A DNA stretch of 64,000 nt from NCBI GenBank assembly GCA_002269645.1, contig NIVC01000235.1:106516-170515 (forward strand). The letters run 5' to 3'. Under the pieces are notes generated by a model, which was not told the origin of the DNA, did no database searches, and worked only from the letters and a program-made list of their open reading frames with translations. The position numbers and the translations under genes were made by a program. This document shows, piece after piece, positions 1 through 64,000 of this stretch. This DNA comes from Macrostomum lignano. Lineage: Eukaryota. Within the stretch, counting starts at the first letter, position 1. Each line of letters starts with the position of its first letter.

Positions 1-423
1 TTTGCCCATTCGGTTCAAGCGTCGGCATACCGCGGGTTTGGCTTGCGTGAAATGCTAAAGTAAAAAACGTACAAAAATAATTCTAATTCATCCAAGTACG
101 GCGAAGTCTACGGTTGGGGTTCTTAGCCAAGCATATTGAGCAATAAAGTATGAAACCAAGCGTACTTTTAAACTGCTTTGCGCAAAATTCATGAGAGATT
201 TTGAAAACAATCTCATTTTTCTCTTTGGCTACCAAGATACCCCTGGTAGAAAAGGTCATTATGGCTTGTAGTTCTACTGTCATGCGCTACCATACTGCAT
301 CATAATATTTCTTCTCTTCGCCTTAAAAAACGTCTTTATGATCTCGGCTTAACTACTAAGAGTAGCGAAAACTGAAATGATGTTTCCAGATTAAAATAAA
401 ACAGAACATAAACTCAATCTCAC

Positions 424-2089
424 CCGATCCATCATGTAGTTGTCAGCCTGTTGCTGGTGCTGCTGATGCTGCGGCGCCATCACCGGCTGCTGGACGGCGC
501 GGCCACGCGGGCTGCCGCCGTACTGGACGCCGAATTCCGGCCGGGGGCCGCTTGGCCGCCACGTGGGCTGCGAGGGTACCCGGCTGTGGGGAGGCGCGGC
601 CGAGACGGCAGCCATCGCCCGGCTCGACTGCGACGGCGGAACCGCTCCGTGCGGTCTGACGGAGCGGGCGCGAGGTGGGCAAAGGTGAAAGGCGAGTTGA
701 AGGCTTGGTGTCAGCCGTGGGGTTGTCAACAAAAAACAACAAAAAGAACCAGAGAAGCTAAGCGTGGCAGGATCAAAAGAGTCAGGAGCGAAGGAGAAAT
801 GTCAGAAGTGTAGCCAGGGTGTCAGGAGATGAATTAACAGTGAGACAAAAACGGCTTGGTCTCAGTGTGTCAATGGGTCGCATTTTGCAGAAAGGCTACG
901 CTTGTAAAGGCACATCCGCAAATTATGTACACATCTTCAGTGAGTTGCATGGTTTTTTGGTATGAATATCAGAAAGCTTTTTGGTCGAAATCGATTTTGA
1001 CAGCTCTCTCTTCATCATTTCCCGAGAAGTAGACTAAAAGTCAAAATGAAACTTAAGCGCCGGAATGGAGGCCGAACTGAAGCTCCGGACCAAATTTACC
1101 GCAATCGATAACTTGCCCGATCATATGACTAGAAAATGCCGAGGCATCCCATCCAGATCCCTTCCTTACGCTTCCAGTGGATCAATGAGACAAAATGAAA
1201 GTTTCATTCCTACATGTACTTGGACTCTGGAGCAGAACCCAAAGTTTGCTCAGAATCCCTCAGGATCACAAACGACCGGACAGAATCAGAAGCTTCATGG
1301 CTTCATGATGTCTGCTTTAAACTGCTTCCCTGAATTTACAGCCATGATCGGCTAGGATATTTTCTAGGGTAGGGTGTCTTGGCGTTTCCAGTCCTGCTTG
1401 AAAACTAGGGGAAAACGATTTTCCGACAGACCTGCGAATGTTGAGCAGCAGGGTGCCGCCGCTGTTCTTGATGACATCCTGCGCCTCGCTGTGCAGCATG
1501 GTCGTGGCGTCGTAGTTGTCGATACCGACCACCGTGTCGCCCCGATGGAGCTCCCCCTCCGCCGGGCTGCCGGTGAACACCTGGATGAGGGAGGAATGAA
1601 TGGATTAATCTGGTGAAGTGGCCTCCAAAGCATCTGAGAATGTGGTCTGCATCGCATCAGAGGTAAGCATGACAGACTGAATTCAGTGTAATTGATTTTA
1701 AAATTCATAACTTTCAGAAGTTCCAAAACCAGGACTGCTTAGACGTCTGGTACAAAGTCAACTCTGTCTACACTAAACTTGCAGCGTACTGATGGTAAGC
1801 GTCTTCTCAGCTCATGCTAATTAGAAATTCAAGCTCAGCCTGCTAATAAATCTTCAGAAGCAGGAGTGCGAAGATGGCGTCTTAGCTTGCCGGAGAAGTG
1901 TAAACTATCAAGTTCCATCAATGATAAACAAGTTTGTCCAAATGAGACGAAAGCAAGCTGGCTCAACAGCCAGCAGAGACTCACGCGCTGCACGGTGAGC
2001 GGAGTATGAAAATCGGCACCGCCCTGCACTCGAAAGCCCCAGGGCGTCTGCAGAGAGTCTCTGTAGAGGCGAACAGTCACTGCGGCCAT
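424..2089 (-). CDS. PDZ-domain protein, PDLIM/Zasp/Enigma-like N-terminus. Exons 2089-1985, 1580-1432 and 655-424; the gene probably continues toward or past the left edge.
   Basis: The spliced translation MAAVTVRLYRDSLQTPWGFRVQGGADFHTPLTVQR|VFTGSPAEGELHRGDTVVGIDNYDATTMLHSEAQDVIKNSGGTLLLNIR|RPHGAV... is a complete PDZ domain with the PWGFRxQGG signature of the ALP/Enigma family. GT donors at 1984, 1431 and 423 and AG acceptors at 1581 and 656 are all phase-compatible. Confidence 0.85.
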
Positions 2090-3740
2090 CTCTGCTTGAT
2101 CTCAAGCTGCTGGGGTGTCTCAATTAAATCAGACTGGCGCTGCGAGCCTTCAAACTCAGACCAGCCGCCCGCTTCACAGTCGGTGAACCCGACGCCGCGG
2201 CGAAACTTTAAATGAGAACTTCAGGGAGATTTCTCCTGCGGGCGGGCGTGGTGTCTCCCGGTGGGGCAACGGCGTCAGGTCGTCTCAGGGGTGATAACCA
2301 GTTCGAGGGATCTTGAAGAGGATCCGCGGCGATAGGGGCGCCACTAAAAAATCGGCCTGCTCTTTTTTTATGAAGAATTTTCGTATCTGGCGGAGGCTGG
2401 GGTTGGATGCAGCATCTGAGGTTCGGTGTGCGCCGCATCTCCTTGCCTCCTGGAAGCAAAATTTTTACAGCGCCGCTGCACCGCGATGCCTGTTCCGCCT
2501 CTGCTGTTCAACCAGCGAGGCTCGCGCAAACCCACTGAAACAACGCATACGCACGCACCCCAGAACACGCCCTCAGCCCTGGTTTGCAAAGTTCACTTTA
2601 GCAATTCTGGCGCAACGCTGGCTTGGGGTTGAAGGCCGCTGGATGGAGGGCAGTTGCCAGGGCTCTGGCAGGCATTCTTCAATCTGGGCGGCTGGATCTT
2701 CACCCACCCACCCTTCGTCCCCCCCCCCCGCCCAACGCAGGTCCTCACCTATCGATTCTTTTTGGCTTCCTCGCACTTTTAACGCAGTCGAATCCTCCAG
2801 CCTCCCATCTTACTGGCCCATCAGATCATGCATCCGTCCTGCCTGACAACAAGCAGCGGCCACAACAGCTGCTTCATGGTGTTCAGTAGAGCAGCGGGCG
2901 GAGAGTATGTGCGCGTCTTAAAGAGGAAGCTGGAATATTCGCGCACAAGCATCATCTAGGCTCTGTCTCCAATATCCGCATCATCAGGGGAAGGCCGCAT
3001 GTTCATAGGCAAATGTATTCCGCAGCTTTTTTTCAAATAAAATTCTTCCTTGTTCAGGCAAAAAGCACTGTGCCCTCCAGTCCAAACTTTTTTTCTGAAA
3101 TCAAGCTTCCTTAGAAACACCAAAGCGGTCGGTCACTGCCAAGCCATGCCTTCGTGATACTTGCAGTATTTTTAATTCCTTGAGAGAAATGCGTAATACA
3201 TCTGAACACCGTGCATGATTGAACAATCAAAAGTATAATTTGTTTTTCTCCGCAGCAAAGTAAACCAACTCTGAATCTAAAACTCCCGTAATCCTGTCAG
3301 TAAATCACCTGGTTGTGAAACCATAAGCTTATCTAGATGATTTTGCCATAAATATACTCAGAAACATTTTAAAAGTTGATCGCCAGGCTTTTTGCAAGTA
3401 AAAGCAACTCGGTCACTTGCCAAATGAAAGAGGCGTCATTTGCACACTTAGCTAAGGGTGACGAGTTTTCGATGTTTCTGATGTAAATTTTCCGCAAATT
3501 AAATTTGAGTGTCCATTTTACATGTATATTGTAAGTACGTACATTTACATGTACAACTAAGCTGCATGGTTAGTAGCGGAATCAGTCGATCGCAACAGCG
3601 CGCCTCGGCAGTCTTTGTCACAGCTATCAAATGAAGCGAATTTTAAATATCGTGAGTACACGGGTATGTAGTACATATCATCATAATGCCTGTGTGGCTA
3701 ATACTCGTATGACCGCAAAAGTGTGGAATAATGATATAAT

Positions 3741-3836
3741 CCATAGAAATAAAGACTTTCCGTGACAATATTTGCGTTCTCCGGGATTTTATTTGGTAAT
3801 ATTCAATAATATCCCATAAAGTCTTTATGTCTATGG
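3741..3836. repeat. Inverted repeat (19-bp arms, CCATAGA-A/C-ATAAAGACTTT)
   Basis: ccatagaaataaagacttt (3741-3759) matches the reverse complement of aaagtctttatgtctatgg (3818-3836) at 18/19 positions. Confidence 0.7.
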
Positions 3837-3845
3837 TTTATACGA

Positions 3846-3944
3846 GATTACACATGCCTTTTTCGGGAGTTATTTTCATAAATTCCTCGGGCCTCAGGCC
3901 CTCGTGATTTATACAAATAACTCCCTCAAAAGGCATGTTTAATC
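3846..3944. repeat. ~99-bp imperfect palindrome/hairpin centred on CCTCGGGCCTCAGGCCCTCG
   Basis: The left arm gattacacatgcctttttcgggagttattttcataaattcctcgggcct aligns along its length with the reverse complement of the right arm (gattaaacatgccttttgagggagttatttgtataaatcacgagggcct). Confidence 0.8.
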
Positions 3945-4266
3945 TGATACATATTCTTCTGCACTATTTTTGAGTGTTAATGTTATTACATGTAGCGCGC
4001 GGAACTAAAATAGTGCAGTAGCAAATTTAAGCATAAATTGCTATGCGCTTTCGTCTATGGCATTAGTTGACGTCGGAAGGAGTCGAGGAGGGGGGAGAGT
4101 GAGAATGGGGGTGTGGGTGTAAATAAATTTTAGTCTATGGCCCACATCGACATTAATATGTAGTTTTTTGAGCCCATAAAAAGGGAAACAGAAGGTTTAA
4201 GAGAGCTGAGTAGAAAGACAGCAGATTTGATTGCTTGCATCTTTCATTTACGCAAACGAAATCGCC

Positions 4267-5007
4267 ATGGCTGACGCAGAGCCAACTACAGTGGCAGAAG
4301 TTCTGCCTCCTCTATTTAACTACGGAGCTATGCCGAATGGTGAGATTTCAGGAGTGACATCCGGCGAGTTCGACTTGATTTGCACGTCATTCATGCCCAA
4401 GTAGACAGTCAAGATTACAGCGAATCGCTATAGATTCTCCAAGAAAAACTGCTAGAGGCTTTAGCTATCTTCATGAGTTTATGAAGAACGTCAGTGAGAA
4501 AGCAGGCCTTAGTAGGGTGTACACCAACCGCTGCATACGGTAGGTAGTTTGATCTGTGCTTTTGCCCATCATATTCATAATGTTTCTCTGTAAACACATT
4601 TATTTGCATCTAGATTAATCAGTTGCCAAATTTTCTTAAACTGCAGAGTAACTAGAGTTACTAGAGTTGCCCAGACTATCCAGGAGATCATGCTCATCAC
4701 TGGGCAAAAGTGTGAGCGAACTGTTAAGCGCTACTTATCGATGCGTCGTGATCGCAGTTTGTATAGGGCATCTCTGGCTGTGGATCAGGCGCTGAATCAT
4801 ACAGTTTCCGAAACTAATGTCAATAAGATTGTTAAGCTAGTTCGTCCAAACTCCAACCACAATAAGCGAGGCTACGTTGGAGAAATTTGCGGATGTTTAT
4901 CAAGAGCCTGTCCAGACCAACGGCGCACTACGTGTGCAGGCTGCTCCGTCAAAGAAGATGAAAGTGACGATTGGCGGCAGGCGCAATCTGATCGATATTC
5001 TTTTTGA
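4267..5007 (+). pseudogene. Crypton-like / DUF3504-type tyrosine recombinase relic, internally deleted, with an intron at 4540-4646
   Basis: 4379-4539 encodes ...DSPRKTARGFSYLHEFMKNVSEKAGLSRVYTNRCI-R. A phase-2 GT-AG intron (CG|gtaggt...ctgcag|A) joins it in frame to VTRVTRVAQTIQEIMLITGQKCERTVKRYLSMRR. This matches the animal Crypton/DUF3504 pattern MKxxSxxAGLSxxYTNHxxR...IMxxTGHxxxxSxxxY. There is an in-frame TGA at 4376 upstream and a Kozak-type gccATGG at 4267. Confidence 0.7.
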
Positions 5008-6672
5008 GTGACGTTTCTATTTAGGCCTAGTTTACCTGATTAAATACGTTTTCTTTGTTGAACAGTTTTTGATGTTTTTCTACATAAAAAAAGAAAACTT
5101 ACCCTTTGTTATTGCTTAAATTGCCGTTGCGTGTTAATGTCCAAAATTATACAATCCACAGTATACTCTGTGATACAATCTACCATCTATAGCCACAAAG
5201 AAAAAAAACGGACTCAACATATATGGATACATATATATGTACGTACGAAGCACAATATCGACACCTAGGTGTGAACTGACATGCACGAATTATCGCGTCG
5301 TCAGAAATGTCATATTTGAGATCTCATATATATTATAAAGTTAATTCGCAAACCTAGCTGTACATGTAAATCTTGTATTAGCCAATTCTATACAATGTAC
5401 TTTGATTTGAAATTTAATCATGTAATCATACGTACACCTGTACACATACATGTATCAGCATAGCATTGCAGTAAAAAAGTGTGACAAAAATTATGAACAT
5501 TATTCCGTAAAGTTTCGATTATTTCTGGATTATTTCGGATTTTATAAGTTAGAAAAATGGTCGATCATTGCTGCTCAATAAAAGTAAAACAAAAAACGAT
5601 GATTACGATGGATCTACAACCGTTCTTTAAAAATACTTAATACTTTGAACGCTTAATAAACAATTCAGTAATCTTTTTAAAAAGAGTTCACCACAAAGGA
5701 AGTATATAGAGAAACGTTTACAATCACGTGCAATGCTAAGAAAATTCAAATTGTTTTACTGTTTGTTTTCCTGCAAAAAGTTTGACCCATGATTTTAAAT
5801 TACCATGCTGCCATATCAACTTCAAATCTTTAATTTCAAATCTTGACTTTTTATTAAGATAGAATACACTTACACTTCCTTCACTTCCTTCACTTCCTTA
5901 CACTTGCTTAATATTTAATATTTGGCGCAGAATCGTACCAGTTTGAATCGTTTGATAAGAATGAAAAGGATTTACATAGTTTAACACTACTAATATTAAT
6001 AATACTAACTACTAGTTTTGTCTTTTAATCAATAGCTCTTGTTATATTAGTATTATCAAAAGCTGTAAGCTCTAGCTCTATTAGTATGGCGTAGTATAGA
6101 GCCTTGCCTAAAAATATGAGTTGCATATGGAAGCCTCACTAGTCTAGAAAAAGCATATTGACACTAAAGTCTAAAACTCTAAAGATCATTTATTATGATA
6201 TCTATAGTTGTATAGATAAAGGTTATATGGTGAATATATAGTACAGATTTCAACTAGAGATTTCAAATATACTTTTTTATATCTTCAAAGTTTGAACTTT
6301 TCATTTCTTTATAGTTTATTGATTATACCTGTATGTATATATTAGCTAAAATAGATTTTTTTATTTATTGTCTCAATGTTAATATAATGTTGTCAGTATG
6401 CATGGAATGCATCAAGGATTTTATACAAAAAAATTTTAGAGATTGGATCAGCAAAAAAGTTTTGGTTAAGTATGAAATTTTATAAATTTTCAAAGTTGGG
6501 CATTATCGTGATTATGAATGTAAAGTAAATTTCTCCTTCATTTACTATGCATATATGTATTATAAGCTTGTAATTTACAAGTGTAGAAAATACCAAAACA
6601 AGAAGACAAACCATTATATATTGAATAATAGATATTCAGTAATGCTATCAAGTCAAGAAATGTATAATATAT

Positions 6673-7720
6673 TACAAGGGGTATTGCAAAAGTTTCTAGA
6701 TTTCCTGTAGGCAAACTTTTTAATGCAATGATAACAAGGGAAATTTCTGGGTAATATTCTAAAATGATTGGTCAAAAACAGTAAGGCAACACATTATTAT
6801 GTTTTGTTAGTGTCAAGTGGAACAAAAAGCAATAATCTAAAACACGTTGCAATCAATCAGTGTCCTTTCACTATAAATCATTATACCAAAGTTCCAGCTG
6901 CCATTGATCCCTACCAATCATTATCACTATCACTGATATTATTCTTTCTGTCTGGCCTAGCACTGTTGCACTCCATATATTCACCATTAAATGCTATATT
7001 TCTGTTTCTGATAGCATTCAATCAGATTATCAAACCCAGCCTTCTAGAAGCTAGAGTCCAGCTAGTGCAGCAATGCATTAGCGGCATCAATGACCTCCTG
7101 ACATGTTGTGAAAACTTGCCCACGCATTGGTAACTTCATTGGACCGAAGAGATGGAAATTGGCAATCATGAGGTTGGGCCTATAGGCTGGGTGACTTAGC
7201 TGACAAAAGCCCAGCTCTTCTACCTTGGCGCGAGTGCAAGTAGCAGCATGCGGATGCACATTGTCCCAAAGGATAAATGGCTTCTGACGCATGATTTGGC
7301 ACTTGGATAGAATGGCAGCACGCAGTTGCTTGAGCTGGTTAATCACATAGTTGGCATTGATTGTCTGGCCTTGCGGTAGGTAATCAATGAGTAACATGCC
7401 TTGCACATCAAACCACACTATGCACATGATGTTCTGGCTTCTGGGTCCAGGCTGACTTCATGGCCTCTGTGTGTGGTAGCCATCTCTTTGGCCCCCACTG
7501 CATTGACTGCTACTTTGTCAATGGATTAAACATTGGCAGCGGCGTCTCATTCATTGTGATTATAAGCTCCTTGAACTTCTTATCACCAAGCTCGTTCCAT
7601 GCAGCCCAGTTGTCTGCCAAAAATTGCACCCATGCTTTTTGTGTTCTTCTGTCAGCTCTTGTGGCACCCACTTAGCACAAATCATTGACCAGCCGTGGCA
7701 TTGGAGAATGCGACTCACAG
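6673..7720 (-). mobile_element. Decayed mariner (Tc1/mariner DD34D) transposon
   Basis: The minus strand carries WVPQEL (7670-7653; canonical WVPHEL). ORF 7427-7062 reads VWFDVQGMLLIDYLPQGQTINANY...LWDNVHPH...HPAYRPNLMIANFHLF (canonical HPPYSPDLAPSDFHLF). Stops and frameshifts are present. A mariner-like TIR, TA|CAAGGGGTATTGCAAAAGTTTC, lies at 6673-6696; the other TIR was not found. Confidence 0.88.
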
Positions 7721-7958
7721 ACAAGTAGTAAACGCCATATCAATAAATCAAATAAAAAAGTTATAATTTAAATAAAAGAGTAAGTAGAAATTCATAACCT
7801 TATGAATAGATTTCAAGAAAATCACTATTGTGAAGAAATGACTGTGAATTCATAAAATTGTAATCACAATTGTGATTAAACCCAACTTCTAAATTTTATC
7901 CTAGTATACACTAGGCCTTTTATAATCTAAACCATAGTATAGACTATCATAGATTATT

Positions 7959-8650
7959 CAAGGACGACTTAAGTAGAAGGACGGGAAACCTCATTTCTTA
8001 GAAAAGTTTTGAAGGCACTTTTTCCCGAAAAAATACACTATAGAGATAGGAAGTTTTCATTTTTTCAGCACAAAAATTGTTATTGCGTTTGATAGGAGGC
8101 AGATCCTGTGTTCATCTTTTGATATGTTGTATTTTTTTGATCTATCAATATTTATAAAGCTTTTCGTTCAGAAAATTAGGATTCTATGTTAATTTTGTAT
8201 TCTACGTATATTTTTGCGTGTCTTGTGCTTGAAATACATTAGAATGCCACAGCTCGGCTCTTTAGCTTCATGAGTCTATTTTATCATTCTTACCCGACTG
8301 TGTAGCAAATATTTGTAACAGAGATGATAAAATAGGTTCATAAAACCAAATATTGGAGCTGTGTCATGCATTTTTGTGATTTTTAGATACAGGAAATATA
8401 CATAGAATAAGAAATTAACATAGAATCCTAATTTTCTGAACGAAAAGCTTTATAAATATCAATAGATCAAAAAAAATACAACATATCAAAAGATGAACAC
8501 AGGATCTGCCTCCTATCAAACGCAATAACAATTTTTGTGCTGAAAAACTGAAAACTTCCTATCTCCGTAGTGTATTTTTTTCGGGAAAAAGTGCCTTCAA
8601 AACTTTTCTAAGAAACGAGGTTTCCCGTCCTTCTACTTAAGTTGTCCTTG
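7959..8650. mobile_element. 692-bp non-autonomous DNA transposon (MITE) with ~250-bp TIRs and an 8-bp TSD AGATTATT (hAT- or P-type)
   Basis: 7959-~8207 (caaggacgacttaagtagaagg...) is a near-perfect reverse complement of ~8401-8650 (...ccttctacttaagttgtccttg). AGATTATT flanks both ends (7951-7958 and 8651-8658). There is no coding capacity. Confidence 0.93.
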
Positions 8651-10985
8651 AGATTATTATGTCTATAAATGTAAACTGATTTACTTATTCACAAAAAATA
8701 TTCACTAATTATATTTGTTTTTCATTAGTTATTTGAATTTATAAAAGACCTTTGTCACTAAAATAGCCAAAAATTGTCTAAAAATAGATTTGATATAAAT
8801 ATCAATATGTACTAGAGAATAGATCATGGTAGTTAGGACTTGAATAGTCTAGGAAATGACTACAATTATTGACTAGCAAGTGGACCAAGGATTATTGGAC
8901 ATGTAATCTAGGATATTGATATATGTATATAGACAATAAAATAGAGCATGGCATATTTATATTGCATATTTAATTATAAAAATATTGGTATAATCGGTTA
9001 ATATACTATTTCTATGTTGTTTCCTAGCCTGCATTTGATTGTATCTAAGCTTTTAGTTTCAATCAATCAAGGCCATATTGTAGTTGCAAAAGTTGATTAG
9101 AAAACATATATTCATATCTTTGTTATTATCATACCTATAGACAAATTTGCAGATCTAATAATAGCTTTTGCTTTATTTTCTTTTGTGCATCCTAGCTTTG
9201 CTATAGCTTTGTGCTCTTCATGCTCTTATGATTCTTTATGCTTTTGCAGTTTTTGGCCTTGTATTTGACTTACAACTTGAGGCTCTCCACTGTTTACCCC
9301 TCCTTAACCTACAATCTTAGAAAGTGACATTGGTTAGGGCCCATTTTGGATACCGTTTTTGTTCTACATTGTGCCAGATTGTCAGTTGTTGCTCCTGGGA
9401 TAAGTAGTGCTAGAGGCTTGTTGAATAGACTCTATGGTATTGATCTCATTGACAGCATTGAAGACCTGCCCCAACAAAGTGACCAAGACATCTATACTAG
9501 CATTTGTAATGCAGGCAGTTGCCATTTAAATCCTATATGGAGATATGAAAGATCTGTAAGATTGTCATGCTGATTCTGGGCACTGCAGTCTTCAATCTGC
9601 TGGTTAAAATATATGGCTTGTTTAAAATTATTAGTAAACTTTAACAATTTTTAATACTTTAGTTATTTATAATGCAAGTTTTAATTAGAATTTGATTATT
9701 TATGACATGTGTTTTTATTAGCTTGTTTTACCCTATAAAGTGTTGATGATGTTTGCTAACAAAGGCATATCCATTTCTTGCTTTAAACTATCAACAGTTG
9801 TGTTTTTAGAATTGAAGGTACATGGAATTCTAGTTCAATGTTAGATAAAATTAGAATCTTAGAATCCAATGTAAAACATTGAGAGTTGAGAATAATTACT
9901 AGAGCATTCCAGATTGAATTCTATTAACTGTAAAGCATACAGTGCTGTCTGTAGCTGACCCTATTTGACTTGCTTCTTGAGACAAAACAGTGCTTAGCTT
10001 GACTCCTGCTCATAGAAATGAGTGACAGCAAATATAGAAGAATAGCCGCCACCCTTTGCTGCTTCCTTCTGCTCCGGCTTGCCACTTGAACTGGTCGTTG
10101 TGCTGTCCCCTGTCCCTGTCTGTGCAAACACGGCTTGGCCTTCCATTTTCAGCCGGCAGTATAAGTAGCGAGTACTTGCTGCTCCTTTCCTGCTTCTTTG
10201 TGACTGCCGTGGCAGGGGCAACACAGTTGCTAGAAAAGGCAGAAGACGCCAAGGACGGAAATGGCGGGCTAGCTAAGGAGAGAAACTGGTCAAGCTTGGC
10301 TTCGACTGGACACTGCTGCAATATTTGAGTCCCCATTTCCATTCTTGTCTGCCGCATTCCGTTCCGGGCTGCGTGGGCGGGCTGAAGCCAAGCCAGGTCA
10401 GGCAGAATTCCAGCATTTTCCCCGGCAAGACTGCCAGAACCTCCTACGATATATTTATATCGGTCTTCCTCATCATAGCCGGAATATGGCATTTGCTCAT
10501 GCGTTTTGTTCAGAATCTAGTATAGGGCTCTTGGCCACTCTCCTTTAGCCTTGGTTGATGCCTGTGTGAGATGCTGCGCCATGTCTGTTACTGCCGCTTC
10601 CGCTGCTGGCCTACTCTAAAGGATGCTATTTTTAGAAGCAACTGTGTTTATTTGGAATTGGAGATTCAGTGCTTCAATCAAGCCTAAAAAATTCTACTGA
10701 AGCCTTGTCGCTACAATAAAGCAGCGATTTTTTCCATTGACAGGCTTCTTGAAGTTGTTTTCGTTGGAAATTTGCTGCGCGCAATTAAAAGACTAATTTT
10801 CATTGCTAGGTGCTTCGGCAAAAAAATAGAAAATCTGAACAAAATCGGTCACCTTAAGGCATTGCGGTTCGGTGCTCCTTGTGCCCTCTATTTGAACCCC
10901 ACTTTGTCTAGTACGCTCGTAATAGTGCAATCAGTGCAGTATTCTGGCAGTGTAAATTGAAGCATTGAAATTGAAGCAAGGTAAA

Positions 10986-11640
10986 ATATCAGCTGCAGCA
11001 GCCACCCAGCACTCAGAATGCCACAGTTCCCAATATCAGCTGCAGCAGCCACCCAGCACTCAGAATGCCACAGTCCCCAATATCAGCTGCAGCAGCCACC
11101 CAGCACTCAGAATGCCACAGTCCCCAATATCAGCTGCAGCAGCCACCCAGCACTCAGAATGCCACAGTCCCCAATATCAGCTGCAGCAGCCACCCAGCAC
11201 TCAGAATGCCACAGTCCCCAATATCAGCTGCAGCAGTCACCCAGCACTCAAGATGCCACAGTCCCCAATATCAGCTGCAGCAGCCACCCAGCACTCAGAA
11301 TGCCACAGTTCCCAATATCAGCTGCAGCAGCCACCCAGCACTCAGAATGCCACAGTTCCCAATATCAGCTGCAGCAGCCACCCAGCACTCAGAATGCCAC
11401 AGTTCCCAATATCAGCTGCAGCAGCCACCCAGCACTCAAGATGCCACAGTCCCCAATATCAGCTGCAGCAGCCACCCAGCACTCAGAATGCCACAGTCCC
11501 CAATATCAGCTGCAGCAGCCACCCAGCACTCAGAATGCCACAGTCCCCAATATCAGCTGCAGCAGCCACCCAGCACTCAGAATGCCACAGTCCCCAATAT
11601 CAGCTGCAGCAGTCACCCAGCACTCAGAATGCCACAGTCA
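10986..11640. repeat. 47-bp minisatellite, ~14 copies (AATATCAGCTGCAGCAGCCACCCAGCACTCAGAATGCCACAGTCCCC)
   Basis: The tandem unit is directly visible. It has no stop triplet on the plus strand, which explains the 208-234 aa ORFs in all three frames. Confidence 0.97.
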
Positions 11641-11695
11641 ATGACAGATGCCAATTACGTTAAGCAAATAAACATTGCAGCCCAGTATCAGGGTG

Positions 11696-11703
11696 TGACG
11701 TCA
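11696..11703. promoter_or_regulatory. Perfect palindromic CRE (TGACGTCA) ~60 bp upstream of the CDK exon-1A ATG
   Basis: The sequence gtgTGACGTCActt occurs at 11696-11703. Function is not demonstrated. Confidence 0.35.
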
Positions 11704-11765
11704 CTTGGGCTGTTTCGCAACCCAGAGCGAGCAGCCAGCAGCCTCCCAGCTCAGAGACTCCCGAG

Positions 11766-12036
11766 ATGAAGAAGCTGCGCCGCCAGCTGTCCGGCTTGGC
11801 GAAGCGGCGCCATGCGCCCAGCTTGTCGGCGCTGTCCGAGACAGACGCCGGGGACTCTGCCGTCTTCCAGCATCAGCAGCAGCTGCATCATCAGCAGCAG
11901 CATTATCCGCGCTCGGCTTCCGCCATCTCTCCATCCTCGGACTCGGCGGGTTCGCTGGCTCCAGAGGAGCGGGCGAGGTCGCGGACCTGCACAGATTTGG
12001 AGCAAATCTACGCCATGCCTTCTGGCGCCGCCGTCT
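11766..12036 (+). CDS. CDK16/17/18: PCTAIRE CDK, candidate first coding exon 1A
   Basis: MKKLRRQLSGLAKRR resembles the PCTAIRE N-terminus (MKKxKRxLS). The exon ends at T|GTGAGT (12037) in phase 1, compatible with the acceptor at 30079. Confidence 0.75.
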
Positions 12037-14689
12037 GTGAGTCCCAGATTGCTCGTTGCTGATATGCTAATTAGATGACGAGGCTTTTACTATCTAGGTA
12101 CAGTCATAGTTACTCTGACTGTTTTTCCTGGACTAGGATTTTTTAGCTAACTTTTTGAGTTTCCGGTTTGAGATGCTTTGCCTAAACCGGGTGCATCCGC
12201 AAGTCCCTGCAATTCCGCCTGCACCTGCGGGCGGGTAGTGACGCAGCTCAGTCTGGGGGTTTTCATATTTTTCAGATTTGCTCCAACCCTCTCGTCCCCT
12301 CAGTCTGCAAGTTTTTTAGCCGGTATTTCCCCGGGGACCGGGCGGACGGGGGGATGCCTTCCATTCGCCTGATTGACTTTCACCCTTTTTGCCTATCTGC
12401 GTAGATTTTCGATTTTTTTCAATGAGCTCCCCCTCGGCTCACCCTAGCTGAAGTTTGTCTCCAAATAATCCCGCGCTTTTACCGCGTTTTAAAAGCAGCC
12501 GCTGGCGTAAAAAAGTAGGGAAGCCGGTTCTTTTGCCGGGCCTGCGCACTCTTTCCAGTCTTGCCAGGCATTTGTGCCTGCTTTAAAGAAGAGTCCAGCT
12601 TTAGTCCTGCCGGAGCTCGCCTCGAGTTTCTTTTATCATCCGGGGATCATGCTAGCTAAATGAAATCTGATCCTCGCGCCAGTCTCTGCTTGTGTTGAGC
12701 TGAGCAGCTTTGAGCTGTGCAGTCACGAAACGGATATTGTAGATAGGCCTGCTTGTTAGGCACCTGTCTATTAGCTCACTGGCCGCGGGATGACTGATGC
12801 GCCCTAATCCCAAGCTTTTAGCCTAAAGCTTTTCGCATCCTTTGCCTCGCCAGAGCAAGTGTACTGAGCGATTCCTCGTGTCGCTCTTTAGGCCTACTTT
12901 AGTTCTCTTCTGCGCTGTTTGCGACTTATTGGTACAAAGTTCTTCGCCTCCTCCTAACTACTAATTGCCTGGCCAGCAGTTGCCATGGCCTGCGCGACAA
13001 CCAGAAGGAACCATTGATTAGCGGGCAGATGGGAACTGAAGCCGGCTTTGGATCCCGAGCGGACTACTATTGATTTCCTTGGCAGTCTCGGCTTAGTTGG
13101 ATTAGTCTGGGCCACAGAGTCTGCCAGGACATGGCCAGGGCGGGGCCGGCCGCACTGTTCGATACAGCCGTTCAAAAGTGTCTCCGCATGGGGATAAATC
13201 TCCAGTCGATTCCCGTCGCTTCTGCTTGGCCAGCCTTCGCGTTATTTTTATTCATACCCTCGCCACAGCCATCCCCAGCCTCGTGAGCGATGGGATGGGG
13301 GAAGCTTTTCTCGAGTGGGCTTTTGGATATAGAGTTGGGAATTTATGCTGGGAAGCGGGGGGGGAGTTGATCCACTTCAATTTTTCCTCTCGGTGGACTC
13401 GGCGCTGTAATTTCTGAATTTCTCAGCCGGTCAGCCAGTCGGACCAGCTCGCACTTTTCAGTGAACCCGCTCCGAGATTAGGCGGGCTCGATGGCTCCTC
13501 GGGTTGACCAAAGCTTGGAGAAAAAATTGTGAATGAAAACAACAGGCGCTCTCGGCGGAGACTGCCCGCCGCTTCGTGACAGAAATGCGCAAATTGAGTG
13601 ACTGACAGACTGCGGGCTACGGCCCGAGAGCTGTCCGCTCCGTCCTGATTAACCATAAATTAAAAAACCCCGAGAAATGCACTCATTATTAACAAAACTA
13701 TTGAGCGTTGGCGCGTGTTCAAACAGATATTTACTGACTTATTTTATCGTTGCGGCGCTTTTGGCACTGCCGCAAGACAAGGCCACAGTTGGTCTCTTCT
13801 TGTGTGTGCTGATTGCTCAATCCGTGTGTGCACTGACCCCCCTCCACGAATTATTGTGGGCGTGCGCGGACCCAAACCTGGGGAATTTGGGGCAAAAGCC
13901 AGGTACAGACACGGCGCCTCTTCGCTGCTCATGCCCCAGTCAGATTTGCACTTATATGTTCATAGTGCTTTTGCAAAGAAAGGGGGGTCTTACCCCCATC
14001 GAACCCGGGACTCTTATTTGTTACAAGTACATTCGGTTATCATTAGAGCGCGGGATTAGCACTTGTCCTTGTGGCGATCCTTCAGAGAGATCCGCGGCCG
14101 ATGGAGGCGGAGCGGAAGAAAACAAGAAAAGGAAAGCGAAATAGGAGACTGGTGGAATTTATTTAGGGAATCGAAAATCGAAATTTTGTAGCCTTCTAAT
14201 CCGGTTTCTGATGTTTTGTCTCATTTTGTGTCCCCCTGACCAGCATCTCCCTTCTTCATCAGTGCGCGGTGCACTTTTAAAATTATGCAACGCTTCAGCC
14301 TCCGTATTGTCCATTTGCAACCCAGCGGGTTGGCGATTGAATGGACACGAGAATCGCATTTAGGCGTATCCGCTTGCTGTGCGGAGCGAAGGGAAAGGCT
14401 CGTATATATGCGATTGTGCCCTCCATTGCCTAGAGACACAAGTATTTTTGACTCCGGCTAAGTAGCCGGCTGCCGAACTGAAGGTCGTCGCATCTGCGGG
14501 CTCGCCTCGTTTTTGACTATCGGGTCGTGTGAGTAGCTGCTCTCGGCGCGGGCTTTTTGCTGCTGCTGGCAAATGCAAGACCATAAAAGGCCCTGCATTT
14601 CATCTGTCTTCTCCCCCTCTCTCCCTGTCTCCCTCTCCTGCTCTCCATGTCCCCTCCTGCTCATCCCACCCTCTCCTGCTCTCACTGTC

Positions 14690-15190
14690 TCCCTCTCCGT
14701 CTCTCTCCCTCTCCGTCTCCCTCTCCGTCTCCCTCTCCGTCTCCCTCTCCGTCTCTCTCCCTCTCCGTCTCCCTCTCCGTCTTCCTCTCCGTCTCTCTCC
14801 CTCTCCGTCTCTCTCCCTCTCCGTCTCCCTCTTCGTCTCTCTCCCTCTCGGTCTCCCTCTCCGTCTCCCTCTCCGTCTCTCTCCCTCTCCGTCTCCCTCC
14901 CTCTCCGTCTCCCTCTCCGTCTCCCTCCCTCTCCGTCTCCCTCTCCGTCTCTCTCCCTCTCCGTCTCCCTCTCCGTCTCTCTCCCTCTCCGTCTCCCTCT
15001 TCGTCTCTCTCCCTCTCGGTCTCCCTCTCCGTCTCCCTCTCCGTCTCTCTCCCTCTCCGTCTCCCTCCCTCTCCGTCTCCCTCTCCGTCTCCCTCTCCGT
15101 CTCTCTCCCTCTCCGTCTCCCTCTCCGTCTCCCTCTCCGTCTCTCTCCCTCTCCGTCTCCCTCTCTGTCTCCCTCTCTTCTCTCCCTCTC
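14690..15190. repeat. Compound CT-rich microsatellite (CTCCGT/CTCCCT/CTCT)
   Basis: Low-complexity pyrimidine array; it is the source of the RE/SL/SP-rich ORFs. Confidence 0.95.
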
Positions 15191-15957
15191 GTGCTCTTTA
15201 CCTCTCCTCTCCCTTTTGCTCTCCTCCCCCTCTCCACCTCCACTGTCCCCCTCCACTCCTCTCCGACATCCCACCCCCAGGAAAGAAATCCTTTCCTTAA
15301 TTTTTGAATCTCATTTTAACCTTCATTACTTCTTCCCTTAAATCTCAAATAACAAAAGTAAACTACGCAACATATCGGTACCAAGGTATAGCTCTGCTTT
15401 ACTGACTTATCAAATTGACTTGAAACTTCTGCAATATCAGTTAGATATAAATAGTTTACTCCAAGCCTTCAACTTCGAGACTAGTCCAAAGAAACTCTGC
15501 GCTTTGGTTAACAGGAATTTCACCTGCCTTCAAAGCTGGCTAATTATATCAATTCTGCTGGCCAACTTCAACCTGCGGCTTTTGGAATTCGCTAATAGCC
15601 TAGGCCTCTCTTTGGCAGGCTTTTCAACTAGCAATCTTTCAACTAAAAGAGGGAATGTCTTAACCGTTTTGTTTGGGCAGCATAAATTCACTTTCCGTTC
15701 TCTGCTCTGTCCGCCCCTTTCGCCTTCTCTTTTTTTGCGCAAAGCGTCACTTGGTGCAGCAGCAGCAGCAATAACAACTTTGCACTTTATCTGGGCACAA
15801 GAAGGCGAGGCCGCACCTGCCTGCCTGCCCTCCTAGTTTTAAATTTTATGTACGACAGCAGATGGCTATAAATATTGGCAACCTCAAGCAGCAGCTAATT
15901 TCGTATCAGAGTTTAATCAGGGTGTGCAACACAGGCGCCAAAATACATGGCGGCTGA

Positions 15958-16110
15958 TTCTGTACATCGGAATCCTGTCCAGTGTCCACCCCCTGATTCG
16001 GCTCAGCTATTATTCTGTCCATCAGAATCCTGTCCATTCCCTGATGCAGCTCAGCTATGATTCTGTCCATCGGAATCCTGTCCATTCCTTGATGCGGCTC
16101 GGCTATCCTT
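15958..16110. repeat. 48-bp degenerate tandem repeat, ~3 copies
   Basis: The unit catc(a/g)gaatcctgtccattcc(c/t)tgatgc(a/g)gctc(a/g)gctatgattctgtc recurs. Confidence 0.75.
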
Positions 16111-17802
16111 AAATAGCCCATGGACTGATGAGACTTAGTTCGAGCTTAAGTAGCACAATAATAATTCCAGTAAGAAATAATATTGACTATAGCTTATATC
16201 TGCTCAAATTCCGAAATCCCTGCTTAGTAAAATCTTTTACTTAATACCCAAGTGAAATTGGTTTCCCAGCCTCTCTGCTGCCTCTCCCATCTCCCCTTTT
16301 CTTTCCTTTCCACACGTCCTTCCTGTGTGCCCGCAAGTTTTAGTTTAGCTGACTGACGGACTCGAGAGTCAATTTTGCGAATAGATAAGCACCATAATAT
16401 TTACTTATTGTTCGCTCGAAATTGCTCTCGCGATTGGAATTTTTAATTTCATTTATGCTCTCTGATTTTTGCTTGTCAGCAGTGCTTAGCGATGTAACGA
16501 TTTGCACTGATTTAAAGATTTTTTTCATAAAAGATACGTACGTGTATTATTAGTTCTACTGATTTAAGTAGCTACATGCGTGTATTATTTAACTTAACAA
16601 ACAATAGTCCTAATTTTGGTTATTTAATGTTGAAAATCACAACCGTGCTACTCGTTGCAAGTAGAAACTAACGCGTATTTTCTGATCTATATAGTTCTGA
16701 GAGCAGGTTGCTCACCAGCTATTTCAAGGACTAAGTACCCAGTTTGCTTGGTGTGTATGCGTGAAACCGGGTGAATTTGCTTTCAAACCAACAAGTTGCT
16801 TCACTAATTTACAGCGCGGTGTGGTTCGCAGCACTTTTTTTACTTTTACTTACCAGTGTAAGTAGTTTATTTTGCCAGTTTAGTTTTATGACTTTGTACT
16901 CGTAGCTCTCTATTGCATTTTGTCACCTATCACCGACCCCATTTTCTCTGACCCCCTTCGCGCGCTGATTGGCTGCTGAGTTTCATTTAGAAGTTTGCAT
17001 CTTTCTGACGCCAGCCCCAGGCTGTATCATTTCATTACATTAATAGTTATAAGCTGAATATTAATTAAATTAATTACAAGTCCTGTAACGCAAAGTATGA
17101 GCTGCCTTAGAGGAAAGTTTTAGACCTGTGCCCAGGAAATCTTGTACTCTCAGGACTAGGGGCTTGCAACTGTCAGAAATCCGGTAGCTGCTGACTGTCC
17201 TCAGCCTCTCTTTTCTCCCCAACTCGGTCACTGCTTCCTGCTGTGTCCCTCGGCTCTGCGCCCGCCCCTTTGCCCTTCTAGTTCTTCACCCACCACTTAA
17301 TTAGTTGCCAACCAGCGCGAAAAAGCTGCAACGCCTAAAAAAAAGATGAAGATCTCCATCTTTGCCCAGCCTTCTCCTGCCGTTCCCCTGGTGGTCGGGT
17401 TGTATTTCCGAAAAAATGGTATCCAGTCAAACGTTCGTAGCCATTCCCAAAGTTATGGGGCATGGCATGCGCCCGCTATTAACATTCTGTCGGTCTTCTT
17501 GTCTGTCTCTCTGGCCGTCGGTCTGTCCGGCACCCCCGCTTGCTTCCCCGTTTGGCCGCCCCGCCTACTGCAGTTTCCATGTTGTAAAAAAGTTCGAAGG
17601 CGACAACACGTTGGAAAACAGTTCAATTGTAAACTGCTGCCTTGGGGCTGCGTCTTCTTTTATCTCTCTCTCGTCCGTGGCAAACACAGCATTTTCGAAT
17701 CTTCTCCGTTGGCCCAGACGTCCCAAGCTCGATTCCAGGGGTGTGGCCTAGAATCCTGGCCGCTTAAATCTTAATCTGCCTCCTCTCAACTCGTTTAGCT
17801 GT

Positions 17803-18548
17803 CTGATACTATTGATACTAGTCTGATACTAGTCTGATACTAGTCTGATACTAGTGTGATGCTAGTCTGATACTAGTCTGATACTAGTCTGATACTAGTC
17901 TGATACTAGTCTGATGCTAGTCTGATACTAGTCTGATGCTAGTCTGATGCTAGTCTGATGCTAGTCTGATACTAGTCTGATACTAGTCTGATACTAGTCT
18001 GATACTAGTCTGATACTAGTCTGATACTAGTCTGATACTAGTCTGATGCTAGTCTGATGCTAGTCTGATGCTAGTCTGATACTAGTCTGATACTAGTCTG
18101 ATGCTAGTCTGATACTAGTCTGATACTAGTCTGATGCTAGTCTGATACTAGTCTGATGCTAGTCTGATGCTAGTCTGATACTAGTCTGATACTAGTCTGA
18201 TACTAGTCTGATACTAGTCTGATGCTAGTCTGATACTAGTCTGATGCTAGTCTGATGCTAGTCTGATGCTAGTCTGATGCTAGTCTGATACTAGTCTGAT
18301 ACTAGTCTGATGCTAGTCTGATACTAGTCTGATACTAGTCTGATGCTAGTCTGATACTAGTCTGATGCTAGTCTGATGCTAGTCTGATACTAGTCTGATA
18401 CTAGTCTGATACTAGTCTGATGCTAGTCTGATGCTAGTCTGATACTAGTCTGATGCTAGTCTGATACTAGTCTGATGCTAGTCTGATACTAGTCTGATGC
18501 TAGTCTGATACTAGTCTGATGCTAGTCTGATGCTAGTCTGATACTAGT
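17803..18548. repeat. 10-bp minisatellite CTAGTCTGAT(A/G), ~74 copies
   Basis: Directly visible; two variants (A or G) are interspersed. Confidence 0.97.
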
Positions 18549-20422
18549 ACTAGCTACGAGTAAAAGTATTCCAAGTGTAACAAACCGTGTTTTGTATCCG
18601 TGCCCAATTTATTTCCCTATCGCCCCTAATCCTTCCAGCTATTTTTTTCTGTTCTATTATCTCTCCGTCTGCTCGTCGCTCTCTGGCTTTGTCTGTCTAT
18701 CGCCGCCGCTACGGGAGGTGGGGGTGGGGGTACGGGCCGGGCTGTCGCAGGCTGGGGCGATAAAAGTTTGCGTGCAAACACACCGGCTGATTGATGACGC
18801 CGCGAAAGACTTTGCGAGGGTCGCTCCAGATGAAGCGTAAAGCTAGCTCGTATTGGGGAAACACTATTGATATAGATGGCAGGCCGAGTCTCTGCGTGTC
18901 CTGTGCAGGTTGCGCCTCCTCCCTTTCTCCTCGGTGCTATCGACCTCAGCCCCCCCCCTCAGTGAAAATGCTCTGCTAAGCTGCACCGATCGAGTTAACC
19001 CCGATTGTTTAAGCCTTGAGCTCCATCTTGAAAAGTGCACGCGCACCCCTGCGAGCCAGGTGTCAGGCCAGAAAGGGCCTCCGGCGCAGACACTTCAAAG
19101 CGGCGACGGGTATGAAGATAAATTTTCCTGCGCGGCTTCTAAAAGAAACTGAATGGGAGGGGTGGGGTTGCTTTTTAAGTTAACCAGTTTCTGTTCCTGT
19201 CTGACTGGCATTCGCCTGCCTGCCGGCTGTTTCTTCTTCTTTGCCGCTTGCAGACAATTTTTCATTCGACCGCGGGGCTGGCTGTGCTAATAATAATAAT
19301 AATAATAATAATTACCATTATTATGGTGCTGGCACAGATAATTCTGTCTCTGTTCCCCGAAGCCGTGCGCCAGCTCTATATTAGCCGCTGGGGATTTTCG
19401 CCCCGCCTTCGTCGGGATTCCCACGGCCGCTGGCTGCCCCGATCGAGAGAGTTCGGTAATAAAAAATATTTTCGGCCCGATAATTTATGACCGTCTCATT
19501 GATTTTGGCTTGACTCTCTTGGCGCATTATCCCGCTGCCGCGAACTTCACCGTATGCCCCGAGTCCGGATGCTCAGCTGCTCAAATTTCCCCTGGCGCCG
19601 AGGCTTGCGTACTCTTCTTTTCTGCTGCTAGCAACTCCTCTCTGCCGGTATTCGGCAAGATATTGATGGCTCCGTCTGGCAATGCCGGAGGATTCAAGGA
19701 CTTCTGAAGAAAGAGATCTGGATTAGAAAGTAACCTACATGCCCTGGATCGGTTTTGAAGGCTCGCTTTAGTCTCAACCCTGCAAGGTTCGAACCCGCCC
19801 TAGTCTGTGCGTTTGGCCCGATATATAAAAGTTCATTCGCGCCCAGCTGATCGCATGACTCATGCTTACCATGCCTCTATCTATCAGACAGATCTCCCCT
19901 AACCTGCGGAGCGATGGCCTCTCACAGCCCGCTGCCCGCTCTCCCGCGCCGAGAATCCGCCTTGTCAATGCTTTGGCCCGGGCGGATCCGGGGTATCGCC
20001 ATCATCATCATCATCGCCCTCTGCAGCGAAAACTTATTCCTCCCTGCCCGCCTCTCTCTTGTTTTTACTAGCCAGTCCGCCTGCCATGCAGCTTCATCAG
20101 TCTTCGTCTCTTTTTAACTACTGGCCGGTTTTCTACTGCCCCTTTTTTATCTCCTCCTCCCCAAGCCCGTGGCTTGGTTTTCTTCCACTCGGCTGGTTCA
20201 CGCTTTACAAATTGGTTCACCTCTCCTGCTCTACCTGAGCCCATGTCGTTGCCACTGCACTAATGAGTTTTTCCCTGAATGAGTCGGTTTGGGGCGGTTC
20301 CCGTGACTTCCACTCTTTCCGCTTAGTGTTTCCCCTGCTCACTGATTCGATATTTTGGATGGTATTGACGGGATGGACGGGACATTCTATCATGGTTGAT
20401 TGGGAAACGGGGCGGGTCAACC

Positions 20423-20441
20423 ACTGACTGACTGACTGACT

Positions 20442-20492
<51 letters not shown>

Positions 20493-20828
20493 TGACTGAC
20501 TGACTGACTGACTGACTGACTGACTGACTGACTGACTGACTGACTGACTGACTGACTGACTGACTGACTGACTGACTGACTGACTGACTGACTGACTGAC
20601 TGACTGACTGACTGACTGACTGACTGACTGACTGACTGACTGACTGACTGACTGACTGACTGACTGACTGACTGACTGACTGACTGACTGACTGACTGAC
20701 TGACTGACTGACTGACTGACTGACTGACTGACTGACTGACTGACTGACTGACTGACTGACTGACTGACTGACTGACTGACTGACTGACTGACTGACTGAC
20801 TGACTGACTGACTGACTGACTGACTGAC
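20423..20828. repeat. (ACTG)n microsatellite, ~100 copies
   Basis: Nearly perfect tetranucleotide array; it is the source of the SQSV ORFs. Confidence 0.98.
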
Positions 20829-22789
20829 ACTGACAATCAACAGATGCAATCACAGATATGGTGAGTTGAGTTGCAACCTAAATGATGAATTGCGTCTCCA
20901 GGTAGGCGGTCTGTGTTCAGTCCATCCTCACCCCAGTTTATGTCATTACAAAGTCGAATTGAGTTTCTACTGATTGATTCGGGCCTCAGCGCTGCGTGCC
21001 AATCACTGCGCCCGGCCCGGCGTCTTTGCCTCAGTGACCTCGCGGTCTGTCGGGTCAGGTGAGCAGGGCCTCCTGCTGCTGTCTAATTGCTGGCGCGTGT
21101 CGGGGTTCCTAGGCAGGACTCAATCTCGCTTGCTGGAACGTGAGAGAGAGAGAGAGAGAGAGGGAGAGACCTGACTGATTGAAGAGCGAATTGAGAATCT
21201 ATGAAATCTACTTCTTGAGCTAAAGCTGTTCCCGTCTATTTCTGTTGCAGTTAAAACGATTTGCATTAACATTGCATAGCAGCACAATGGGATCTACTAG
21301 CGAATGAATGACTTGTGCTGATTAGCAGCCCCCGGCACTGTTCAACACTGTTGTAGCGTGACAATTGATGAGCTCGTGTAGCCTCTTCTTTCTGATTTTT
21401 TGAGCACGAATAAGATGAAGCAGGCTTACAAGCGTGGGACTATGCTTTTTCGCATGTTTTTTCAAACTGCTACTTTTCGCAGCGTCTTGGCGCTCCGTGT
21501 CCTTAAATTACTTCGCCCGTTCTTAATGCTCGAATCCCGGGCGGGCTCGGGTTTTCCCATTCACTGGCCCGAGCACAGAGTATCAGCTCTTCGCTACCTC
21601 CGTGTCCCTTCATTTCGCTACCCATCAGAGGCTTACTTCTTTCTCCCTTCTCTCGTATTCTTGCTCGCCCTCTGAACTCCGCACCGCCGCTGCTGCTGGC
21701 ATTCGCGTGTTCCGCGCTCCCAGCTGCCAAGCTTCATCCCCACAGGCTCGGCTCGCATTGGCCCCCGGCTCGATCCCCATTCTCTTTTTTTTCACGCGAC
21801 TTTCTTCCTCCTCCCTGCCCCCAAGTTTCTTTTGCTTTCTTGCTGCCCACTCGCGCTGTCTTTCGCTTTGGTGCCCCTCCCCCCGCTTGTCCCCAAGTGC
21901 ATCGCCGCCCATATACGCTGTCTGTATATTTATATACAGCACTGGCTGGGTCAGCTCTTGACAACATTCAAGAGATTATAGTCCGCAGAAGCAAGCTGCA
22001 CCAGGACTGGTTGGCCCATTAGTTGCCAGCCATCGCTAAGCGCAGTTCAGCCTCTCCAGCGCCTCTCCCAGCCGGCCTCTTCCGCGGCGCCACTGAATCC
22101 GAGCAGAGTGGCCCTCTCAGCCCTATATTGCATAGTGGCTTTTCTCTTTTAACCGCGCGATCAGGCCTCAAGTTTCCTGCGTTGCTCAGCTCTCGCAGTC
22201 TCCGCGCTGTCCCCTCCATCTGATCGGCTCTTTTTTCTCGTTACCTCTCCTTAGTTTTCCACTCTCCCTAATCCTTGACTCCCTCTCAAGGCTCTCTCCA
22301 CTGGCTCGCCTCCCTCTCGCACCCCAGCAGCTCTCCCACTGGCCAGCCAGTCAGCATCCCGACTGCTTCATCTAGGTGTGAGAGAGAGCTGAGCTGAGAA
22401 TCAATAGGCTCAATCTACCCACTGCTCTGCCTACCAACACATCCACACACTTCTCTATTTCTGTTACCATTCCCCCCGTCTCTGCTCCCCAGCCTTGCTT
22501 CCCAGCCTCCCTGGCGCGTCATCTGTCACGCCAGTCGCTCCTCCTCCCATCTGCCCTTTTCACGAGGCCTGCTCTGTTCTCCCCGTGCCCTCTCTAACGC
22601 AGAGCTCCCCGTGTCAGCTGGCAGCTTCAGCCTGCTCAAGCCTTGGCTCTCTCTACTATCATTTTGCCCCTGCCAAACAAATCTGCTATTCGCGCCACTG
22701 GCAAAACGGGGTCGCATGACAGCGGGAAGCGCGGCTGGTTAATAAGCAGACAATCGAAAGAGGCAGGAGAGGCTCAGTCACGCCTGGAA

Positions 22790-23408
22790 ATGTACCTGGC
22801 AACGTCTAAATCGTTCGACAGCGAGCTGTGCCACTGCTACAAGAACCTCAACTATGTGAATTACTTTGAGAAGAGCCGCCTGCTGCAGAAGAAGCTCAGG
22901 GCGGCGGCGGCCTCTTCAACTCTGCAGGACCTGCCCGAGGAGGAGAATAATAACCCTAACGGGGGGCAGGCCAGCAACTATGAGCTCAGGTCCGAGACCA
23001 GCGACTCGCTGCCGCTGTCTGCCAGCCCGCCTGGTGAGGCCATCCCCAATTCCAGGTCGCACCCGCTTATGCACCACCTGACTTCGGCTGCGTCCAGCCA
23101 AGGTCGCGAGTTCGATTTCGCTAGCGGCCACAACAACAGTCAGCGACGTCGGCGCCCGCGCTTCGCCACAATTTTTTCTCGGAAAAGTGGCGCCGGCGCT
23201 TTGAAATCAGCCGGAGGCGGGGATGAGCAGAAGAGCGACGGCGGCTCAGGCGGCGATAGCGGCAGCTTTTTCAGTCGTTTGTTTCGCAAGCCGCGAAAGC
23301 AGCAGTCGGCCCTGCCGCCACCACCAAAGCAGCAGCAGCAGCAGAAGCATCTGCTTTCACAGGATGGATTTCCAACAACGGCTGATGATGGCTGGGCATT
23401 TAAATCAG
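22790..23408 (+). CDS. CDK16/17/18: PCTAIRE CDK, candidate alternative first coding exon 1B
   Basis: The open frame MYLATSKSFDSELCHCYKNLNYVNYFEKSRLLQKKLR...SFFSRLFRKPRKQQ...DGWAFKS has coding-like composition. It ends at TCA G|GTATTC (23409) in phase 1, compatible with the acceptor at 30079. It lies inside the 18-kb intron that follows exon 1A. Confidence 0.6.
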
Positions 23409-23476
23409 GTATTCATTGCTACAACGGACTCATCATTCATTCATTCAGATCTTCGTGTTTGTTGGATGTCTGATGG

Positions 23477-23712
23477 TAGCAGCAGACAACAGAGTCTCTG
23501 GGTTAGCAGCAGACAACTGAGAGTCTCTGGGTTAGCAGCAGACAACTGAGAGTCTCTGGGTTAGCAGCAGACAACTGAGAGTCTCTGGGTTAGCAGCAGA
23601 CAACTGAGAGTCTCTGGGTTAGCAGCAGACAACTGAGAGTCTCTGGGTTAGCAGCAGACAACTGAGAGTCCCTGGGTTAGCAGCAGACAACTGAGAGTCT
23701 CTGGGTTAGCAG
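23477..23712. repeat. 29-bp minisatellite GTTAGCAGCAGACAACTGAGAGTCTCTGG, ~8 copies
   Basis: Directly visible, starting ~70 bp after the exon 1B donor. Confidence 0.95.
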
Positions 23713-24542
23713 CGGCCCACAGCAAGGCATTGGACTGTCGGCGCCACTTGAGTTGTTGGCCGGCCTTACAGGCAAAGTGCAAGCTGGCGGCCAAAGCAGA
23801 CGACTCCGCTGAGCTGGCTGGCTAGAGAAAAAGCTAATCAAATCAAGCTTGGTCTGCGGAACATTTTGCTTTAAGACTCAGCCGCTGCTCGGACTTAAGC
23901 CGGGAATTTCTTTGCTAGCTCACGTGCAACTGGGCGGGATTAATGCGGCCCAGATGATGTCCTAAGCCGCAGCTGGGCTGCCAGTAAGAGCAGTGGTTTA
24001 GTGCGACATCTGAGTATTGGTGTGTTATCGCTGTCTGCCCGGCGGCTATTATTCAGTGCCGGCTCGAGCTGGCTCAAATTGTGTGCTCGAATTCCCGCAG
24101 GAGTGGCCCTCAGTTTCAATTGACTTCTTGCCTCTTGTGTGAGAATAACAGCTCAGCTACAGTGTAAAGCATTGAACTGAGAAACCGGGCACAGCAGTTG
24201 GCTTGACCGGAGCAGTGTCGCCGTCACATCAGCCCCCGCCCCATCTGCTGCTTCCTTTGCAACTCGAGACGCCTTGTATCTTAGCTCAGGGCTCAGAAGT
24301 GGCCGGGTTTTAAATTCCCTCTTCACCCTGTGAGCCCCTTCTTCCTTCCTTGCTCTTGTCAAGTTCGGCCTCGCGAGAGTCTGCTGTCGCTGTAGCCGGC
24401 TTTTGTCAGGGAAGAGGAAATAATCCGGGGGAATGGGGGGATGTACTTATGCCGCCGCACCGACTGCGGCTAACGAGCCCGTGTGCTTGTCAATTATTTA
24501 GCGCTCGGCTCAAATCTCCGCCCGCCCTGTCGGCCTGTCTCG

Positions 24543-24546
<4 letters not shown>

Positions 24547-24619
<73 letters not shown>
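24547..24619. repeat. (CT)n microsatellite
   Basis: Perfect dinucleotide run. Confidence 0.97.
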
Positions 24620-24623
<4 letters not shown>

Positions 24624-25837
24624 ACTCTTTTTCCCGCTGAAATCCTCACAGCAAAAAGCCATCTGGCACTTTTTGTCATCTGGCTTTGACTAACCCAATA
24701 ATGCGCTTTATGGCATTGCTACACAGGAGAGCGTCCCGGTCCTTCCTTCGCGTTAATTCACTGAAAGATAACATTTATTTTTTGCCTCGGCTTAATCTTC
24801 AATTCGTGTTTCCCGTCCCGGCTGGTTTAGCTCCCAAATATGGGATCAAGCCTTCCCGCATCGTTGAGTGATGGCGGCCCTAAGGCCTTCAGCGCGCGCT
24901 TGGCTTGCGCAGTTTCTGGTGGAGTGCGCGGGGGACGGCCCGGGCCAGAAGCTTTGACGGGCTCGGGCGACAGTCAACATGTGTTGCCTGTCTTCACCCT
25001 CCATCGCCAGTCTCCCATCCAATTCTTCCCCTCATATCCTGCTGCCGTCTTTTTGTTCGCCAGCTCTCTCAGTTTGTCTGTCTGACCGTCAGAGGAAGTT
25101 CGTTTTGCCCCCCCCGCTGCCTCGCAGCCAGCATCCAGGAACCTTGGAAGTGGAGGGGATAGGCCATGAAGTTCTGGGCGTAGAAGCAGAATTAAAGTCT
25201 GCATTTCCCCCGAGGTCTAGGCTGGTTTTCTTCTAATTTCTTAATTTTTGTTGGAAAAACTCTTCGTAAAAGTTTTTCGCACGGATGAAGATGGGGTTTT
25301 TGTGTCACTAAAATCCCCAAATTCCCATTTAGATTTTTGTTACAAGTTTATTCTGAGGTCTAAATCTAGAAATTTTTATATCCCAGAATATGGAAAGCGG
25401 TGTGTCTTTTTTCGTTGTTTTTCAGACCAGAGTTTGAATGAAAACCATCTAAATTATCTATAGTTAACTGATAACTCGTGATTGAATATTCACGTGCTTC
25501 TCAGTTACGGTTGCTTAAATCTAAGTTGGATCGTTTCAGCATAGCAGCAGCACTCAAGTGTCTTATCCAGATGGTAGTTTCAAAACCTCTTGACCAGGCA
25601 ACGTCTGCGCACGCTGATCGATGGGAGTTTCCTCCCATTTCCTCTTTCTGCGTGTGAAAATATTTTTGTGAACATGGGGCATTTTTTAAAACTAGCTATT
25701 TTCATTTCTTCGTAATTGGAAGTGCGTCTCGGCCGCTGCTTCTTCACTTCTGGCATCTCTGTCCGGTAGTGCATTCTTGTTGCTGGGTCAGACTGGCTTG
25801 CTCTGTTACTCGCATTGCGGGGCAGAGATTGGAGAGG

Positions 25838-27440
25838 AGAATGTGTCCTGCGTCTTGATGTGCAGGACACATACTGGAGAAGAGAATGTCCTGCGTCTTG
25901 ATGTGCAGGACACATACTGGAGAGTGAGAATGTCCTGCGTCTTGATGTGCAGGACAGATGAGAATGTCCTGCGTCTTGATGTGCAGGACACATACTGGAG
26001 AGGGAGAATGTCCTGTGTCTTCATGTGCAGGACACATACTGGAGAGGGAGAATGTCCTGCGTCTTGATGTGCAGGACACATACTGGAGAAGAGAATGTCC
26101 TGCGTCTTGATGTGCAGGACAGATGAGAATGTCCTGCGTCTTGATGTGCAGGACACATACTGGAGAGGGAGAATGTCCTGTGTCTTCATGTGCAGGACAG
26201 ATAAGAATGTCCTGCGTCTTGATGTGCAGGACACATACTGGAGAAGAGAATGTCCTGCGTCTTGATGTGCAGGACACATACTGGAGAAGAGAATGTCCTG
26301 CGTCTTGATGTGCAGGACATACTGGAGAGGAGACTGTCCTGCGTCTTGATGTGCAGGTCATACTGGAGAGGAGACTGTCCTGCGTCTTGATGTGCAGGAC
26401 ATACTGGAGAGGAGACTGTCCTGCGTCTTGATGTGCAGGTCATACTGGAGAGGAGACTGTCCTGCGTCTTGATGTGCAGGACATACTGGAGAGGAGACTA
26501 TCTTGTGTCTTGATGTGCAGGACATACTGGAGAGGAGACTGTCCTGCGTCTTGATGTGCAGGTCATACTGGAGAGGAGACTGTCCTGCGTCTTGATGTGC
26601 AGGACATACTGGAGAGGAGACTGTCCTGCGTCTTGATGTGCAGGACATACTGGAGAGGAGACTGTCCTGCGTCTTGATGTGCAGGTCATACTGGAGAGGA
26701 GACTGTCCTGCGTCTTGATGTGCAGGACACATACTGGAGAAGAGAATGTCCTGCGTCTTGATGTGCAGGACAGATGAGAATGTCCTGCGTCTTGATGTGC
26801 AGGACACATACTGGAGAGGGAGAATGTCCTGTGTCTTCATGTGCAGGACAGATAAGAATGTCCTGCGTCTTGATGTGCAGGACACATACTGGAGAAGATA
26901 ATGTCCTGCGTCTTGATGTGCAGGACACATACTGGAGAAGAGAATGTCCTGCGTCTTGATGTGCAGGACATACTGGAGAGGAGACTGTCCTGCGTCTTGA
27001 TGTGCAGGTCATACTGGAGAGGAGACTGTCCTGCGTCTTGATGTGCAGGACATACTGGAGAGGAGACTGTCCTGCGTCTTGATGTGCAGGTCATACTGGA
27101 GAGGAGACTGTCCTGCGTCTTGATGTGCAGGACATACTGGAGAGGAGACTATCTTGTGTCTTGATGTGCAGGACATACTGGAGAGGAGACTGTCCTGCGT
27201 CTTGATGTGCAGGTCATACTGGAGAGGAGACTGTCCTGCGTCTTGATGTGCAGGACATACTGGAGAGGAGACTGTCCTGCGTCTTGATGTGCAGGACATA
27301 CTGGAGAGGAGACTGTCCTGCGTCTTGATGTGCAGGTCATACTGGAGAGGAGACTGTCCTGCGTCTTGATGTGCAGGACATACTGGAGAGGAGACTGTCC
27401 TGCGTCTTGATGTGCAGGACATACTGGAGAGGAGACTGTC
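25838..27440. repeat. Composite ~34-43-bp minisatellite with hairpin core TGTCCTGCGTCTTGATGTGCAGGACA and a 651-bp higher-order duplication
   Basis: The core recurs roughly 40 times, separated by catactggagaagagaa, gatgagaa or tactggagaggagac linkers. Rare variants recur at +651 (GATAAG at 26200/26851; TATCTTGTG at 26499/27150). Confidence 0.95.
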
Positions 27441-30078
27441 TTGAGTTTTAGATACAGGGCTGCATAATAAAACATTAGTAGCGGAGTAGCGGGAGAGGCA
27501 GCCAGTATGTACCCCATCTTTTGGGAATGCAGCCCTCCGTTCCTTCGCGCCAGCGAGATCCCAATTCTTCCAATCTGCAGACAAAGCAAGCGGCAATTAG
27601 CTCTGTGGACTCTGTGGGGAGGGGGGCAAGGATGCACATAATGAGACAAAGGTGATTGTATTTTGAGCCAGGGGAGACACAAAGAATCAGTCTGCCCTAT
27701 TTTGAGTCATAGAGAAAAAATCCATTTCATTAAAAGTGCGTTTTTTTAGCGAAGAGTGACTCATTTCCCGGGCCACGTCTCTTTGAATTTGGTACCGGGT
27801 TGATGAGGAGTGCTGACAATTCCGCGCGTTCAATTCTGAATCCAAAAATTTCAACAATACAGCACTGTATATTTTCCTGGGCCCAGTTTTTGCGAATTTT
27901 TATTGTCGCGGAATTCTTTGTATTTTTTCCACCACTTGCTACTCACTTTTCATTTCAGTAGGCACTTTAGAGTATTGGGAAAGTTGTATTGACGTTTTTT
28001 CGTCACATTTCCCTGCGAATTGGCCCTTCTTTCTCTGGCATACTCGTATTTCTGATCTGGCAGCTCTTCTCTTTTGCTGACCAGCTTCCATGAGTGCTGC
28101 CCAGAGCCCCCTACCCCGCTTGCTCGTGGGATTATCTCCCATGCCTGCGGATTCCTGTTTGTTGCGCTGTCTGCAGCCTGCAGCATTGGGCGGGTGGGCG
28201 GTGTTAGAATATCGAGCAGGATGAAAGCCGGCGGGATTACGAGTCTCAGGCATGATATCGAGCATTTTAGCTCGCTCGGGCCAGCTTCTTACTGTGCCGC
28301 CAGCCTCCCAGCTCTCCTTCCCCATCTCGCTGCCCGTCTCCCATTAATTTTCTGGCTGCCCCCCCCATTTTTCCAAGCCGACCGGCCTGCCGCACTTCCC
28401 CAGGCCGGGTCGGGGGGCCAATTTTCTGTCTGTCTGCCGGGCCGGAGGAGAAGCTGAGGGGGGCGGCGCTCGCACACACGGGCCGGGCCAGTCATCAGCT
28501 GCGCTCACTCTCTCAGCCGTGTGCCAGTCCCCCTGCTGGTGCTGCTGCCGCCTGCTCCCTCTGTTTCCATCCATCTCCCTATGCGGTCGTAAACTATTCC
28601 CACCGTCTGTCTGTCTGTCTGCCCACCCGCCTCTCCATCCGTGCTCCTCCTCAGGCCCGGCTTCCTCAGTTCTCTGCTTTAGACTCCTTTTTCGGTCTAA
28701 AAATCCTTCCAGACCCCCCGTCCTAACTTTTGCCCGCCCGCTCGGCCGGGTCTCGTGGCTGCGAATACTGGAATACTATCGGCGCAGTGAGCGGGTGTGC
28801 GGGGTAGCGAAACCCGGCTGGGGGCGGGGGCTGGCCACGACTCTCCTCTGTGCTGCTGTGTGCGCCCGCTTATAAATAGAGCAAAGAGAGAGTGTGTGGG
28901 GGCCAATTTCTCGGCACTCGGCTTTTTTCTCGCTTGAGCCACCCGCCGCCTTGGCCTCGGCCTCCAGCTTGGCTTAACTGCGTTTGCCGCTCGGAGTCCA
29001 GGCTCCCCCCGGCACCGCTCGCCCCGCAGTAATCGAATCACCCATCCCAGAATGCGCCGCAGCCTAAATACAAGCGTCTCAGCTCTCCCTCTGTCTGACT
29101 CTCCCCTCTACCGACTTTGCGAAATCTAGTCCGAGTTTTTAAACAGTAGCTACTTCTGTTCGAGTGTGTTCAGGCACCGCTACACAAGAGAAATCCAAAA
29201 TAATGATTTGCGACTACGTTAGATTGTTATTCTGTGATCGTCTGTTCTATTCTTCCTCTGAGGCTACCAGCTTTGTGTCCTCCGGTGAGATCTTTGGCTG
29301 TTTCCTTGGCTATATCCTTGGATATTATCAATTGTTTCTGGGCCAATTCGTTTGTCTATGGCCCCAACTATATGGTTAAAATCTTTCGTCGTGAGAGAGG
29401 AGCCAAGATTTTTTGTCAGCCTACGCTTGTTGAAGCAAGGTTGAAAAGCCTGCTGAGAATGTCTATGGCCAAAAGCCCTTTGATTCAGTGCAAAACCAGC
29501 AGCGGGCGGACACGAAACAGTGAATCCTCACTTGGCGCTATTGCTAGTTATAGTTAGCCTAAGCGTGTTGAAACGGGGTGAAACGCACGGCAGCCCGCCC
29601 GCTGCAATTGTCTCTGCAAATTGCTTATTATCCATGCTTATTATCCACCTACACTAAATGTCTAAAATTTTCAGTTACTGTTTTTTGATTCTCAAAATAA
29701 GGAGTTTTAGCTATAGACAATTTCTTAGATTTCATTCTTTTTTCTCTAGAGTGCTGGTGTGCTTCGCGCCCCCTTGACCCCGCTGTCTTCTGACTTTGTC
29801 ATAGACATTTTCAGCGGGCCGTGAAACCGACTGAATGCATTGGAGGCTATCCATACTGACATACGAGTATTACCATCGGGAACACTTAGTGACATAGGAT
29901 TGAGTCGAATTTCCCACAGACTCGGTCATATTGAGTTTTTAGCTTCTCAGGAGATCGCGCTTAACCCGAAAGATAGACATGGCGTTCAGGCCTAGTGGGA
30001 TAAATAGAATATACGAGCTACTATGGATAAGTGTACTTATTTTTCTAATCCCCACCCCATTTGAATCCCAATTCTCAG

Positions 30079-31214
30079 CGCCAGCTCTCTACTCTGACGG
30101 CGACGGCGCGGCGTCCAGCCACGCCCTTGTCGATGGGCCTCACTACGCCTGCAGCAACCTGGCCTTGCAGCAGCAGCAGCTCAGGCAGCCTCATCAGTGC
30201 CAGCCTCACCATCAGCAGCAGCAGCAGCTGGTTGTGAACTCAGCTGGGCACGCACAGCTGCTCCAGCATCAGCAGCCTCATCTTGCCTCAGATGAGCAGC
30301 AGCGCCAGCTTCACTACGCCTGCGCCGCCGTGATGCAGAACGGCGGAGCCGCCGTCAAATTCCGTCGGCACCAGCAGCAGCCGGGCCAGCGTCTCGCTCA
30401 GCCTCATCACAACGGCAGCGGCGGCGACGCGGCATCAAAGCGGCTCTCGCTGCCGGCTCCCGCGCACTACTGGGTGCAGCAGAACGGCGGCCGCAGTGCT
30501 TCGCCAGCCTGTGGCAGCAGCAGCGGCAGCGGGGGCGGCGGCGGCTCGCCTACGCCGCTGGTTGCCGACCTGCTGGCGCTCAGCAAGCGGGACCGGCGCA
30601 GCTCTCTGGCGGACATCGGCTTCGGCAAGATCACCTCCTACAGGAAGCTGGATAAGCTCGGCCAGGTGAGTGACCTTTCAAAGTTCCCCCAAGTTCGATT
30701 CCGCGGGACGAGATTGTCAGTCATATCTGTGAGTGTGAGCTCGGGGTCAGTGGAAAGTTCACGCTTAACTGCCCACCCCTGACAGGGCACCTACGCCACC
30801 GTCTACCGCGGCAAGTCGCTGCTGACCGACTCGCTGGTGGCGCTGAAGGAGATCCGGTTAGAGCACGACGAGGGCGCGCCGTGCACCGCTATTCGAGAAG
30901 GTAAGAATTCGATTGATTTTGTTTAATTAGTCAGTTGCCCGGCTAATTTTAAATAAAAGTCAAACTGACCTGTCGCCTTGCAGTTTCCCTGCTGCGTGAT
31001 TTGAAGCACGCTAATATTGTCACTTTGCACGACATCATTCATACTGATAAGTCGCTCACGCTGGTCTTCGAGTATTTGGTGAGTTGCTAAAGGCTTTTGA
31101 TGGTCTTAAATTGTGCTCCTGTCTATACGACTGTCAACGCATCTGTCTGTCTGTCTTAGTGTATCTGTCTTAGTGTCTTGTCTGTCTGTCTGTCCGTCTG
31201 TCTGTCTGTCTTAG

Positions 31215-31253
<39 letters not shown>

Positions 31254-31336
31254 CTGTCTGTCTTAGTGTCTGTTTGTCCGTCTGTCTCTCTGTGTCTGTG
31301 TCTGTCTGTCTGTATGTCTGTCTGTCTGTCTTAGTG

Positions 31337-31398
<62 letters not shown>

Positions 31399-31558
31399 CT
31401 GTCTGTCTTAGTGTCTGTCTGTCTTAGTGTCTGTCTGTCTGTCTTAGTGTCTGTTTGTCCGTCTGTCTGTCTGTGTCTGTGTCTGTCTGTCTGTATGTCT
31501 GTCTGTCTGTCTTAGTGTCTTGTCTGTCTGTCTGTATGTCTGTCTGTCTGTCTTAGTG

Positions 31559-31616
<58 letters not shown>

Positions 31617-31633
31617 CTGTCTGTCTGTCTTAG

Positions 31634-31674
<41 letters not shown>

Positions 31675-31676
31675 GC

Positions 31677-31741
<65 letters not shown>

Positions 31742-33801
31742 GCATGGCTGTAGCAACCACTCCCTCCCCACGCCAGGACAAAGACCTGAAGCAGTGCCTA
31801 GAAGAGTGCAGCGGCCTGTTGCATGAAGGCAACGTGCGGCTCTACCTGTACCAGCTGCTCCGCGGCCTGGAGTACTGCCACCGCAGGCGCTACCTGCACC
31901 GGGACCTGAAGCCGCAGAACATCCTGCTGAATCAGCGGGGCGAGTTGAAGCTGGCCGACTTCGGCCTGGCCAGGGCGAACTCTGTGCCCTCCAAGACCTA
32001 CTCAAACGAGGTCTGCACCCTCTGGTACCGGCCGGCAGACGTGCTGCTGGGCAACACCGAGTACAGCACGCACATCGATCTGTGGGGAGTGGGCGCGATC
32101 TTCTTCGAGATGATCACCGGCCGGCCAATGTTCCCCGGCTCCACCGTGGAGGAGCAGCTGCAGCTCATCTTCCGAACTCTGGGTAAGCAGCGGGGGATTA
32201 CCGGTATACCTACTACCACTGGCAGCACCAGATGGGCCATGGCTAAAGCCACTAATGCCGATTTCAGCCTCGCATCTCACTCCCCTTGCAACCGCCTGTC
32301 TCATTCCCACCTCACTATCCCATCTCATCCTCATCTCAGCCCTCTATTTTATCTCGATTTCAGCCTCCCATTTCATCCCAATCTCACCCTTCCGTCTCAT
32401 CCCAATCTCACCCTTCCATCTCATCCCAATCTCACCCTTCCGTCTCATTCCAATCTCACCCTTCCATCTCATTCCAATCTCACCCTTCCATCTCATCCCA
32501 ATCTCACCCTCCCAGCCCATTCCCATCTCATTCTCATCTCTCCCTCCCATCTCATTACCATCTCTCCCCCATCTCATTCCCATCTCATTCCCATCTTAGC
32601 CTCCCAACCCATTCCCATGTCACCCTCCCATCTCATCCTCATTTCACCCTCCCATCTTATCCTCATCTCACCCTCCCATCTCATCCTCATTTCACCCTCC
32701 CATCTTATCCTCATCTCACCCTCCTATCTCATCCTCATTTCACCCTCCCATCTTATCCTCATCTTACCCTCCCATCTCATCCCCATATCAGTCCTTTATT
32801 TTATTCCTATCTCTGCATCGCATCTCATCCCCATCTTAGCCTCCCGTTTCATCCCAAGCTGACCAGTCGATCCCATTCCATCGGATCCTACAGGCAGCCC
32901 CACCGAGGAGTCGTGGCCGGGCAGCGAGTCCAACCAGCAGCTGCAGGCCTACAATTTCCCGCACTGGCTGGGCATGGATTTGAAATCCGTGGCGCCCCGG
33001 CTCAGCCCCACTGGCCAGGACCTGATGCGCCAGCTGCTGCAGTATCAGGCAAACAGGAGAATCTCGGCGGAGAAGGCCAAGCTGCATCTGTATTTCATGC
33101 AGTTCATGCCGGCCATTCTCAATGATTTGCCAGACAGTGAGTGCTCTGCTCGGGTTGTGGGCTTTGTCTGCGCTTGCTGCAAGTGAGGGTTTATTGATTG
33201 TGATAGGGTTTATTGATTGTGATAGGGTTTATTGATTGTGATAGGGTTTATTGATTGTGATAGGGTTTATTGATTGTGATAGGGTTTATTGATTGTGATA
33301 GGGTTTATTGATTGTGATAGGGTTTATTGATTGTGATAGGGTTTATTGATTGTGATAGGGTTTATTGATTGTGATAGGGTTTATTGATTGTGATAGGGTT
33401 TATTGATTGTGATAGGGTTTATTGATTGTGATAGGGTTTATTGATTGTGATAGGGTTTATTGATTGTGATAGGGTTTATTGATTGTGATAGGGTTTATTG
33501 TGATCTCCCCCCCCGAACTGCAGCCTCATCAATATTTGAGATCCCGGGCGTCTGTCTGTACACAAATCCTGTGCCCCACTGCCGGGCTCCGGCCGGCTGC
33601 AGCAGTGCGGTCCTACCCGGTGAGTGTTTTGAGCTTTTATAAGCTACTTACTTAGTAGTGCACTTGGCCAATCAATTTTACCGACTTACAGCTCTATTAT
33701 CGCACCACCCCCTTCGCTCTCTCCACCCGTTATCTCCTACTCATTCATCCCGCCCCTTTCCCCGCTGCTAAGTGTCGGAGTCTGCAGACTTCATCACTTG
33801 A
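30079..33801 (+). CDS. CDK16/17/18: PCTAIRE-type cyclin-dependent kinase, common exons 30079-30665, 30786-30900, 30984-31078, 31777-32182, 32894-33136, 33524-33619 and probably ~33773-33801
   Basis: The spliced product contains KRLSLPA and [12 protein letters not shown] (PCTAIRE regulatory motifs), LDKLGQ|[27 protein letters not shown]|[32 protein letters not shown]|[21 protein letters not shown] and TLWYRP. The GT/AG junctions up to the donor at 33620 are phase-consistent. The terminal exon is uncertain. Confidence 0.95.
31141..31742. repeat. (TCTG)n compound microsatellite in a CDK intron
   Basis: TCTG array with interspersed TTAGTG variants. Confidence 0.97.
32280..32860. repeat. Degenerate ~24-bp pyrimidine-rich repeat (CATCTCATCCCAATCTCACCCTTC-like) in a CDK intron
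   Basis: Translates as SHPNLTLP / SHLILISP repeats and lies between the donor at 32183 and the acceptor at 32893. Confidence 0.88.
33187..33503. repeat. 19-bp minisatellite GGGTTTATTGATTGTGATA, ~16 copies, in a CDK intron
   Basis: Perfect tandem copies that fill most of intron 33137-33523. Confidence 0.97.
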
Positions 33802-34220
33802 GAGCCGGCCACGCGGCGGGCGGGCCTGCCCGGACGATCCTTCGCGCGCCAAAACTGCTGTTCCCACAGAGCCCACATTGGCTGATTTATAACAATTGTC
33901 TTTCATTTCTACTCTGCTGTCTTCTCAAACCCCGGTAATTGCCTGGCATAACAATTATTATGTAGAAATATCAATAATCGAGTTTTAGTTGCATGCCGCC
34001 TTCCACACCGAATCTCATCTTCTCTTTTTCATTTTTTGCCGATTTTGAACCTAATTTAATTAGCAAAAACGGGAATATAAATTGCGCTGAGCTTACAAAA
34101 TCAATAATTTAATTTAATAATGCGATCTCGCGTTTAATCTGTAGCGCTTTTATGTTTTGTGAGCTTAAATTATCGTAAAATTTACGTTGTCTGCTTGGAC
34201 TTCGTGTTGCTTCTGTTCAG

Positions 34221-34432
34221 GGGTGAGTGCAGGGAGTGAGCTGGGTGAGTGCAGGAAGTGAGCTGGGTGAGTGCAGGGAGTGAGCTGGGTGAGTGCAGGA
34301 AGTGAGCTGGGTGAGTGCAGGGAGTGAGCTGGGTGAGTGCAGGAAGTGAGCTGGGTGAGTGCAGGGAGTGAGCTGGGTGAGTGCAGGGAGTGAGCTGGGT
34401 GAGTGCAGGGAGTGAGCTGGATGAGAGCAGGG
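34221..34432. repeat. 22-bp minisatellite GGGTGAGTGCAGG(G/A)AGTGAGCT, ~9 copies
   Basis: Directly visible. Confidence 0.95.
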
Positions 34433-35077
34433 AAGGAATTGAGGGCAAGCGGTGAGGTTTAAAACCGCAGTAATTACAAGATTAGAGCAGGCAGCTTCCC
34501 ATTGCCTGCTTTTTGCTTTCGTATTTTACTCCTCTGCTTTGCCTAGCGATTCATTTCAACGTCCCAGGTTCGAATCGGCTTCATTCGCACTTTTTTGCGT
34601 CGAAGTTCCCCCAGTAAATTTTATGATCAATGATTTTGTGCAGAAGCTGCGAACCCATTCTCCAAACAGTTTTTTTATTACCTATCAGCTTCTCCAGCTC
34701 ATTACTGAAGCTCATTAATAATTTAATCAGTCCATTCAAGCCTCGAGTCTTCACTCCGCCTCTTTGCAGACAAGCGCCGCCAGTCCATGCTGTTCTGATG
34801 AGGCCGGGAGGCTGGATTTCCGATTTTCCACGCTTTACGTTCGGTAATTTGATTGCTCGGTTTTAGCAGTTGGCTCCTAACATCACGAAATGATGTAAAT
34901 TAGTTTAGAAAGCTGTCTTTGTGCCACTCTGCTGTGTGCATAGAAATGCCTAACAGTTTGCTGTTTATTTAAATCCGCGCATTGACCCGCTGTTCGAACT
35001 CGATTTTTATCTAGCCGGATTTTGCAATGTTCAGTGTAGGCGGCTGTCTGTTTTTTGGGAAAATTATCAGATATGGT

Positions 35078-38000
35078 CGCTCCCGAACTGCCCCCCTTCC
35101 AGAAGAATCGCCCCAAACTGCCCCCAGAGGAATCGCCTCAAACTGCCCCCAGAAGAATCGCCCCAAACTGCCCCCCCCAGAAGAATCGTCCCAAACTGCC
35201 CCCCCCCAGAAGAATCGCCCCAAACTGCCCCCCCCCCAGAAGAATCGCCCCAAACTGCCCCCAGAAGAATCGCCCCCAAACTGCCCCCCCCAGAAGAATC
35301 GTCCCAAACTGCCCCCCCCCCAGAAGAATCGTCCCAAACTGCCCCCCCCAGAAGAATCGCCCCAAACTGCCCCCCCAGAAGAATCGTCCCAAACTGCCCC
35401 CCAGAAGAATCGCCCCAAACTGCCCCCCCAGAAGAATCGCCCCAAACTGCCCCCCAGAAGAATCGCCCCCAAACTGCCCCCCCCCCAGAAGAATCGTCCC
35501 AAACTGCCCCCCCCAGAAGAATCGTCCCAAACTGCCCCCCAGAAGAATCGCCCCAAACTGCCTCCCCAGAAGAATCGCCCCAAACTGCCCCCCAGAAGAA
35601 TCGCCCCAAACTGCCCCCAGAAGAATCGCCCCCAAACTGCCCCCCCCCAGAAGAATCGTCCCAAACTGCCCCCCCCCAGAAGAATCGTCCCAAACTGCCC
35701 CCCAGAAGAATCGCCCCAAACTGCCCCCCCCAGAAGAATCGCCCCAAACTGCCCCCCCCAGAAGAATCGCCCCAAACTGCCCCCAGAAGAATCGCCCCCA
35801 AACTGCCCCCCCCCAGAAGAATCGTCCCAAACTGCCCCCAGAAGAATCGTCCCAAACTGCCCCCCCAGAAGAATCACCCCAAACTGCCCCCCCCAGAAGA
35901 ATCGCCCCAAACTGCCCCCCAGAAGAATCGCCCCAAACTGCCCCCCCCCAGAAGAATCGCCCCAAACTGCCCCCCCCCAGAAGAATCGCCCCAAACTGCC
36001 CCCAGAAGAATCGCCCCCAAACTGCCCCCCCCCCAGAAGAATCGTCCCAAACTGCCCCCCCCCAGAAGAATCGTCCCAAACTGCCCCCCAGAAGAATCGC
36101 CCCAAACTGCCCCCCCCCAGAAGAATCGTCCCAAACTGCCCCCCCCCAGAAGAATCGTCCCAAACTGCCCCCCCCCCCAGAAGAATCGTCCCAAACTGCC
36201 CCCCAGAAGAATCGCCCCAAACTGCCCCCCAGAAGAATCGCCCCAAACTGCCCCCCAGAAGAATCGCCCCCAAACTGCCCCCCCCCCCCCAGAAGAATCG
36301 TCCCAAACTGCCCCCCCCCCCAGAAGAATCGTCCCAAACTGCCCCCCAGAAGAATCGCCCCAAACTGCCTCCCCAGAAGAATCGCCCCAAACTGCCCCCC
36401 AGAAGAATCGCCCCAAACTGCCCCCAGAAGAATCGCCCCCAAACTGCCCCCCCCCCAGAAGAATCGTCCCAAACTGCCCCCCCCAGAAGAATCGTCCCAA
36501 ACTGCCCCCCAGAAGAATCGCCCCAAACTGCCCCCCCCCCCCCAGAAGAATCGCCCCAAACTGCCCCCCCAGAAGAATCGCCCCAAACTGCCCCCCAGAA
36601 GAATCGCCCCAAACTGCCCCCCCCAGAAGAATCGTCCCAAACTGCCCCCCAGAAGAATCGCCCCAAACTGCCTCCCCCAGAAGAATCGCCCCAAACTGCC
36701 CCCCCCAGAAGAATCGCCCCCAAACTGCCCCCCCCAGAAGAATCGTCCCAAACTGCCCCCCCCCAGAAGAATCGCCCCAAACTGCCCCCCCCCAGAAGAA
36801 TCGCCCCAAACTGCCCCCCAGAAGAATCGCCCCAAACTGCCCCCCCCAGAAGAATCGCCCCAAACTGCCCCCCCCAGAAGAATCGCCCCAAACTGCCCCC
36901 CAGAAGAATCGCCCCCAAACTGCCCCCCCCCCCAGAAGAATCGTCCCAAACTGCCCCCAGAAGAATCGCCCCAAACTGCCTCCCCCAGAAGAATCGCCCC
37001 AAACTGCCCCCAGAAGAATCGCCCCAAACTGCCCCCAGAGGAATCGCCTCAAACTGCCCCCAGAAGAATCGCCCCAAACTGCCCCCCCAGAAGAATCGCC
37101 CCAAACTGCCCCCAGAAGAATCGCCCCAAACTGCCCCCCCCCCAGAAGAATCGCCCCAAACTGCCCCCCCCCCAGAAGAATCGTCCCAAACTGCCCCCCA
37201 GAAGAATTGCCCCAAACTGCCCCCCCCCAGAAGAATCGCCCCAAACTGCCCCCCCCCCAGAAGAATCGCCCCAAACTGCCCCCCAGAAGAATCGCCCCAA
37301 ACTGCCCCCCCCCAGAAGAATCGTCCCAAACTGCCCCCCAGAAGAATCGCCCCAAACTGCCTCCCCCAGAAGAATCGCCCCAAACTGCCCCCCCCCAGAA
37401 GAATCGCCCCAAACTGCCCCCCCAGAAGAATCGTCCCAAACTGCCCCCCCCAGAAGAATCGCCCCAAACTGCCCCCCCCAGAAGAATCGCCCCAAACTGC
37501 CCCCCAGAAGAATCGCCCCAAACTGCCCCCCCCAGAAGAATCGCCCCAAACTGCCCCCCCAGAAGAATCGCCCCAAACTGCCCCCCAGAAGAATCGCCCC
37601 CAAACTGCCCCCCCCAGAAGAATCGTCCCAAACTGCCCCCCCCCCAGAAGAATCGTCCCAAACTGCCCCCCAGAAGAATCGCCCCAAACTGCCTCCCCCA
37701 GAAGAATCGCCCCAAACTGCCCCCCAGAAGAATCGCCCCAAACTGCCCCCCAGAGGAATCGCCTCAAACTGCCCCCAGAAGAATCGCCCCAAACTGCCTC
37801 CCCCAGAAGAATCGCCCCAAACTGCCCCCAGAGGAATCGCCTCAAACTGCCCCCAGAAGAATCGCCCCAAACTGCCCCCAGAAGAATCGCCCCAAACTGC
37901 CCCCCCCCAGAAGAATCGTCCCAAACTGCCCCCCCAGAAGAATCGCCCCAAACTGCCCCCCAGAAGAATCGCCCCAAACTGCCTCCCCAGAAGAATCGCC

Positions 38001-38434
38001 CCAAACTGCCCCCCCAGAGGAATCGCCTCAAACTGCCCCAGAAGAATCGCCCCCAAACTGCCCCCCCCCCAGAAGAATCGCCCCAAACTGCCTCCCCCAG
38101 AAGAATCGCCCCAAACTGCCTCCCCCAGAAGAATCGCCCCAAACTGCCTCCCCCAGAAGAATCGCCCCAAACTGCCCCCCCCCCAGAAGAATCGCCCCAA
38201 ACTGCCCCAGAAGAATCGCCCCAAACTGCCTCCCCCAGAAGAATCGCCCCAAACTGCCCCCCAGAGGAATCGCCTCAAACTGCCCCCAGAAGAATCGCCC
38301 CCAAACTGCCCCCCCAGAAGAATCGCCCCAAACTGCCTCCCCAGAAGAATCGCCCCAAACTGCCCCCCAGAGGAATCGCCCCAAACTGCCCCCAGAAGAA
38401 TCGCCCCAACTGCCCCCAGAGGAATCGCCCTAAT
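35078..38434. repeat. 3.3-kb C-rich satellite, unit CAGAAGAATCG(C/T)CCCAAACTGCCCCC(C)n (~27-33 bp)
   Basis: More than 100 tandem units with variable C-run length; it is the source of the 400-1193 aa ORFs. Confidence 0.98.
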
Positions 38435-39544
38435 CCACCAAAATGCAGGCCAAGCGTCAAGGCGTCATTGCTTTCATATTTTTGTTCCCGCAGCGTCAGC
38501 AGTGTTATTACGAGAGGAATTATCGATGCAAAAATTGTTCCCCGCTTCCGGCCATGTCGAATTTGTTGTAGTTGGAAAAAATGCAAAAATTTTATTATTG
38601 TTCTCTAACCTTCTATATAATTCCTTTATATAACATTATCTAATTTCGCACTGTTCATTTCGTACTACTGCGGTTAGTAGCTAAAAATATTTTACTTTTT
38701 TGGCGCTTTTTTCGAAAGCTCGGTCCTAAACTGGAAAATTTTTGTGACAATCGAATTTGTACTTTTTCCCGTATATATTGTCCCCAGCTGTCAATCAGCG
38801 GGCCCAGTCTACACAGAAGCAATCTCTCTTGATAGTGGCGGAGTTTCGCGTTGATTAAACAAAATTGTGCGCGGTTGGTTGGTTCTTTGTTACAGCTGAA
38901 CAGATTTTTAACTGTCTTGATTGAATGAAGCCAATGCAGCCTGTGTTGCACTTCATCCTGTATTATCTACCTGTAAATTCTGTGCTGGGTTGCGTGCTGA
39001 AGTTAATTAACAAATCGTGCACTTTGATTTTTATTTGCACCTTGCTACTGTTAGTAGTGTACTCCGCACAATCTACTAAAATATATAATAGATTTTCTCT
39101 GCTCCGAGCTTCATTCCAGTGTGCAAACTCAGCCCATCTACTTGACCCTCGTCTGGCTACTTATAGTAGCCGCACAGGCTCGCATGACCCCCAATGCTGA
39201 CAAATCATTGCCCCTACATTTTATGGCTCTAAACCTGGCGCTGGCCTGCGGAATTTCAACTCTGCATATAAAACTGTTTTTTGTCTTTGGGAGTGCAATC
39301 AATAATCAATTAGTTGGAAGATTTATTGACTGACAATTTTATAAATAGATACGCTTTCAGTGCTGAACCAGTTATCTTGTTAAATGTGTTTGTGCGACTA
39401 GCATATTGTATGCAACACGAGCCGCTCTGATTGGTTTCTGCTTTTGTCGCTTTTATTGTCCTTTTCCCTGCTGCGAATACAGTATGGGGTTGCTGGGGTC
39501 GCAATCGATTGCGTTTGGTTATGAAAACATGTTGAATCATATTG

Positions 39545-40668
39545 ATTGCATATCGCATTGGATCAAATTGGGGATCGCATTGGATCAAATTGGGGATCGC
39601 ATTGGATCAAATTGGGGATCGCATTGGATCGAATTGGGATCACATTGGATCAAATTGGGATCACATTGGATCAAATTGGGATCACATTGGATCAAATTTG
39701 GATCACATTGGATCAAATTGGATCAAATTGGGATCACATTGGATCAAATTGGATCAAGTTGGGGATCGCATCGGATCAAATTGGGATCACATTGGATCAT
39801 ATTGGGTACCCAATTGAATCAAATTGGGATCACATTGGATCAATTTGGGATCAAATTGGATCAAGTTGGGGATCGCATCGGATCAAATTGGGATCACATT
39901 GGATCAAATTGGGATCACATTGGATCAAATTGGGATCACATTGGATCAAATTGGATCAAATTGGGATCACATTGGATCAAATTGGATCAAGTTGGGGATC
40001 GCATCGGATCAAATTGGGATCACATTGGATCATATTGGGTACCCAATTGAATCGAATTGGGATCACATTTGATCAAATTGGGATCACATTGGATCAAATT
40101 GGGATCACATTGGATAAAATTAGATCAAGTTGGGGATCGCATCGGATCAAATTGGGATCACATTGGATCATATTGGGTACCCAATTGAATCGAATTGGGA
40201 TCACATTGGATCAAATTGGGATCACATTGGATCAAATTATGATCACATTGGATCAAATTGGGATCACATTGGATCTAATTGGAATCAAATTGGGGATCAC
40301 ATTGGATCAAATTGGGATCACATTGGATCAAATTGGGATCACATTGGATCTAATTCGAATCAAATTGAGGATCGCATTGGATCAAATTAGGTACCCAATT
40401 GAATCGAATTGGGATCACATTTGATCAAATTGGGATCACATTGGATCAAATTATGATCACATTGGATCAAATTGGGATCACATTGGATCTAATTGGAATC
40501 AAATTGGGGATCACATTGGATCAAATTGGGATCACATTGGATCAAATTGGGATCACATTGGATCAAATTGGGATCACATTGGATCATATTGGGTACCCAA
40601 TTGAATCGAATTGGGATCACATTTGATCAAATTGGGATCACATTGGATCAAATCGGGGATCAAACTAG
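39545..40668. repeat. GATC-rich ~10/21-bp satellite (GGATCAAATTGGGATCACATT) with recurring 14-bp palindromes ATTGGGTACCCAAT
   Basis: Tandem array that abuts the stop codon of the 2H phosphoesterase gene. Palindrome variants occur near 39801, 40034, 40172 and 40588. Confidence 0.96.
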
Positions 40669-40674
40669 ATCGCA

Positions 40675-41818
40675 TTACATGTAGTTCGCAAGGCTGCTGC
40701 CAACCTCCCGGTCAGCGACCAGCTCCTCGGGCACGGAGCGGCCGTCCCACTCGATGAACTGCACCATGCCGCGGTACCAGCAGAGCCGGGCCGCCTCCAG
40801 CTGCATGACCGGCGGCTCAGCCAGCAGGGCCTGGCGAACGCTCGCCTGCACCGCGGCCAGCTCCGACTTGACAACCTGCTCCTCGGCCGCGGGGATGCGC
40901 TGGTACTGGTAGCCAAGGGTGCAGTGCAGCGCTTGGTACTGTGGCAGCTTGCCTCTGCAGTTGAAGTCATGCGGTTGCCTTCTGAACTTGTTATTTTAAT
41001 GCCTATATCAGCCAGTCCCAGTGGAAGGCACCCGCTTTGATCAGCCAGTCCCGGTGGAAGACCAGCTTAGATCAGCCAGTCCCCGGTGGAAGACCAGCTT
41101 AGATCAGCCAGTCCCGGTGGAAGACCAGCTTAGATCAGCCAGTCCCCGGTGGAAGACACCCGCAAAGATCAGTCCCAACAGGTGATAGACACCAGCTTAG
41201 ATCAGTCCCAACAGGTGATAGACACCAGCTTAGATCAGTCCCAACTGGTGATAGACACCCGCTCAGTCCTTTCAGCCTCTTCCTCATCCGCGTCACTCAC
41301 CCCTCGCACACGAGCCGTCGAGCCTCTTCTATCAGCTGATTCTGAGACTCATCCGCCAAGGCCACATCAAAGCCCACAATGCTGGCATTGGGCGAGAAGA
41401 ATCTCTTGAAGACCACCGCGGGCTTCAGCTGCATCCGCCTCAGGTTGTCAGCCAGCTCAGGCCAGCCTGCGGCAGTCTTGGCTCGAACCGTCCCCAGCCA
41501 GTCGCTTCGGGTTGCAGTTCGGCCTCTATTGGTCACCCCGGCGATGGTCACGTGATAGCTAGCAGCCGGCAGCGGGGCGAAGTACTGCGACAGCGTCGGT
41601 TGCGCGGCCAGCGCCCGCTCCGCTGCTGATTCGAGGCGACGCCGGGACTCGGCTGGCAGCGGGCAGATCACGGTGACACCGGGGAAGTAGGACCAGGCGC
41701 CCGTACTGTCGATCTTTGGCGAGATGGGGTGCGGCTGCTGCTCCATGAGTTCTGCGTGTTCGGGGGGGGGCGGCAGTTTTCTCTTTTGGTGATTTTGGGC
41801 TTTAACACCTGAGTGCAT
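40675..41818 (-). CDS. DUF1868-like 2H phosphoesterase (RNA ligase/cyclic-nucleotide phosphodiesterase fold). Exons 41818 (or 41746)-41301 and 40981 (or 40978)-40675.
   Basis: Exon 1 contains KIDSTGAWSYFPGVTVIC...LPAASYHVT. After a phase-2 splice (GG|gtgagt...ttcag|A), exon 2 reads RQPHDFNCRGKLPQYQALHCTLGYQYQ...LCWYRGMVQFIEWDG...NYM*. Two HxT motifs (HVT and HCT) and the FPGxTVIC and LPxxSYHxT blocks are typical of DUF1868. Confidence 0.8.
41013..41260. repeat. Two related intronic minisatellites (~31-32 bp ATCAGCCAGTCCCGGTGGAAGACCAGCTTAG and 33 bp ATCAGTCCCAACAGGTGATAGACACCAGCTTAG)
   Basis: About 4 + 3 copies within intron 40982-41300. Confidence 0.85.
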
Positions 41819-41996
41819 GCGGTGACATTTTTAGGCGCCGTTTAGGATTTATAAGTCTTACCCTTTGCACTCTACTATTATCAGTGGGTTATTTGCAATT
41901 TGAAAATAAGATTTAAAAATTCAATGGGTAAAGTTTCATGATGGTTCACTCAACAAAAGTTACAGTGTATGTATGCTCTTAGTATGCAATCTCAGA

Positions 41997-42160
41997 ACTC
42001 TCAAGGAGAAACCGCTCTGGTGACTAAGGACTCTCAAGGGGAATCGTTCAGGTAGCTAAGGACTCTCAAGGGGAATCGTTCAGGTAGCTAAGGACTCTCA
42101 AGGGGAATCGCTCAGGTGACTGAGGAATCTCAAGGGGAATCATTCAGGTGACTAAAGGAC
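41997..42160. repeat. 31-bp minisatellite GGACTCTCAAGGGGAATCGTTCAGGTAGCTA-like, ~5 copies
   Basis: Directly visible between the head-to-head genes. Confidence 0.85.
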
Positions 42161-43079
42161 ACTATACAATCTACAGTGCAGTCTTACCATTAACAAACTC
42201 GTATAGATATATCAGTGATAGACAACTAAACTAACAAGATGATTAGGCAGGTTTAAATTGTGCAGTGAATGCAGGGCTTGCTGTGGACAGGGACAGAGTG
42301 CCTTTCTTCTCTTTATACTATATCGCTTTGCTACTTCAATGGTGTGGAGTGCGGCGCAGGCACTTGCAGGCCCCGGCCAGGCTCTGAATTAAAAGTACAT
42401 ACAGGACCGCCTCACTGTCCATTCATCGCGAATAGGGTTTAAATGTACATTGCGTAAAACTCAAAGAGTTCTTCACCACAAAGTCTTACTATAACGCGTG
42501 ATTTGTACAGGTGGAACTTTCGACTCTTGCTGAGTATGAATTTTACCTATCTCCGCAGTGTATTTTTTTCAGGAGATTGGCCTTCAAAAATTACACGATC
42601 TACGGGTTTTACGTCCTGCTGCTATACTAAAGTGGTCCTTGACTCTATTACGCCGTCATCTACGAGTAATCAGCCGTTTGGGTCATCAGAGTGATTCTCC
42701 GTGAGCCATTTAGGTCATCTGAGTGATTCTCCTTGAGTGAGAATTTAATCATGGTGAAAAATAGGATCGAAGTTAAAGAAACACCTAAACGCACTCCCTT
42801 ACGCCAGAACTTCAGCGCCCCTGTCAGGTAACAATCTGGACCGAAGACAAAGTCAGATATGCAGCTGGGAGAGCGTGCGGCCGCATGCCTTCCCCAGCGT
42901 GCGTGCCAAAAGCCATGATTGCCCCGCGCTATTTTTAGCAACGCTCGTAGAAACCTCTCTGACCCCACTGTACTTATTGAGCGTACAAACTCTGCCCATA
43001 AAAGCAGTAGGGAAGAGCGATTATGGCGAGAATTTTGTGACAGCGTGTCGCCACACGCGGGAGCCGAGCCGCTCCAGTC

Positions 43080-43113
43080 TATATAACCGGGACAGGCCGG
43101 GCTCTGTTCAGAC
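43080..43113 (+). promoter_or_regulatory. TATA box plus initiator for the vWA gene
   Basis: TATATAA at 43080-43086 and TCAGAC at 43108-43113 (A at +30 from the TATA box); the ATG is at 43178. Confidence 0.55.
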
Positions 43114-43177
43114 CAACAGCTCAGGCAGAGCAAGCCAACACTGAAACTGCAGGCTAATCAATCTTCACTAGAAAGCC

Positions 43178-44590
43178 ATGGCTCTCACCGGTCTCCAGCC
43201 GCTGGACTTGGCCTTCTCTTTCGACACGACCGGCTCAATGTGCTCCGTCATTAACGAGGTGCGCAGCAACATCGCCGAGATGCTGCAGCGGCTCACTACC
43301 GACATCCCGGACCTGAGCGTGGCCCTCATCGCTCACGGAGACTACGGGGACAGATACGAGACGGAGATCCGCGACTTCGGCACCTCCACAGCGGACCTGG
43401 TGCGGTTCGCCAAGACTGTGAAGGACACGTACGGCGGGGACGAGCCCGAGTGCTACGAGCTGGTGCTGCAGCAGGCCCGCACCCGCCTCAGCTGGCGCCC
43501 GCACAGCAGCCGCGCTCTGGTGCTGGTTGGCGACGCCTTCCCGCATGGGGTTGGCAGCGCCAGGAACAAGTACAAGATCGACTGGAAGGCGGAGACCGAG
43601 CTGCTGCACCAGCTGGGAGTCACCGTGTACTGCGTGCAGTGCGGCAGCAGCAGGAACTCGCAGAGCTTTATGGACCACGTCGCCAAGGTGACCGGCGGCC
43701 TGCGGCTCCCCCTGGCCGAGTTCCGGGGCGTTCGCGACTTCCTCATGGCCATCGCCTACCGGGAGGGCGGTACCGACGTCCTTCGCGACGGCTACGAGCG
43801 TGAGGTGCGCGCCAGGGATGGCGCAGCGCTGGCCGGTGACGTGAGCGCCATGCTGGGCCTCGTGCGCCGCTCGTCAGCCGCCACCATGGCCACCAGCGAC
43901 GCTGCCGGTCCAACAAAGACAACAGCAACAACGACGACTTCAAGAACAAAGACTGCTGCTGCACGGCTACCAAAAGCTGCCGAGGCGACCAAATCGGCTG
44001 CTGCCTCATCTGGCAGGGTGCTGAAGAAGCCCGCCGCCAGCAAGTCAGCTGCGAAGACTCCGCGGGCGCGGGCTGCCAGGTCGGTCAGAGTTCGCCGAGA
44101 GACCTGCCTTGACAGGCACCTGCCCGCCGCGCTGGCCGCTCTCACCTGGTCCCCGTGGCGTTTGGTCGGGCAGCCGGGCAGCGTGTCTCGGTTGTCATGG
44201 CAACCGTTTGGCAGCGGCTCGGTGCGTCGGTCGCTGCTCTGCGGCGGCCGTAGCGGCCAGCACGCTGTGGAGCTCGCCGTGCAGCCGCGCCCTGGCGCCC
44301 GGCGCTTCCCGCTGTTCGGCCGCGTCCTCTCGACCGGCAGCGTCCGACGCCGCCGCGAACTGTCGGTCGTCAGCGTGAAGAGCCTCCTGGCCGGCCGACC
44401 GGCTGTCCGGGCCCAGCTGGAGCGGGTGCTCTGCCAGGGCATGCGGGTGTTCGCCAGGGTGGCCGGCGCCGCTCCGGCGAACCCGCGGCCCCGGCTGGCC
44501 AAGGCGGCGAGCTACGCGTGGAACAGCGGCCGGTCCGCGAGGTGCGGCGGCGTCTTCGTGTCCGTGTCGGAGAGGAGCCTGCGCCGCTGA
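43178..44590 (+). CDS. Intronless 470-aa vWA (MIDAS) domain protein with a Thr/Ala/Lys-rich linker and a basic C-terminal domain
   Basis: LDLAFSFDTTGSM (MIDAS DxTxS), IAHGDY, GGDEPECYE, LVLVGDAFPH and VTVYCVQ...VTGG are present. AATAAA lies at 44781. The C-terminal WSPW...YAWN resembles ET-type GIY-YIG domains (inference). Confidence 0.88.
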   Translation: MALTGLQPLDLAFSFDTTGSMCSVINEVRSNIAEMLQRLTTDIPDLSVALIAHGDYGDRYETEIRDFGTSTADLVRFAKTVKDTYGGDEPECYELVLQQARTRLSWRPHSSRALVLVGDAFPHGVGSARNKYKIDWKAETELLHQLGVTVYCVQCGSSRNSQSFMDHVAKVTGGLRLPLAEFRGVRDFLMAIAYREGGTDVLRDGYEREVRARDGAALAGDVSAMLGLVRRSSAATMATSDAAGPTKTTATTTTSRTKTAAARLPKAAEATKSAAASSGRVLKKPAASKSAAKTPRARAARSVRVRRETCLDRHLPAALAALTWSPWRLVGQPGSVSRLSWQPFGSGSVRRSLLCGGRSGQHAVELAVQPRPGARRFPLFGRVLSTGSVRRRRELSVVSVKSLLAGRPAVRAQLERVLCQGMRVFARVAGAAPANPRPRLAKAASYAWNSGRSARCGGVFVSVSERSLRR

Positions 44591-46460
44591 GCGCTTGAAT
44601 GTCGAGCTTCGTCAGTAAGCTTTCTGCTTTATAAAAGTGTCTATCCGCATACAAATTTCAGACTTATTCTTCTTGATTTGTAAAATTCTCATAGAATACC
44701 AATAGTCTGTAACTGTATAATTATCCACGCGAAATTAGATCTATTCATTGCAATCGAAACAGATGTAAATGAAATTCATTAATAAACAGTGTGATTTTTT
44801 AGCTCTCTTGTGTACGCACTCTAATTTATTTGAAATGCAACCGTACGCTCTTACAGGTTATTTTTCTAGATTAGGCATGAGCTTAGGCATCTGGCCCTTG
44901 AGGAAAAATGTTTGATGACCTCTGATGTACGCTGTCGCAGAGCACTCAGTTTAGCTCAAATAAAATAAATAATAATGAATCAATTTAACTATTAAATTTA
45001 TTCAAGGGTAATATCCACTTTAATTATTTATAAGTAAATTATTCCAGGTTATTTATTTGATTTGTAGCACATTAGTATCAATAGGAGCATAATAGATTAT
45101 CCCGAGGCTATAATATAAACTATAAAATTATTAAAGTACAATTTTGGCGGCAGTTGAGTTACTAATGTCTAATTCTAATGCCCATAATTAAGTTAAGTCA
45201 AAACTGTCTAGTCGGGTGACCAAACTGCTGGATAATTGAAAATTAAAGGTCTAAATCGGTTTGGGTTGGCTCTAAAGCCTGTAGCTAGCACCGGAACACG
45301 ATTACGAGGCACGCCGAGCGCGAGAAGGGAGAGGACTTGCGCCTACACCAAAAAAACACGAAACACCCGCACTCAAAACCGCGCCAAAACTGACCCACTA
45401 AAACCTCCAATCCTTACTGAAAAAAGTGGTAACCAAAATAATAGAACAGTAGATAAAATAATATACAGAATTTTCCTAGAACTAAACATAAGAAACGCTT
45501 TCCCCCTAACCCCATATCCCTAACCCCATAAAAATCAATTTAGGTACAATAAAAAAACGGATAAAAACTAAAAATATTATAACATAACGACATCGTCACA
45601 ACGCCATGAAATCTGTTGGCCGCATGGTTCCTAATCTATGAAATAGCTCAGCTTAGGTAAATCTATCAACCATGATAAAACCGATGCAGCCATTGTGTTA
45701 AACTGACCTGATTTACAGCCTGGAATACAAGCTACCGTCCGGCGTAATGTTCTACACCTAGGACATATTCTATATTCTATTCTATATCCCAACCGTGAGT
45801 CGTGACCAATAGCAATTCTGAAGAAAGCTTCAAAGAATTTCGAGAGGAATCCACCATGCAGGTTCGATTTCAGCAATTGCGGCCAAGAAAGTGTTGTGCC
45901 CGGGTGCACTTGCACCGATGAGCAATCTCTGGCTCTCGGTCAAGTGTGTCCGGCACTGCACTCCCACCCCTCCCGGCCGCATGCCTGCGCCAACCCCCCC
46001 CCCAGCTGCACCCACCCCCGCTGTCTGTATGGGCCAGCCGGTTTTGGCTGACTGCGGCCCCGGTGCGCCCCTCCCTTACCCTGCGATTGGCTGGCGGTCC
46101 AGCCAATCGGTTTGTGTTTTTCTCCTCCAATCGCGACCCCGGCTTTGTAAGACCTTGTAAGACTTTCATAGACTCATAATTTTGGCTAGCTGGGCCTGGG
46201 CCCAGGCCTTAACCAGCTAGCGCGAATATAAATAAATGCAGGAGCGGCAGTAAGGGAGGCATTGGCTTGGTTGAGTTGGCTTGGCTTGGCCTGGCCAATC
46301 GGCTTGGCCAATGCAAGACGCAATTACAACGCTTAACTTACTAAACTGAATTTACTCAGAAGTCAGGCTGTGCTTAAACGTTCGCCAGAAATTGACAGAA
46401 GCCACCCCTGCTGCCGCCACGCGGTTACCCGAAGAAACAGAGTGAGTCGCGTGTCTTTCT

Positions 46461-46964
46461 TATCTGCATGAGAGACTGGCGGGAATTAATCCGTGCAATA
46501 GGGACGGGCTGATTAAGTCTCCTGATGCGATCCCCCGCAGAGTCCGAAGTCAGTCCGGCCAGTTGATTGACGCCATCTTCGGCTCGTTCAATGAGATAAT
46601 CAGAGTCGCGATCCGGCCTGTAGCACAACAAAAGTGCTACTCGATGCTTTAACGAAAGGCCGCCGGCACAAAATTTGCGTGGTCTCTCGACCTGATCGGC
46701 CTGCTGAGCACAGTGGAGTTCTCGACGTACCGGTACCAGAGCCTGGCTGAGGGGCTGGCCTGCCACTGCGTCAGTGTGAACTCCTTCAACTGGCCCCAAA
46801 GCTTAGCCAGGCAGCAAATTGGCAAGCCTTGGGCCACATCAGCTTCGTGCAGCAGAGACATTTGCCCTGCAGTGCGACAGGAACGGCCGATTTCGGATTT
46901 GACTTCATCTGCCAATGAATGCCATCTTCAGTGGGCCAATGAAAACCTGGCGAAGCTCAGTTGA
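46461..46964 (+). pseudogene. Possible degenerate Helitron PIF1-helicase fragment
   Basis: The frame YLHERLAGINPCNRDGLIKSPDAIPRRVRSQSGQLIDAIFGSFNEIIRVAI...* recalls the DGLIxxP...LIDxIFG segment of Helitron helicases. There is an in-frame TAA at 46650, and the downstream match is weak. Confidence 0.3.
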
Positions 46965-47276
46965 TTTAATTAATATGAGCTACAAGACTGAACTAATGGC
47001 GCATACATGATAAATGATGAGCTCCTATTAGCATACATTATCAATCTGAATCATTATAAGATATTTTATAACTTTAACAGTTGTGACCGTGTGTTACATG
47101 TACATGTCAAGTAACATTTTGCAATTGTACTTTTAATTTTCCACTCATTAAAACCTGGTTAGATATACTTGAAGTGTAGTTTTCAAAGGTTGCTACTGTA
47201 ATCGTCACTATAATTAAGAGGTCTGTGTTGGCACTATCATATCTTTGATTGGCTTTGAAAACTTCAGTGACAGTCT

Positions 47277-48417
47277 CAACCGACGTTTGCCAGCCGACGT
47301 TTGCCAGCCGACGTTTGCCAGCCGACGTTTGCCAGCCGACGTTTGCCATCCGACGTTTGCCTGCGAGACTTTTGCCAGCCGACGTTTGCCAGCCGACGTT
47401 GGCCAGCGGGACATTTGCCAGCCGACGTTTGCCTGCGGGACGTTTGCCAGCCGACATTTGCCAGCCGACGTTTGCCTGCGAGACTTTTGCCAGCCGACGT
47501 TTGCCAGCCGACGTTTGCCAGCCGGACATTTGCAGGCGGCAATTGGTTAAAGAAGTCTGCCCTCTCTAGGCTTACATGTACTTGCATTTGAAAACTGTGG
47601 ACACAGCACTAATCTAATTCCAACTCGCTCCGTGCTACTGCTATTAAATATACAGGTTACTAACAAACTACTGTTCAGGCTTATTGAAGTTATTGCTCTT
47701 GTCTGCCTAAATAGGAAGGTAAAAATACAAAATAGGAGTTTCCATCGTTACATCCTTTACACCGTTACATAGACACAGTTGGTGTCTATGTATGCCATGG
47801 AATGGCCCTTTCCATCTCAGTGGCCAAACAAGCTAAGTGTTTACAAGCTAAATGGGAAAAGACTGAGACATCCATAATGGTATTGGCCTAGTCTCGCCTA
47901 TATATACTTAACTCAAAAGCCAAACTCTGCTTAACGGAGTTTGGCCATGACAGCGTGCACTTGACAAGCTGCATTGGAATTAATTCGCTTTTGGATCTCC
48001 CAATGAACTGGGAAATATATAAGCCAGAATTATCGTTCAGCAGTTCTTTTATTGGCTCAAAACTTCGCTCGCTGGAGATTCCCGTTTAAATTTGCGTGTC
48101 TTCATTTGCAAATCAAAAATCAAACATCTCAAACTGGGAAAAGCGATACAAAACTGTCAGAAGTAAACTTTATAATATTTTCACATTCAAAGAAATTGTT
48201 GTTAAACTGGATGTTAGATTGATGAACTGCATAATTTGTATAGATTTTGTTTTCGAACTTTTATACATGCGAACAACCGTCAAAAATTTGGACTAAAAAA
48301 AACTTTTTCAACCCGCTAAACTGCGAATATTTCAGTATCAAATTTTTCTCTCACTGACTTAATGTTGGCTGGCAAACGTCGGCTAGCAAACGTCCCGCAG
48401 GCAAACGTCGCTATCCC
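47277..48417. mobile_element. Foldback-like DNA transposon remnant with tandem 14-bp subterminal repeats (GCCGACGTTTGCCA)
   Basis: An array at 47277-~47530 has an inverted copy of the same motifs (including CCTGCGGGACGTTTG) at 48363-48417, ending ...CGCTATCCC. The matching left terminus and a TSD were not found. Confidence 0.6.
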
Positions 48418-50628
48418 TATGGGCTTTGTATCGGTTTATTCTGTATCTCAGTACGATCCAGGAGGTTGTGATTGCGAATTGAAATAGAAAAATCCTGTCT
48501 ACAACTTTAAATGGTTAGGCAGGGAAGCAAGAATGCAACCCAAAATTCATTTTTGCGATTATTCTTGAGCAAGGAAGGATGTTAAATCGACGACTGAAAT
48601 GCACTTTTTGAAAATAAAACCAGCGCATATTTGACTTCTTTGTTTTCCATGAAATCGATCAGAACTCCTTAAAGTAAACTAAACTCGGTCTTCTAGCCTC
48701 GTTAGTGAAAAAAGCAGGATAAAATTCATCCATAGATGATTATATATTGTGCCTATTTAATAATTCTCTTGTAAATACGTATTTTGAGAAATTTAGTTAC
48801 TAAATAAAATCTAACCAATTTTTTAAGATTGTAGAGTTGCACAGCTTTCCATTGTATCCCTGACAGTACTGTTTAATCAACAAATAAAAAAGTTTTTTTT
48901 CTGGTAATTTTAAGTTTTTATATATAACAGTTAGATAGTATCTATTAGTTAAATAGTTAGATTGATAATTTATTTTACACCATTTCAATTACACTACACT
49001 TTATATTTTACCTTCAGTTTGTTAATTTGTCTTTTTTATCTTCAATGAGATTTCTTAGCCCTATTATCAATAAAGTCTTGAGTCAATACTCCACTGCAGT
49101 CTAATATACGCTAAGCCTATATAAAGTAAAATTGTCCAGCTGTCGTTATTGTTATTATTTACCACCTTCTAGTGCAAAAGTGATATTCGGGAAAAGTGGC
49201 TCGCTTAATAAAGATAAGATAAATAAAAGTAAGAATCAACATAAATTGTAATAAAAAGTGATAAAAAGTGATAAAAAGTGATATATTCATGATCTTTAAG
49301 AAATACTTTTGCTGCCAAGTACAAAAAATAAAAGACTTTAGGTAGCTAGCTATAGATCATAATGACTCTACATTGACTGAGTAGGAATGTGCTATCAATT
49401 TTCTGGTTTATTATCTAGATCGCATGTTAAAAGGTGATATAATTTATTATCTATTGTTGAAGAGCAAAAGGTTCAAATGTTTTGTAGACTTTCCTATAAC
49501 CATGGACTTTTGTTTGGACTTTTGGACTTGTATTTGTCAATCTGAGTTTAAACACACTAATAATAAAACTTTTTCTACTAGTTTTCCTACTCTATATGCT
49601 TTCTCAGTTGTTTCTTCTTAGAAAATTAAAACTTCTCATTTTGATTTAACATTTCAAGAATTCCTTACTACTGTTAGTAGCAAATCATGCTGGTTTTATG
49701 CCTGGTTTTCTTACTAAATAATTATAATTCATTTAGTTAACTATTTTTTTCTGCAATAATTATAATATTGATTTGTCACAAAGTTTTTTTTAAATCTAGT
49801 TTCGACGTGCTAATAGAGTTTTACAACTTATAACTGTACCTTGGCTTTGGATGAGAGCCAAGTCAGGACTAATGTAGTGCGCGCTTTTTACTGCATTACC
49901 CATGCAGGCTGCATCCACCTGCAATTGATGAGCCATACGCTCTTGTGTCCGTGCTTTCTCTACGCCTGCAGATCCACAGCTTTGACCGTCGGGGTTTACC
50001 AAGAGGCAGAGCAGGGCGGCGGCGGCGGCGGGAGTGGGCTGAGACGGGGATGCAAATAAGGAGTCCCACTTCAGAGCTGTACAGTTTATTCTCACCTTTT
50101 GAGGGGGAAAGCCAAGCCGCCATTGCACGGGCGGATACGGAGAGAAATGAAGGGGGGCAGGAGATGCCCTGGAATCGTTGACCAGAGCTGGCTGCAGGGT
50201 GAGCAGCTGCGCCCCGCAGAGCAGGAGCAGCTTAGGCTAGCAGGCTTAACACCTCGGCCAGTAGAAATGCATGCATTAGCACGTGTAACAATGATTGATT
50301 GCTAGGTTAAAAATCAATGAGCTAATGCGTTTTTGGAACTAAGCTGAAAGGCGTGAGAGAGAGAGCGAGAGAGAGAGAGAGAGAGAGAGTCGACTTGAAA
50401 CACAATTTGACGCAAAACGCAGCGCACTTTGTTTATTTCAATATTTGTACATGGAAAGCTGATAGAGCATTAGTCAGATTAGAGTGTCCAGTCAAATACA
50501 GTGAATATGCGCTAATAAGCCAGGCTGTCCCAGTGCTTCTATTTGATCAAACTCTGGCTTTGCAACGCGGTTAGTCTGTTTGGCTGCACCTTGGTACATT
50601 CAATTTCTATCCAGTTAGTGTTGACTGA

Positions 50629-52332
50629 TTAATCAAGGAAGATGCTGCAGAGCACGTCAACAAGTTCGCCGTTGACATCCTGCGAGCACCAGTCCTCGAC
50701 CGATTTAGTCTCGAATACGAAGCCTTTTCTAGCTGGCTGGTAGAAGTAGCACAGACTGCCGCACACCCGCAGCAGATAGGAGCCGGCGAAGTTTACCTGC
50801 ACTGATTCGTCTGACAGGTGAAAGACATGATAGGTACCACCGCAGTGCTTTGACCAGCTGCGCAGGTAGTGTACAGTTCCGGTGCCTTGGCTCACCCAGC
50901 TGACCTGCTCCCGCATCAGGTTGCTGCTGGGCACATCCTGGAACTCCTCGGTCAAGTCTTGGGCCAGAGGCTCGTAGAATCTGCTGACTGAACCACTCGA
51001 AGTCCGCGTCAGCTCCACTGGCATCTCGGTGGACCGTTTGGCTGAATTTTCTTTGGTGCAGACCTGTCCGCTGACATAGTAAGCCTGGCCAGTGCCCGTG
51101 TTCTGAAGGAAGCTGGTTGCGTCATTATACAAGACACAGTTGTAGCCATCAGACAGCTGATAGTAGAAGCCGCAAGTGGAGGTCTTGTCGCGCCACCAGG
51201 TGAGCCAAGATTGGCCAAAGTCAGTCGCCAGCTTGCCCCACGCTGGTGCCGTCCGAAAATAGCGCAGCAAGGCCGATATCCTTGCTAGACGGAGGTCGAT
51301 CACAGTGGTGGCACTGGTGGAAGCAACCGAGTCAATTTTGAACCGTTTCCTGCCGTTACTGTTGCTGACCGTTGCATCAGTCGCTACCGTTTTTCCCTTA
51401 CCGTTTAAAACGCATGTGAGACTCTTTGGAAATAATCGGGTGCTCGCTGCATATCTCAGGTGCACACAGCCGACTGAGTCCTTGGCATCGCTGATCAGCC
51501 GACTCTCATACTGCTGGCTGTAGCTGCAGAACTGGTGCCGCTCAATCTCGTCAAGTTCCGGCCGCTCCTCCGGGTCTAGGTGCAACATTCGAGCCACCAG
51601 GTCCCGCAGATGTTCGTCTGTGTGGTGTCGAGTGAACTCGTAGCTACCTGTCACGATGCACCGGTAAATATCGGCAAGCTCGTCCATCTGGAACGGTGGC
51701 AGTCCGCCAAACAGTGTGTATAGCACCACGCCACAGGACCAGATGTCGCTCTTGGTTGTGTGACCTTGACGCAGTAGCACCTCTGGGCTGAGGTAGTTGG
51801 GCGTGCCACAGGCCAAGTGCCGCTCCAGATAGCTTCTAGTAATTGTGCACGACAAGCCGAAGTCTGTAATCTTTATAACATCATTTACGTCTACCAGGAT
51901 GTTGCTTAGTTTGAGATCGCGGTGTAGGATGTTGCAACTGTGCAGGTAACGCAGGCCGGTAATTAACTGGGTGAAGTAGTAGGCAGCCAGGTCTAACGAC
52001 AGGCAGGTTAGGTGGACAATCATATCAGCCAGAGACTTTTTGTTGCAGTATTCCAGCACAAAGTATATGAAGTCGTCGTAAACAAAGTTGGCGTACAATT
52101 CGACCACGTTGCGATGCCTTAGCCGACTGTGGATGTCGACCTCGTACTGCAGGTAGGGCTCTTTTGAGGCCTGCTGGATCATGCGCAAGCTGATCTTCTT
52201 CACTGCCACTACCCTCTCAGCGCTGTCACCGGGCGGTCTCTCAATCGCCTTGTAGCAGACGCCGAATCCACCCTTGCCCAGGCAGGGGCCGATGTCGTAA
52301 GCAATGTCTTCCCGGTGCACTGTAGTCGTCAT
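50629..52332 (-). CDS. Intronless, divergent Polo-like kinase (kinase domain plus two polo boxes), 567 aa
   Basis: LGKGGFGVCY (PLK-type Cys in the Gly-loop), VAVK, HRDLKLSN, DFG and CGTPNYLSPE are present. PB1 is WLTWWRDKTSTCGFYYQLSDGYNCVLYND and PB2 is YLRSWSK...FHLSDESVQVNF. A minus-strand AATAAA lies at 50432-50437. Confidence 0.92.
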   Translation of the reverse strand: MTTTVHREDIAYDIGPCLGKGGFGVCYKAIERPPGDSAERVVAVKKISLRMIQQASKEPYLQYEVDIHSRLRHRNVVELYANFVYDDFIYFVLEYCNKKSLADMIVHLTCLSLDLAAYYFTQLITGLRYLHSCNILHRDLKLSNILVDVNDVIKITDFGLSCTITRSYLERHLACGTPNYLSPEVLLRQGHTTKSDIWSCGVVLYTLFGGLPPFQMDELADIYRCIVTGSYEFTRHHTDEHLRDLVARMLHLDPEERPELDEIERHQFCSYSQQYESRLISDAKDSVGCVHLRYAASTRLFPKSLTCVLNGKGKTVATDATVSNSNGRKRFKIDSVASTSATTVIDLRLARISALLRYFRTAPAWGKLATDFGQSWLTWWRDKTSTCGFYYQLSDGYNCVLYNDATSFLQNTGTGQAYYVSGQVCTKENSAKRSTEMPVELTRTSSGSVSRFYEPLAQDLTEEFQDVPSSNLMREQVSWVSQGTGTVHYLRSWSKHCGGTYHVFHLSDESVQVNFAGSYLLRVCGSLCYFYQPARKGFVFETKSVEDWCSQDVNGELVDVLCSIFLD

Positions 52333-55300
52333 TGCGCTGATCTCATTGTTTTGCCGGGGCGCCGCCGTTAGGGTGAATCTCCGTCACCCCTGCCCGTGTT
52401 TTTTTCTGCAAACCTGTCCCTCTCCCTTTTACGCGTCCTCTAACGATACAAGACCGGCGCTGCAGAAGCAGGTTGAAAGGAAGAGTAGCTGAATTGCGTG
52501 AGGCAGGGCCGCAAAATATAGGCCAGTTAGGCAAGCCGTACATTCATCTCCGCGCTGCTCTGGCTGGGGTGGTTAGTAGAGCGGCGAGGAAACTCCATTG
52601 GCTGCACGGTTGAGCCATGGTCTCCCTCATAATTCTTCCTTTCTCTTTTTAACCTCTCTCTCCTTTACTTTCCTTCTTGTCCGTATAGAATTTCTTCCTC
52701 TCTCTTCCCCTACTTTCGTCTTCAACCTCAGAAGCTTCCTTCGCTCTTCTATTTTTCCACGTGTCAACTGCACTGCAGCAGCAGCTCCATTAGATTTCCC
52801 CATTCTCCGATGGGACAGGCGGGATCTCTACTGACGTAGATATGTGCGTAAATATGTAGTTGCGGTAGCCGCAAACCGCCCCTTCTTGCCGCCACTCGCG
52901 TGTCCTCTCTTTAAGTTCTTCATCCCAGCGGGTCTCTTGTTGAAGCTGAAGAAGAACGGGAGCGGGAGCGGGTAGGGGGGGAATGGGGAACCAGAGCTTG
53001 TCCAAGGGTTCTTTGCTGCCTGTGGCGGCGCCATCTAGCAGTCTATTAAACCCGATCCGGTCCCGCAGGCTTATCTCCCTCGTTTGTCCTCCCTCGTCCC
53101 CTCGGCTCCCGGGCCTGCAGGCCAAATCGGCTGACACGAAGATCCTGACTGACGCGGCTCCATAGGCCCGAGTCTCTCGCTTAACCTCTCTACCCGATTT
53201 GGCCCACGTCCGTTCAAAGGCAATTGCTTTCACTCTCTCGCTGACACCACCAGCTAGGGGAGCCCCAGCTCTCTGCCACAGCTGGCCGAGTGTTCAGTAC
53301 GCCTGCAGTGGCCGGGCGGGCGAACGAGGCAAGTGTGCCGGGATTATGGCAGTTGTTTGGATAAAAATCGCTTCACTCAGCAGTATTTTTGTCCTCAGAG
53401 ATTAGCCCATCAAATATTTTTTACCCCCGGTCATGGGACTTCCCGCTTCATCAATTTTTATCTCCTAGATTTTATTTTCGCTTTTCTTTCGGGCTACCGA
53501 TGCGATGGCGAATCCTTCCAGCCTTTTTTATTTGCTTCCGTTTTACCATTTTCCCTTTCTCCCTCTCTCTCGCTCGCCCACTCGCACTTTTTCCCAGCCG
53601 GCCAGGGTTCTCTGCTGTTCAGTCTACACGCGCCTTATCTGCCGCGATCCGTCGGGGGTCGGGAGGATTATCGAATGCAGGATTCGGGTCGCTGCTCTGG
53701 AATCCAATCCGTCCGCAAACCCTGCGTGGAAATCTCCCATTTACTCGCAGCGTCTTGCTGACTGCTAAGTCGGCAGCCACTTTAACAGGGCCAGTCAGTG
53801 ACAGTCGCAGATACGTAAATTTTTTTGCGCATCAGATGGGAGCAGCGCAGTGGGCGTGGCTCTCTGCAATCGTGCTGTAGCGGCGACCGAATCGATGCGA
53901 GATGCGCGGCGAAACCGGCTGCGCTTCTTTTTTGTTGGCTGTGCACGAATTGTCCGACTTTCTGCGCTGCTCCCGTGCTGCCCGAGGGGTGGGAAAACGG
54001 GATAAATCGATCCTTGTGCATAGCGCCTGGTGAGGACAGACGTCAGAGCTCAAAGAGAGGCTTCTCTATCGGTTGCCCGGCCTGTGTGTCTCAAGCATCC
54101 GCATGCAGCGTTTCTGGTCAATGCTTTGCCTTGTACTCACGCGAGGGCAACGTCATGCAGCTCAACTCTGAGGCAGGAAATTTGCTAGGTAGTAGGATGT
54201 GATGCTTCTGGGAGTGGCTGCCCACACAGTCTGCACTAATGTTCCACGAGCGCGCAGGCTAAGGTCGGGGGGGGGATCTGAGGAAGGCGTCGAACTATTT
54301 TCGACAGAAACCAGATCTGCCCCTTCGTCTCCTTCTATCTAGGCGCACGATTCCTGGTTTTTCCCTACCCGCAGAAGCCACATGGTGAAGAGTCTGGTCC
54401 GCATAAATAATAAATAATAGTTTGTTTACAATCCCGCCTCTCTCTGTCTCTCTCTCGATGGCGGCAGGCGGAGCGAGGGGGGAGGAGGCTGGGGACTGGG
54501 GGGCAGGCGGAGCTGCACGGGAAGAGTTAAGAGAGCGTAAGGCAGTAGCGGCGGGGTTAAGGGGAATGAGTGTATTGATTGATGGATTAAATTGATTTTG
54601 TTTATTACGTTTTCGCCCACGTGTCCCGGCGCGGTTTTGCAAAGCTTTCCGGGAATCCAAGTTTTCCCTGGGACTCTGTTGACCACCGGGTGTTCAAATA
54701 GAAGTGGCTTATCCTTGTTGAATTTTATTCCAGTGGGCTACCGCTTTGTTACAAAAGTGCTGCCTGAACTCGAATTGGTGAATGTGCAGGACAGACTTTC
54801 TGGCAAAACGCGGCCGCATGTAAGAGATGCAAATTTCCTACTGAATTTCTAGTTCGTTACCGCGTGTCTTCTGTCAGAGGCGAAGATGCTCGGAGGCGAG
54901 AAGAAGAGGCGAGGATTCTCGTCGAATTTCGAACCGGATGCAGCTGTCATCGCTGAGTCTGGCTCTACTCTTGCATTTTTTACTAGGGCTCTGCTGCTAG
55001 TGCGCACTTCGATGCGGGATGCTGAGATGCCGTCTCTCGTCTGCTGACATTGTCAGAGAAAATTAGAAAGAAAAAATTATCATTGGCAGGCAGGAGAGCA
55101 GTCAGATCAGGGCAGTCTCACGGCCGGCAGTTCGCACCGATTCTTCCCGGTTGTTCGGGGGTTCTTGAAACTGGAGAAGAAGAGCCTTCGTGTTAAAAAA
55201 TCGTGCCTCACAGGGCGAGACGGGAATGGGGAGCTTGCTGCCTGAGCTGCTCTGGGAGCTGTTCCGGGTGGGAACTCTGGCATGTGCTCAACAGGCTTAG

Positions 55301-56293
55301 CAGGGAAAGCGAAAAATTCGCCCCGAGATTTACTAAGCCAGAATTTTTCTTTCCTTTTGTCGCCTCGACAGTTTCTTTCATTTTTCATTTTTTCTCCTCG
55401 GGTTCGGAGAGAGGTAGCGCTGCACCTCAGCCGAGTTGCTCAGACGCAAACACCGAGCTCAATGGAGCTGAAAGATAGCGAGTGAAAGCGACTCCAAGTC
55501 TGTCGTCCCAGCCTCCTCTCCATCGCTGAAGCGAGGAGAAGCTGCGCCGACCAATCTGCCGGGGTTCCCCAGGGGGAAGGAGAAAGGGATGAGGAGGAGA
55601 AGGGGAGCAGCAAGCGCTGTAGAGGCCTTAGGCCCTAGGAGAGGGGATTAAAAGGGAAAAGGGGGGCACAGGAGGAAGCCGTGTAGTTAAGGAGAATATC
55701 GAAGACCATCGATGGGGTCTGTGGCACTTTGTGGCATTCTTCGGCATAGGGGGATGGAGATCAATTAGGCAAGTTATGCTGATGGCACAGATAGCCGGTC
55801 AAGGACGCGGGGACGAGAGCAAGGCAGGGGGAGAGAGAGGGAGCAGTGCCAAAGTTTAAATGCATTCGGGCCCCGCTTTGCCCAGTCTCCCCAGCCGATT
55901 GAATGGCTGGCTGGTTTCAGCTTGCGGCTGTGAAATCTGATCCGGGCATGCGGCAGCTCATCAGTGCCCTGCTTTGCCGGTATGATAATCGATTCAAGCC
56001 AGCTCAACCTGGGCTTAATGCTAGCAGCATACTGCTTTGGCTTCTATTGACTGGCTTGAATTCTTTTAGAGCCGAGCAGCCCCGACTCCAACCGAGACTG
56101 GCATCCTGCCACAAGTGCACATATATATTCCCTCTCCCGAGAGCATATTATGACTTTCAGTGTTTAATTTTGTTTTAATTTACTACTGCTATTCTACTAT
56201 GAGTAGCGACAATCGAATATGCTAGTTTTAATTCAAAGCAATTAACGATTATTTCCTATTTTTACACGTGTCGATGGCTATGGATTCAAAGCT

Positions 56294-56617
56294 GTTCCAG
56301 ATCCTCAGACTGAGCCGACACCCTCCCAGATCCTCAGACTGAGCCGACACCCTCCCAGATCTTCAGACTGAGCCGACACCCTCCCAGATCTTCAGACTGA
56401 GCCGACACCCTCCCAGATCCTCAGACTGAGCCGACACCCTCCCAGATCTTCAGACTGAGCCGACACCCTCCCAGATCCTCAGACTGAGCCGACACCCTCC
56501 CAGATCCTCAGACTGAGCCGACACCCTCCCAGATCCCTGAGCCGACACCCTCCCAGATCCTCAGACTGAGCCGACACCCTCCCAGATCCTCAGACTGAGC
56601 CGACACCCTCCCAGATC
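56294..56617. repeat. 29-bp minisatellite CCAGATCCTCAGACTGAGCCGACACCCTC, ~11 copies, abutting the SINE head
   Basis: Directly visible; the unit contains the internal palindrome CTCAG-A-CTGAG. Confidence 0.95.
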
Positions 56618-56631
56618 TGACTGAGCCTGTA

Positions 56632-56925
56632 GCCGGGTTGCAGCCTAGTGGTCAGAGCGTCGAAGTCACGACTGAAAGGTCGGGGGTTCGATTCTCGAGC
56701 TACCCGGAACAATTTGTGTCCTAGAGCAAGACACTTGCTTCAGTTCACCCAGCTGTAAAATAGGTGCCAGCACTAGCTGGGGTAATTGAAGGTGTGTAGC
56801 GACCCTCCAGTCCTTGGACTGAACAGCCGTACGCAGCCTTCAGATTCGCCGCGCAATAGCTACGGCTGACCTGCCCATTAGGACAGGTGTAATCAATTAT
56901 TGTTATTGTTATTACTATTATTATA
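56632..56925 (+). mobile_element. tRNA-derived SINE with a conserved (Deu/Nin-like) core and an (ATT)n-like tail
   Basis: The head 56632-56708 has an A-box (GCCTAGTGG), a B-box (GGTTCGATTCT) and an acceptor stem CCGGGT/ACCCGG. The core is GTGTCCTAGAGCAAGACACTT...CACCCAGCTGTAAAATAGGTGCC. The tail is attattgttattgttattactattattat. Confidence 0.85.
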
Positions 56926-56931
56926 TGTTAG

Positions 56932-57858
56932 AAATTGAGCGCCAAAGCGGATAAAATCCGTGAATTCCAGTCGAGCCCGGAAGAAGAGGTTGCGGCTGTG
57001 CGCGCCATATTCCCGGACTTGCTGGCTGCGGACCCGGACGCGGATGCGGACTCTGCCACGGCCGGCCGCGCCGTTTGCAGTAGCCGATCGCTCCGCCTGG
57101 CTGTCTTCTTGCGGCGGCGTCGTCTGCGGTGCTGCGCCGAACTGGACGCTGGCGCGCCGGGCTACCCGGACTCGGCCGGGCCGGGGATTCGCGTCCGCTT
57201 CGAATCGCTTGACCTCTCCGGCCGAGATTGCTCAACGAAGCAGCTTGAGGAGCTGGTGACAAGTTCGCTAGCTGCGTCGGCAGAATCTTTGGCTGGCGCG
57301 CCGGCTCTCATGCAGCTGGTGCAGGTCCTTGTCGACCTGCTTGACGAGCTCGAGTCCGATTGCGCCTCACCCAGCGGCGAGTCTCAAACTGGGAGTCCTG
57401 CGGCAGTTGATGCTCAAGGTGTCCCTGCTTCCACAGACTGCAGTCAAGATGCCACTGCGTGGCGGTGTGTCCTGGTCCATCTGGAGCACATGCGCAGTCG
57501 AAAAATCTACCTCTCTCACCTGCGCAGCTGGACAGACAGCTTAGGGGCCGGCTTCAGGTGTCGGGTTCTCCTACACGACTGCCGATCGAGCATCGCCGCC
57601 CACCTGCTGCTGGCCGGACCGGCCGCCCGCGTGGCAGAATTCCTTCGACGACTGCGCACTGAGCGCGTCGACATCGACTCGCGCGGGCGTCCATGTCGGG
57701 AGCGCCTGATGTCGGTGCTGCACGACGAGAGCGCCGGTCGGCGGGACGCATCTGACGCCAGCGGATTCAAGACTCTGACCTGCTGCCAGCCGGACTCTGT
57801 GCGGGTGGAGATGACTCAGCACGGCTGCGCTGACTGGCTGCCCTCTGTTCTGCACTGA
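56932..57858 (+). CDS. RWDD3: RWD-domain protein 3 (RSUME)-like; no in-frame ATG at the 5' end
   Basis: The N-terminal RWD domain reads EEEVAAVRAIF...GYPDS. The C-terminus HLEHMRSRKIY...W...VAEFLRRLRTERVDIDSRGRPCRERLMSVL matches the RWDD3 pattern HLDHMR...VDVDSSGKKCKEKMISVL. An in-frame TAG lies at 56929-56931. Confidence 0.85.
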   Translation, partial: KLSAKADKIREFQSSPEEEVAAVRAIFPDLLAADPDADADSATAGRAVCSSRSLRLAVFLRRRRLRCCAELDAGAPGYPDSAGPGIRVRFESLDLSGRDCSTKQLEELVTSSLAASAESLAGAPALMQLVQVLVDLLDELESDCASPSGESQTGSPAAVDAQGVPASTDCSQDATAWRCVLVHLEHMRSRKIYLSHLRSWTDSLGAGFRCRVLLHDCRSSIAAHLLLAGPAARVAEFLRRLRTERVDIDSRGRPCRERLMSVLHDESAGRRDASDASGFKTLTCCQPDSVRVEMTQHGCADWLPSVLH

Positions 57859-58290
57859 GAGCCTGTTGTCTGCACTGAGAGCCTGTTGTCTGCACTGAGA
57901 GCCTGTTGTCTGCAACTGAGAGCCTGTTGTCTGCACTGAGAGCCTGTTGTCTGCAACTGAGAGCCTGTTGTCTGCAACTGAGAGCCTGTTGTCTGCACTG
58001 AGAGCCTGTTGTCTGCAACTGAGAGCCTGTTGTCTGCAACTGAGAGCCTGTTGTCTGCAACTGAGAGCCTGTTGTCTGCACTGAGAGCCTGTTGTCTGCA
58101 ACTGAGAGCCTGTTGTCTGCAACTGAGAGCCTGTTGTCTGCAACTGAGAGCCTGTTGTCTGCACTGAGAGCCTGTTGTCTGCAACTGAGAGCCTGTTGTC
58201 TGCAACTGAGAGCCTGTTGTCTGCACTGAGAGCCTGTTGTCTGCACTGAGAGCCTGTTGTCTGCACTGAGAGCCTGTTGTCTGCAACTGA
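57849..58290. repeat. 20/21-bp minisatellite TGCA(A)CTGAGAGCCTGTTGTC, ~21 copies, beginning on the RWDD3 stop codon
   Basis: The gene ends CTG CAC TGA and these bases form the start of the first repeat unit. Confidence 0.97.
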
Positions 58291-60467
58291 GATTGGCTCC
58301 AATCCAAGGATACATGTTGAATAGATAGAGCTCGATGGCGGAATTCTTTGCTGAGTGACTGGCAATGCGATCTAATTGACTCTGGCTAAGTTTGTCAAGC
58401 TCAATGTAGTTATTCACTAACCTGTGAAACTGCCTGTCACTTTGCATTTCAAGTCTTCGATTCAATCTACATGCAGTTCACTGTTGTTTACAGTGCAGCC
58501 CGCCTGTTTGCATGAAAATCGGCATCTGGAGCAGGTGCATGAAAAACACAATTAAAATGTTTAAGATTGGCATTTTAAATCTCTTGCGTACGACACGTTT
58601 GAGAAATTGCTTGAGCAGGAGGAAATTGCCAGAGGCAAACTATCAGTTATTTTGGGATGCGGGTGCGCACCCGATCCAAGCACTGAGCCTGGAAGTTAAT
58701 TTTTATAATTGAAGCTAAGCTGTTTGTCCTGCAGAAAAGATTTCGCGTGTTTTTTGTCAGTTTCCGGCCAAACCAACTGCCCTACACGGAGAAGGGTCTC
58801 GATGTAGAGCTGAGCTGTTGACTAATAGTCCCAATACTGCCATAAGTACTCTCAGTCAGACATTTTGTCAAATAAACCATCATGATTTACAAACAACGGT
58901 TTATAAAACTATTTTCAGTCCGGATCTTTTTGTACATTTTTTGCTGGTTTACTATTGTGCCGGCATGCCAGTTCCTCAGGGCTTCTGCAGGAAGCATCGG
59001 GAAATTTTCCGTGATCTGAATTGGTTTTTCAAAACTTCACGCGGCTAAGGCGTGCAAGTCAACAGTGCTGTCAGCTGTGTCGGCTGGCTTTATTTTCAAA
59101 TTCGCTTACTTGCGAGTACTTCCTGTCTTCATCCGAGACTCCAGAACCTCAGCCCATTGTTCTGTTTTGATTTTCTAAGACCGGTACGCAGACAAGAAGA
59201 CTATAGAGAGATTGAGTTGGCTGCAGTGTTGTCAAGCAGCCCTGCTGCATCTAGCGTAAGGCAGCTCTCTGTCCATGGAAAGCTGAGCAACTTGGCTGCG
59301 GTGCGGGAACTGAGGTTGACCAAAGGTTGAAAAGGCCGGTCCTACTGAGCATTCAGTTTGGACAGATTTTGAGGAGTTCTTGAAAACTTGACAATTTTAT
59401 GAAAGGATGGTGGAAAGCGCCGATGCATGACATTCAAATCCCATGTCGAGCTTGTTAGGGTGAAAGTGAGAGGCATTTCTGAAACTAAAATGATTATCTA
59501 GTGAGCTGGAACACGGAGTTGCAGAACTATTGCGTGCTGAAAGGATGAGGCCGGATATGAGCTGGGGTAGAGCAGCACCAGAGCTGCATTAAGATTGATG
59601 TCTGCAGCTAATTCAGCAACGCTGGGGTGCATTAGATGATGATGAACTCTTCCTTCGAAATCGACCGCTCACAGGCTCCTGCTCGCACTCGACTCGGATC
59701 ATTCAAACTCAGCTTAGGAAATTTCGAGAGTACTCAGGTACAGGTCAATGATAGCTTTCTAAAGATTAGGTCAACAACGATATGAAAAATGAGATTGTAA
59801 GCATTGTCTACATTTAGTTATTTAGACAAGTCTAGGAGCGTAGGAACAGCTACCTACCATTGTAGTTTTGTCGTGCTTATGCCGCCCCGAGTTTCCCAAA
59901 CCGTGTATCTGAAGTATCCACTTCATTAATCTTGTGCTCCGCAGCGATGCGCTCTCTTCTCAGGTCTAATAATATAATTATTGACCAGATGACATTTCAG
60001 TGACTGATAAGCATGCAAGGTATTCCAGATGCGTTGTCTTGCCCATTCGCTTTAAGGTAGCCGCGCAGTTCAGAGGCCGCTCAGCCAATCATGGCTCGAG
60101 TCTCCATCACGAGTTTGAGTCGTGATGGATTTGTCCGTCGCTTCCCCGACCTAGCCAGTCTCTGGAACTTGCTCATCACCCGCCCGAATTACCGGCTTAT
60201 TATAAGTCCGAGTGAAGAGATTAAGACACCTGGTTTGCCTCCCAGTCTCCCAGCAGCAAACGGAGCCTTGCAGCTGAAAGTCTGACAGAACAGAGGAGTC
60301 AGTGCAGCTCGGACTCGCCTACCAAAGGTCAGTTGCAGCAACTGCGCCTACGCTGCGATTTCTCACCCACACAGCTGAACTGACTCTCAGTGCGGTTCCC
60401 GAAAGAGAGGCTCTCAACTCAATCAGTAAGGCCACTGCTCACTAGAAGGAGCTCAAGAAACACAAAC

Positions 60468-61687
60468 ATGCCGACGGCTACGCCTGCCAACGCCACTCCG
60501 GCCGGCTGGGAAGATCGGGACCACTACAAGACCTTTGCTGATGTGTCGCAGCTGGTGACGGCTCTGGCGCTGTACCCCGTTGTCTGCCTGGTGGGCGCGG
60601 CAGGCAGCTGCCTCAGCATCGCGGTGTTCAACAGGCGGCAGATGCGCAACAGCACCAATGCGTTCCTTACCGCGCTGGCCATCGCCGACCTGCTGAAGCT
60701 GCTCAACGATTTCCTTTACTTCCCCGCCACCCTGGCGGGTCGTTGCGGCGTCGGCGCCTTTGCCGCTCGAGTCTATCCGGGTGCCTACTTCATGTCGCAG
60801 TATTCGGCCGGATGCGCCGCCTGGCTAACGGTTGCCGTGGCAACCGAGCGCTGGCTGATGGTGACGCAGCCCGGCTGGAGCCGCAGCGGCCTCACGGTGC
60901 AAAAAGCCCGTCTATCGGCGGCCGCTGTGTTTCTGGCGGTGCTGGTCGCCACCGCGCCCCACCTGCTGCGCTACGAAGCTGGCTGCAATCCGAGCCGAGC
61001 GTCGGACGACTCCAGAAACGGGACCGCCGTCTCCTCAGCCCCCGCCAACTGCACGCTGGTGCCGCAGCCGAGTCAGCTGTGGCTCCGCCTCGGCTCCAAG
61101 GCCCAGCTGTACGGCCGGGTGCACAGCTGCCTGCGCTCGCTCGTCCCTCTGCTGCTGCTGGCAATCCTCAACACACACATCGCCCTGTCACTGCGGGTCA
61201 TCCGAGCCAACAGGCGGAAGCCGCCTGCGGCCAGAGGCCGGGCTACCAGATCTCTGGTAGCAGTGATCCTGTGCGCCATCGTGCTGACCGCCCCGGACTC
61301 GCTGCTGTCCGCACTGGCTGGGGCTACACCGAGGCCGGCACCAGCTTCCGGCGGGGAGTTCGCGAGATCTCCGACCTGCTGCTCACCGTCAACTCGGCGG
61401 CCAACTTTTTCCTCTACGCGGCTCTGAACAGCGCCTTCAGGCGAAACCTGGTGGCCTTCTGCGCCGTCCAGCGGCAGCGCTGGCTCCTTCACCGCCGAAC
61501 TGCTCTGGGCCAGCTGGCGCGCTCAGCGCGGGTCCTGGCGCCCCCGCAGCCGGTGCTGCAGCTGTCGGCTTTGAAGCCTCGGCGCAGGCCCGGAAAGCTT
61601 GACAACGATGTGGAAGTCAGCGACGAGGAGCGCCACAGCCTGCGAGTCGTGTCCCCGCTGGTGCACCGCGAGAACTCGCAGCTGTGA
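60468..61687 (+). CDS. Intronless class A peptide GPCR (FMRFamide-receptor-like) with a frameshift at ~61316
   Basis: TM1-6 lie in ORF 60390-61427 (N-glycosylation site NAT; GAAGSCLSIAV, STNAFLTALAIADLL, AVATERW). TM7 and the tail lie in ORF 60743-61687 (GWGYTE...ISDLLLTVNSAANFFLY...FRRNL). Adding one G at CTGG^CTGGGG joins the two frames. Confidence 0.85.
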
Positions 61688-62076
61688 CCGCCGATTCGAT
61701 GGTCGCTGATCGGAGCTTCAACTACATATTTGTCTCGTGCTTATCCTTGTCTGTGTTAAACGTACCGGTTAACGATTTTTCATTCATTTCTGCCTGTTCG
61801 CCTATCCAATCAAATTAAAATCAGCAGGCAAGCGCAGCAATTCCAAGCCGTGCCCCCCTCCCAGCCCAGATTAATTGAAAGACAGGATTAGTTCGAATTC
61901 ATAAATTTGAGATCTTTAATCCCCGTCGATCCGTCTGAAGCGAGCGGATAAAGTCACTCTTGAGTCTTCACTCTTTGAGTCCGGTTCAAATTAAAGCTAG
62001 TAGTCAATATAGTTTGAATCATATAAATATTAATTTGAGCAATCGTATACCGCGTAGCTACTGACTATTCGTGTAC

Positions 62077-62218
62077 GTGTACTCTACGGGTGCGCATGTA
62101 CTCTACGGGTGCGCGTGTACTCTATGGGTGCGCGTGTACTCTACAGGTGCGCGTGTACTTTACGGGTACGCGTGTACTCTACAGGTGTGCGTGTACTCTA
62201 CGGGTGCGCGTGTACTCT
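62077..62218. repeat. 19-bp minisatellite GTGTACTCTACGGGTGCGC, ~7 copies
   Basis: Directly visible. Confidence 0.92.
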
Positions 62219-64000
62219 TGATGTACATTGCGCTGGGTAGAACTGAATGTTATTTTATTTATGTTGCACTCTGTCTTATGATAACTGATTAATTATTTGT
62301 GCGCTACTTTTTTATCTCTAAATTTCTGATCTCTTGACTCAAATCATTGTTGTGCAATAGTGGGTTTCGTCCATTATATATTGAGTGGCATCCCGCGCAT
62401 GTCAAGAGAGTGAAGTCTGGAGTTGTCTCATTATGCAACACTCTTGACTCCCAGTTTCATAGCACGGGCCTCACGAGATAAGGAGGGGCGGAGTGCCCTT
62501 TAGCCGGCAGCCAATCACAACAGGGCATGATGGCTCGCTGGGCTTTGATGCTCGGGAGAACTTACTTAATTTCATGAGACCGAGTTAGAATCCAATTAGC
62601 GGGCAGACGAGGCGAGTATAAGAAATTTTCGATTTTCACAGCCGTGTGGCGGACAGCTCGCGGCCACAGCTATCAGAAAATATTATTTTTGAGATCGTGA
62701 AATCCCCAATTTGTGCTCAAGCAGCTGATGCCGCAAAGGCAGTCATTGAAGCCCCCGGGCTCCCGTGGGATTTTTTCTCATTTCCCGAAGCTTCACCTTC
62801 GCTATTTGCGACTTTCAATCATAAAAAGTTTTTTAACTGACCTCCGCTGCCTTAGTTTCAGTTCGGAGGGTTTAGAGTTTCTCTCAGGCTGACGGACAAG
62901 CGAGGGACATCCGCCGGATCGAATTGCAATTGAGGAATTTGGACTCAGCTTACGAGCCTGCACTTTTGCAGTGCACTGGGCTTGCATCTTTATAGCTGTT
63001 GTATTCTATTAGTTCGTGTGCTTCAGTAAATGCTTTTGAATAACTACGAGTACATTGACTTGATTGGCGTTTGAGAATATTTCGGCTGGTAGCAAAAATT
63101 ATAAAGTTCATCACCTTGTGACCATGTGAAGATCATTTACAGCCAGCATGTTTTGGGTCCGTGGTGGATTTTTCTATTAGAGTCAGGGGTTGTGTGCACC
63201 CTGGCGCACTTCAAGCGACATTGTCACACTACCGGCGAAAGGCATCGCTGCCCATTCCGCCGACTCCCCTAACCAAGCGTGGAGACGGCGCTTTGATTGA
63301 GTTGCGGGTAGCCAGGCTGCAAGTTAAAATAATTGATAGCAACTGAGATTAACAAATTACACGGGTGCGTACAAACGATATTAAAACAGCAGGGTTTATT
63401 TGGGTTGAATACTTTCATTATAAAAGTTCAGATAGGAATGCAGGTATTTTACGGTGCATAAAACTTAATCTAAGTTGTGCGCAAGTTTAAATCAGGGGAT
63501 AAGAAGGCCGTTAAAATTTCAGGTGCCCTAAAGTGTCGAAATTAACAAACGGTTACTGATATAGTTAAAAGTGCAGATTGATTTTTTTTCAGGTACTTGT
63601 AGCGATTGAGTAAAAAAAATAATAGTTACTGGGCTCAAACACCGAGTAATGAGCGATGCGAGCTGTTTGTCACAGATTTCAGCTCCATCCGTGTGCCAAC
63701 CTGTTAGCACACGGCTCCAGTTCGCAATGACGAGAGTGACAGCAAAGGTTGAATTTGACATTGTTAATAAAGTTCGTTCACCAAATTTGGATCAAAATCG
63801 TCACTCTCAGAAATACGCGCCGTGATTTCCGGCCACCGTCTTCAGCAGATCGCAGTGGCTCGTCCTCGAGCGCGGTGCTGTAGGCCACCTCCATCCACCT
63901 GGCCTGCTCTCTCGCACTCCGGCTCCAGGAATGCTGACAAGTGTGGGGGGTTGATTGACAGGTTTTGATTGGTTGCTTTTGAATCAGGCCATGCTTGCTT

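Follow-up and report, generated by a model that had tools for sequence, protein, structure and literature searches.

On the minus strand, the window (the whole 64,000-nt stretch of Macrostomum lignano DNA analysed here) carries a real, intact, two-exon DUF1868 gene, whose coding exons flank a single GT..AG intron and together give a 241-aa product. The coding part of exon 1 (41301..41746, minus strand) comprises residues 1-148 plus two bases of codon 149 and starts at ATG 41746 with MEQQ, the same opening as in the NCBI relative P0001. A tblastn search with the 241-aa product returns this exon at 100% (41746-41300). The exon is contained in a minus-strand ORF (41818..41297) that carries SYHVT, and the first of two HxT motifs, H65-V66-T67 within PLPAASYHVT, is read directly in the sequence at 41546..41554 (minus strand). 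A first-pass annotation of this DNA had placed the gene start at 41818, a placement that we abandon: the annotated start is ATG 41746, and the 24 residues that the upstream in-frame ATG would add all lie outside the conserved domain.

The intron (40955..41300, minus strand; 346 nt, phase 2) opens with GT at 41300-41299 and closes with AG at 40956-40955. Its donor reads GTGAGT at 41300 and the unspliced frame meets a TGA right behind it. Most of the intron sequence is minisatellite, resolved by Tandem Repeats Finder into two abutting arrays with units of 31 and 33 bp (41007..41263). The coding part of exon 2 (40675..40954, minus strand) then runs from the third base of codon 149 to residue 241 and the stop codon TAA (40677-40675), with residues 150-241 matching 40953-40678 at 100% by tblastn and with the same junction as in the NCBI protein P0001 (...CEGGKLPQ...). 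The second motif, H159-C160-T161 in LHCTLGYQY, is likewise read in the sequence (40918..40926, minus strand), so that the two HxT motifs sit one per exon as had been proposed. The first-pass annotation was also right that exon 2 is missing in its correct frame from the list of ORFs, where it is represented only by a 58-aa GTG-started tail (40675..40851), its remainder being overlain by an out-of-frame ORF of 101 aa.

Two in-frame AG acceptors are separated by a 27-nt stretch (40955..40981, minus strand), and both AGs are kept in a second genomic copy of the gene (L001, described below). Use of the upstream AG (40983-40982) adds nine residues, turning ...CEGGKLPQ... into ...CEGRQPHDFNCRGKLPQ..., and corresponds to the junction 41301>40981 suggested originally; this junction is in frame, but its acceptor is probably 27 nt off, since both P0001 and a homologue profile favour 40954. 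On that profile, which was built from 36 homologues without the query and has 219 positions, the 241-aa product scores 161.6 bits vs 157.9 bits for the 250-aa product, that is, 3.7 bits in favour of acceptor 40954. In the AlphaFold model the nine extra residues would be placed in loop 147-157, where internal confidence is lowest. Because of the lower profile score and the location of the addition in a low-confidence loop, the 250-aa form (acceptor 40981) is not the best model and is a possible minor isoform.

Genomic setting and second copy

Among nearby ORFs in the window are those for a polo-like kinase, a VWA-domain protein, a further kinase and a rhodopsin-type GPCR. The polo-like kinase (50629-52332, minus strand) is a single-exon gene for 567 aa with a kinase domain and one detectable POLO box, and its NCBI copy has equal length. 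The VWA-domain ORF (43178-44590, plus strand) is intronless, encodes 470 aa with a weak Pfam VWA match and is divergent to the DUF1868 gene. Its VWA domain is N-terminal and is followed by a long low-complexity tail rich in Ala, Ser and Arg; a search of this protein against the PDB gave no relative, and the gene is annotated as 326 aa in the other copy. It may be native to the animal or may have been transferred jointly with the DUF1868 gene.

The second genomic copy of the DUF1868 gene lies on contig NIVC01001263.1 (L001, 362 kb), where the order kinase, VWA, DUF1868, kinase is the same as in the window and the uniquely aligned flanks are ~96-99.7% identical. Coding differences between the two copies amount to 6/726 bases, four of them synonymous and two replacement, with no indels, and the intron has the same donor and acceptor sequences in both. 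The gene thus looks maintained under constraint at the sequence level, although a dN/dS value rests on six differences, too few for a firm estimate. Intron length differs about fourfold, 346 nt in the window vs 1434 nt in L001, because the intron consists largely of the 31- and 33-bp tandem repeats.

Codon usage of the DUF1868 gene is that of its surroundings, with an RSCU correlation of 0.87 with the neighbours and a GC3 of 0.81 vs 0.64-0.84 in them. Contamination is excluded because the neighbours are animal genes, a second contig is collinear, an intron is present and codon usage is host-like: the gene is physically integrated in the flatworm genome. The first-pass description of an intron-bearing gene stands in the same way, the intron being of the spliceosomal GT..AG type and having animal genes around it.

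Tandem repeats frame the gene on both sides. A 21-bp satellite of ~52 copies (39552..40662) occupies the 3′ flank from 13 nt past the stop codon and is also found in L001 at another length, and a 32-bp tandem repeat of five copies (41997..42160) lies in the 5′ flank between the DUF1868 gene and the divergent VWA gene. Further off, at 35077-38430, a C-rich unit of 26/27 bp (TCGCCCCAAACTGCCCCCCCAGAAGAA) is repeated ~122 times in an array of 3.3 kb, which is shorter in the second copy; on either strand, several frames of this array give spurious ORFs of 400-1190 aa. Minisatellites with units of 4-84 bp occur throughout the window (for example at 10985-11639, 17801-18548, 25830-27440, 33186-33500 and 57849-58292). 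Several of them have another length in the collinear NCBI contig, so that the two genomic copies differ mainly in repeat length. G+C content falls to 0.31-0.37 at 4001-10000 and 48001-50000 vs ~0.45-0.62 elsewhere in the window.

The gene is present in public annotation as an uncharacterised DUF1868 protein. The NCBI protein BOX15_Mlig011589g1 (P0001, 241 aa, Macrostomum lignano) differs from the window product by 2 aa, its model uses a start equivalent to ATG 41746 and an acceptor equivalent to 40954, and in UniProt it bears the title 'DUF1868 domain-containing protein' with a precomputed Pfam call that is also PF08975. Another M. lignano entry, P0002 (UniProt A0A1I8IQF9, 157 aa), begins like the DUF1868 gene, is missing the middle of the protein and then runs in the wrong frame of exon 2 (...CTAPLATST...); the entry reflects either faulty gene modelling in an older assembly or a third copy that has degenerated.

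Protein family and predicted activity

Pfam assigns the 241-aa protein to a single family, PF08975 (DUF1868, '2H-phosphodiest'), at 31.4 bits against a cut-off of 21 (E 2e-7), a match that spans model positions 3-69 of 116 only and thus the N-terminal half. The homologue profile extends it to a full-length family match, covering positions 8-212 of 219, and matches of this strength are not expected by chance. A search of NCBIfam with the protein gave no match. Nine residues invariant in 37 family members (G16, G23, P60, S63, H65, T67, H159, Y164 and L206) are all kept by the flatworm protein, and T161 is present in ≥90% of the family in the same 37-member alignment.

AlphaFold2 with the family alignment predicts the fold with a pLDDT of 89 and a pTM of 0.86. 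In the model there are two similar lobes, and the HxT motifs open the central strands 65-73 and 158-165; both features of the 2H superfamily, an H-x-T/S motif in each half and a bilobed alpha/beta fold, are thus present. Foldseek against the PDB ranks 2fsq/Atu0111 best (E 4e-9), followed by Usb1, Arabidopsis CPDase, LigT and AKAP18, with CNPase far weaker, and nearly all of the top ~30 fold matches are 2H enzymes. Among predicted viral structures (BFVD), the top match is unnamed and the other two of the best three are DUF1868 proteins, one from Terrestrivirus and one from an isopod iridescent virus; Acb1, 2′-5′ RNA ligase-like proteins and the phosphodiesterases ns2 and VP3 follow at lower ranks. 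Because Pfam, profile, invariant residues and predicted fold all agree, we assign the flatworm protein, on sequence and model, to the DUF1868-type members of the 2H phosphoesterase superfamily. This first-pass identification is therefore retained, with PF08975 above its cut-off, the profile match and 2fsq as top fold match all speaking for it. Against the AKAP7/AKAP18, USB1, CNPase and ASCC1 families there is no Pfam match at E≤1 and the likeness is at fold level only (TM 0.3-0.47); best matches to AKAP7-, USB1- or CNP-like metazoan proteins, which would have spoken for an ordinary animal 2H gene, are not what Pfam returns, and none of the labelled relatives is of such a type.

The protein has no signal peptide and no extra domain and is predicted to be a soluble single-domain enzyme. 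Its site of action would most likely be the cytosol or nucleus, since a signal peptide is lacking. Catalysis in the cleft between the lobes would rely on His65 and His159 as general base and acid, and the substrate pocket presumably owes its shape to the conserved K11, S63, Y64 and Y164 and to the C-terminal LC.F..M..F..W block. To our knowledge, every characterised 2H enzyme hydrolyses a 2′,3′-cyclic phosphate or a 2′-5′ phosphodiester; the substrate expected here would be of one of these two classes, with the cyclic phosphate carried by a nucleotide, by ADP-ribose or by the end of an RNA. By analogy, we infer that the enzyme may act in RNA repair or in cyclic/2′-5′ oligonucleotide signalling. 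Full-text literature searches for DUF1868, PF08975 and Mlig011589 found nothing.

Distribution and origin of the gene

An exhaustive HMMER scan of 1.84 billion representatives returned 233 relatives at E≤1e-3, with 62 representatives at E≤1e-10. The relatives are mostly anonymous metagenomic proteins, and cluster look-ups put names to about a quarter of 30 of them. Those with labels are found in Legionella, giant viruses and protists, which bears out the first impression of a mainly microbial and giant-viral family with a patchy presence in eukaryotes.

In bacteria, scanned with one genome per species, the close subfamily occurs in ~30 Legionella/Legionellales and three Oligoflexia including Fluviispira, while Pseudomonas, Paenibacillus, sphingomonads and others carry distant versions. 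At nine of 30 Legionella loci (L007, L008, L010, L012 and five others; ~1600-2900, minus strand) the DUF1868 gene has a GAF-domain class III adenylate/guanylate cyclase divergently upstream of it and a gene for an M1 aminopeptidase downstream. This neighbourhood was set aside as functional evidence, as it probably reflects synteny among close species.

Giant-virus contigs hold three of the nearest tree neighbours of the flatworm protein: P0030, adjoining a full Rpb1 and a fused DHFR-TS; P0015, adjoining an Rpb1 fragment that carries an intein; and P0132, adjoining DUF5857 and a Skp1-like gene. In IMG/VR, two GVMAGs and one 360-kb viral contig also have the family. On two unrelated giant-virus-like contigs (L048 1-2892 and L049 5001-10125) the DUF1868 gene is directly beside Rpb1, which in L048 carries a LAGLIDADG intein, and in L053 the neighbour is an AlkB-like 2OG-Fe(II) oxygenase. 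Taken as clues to function, the Rpb1 and AlkB-like contexts of giant viruses and the GAF-cyclase context of the nine Legionella are no more than hints.

A protist clade of 13 includes the dinoflagellate Durusdinium trenchii, the choanoflagellate Acanthoeca spectabilis and MMETSP and EukProt transcripts, and other members of it are placed on compact eukaryotic contigs beside COG3, CysRS and RPS4e, or DAGAT. An intron shared with a eukaryotic homologue was considered and rejected, the nearest of the ~8 introns of the Durusdinium gene being 5-6 residues away from that of the flatworm. No other animal is found among the labelled relatives, where most matches are anonymous and the best 150 of 233 are listed; because most are anonymous and 83/233 stand outside that list, further animals could be hidden among them. 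The gene has probably been either gained laterally or kept by very few animals.

The branch leading to the flatworm protein is very long, with ~1.5 substitutions per site separating the protein from any other sequence. In neighbour-joining (NJ) trees with two distance measures it pairs with the metagenomic P0006 (from a 990-nt contig) and then with the viral P0015 and P0030. The trees are distance-based and no placement of the flatworm protein reaches strong support: P0006 is its sister in ~50% of 300 bootstrap replicates (150 per distance measure), and the protist clade is in the next enclosing group in 53-64%. Scored against group profiles, the protein reaches 133 bits with the protist profile, 114 with Legionella, 106 with giant viruses, 81 with Oligoflexia and 71 with distant bacteria. 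The gap pattern around the second motif is that of the viral and P0006 group, unlike the protist clade.

The best explanation, to which we assign a probability of roughly 60%, is that this is a functional nuclear 2H phosphoesterase gene gained laterally from the pool of such genes in protists, giant viruses and intracellular bacteria. The gene would have entered the Macrostomum lineage laterally, from a pool common to protists, their giant viruses and their intracellular bacteria, and the donor would more likely have been a microbial eukaryote or a giant virus than a bacterium; the transfer would be old enough for host codon usage and the intron to arise. Judged from sequence comparisons, lateral gain is the likelier reading of the gene's origin, a protist or giant-virus source is favoured and a direct bacterial origin is least supported. 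Of the earlier suggestion of a horizontally acquired gene that has gained an intron, acquisition and intron gain are thus kept as the likelier reading, but the bacterial donor that it implies is the least favoured, the protist profile scoring 19 bits above that of Legionella. A full-text literature search for Macrostomum lignano together with 'horizontal gene transfer' returned only papers on unrelated gene families.

Vertical descent with loss is conceivable because a choanoflagellate homologue exists. Here a gene of the holozoan ancestor would have been kept in Macrostomum and lost from most animals, with no transfer into animals. The best score on the microbial-eukaryote profile, the inclusion of Acanthoeca spectabilis in that clade, the fully host-like codon usage and the intron would all suit such a history, which we nevertheless regard as unlikely. 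No other animal is seen among the labelled relatives, very many independent losses would be needed, and no specific pairing of the flatworm protein with Acanthoeca appears. Moreover, the flatworm protein is without the insertions typical of the protist clade, its gap patterns match the giant-virus/P0006 group, and none of the Durusdinium introns lies at the Macrostomum position.

A direct transfer from a bacterium, for instance a Legionella-like or Oligoflexia-like intracellular associate, with later gain of the intron, is improbable. It draws on the best non-self match, P0003 (33% identity, E 6e-22 with phmmer), which lies in a compact bacterial-style gene row beside a PD-(D/E)XK nuclease, and on Legionella being the largest labelled group of close relatives. 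P0003 and P0004 are themselves of Legionella type and reach 240-270 bits on the Legionella profile, on which the flatworm protein falls 19 bits short of its own protist score. Furthermore, no labelled Legionella is among the listed frequent sisters of the flatworm protein in the 300 bootstrap replicates, and its first motif reads SYHVT, which it has in common with the protist clade, vs the Legionella-type consensus SYHMT.

Since the subfamily is concentrated in intracellular parasites of protists, a role in degrading immune signals would be an attractive, speculative possibility. Carried further, the subfamily might be an enzyme of host-parasite conflict that, like ns2, VP3 or Acb1, breaks down nucleotide second messengers having 2′-5′ or cyclic linkages (2-5A, 2′3′-cGAMP-like signals), and Macrostomum would have captured a virus or protist copy that now tunes its own innate immune signalling. 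We regard this extension as a long shot; if true, it would be a case of an animal domesticating the immune-evasion enzyme of a pathogen.

That the locus might be contaminating DNA, a product of misassembly or a pseudogene in decay, with no function in the worm, is the least credible reading of all, for although the third M. lignano entry P0002 is scrambled and frame-shifted and satellites surround the locus, two independent collinear copies lie among animal genes with intact frames, identical canonical splice sites, no coding indels and mostly synonymous differences, every invariant catalytic and structural residue is kept and the fold is predicted with confidence.

If the lateral origin holds, the gene would offer a clear-cut example of foreign DNA in a flatworm, present in two copies, interrupted by an intron and host-like in its codon usage. 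It also shows a minisatellite-filled intron that is tolerated, and varies in length, within a gene of this kind. The DUF1868 family is otherwise concentrated in intracellular bacteria and the giant viruses of protists and is without an assigned function. Macrostomum lignano is genetically tractable, with RNAi and transgenesis, and is therefore a practical place to find what any DUF1868 enzyme does. No long-standing question is opened by the gene, which is an unstudied member of a known family, as it is already in databases as an uncharacterised DUF1868 protein.

Comparison with known systems

The closest known system by structure is Atu0111 of Agrobacterium tumefaciens (2fsq), the structural prototype of PF08975 and thus a member of the same Pfam family as the flatworm protein. 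The two are alike in size, in having a single domain and in their two HxT motifs, and Foldseek superposes them with a TM of 0.64-0.66 over 239 columns. Sequence identity is only ~17%, and a PDB sequence search finds 2fsq at a marginal E=1. Atu0111-like proteins of free-living proteobacteria form a distant outgroup to the flatworm subfamily, in which the motif KID..FPGVT..LPxxSYH[VM]T..H.TL.YQY..LC.F..M..F..WDG is common to Legionella, giant viruses and protists. Atu0111 itself is given as of 'unknown function' (PMC3290555).

The DUF1868 proteins of giant viruses (Terrestrivirus, Armadillidium vulgare iridescent virus and GVMAG contigs) share family and fold with the flatworm protein, with E-values of 3e-10 and 3e-9 in BFVD for the first two, and the viral P0015, P0030 and P0132 have its gap pattern around the second motif. 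They are grouped with it in a minority of NJ replicates. Identity to the flatworm protein is 24-28%, and the viral profile gives it fewer bits than the protist one (106 vs 133). Some viral members have large insertions, and the viral genes are without introns, unlike the flatworm gene.

More remote are the characterised 2H enzymes, namely USB1, plant and yeast CPDase, LigT/ThpR, AKAP7/AKAP18, CNPase, ns2, VP3 and Acb1, which have the two-lobed fold and the paired HxT/S motifs in common with the flatworm protein and presumably the same acid-base chemistry. Coronavirus ns2 and rotavirus VP3 are 2′,5′-PDEs and Acb1 is a phage 2H enzyme. Foldseek probabilities are 0.87-1.0 for the non-CNPase 2H members and 0.4-0.6 for CNPase, with a TM of 0.38-0.47 and an rmsd of ~5.5-7 Å for most. 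The flatworm protein is larger than LigT or Acb1 and is without AKAP, NLS or tRNA-ligase modules, and the substrate specificity of the characterised enzymes is not transferable to it; what it has in common with all of them is the bilobed scaffold with its two HxT/S motifs.
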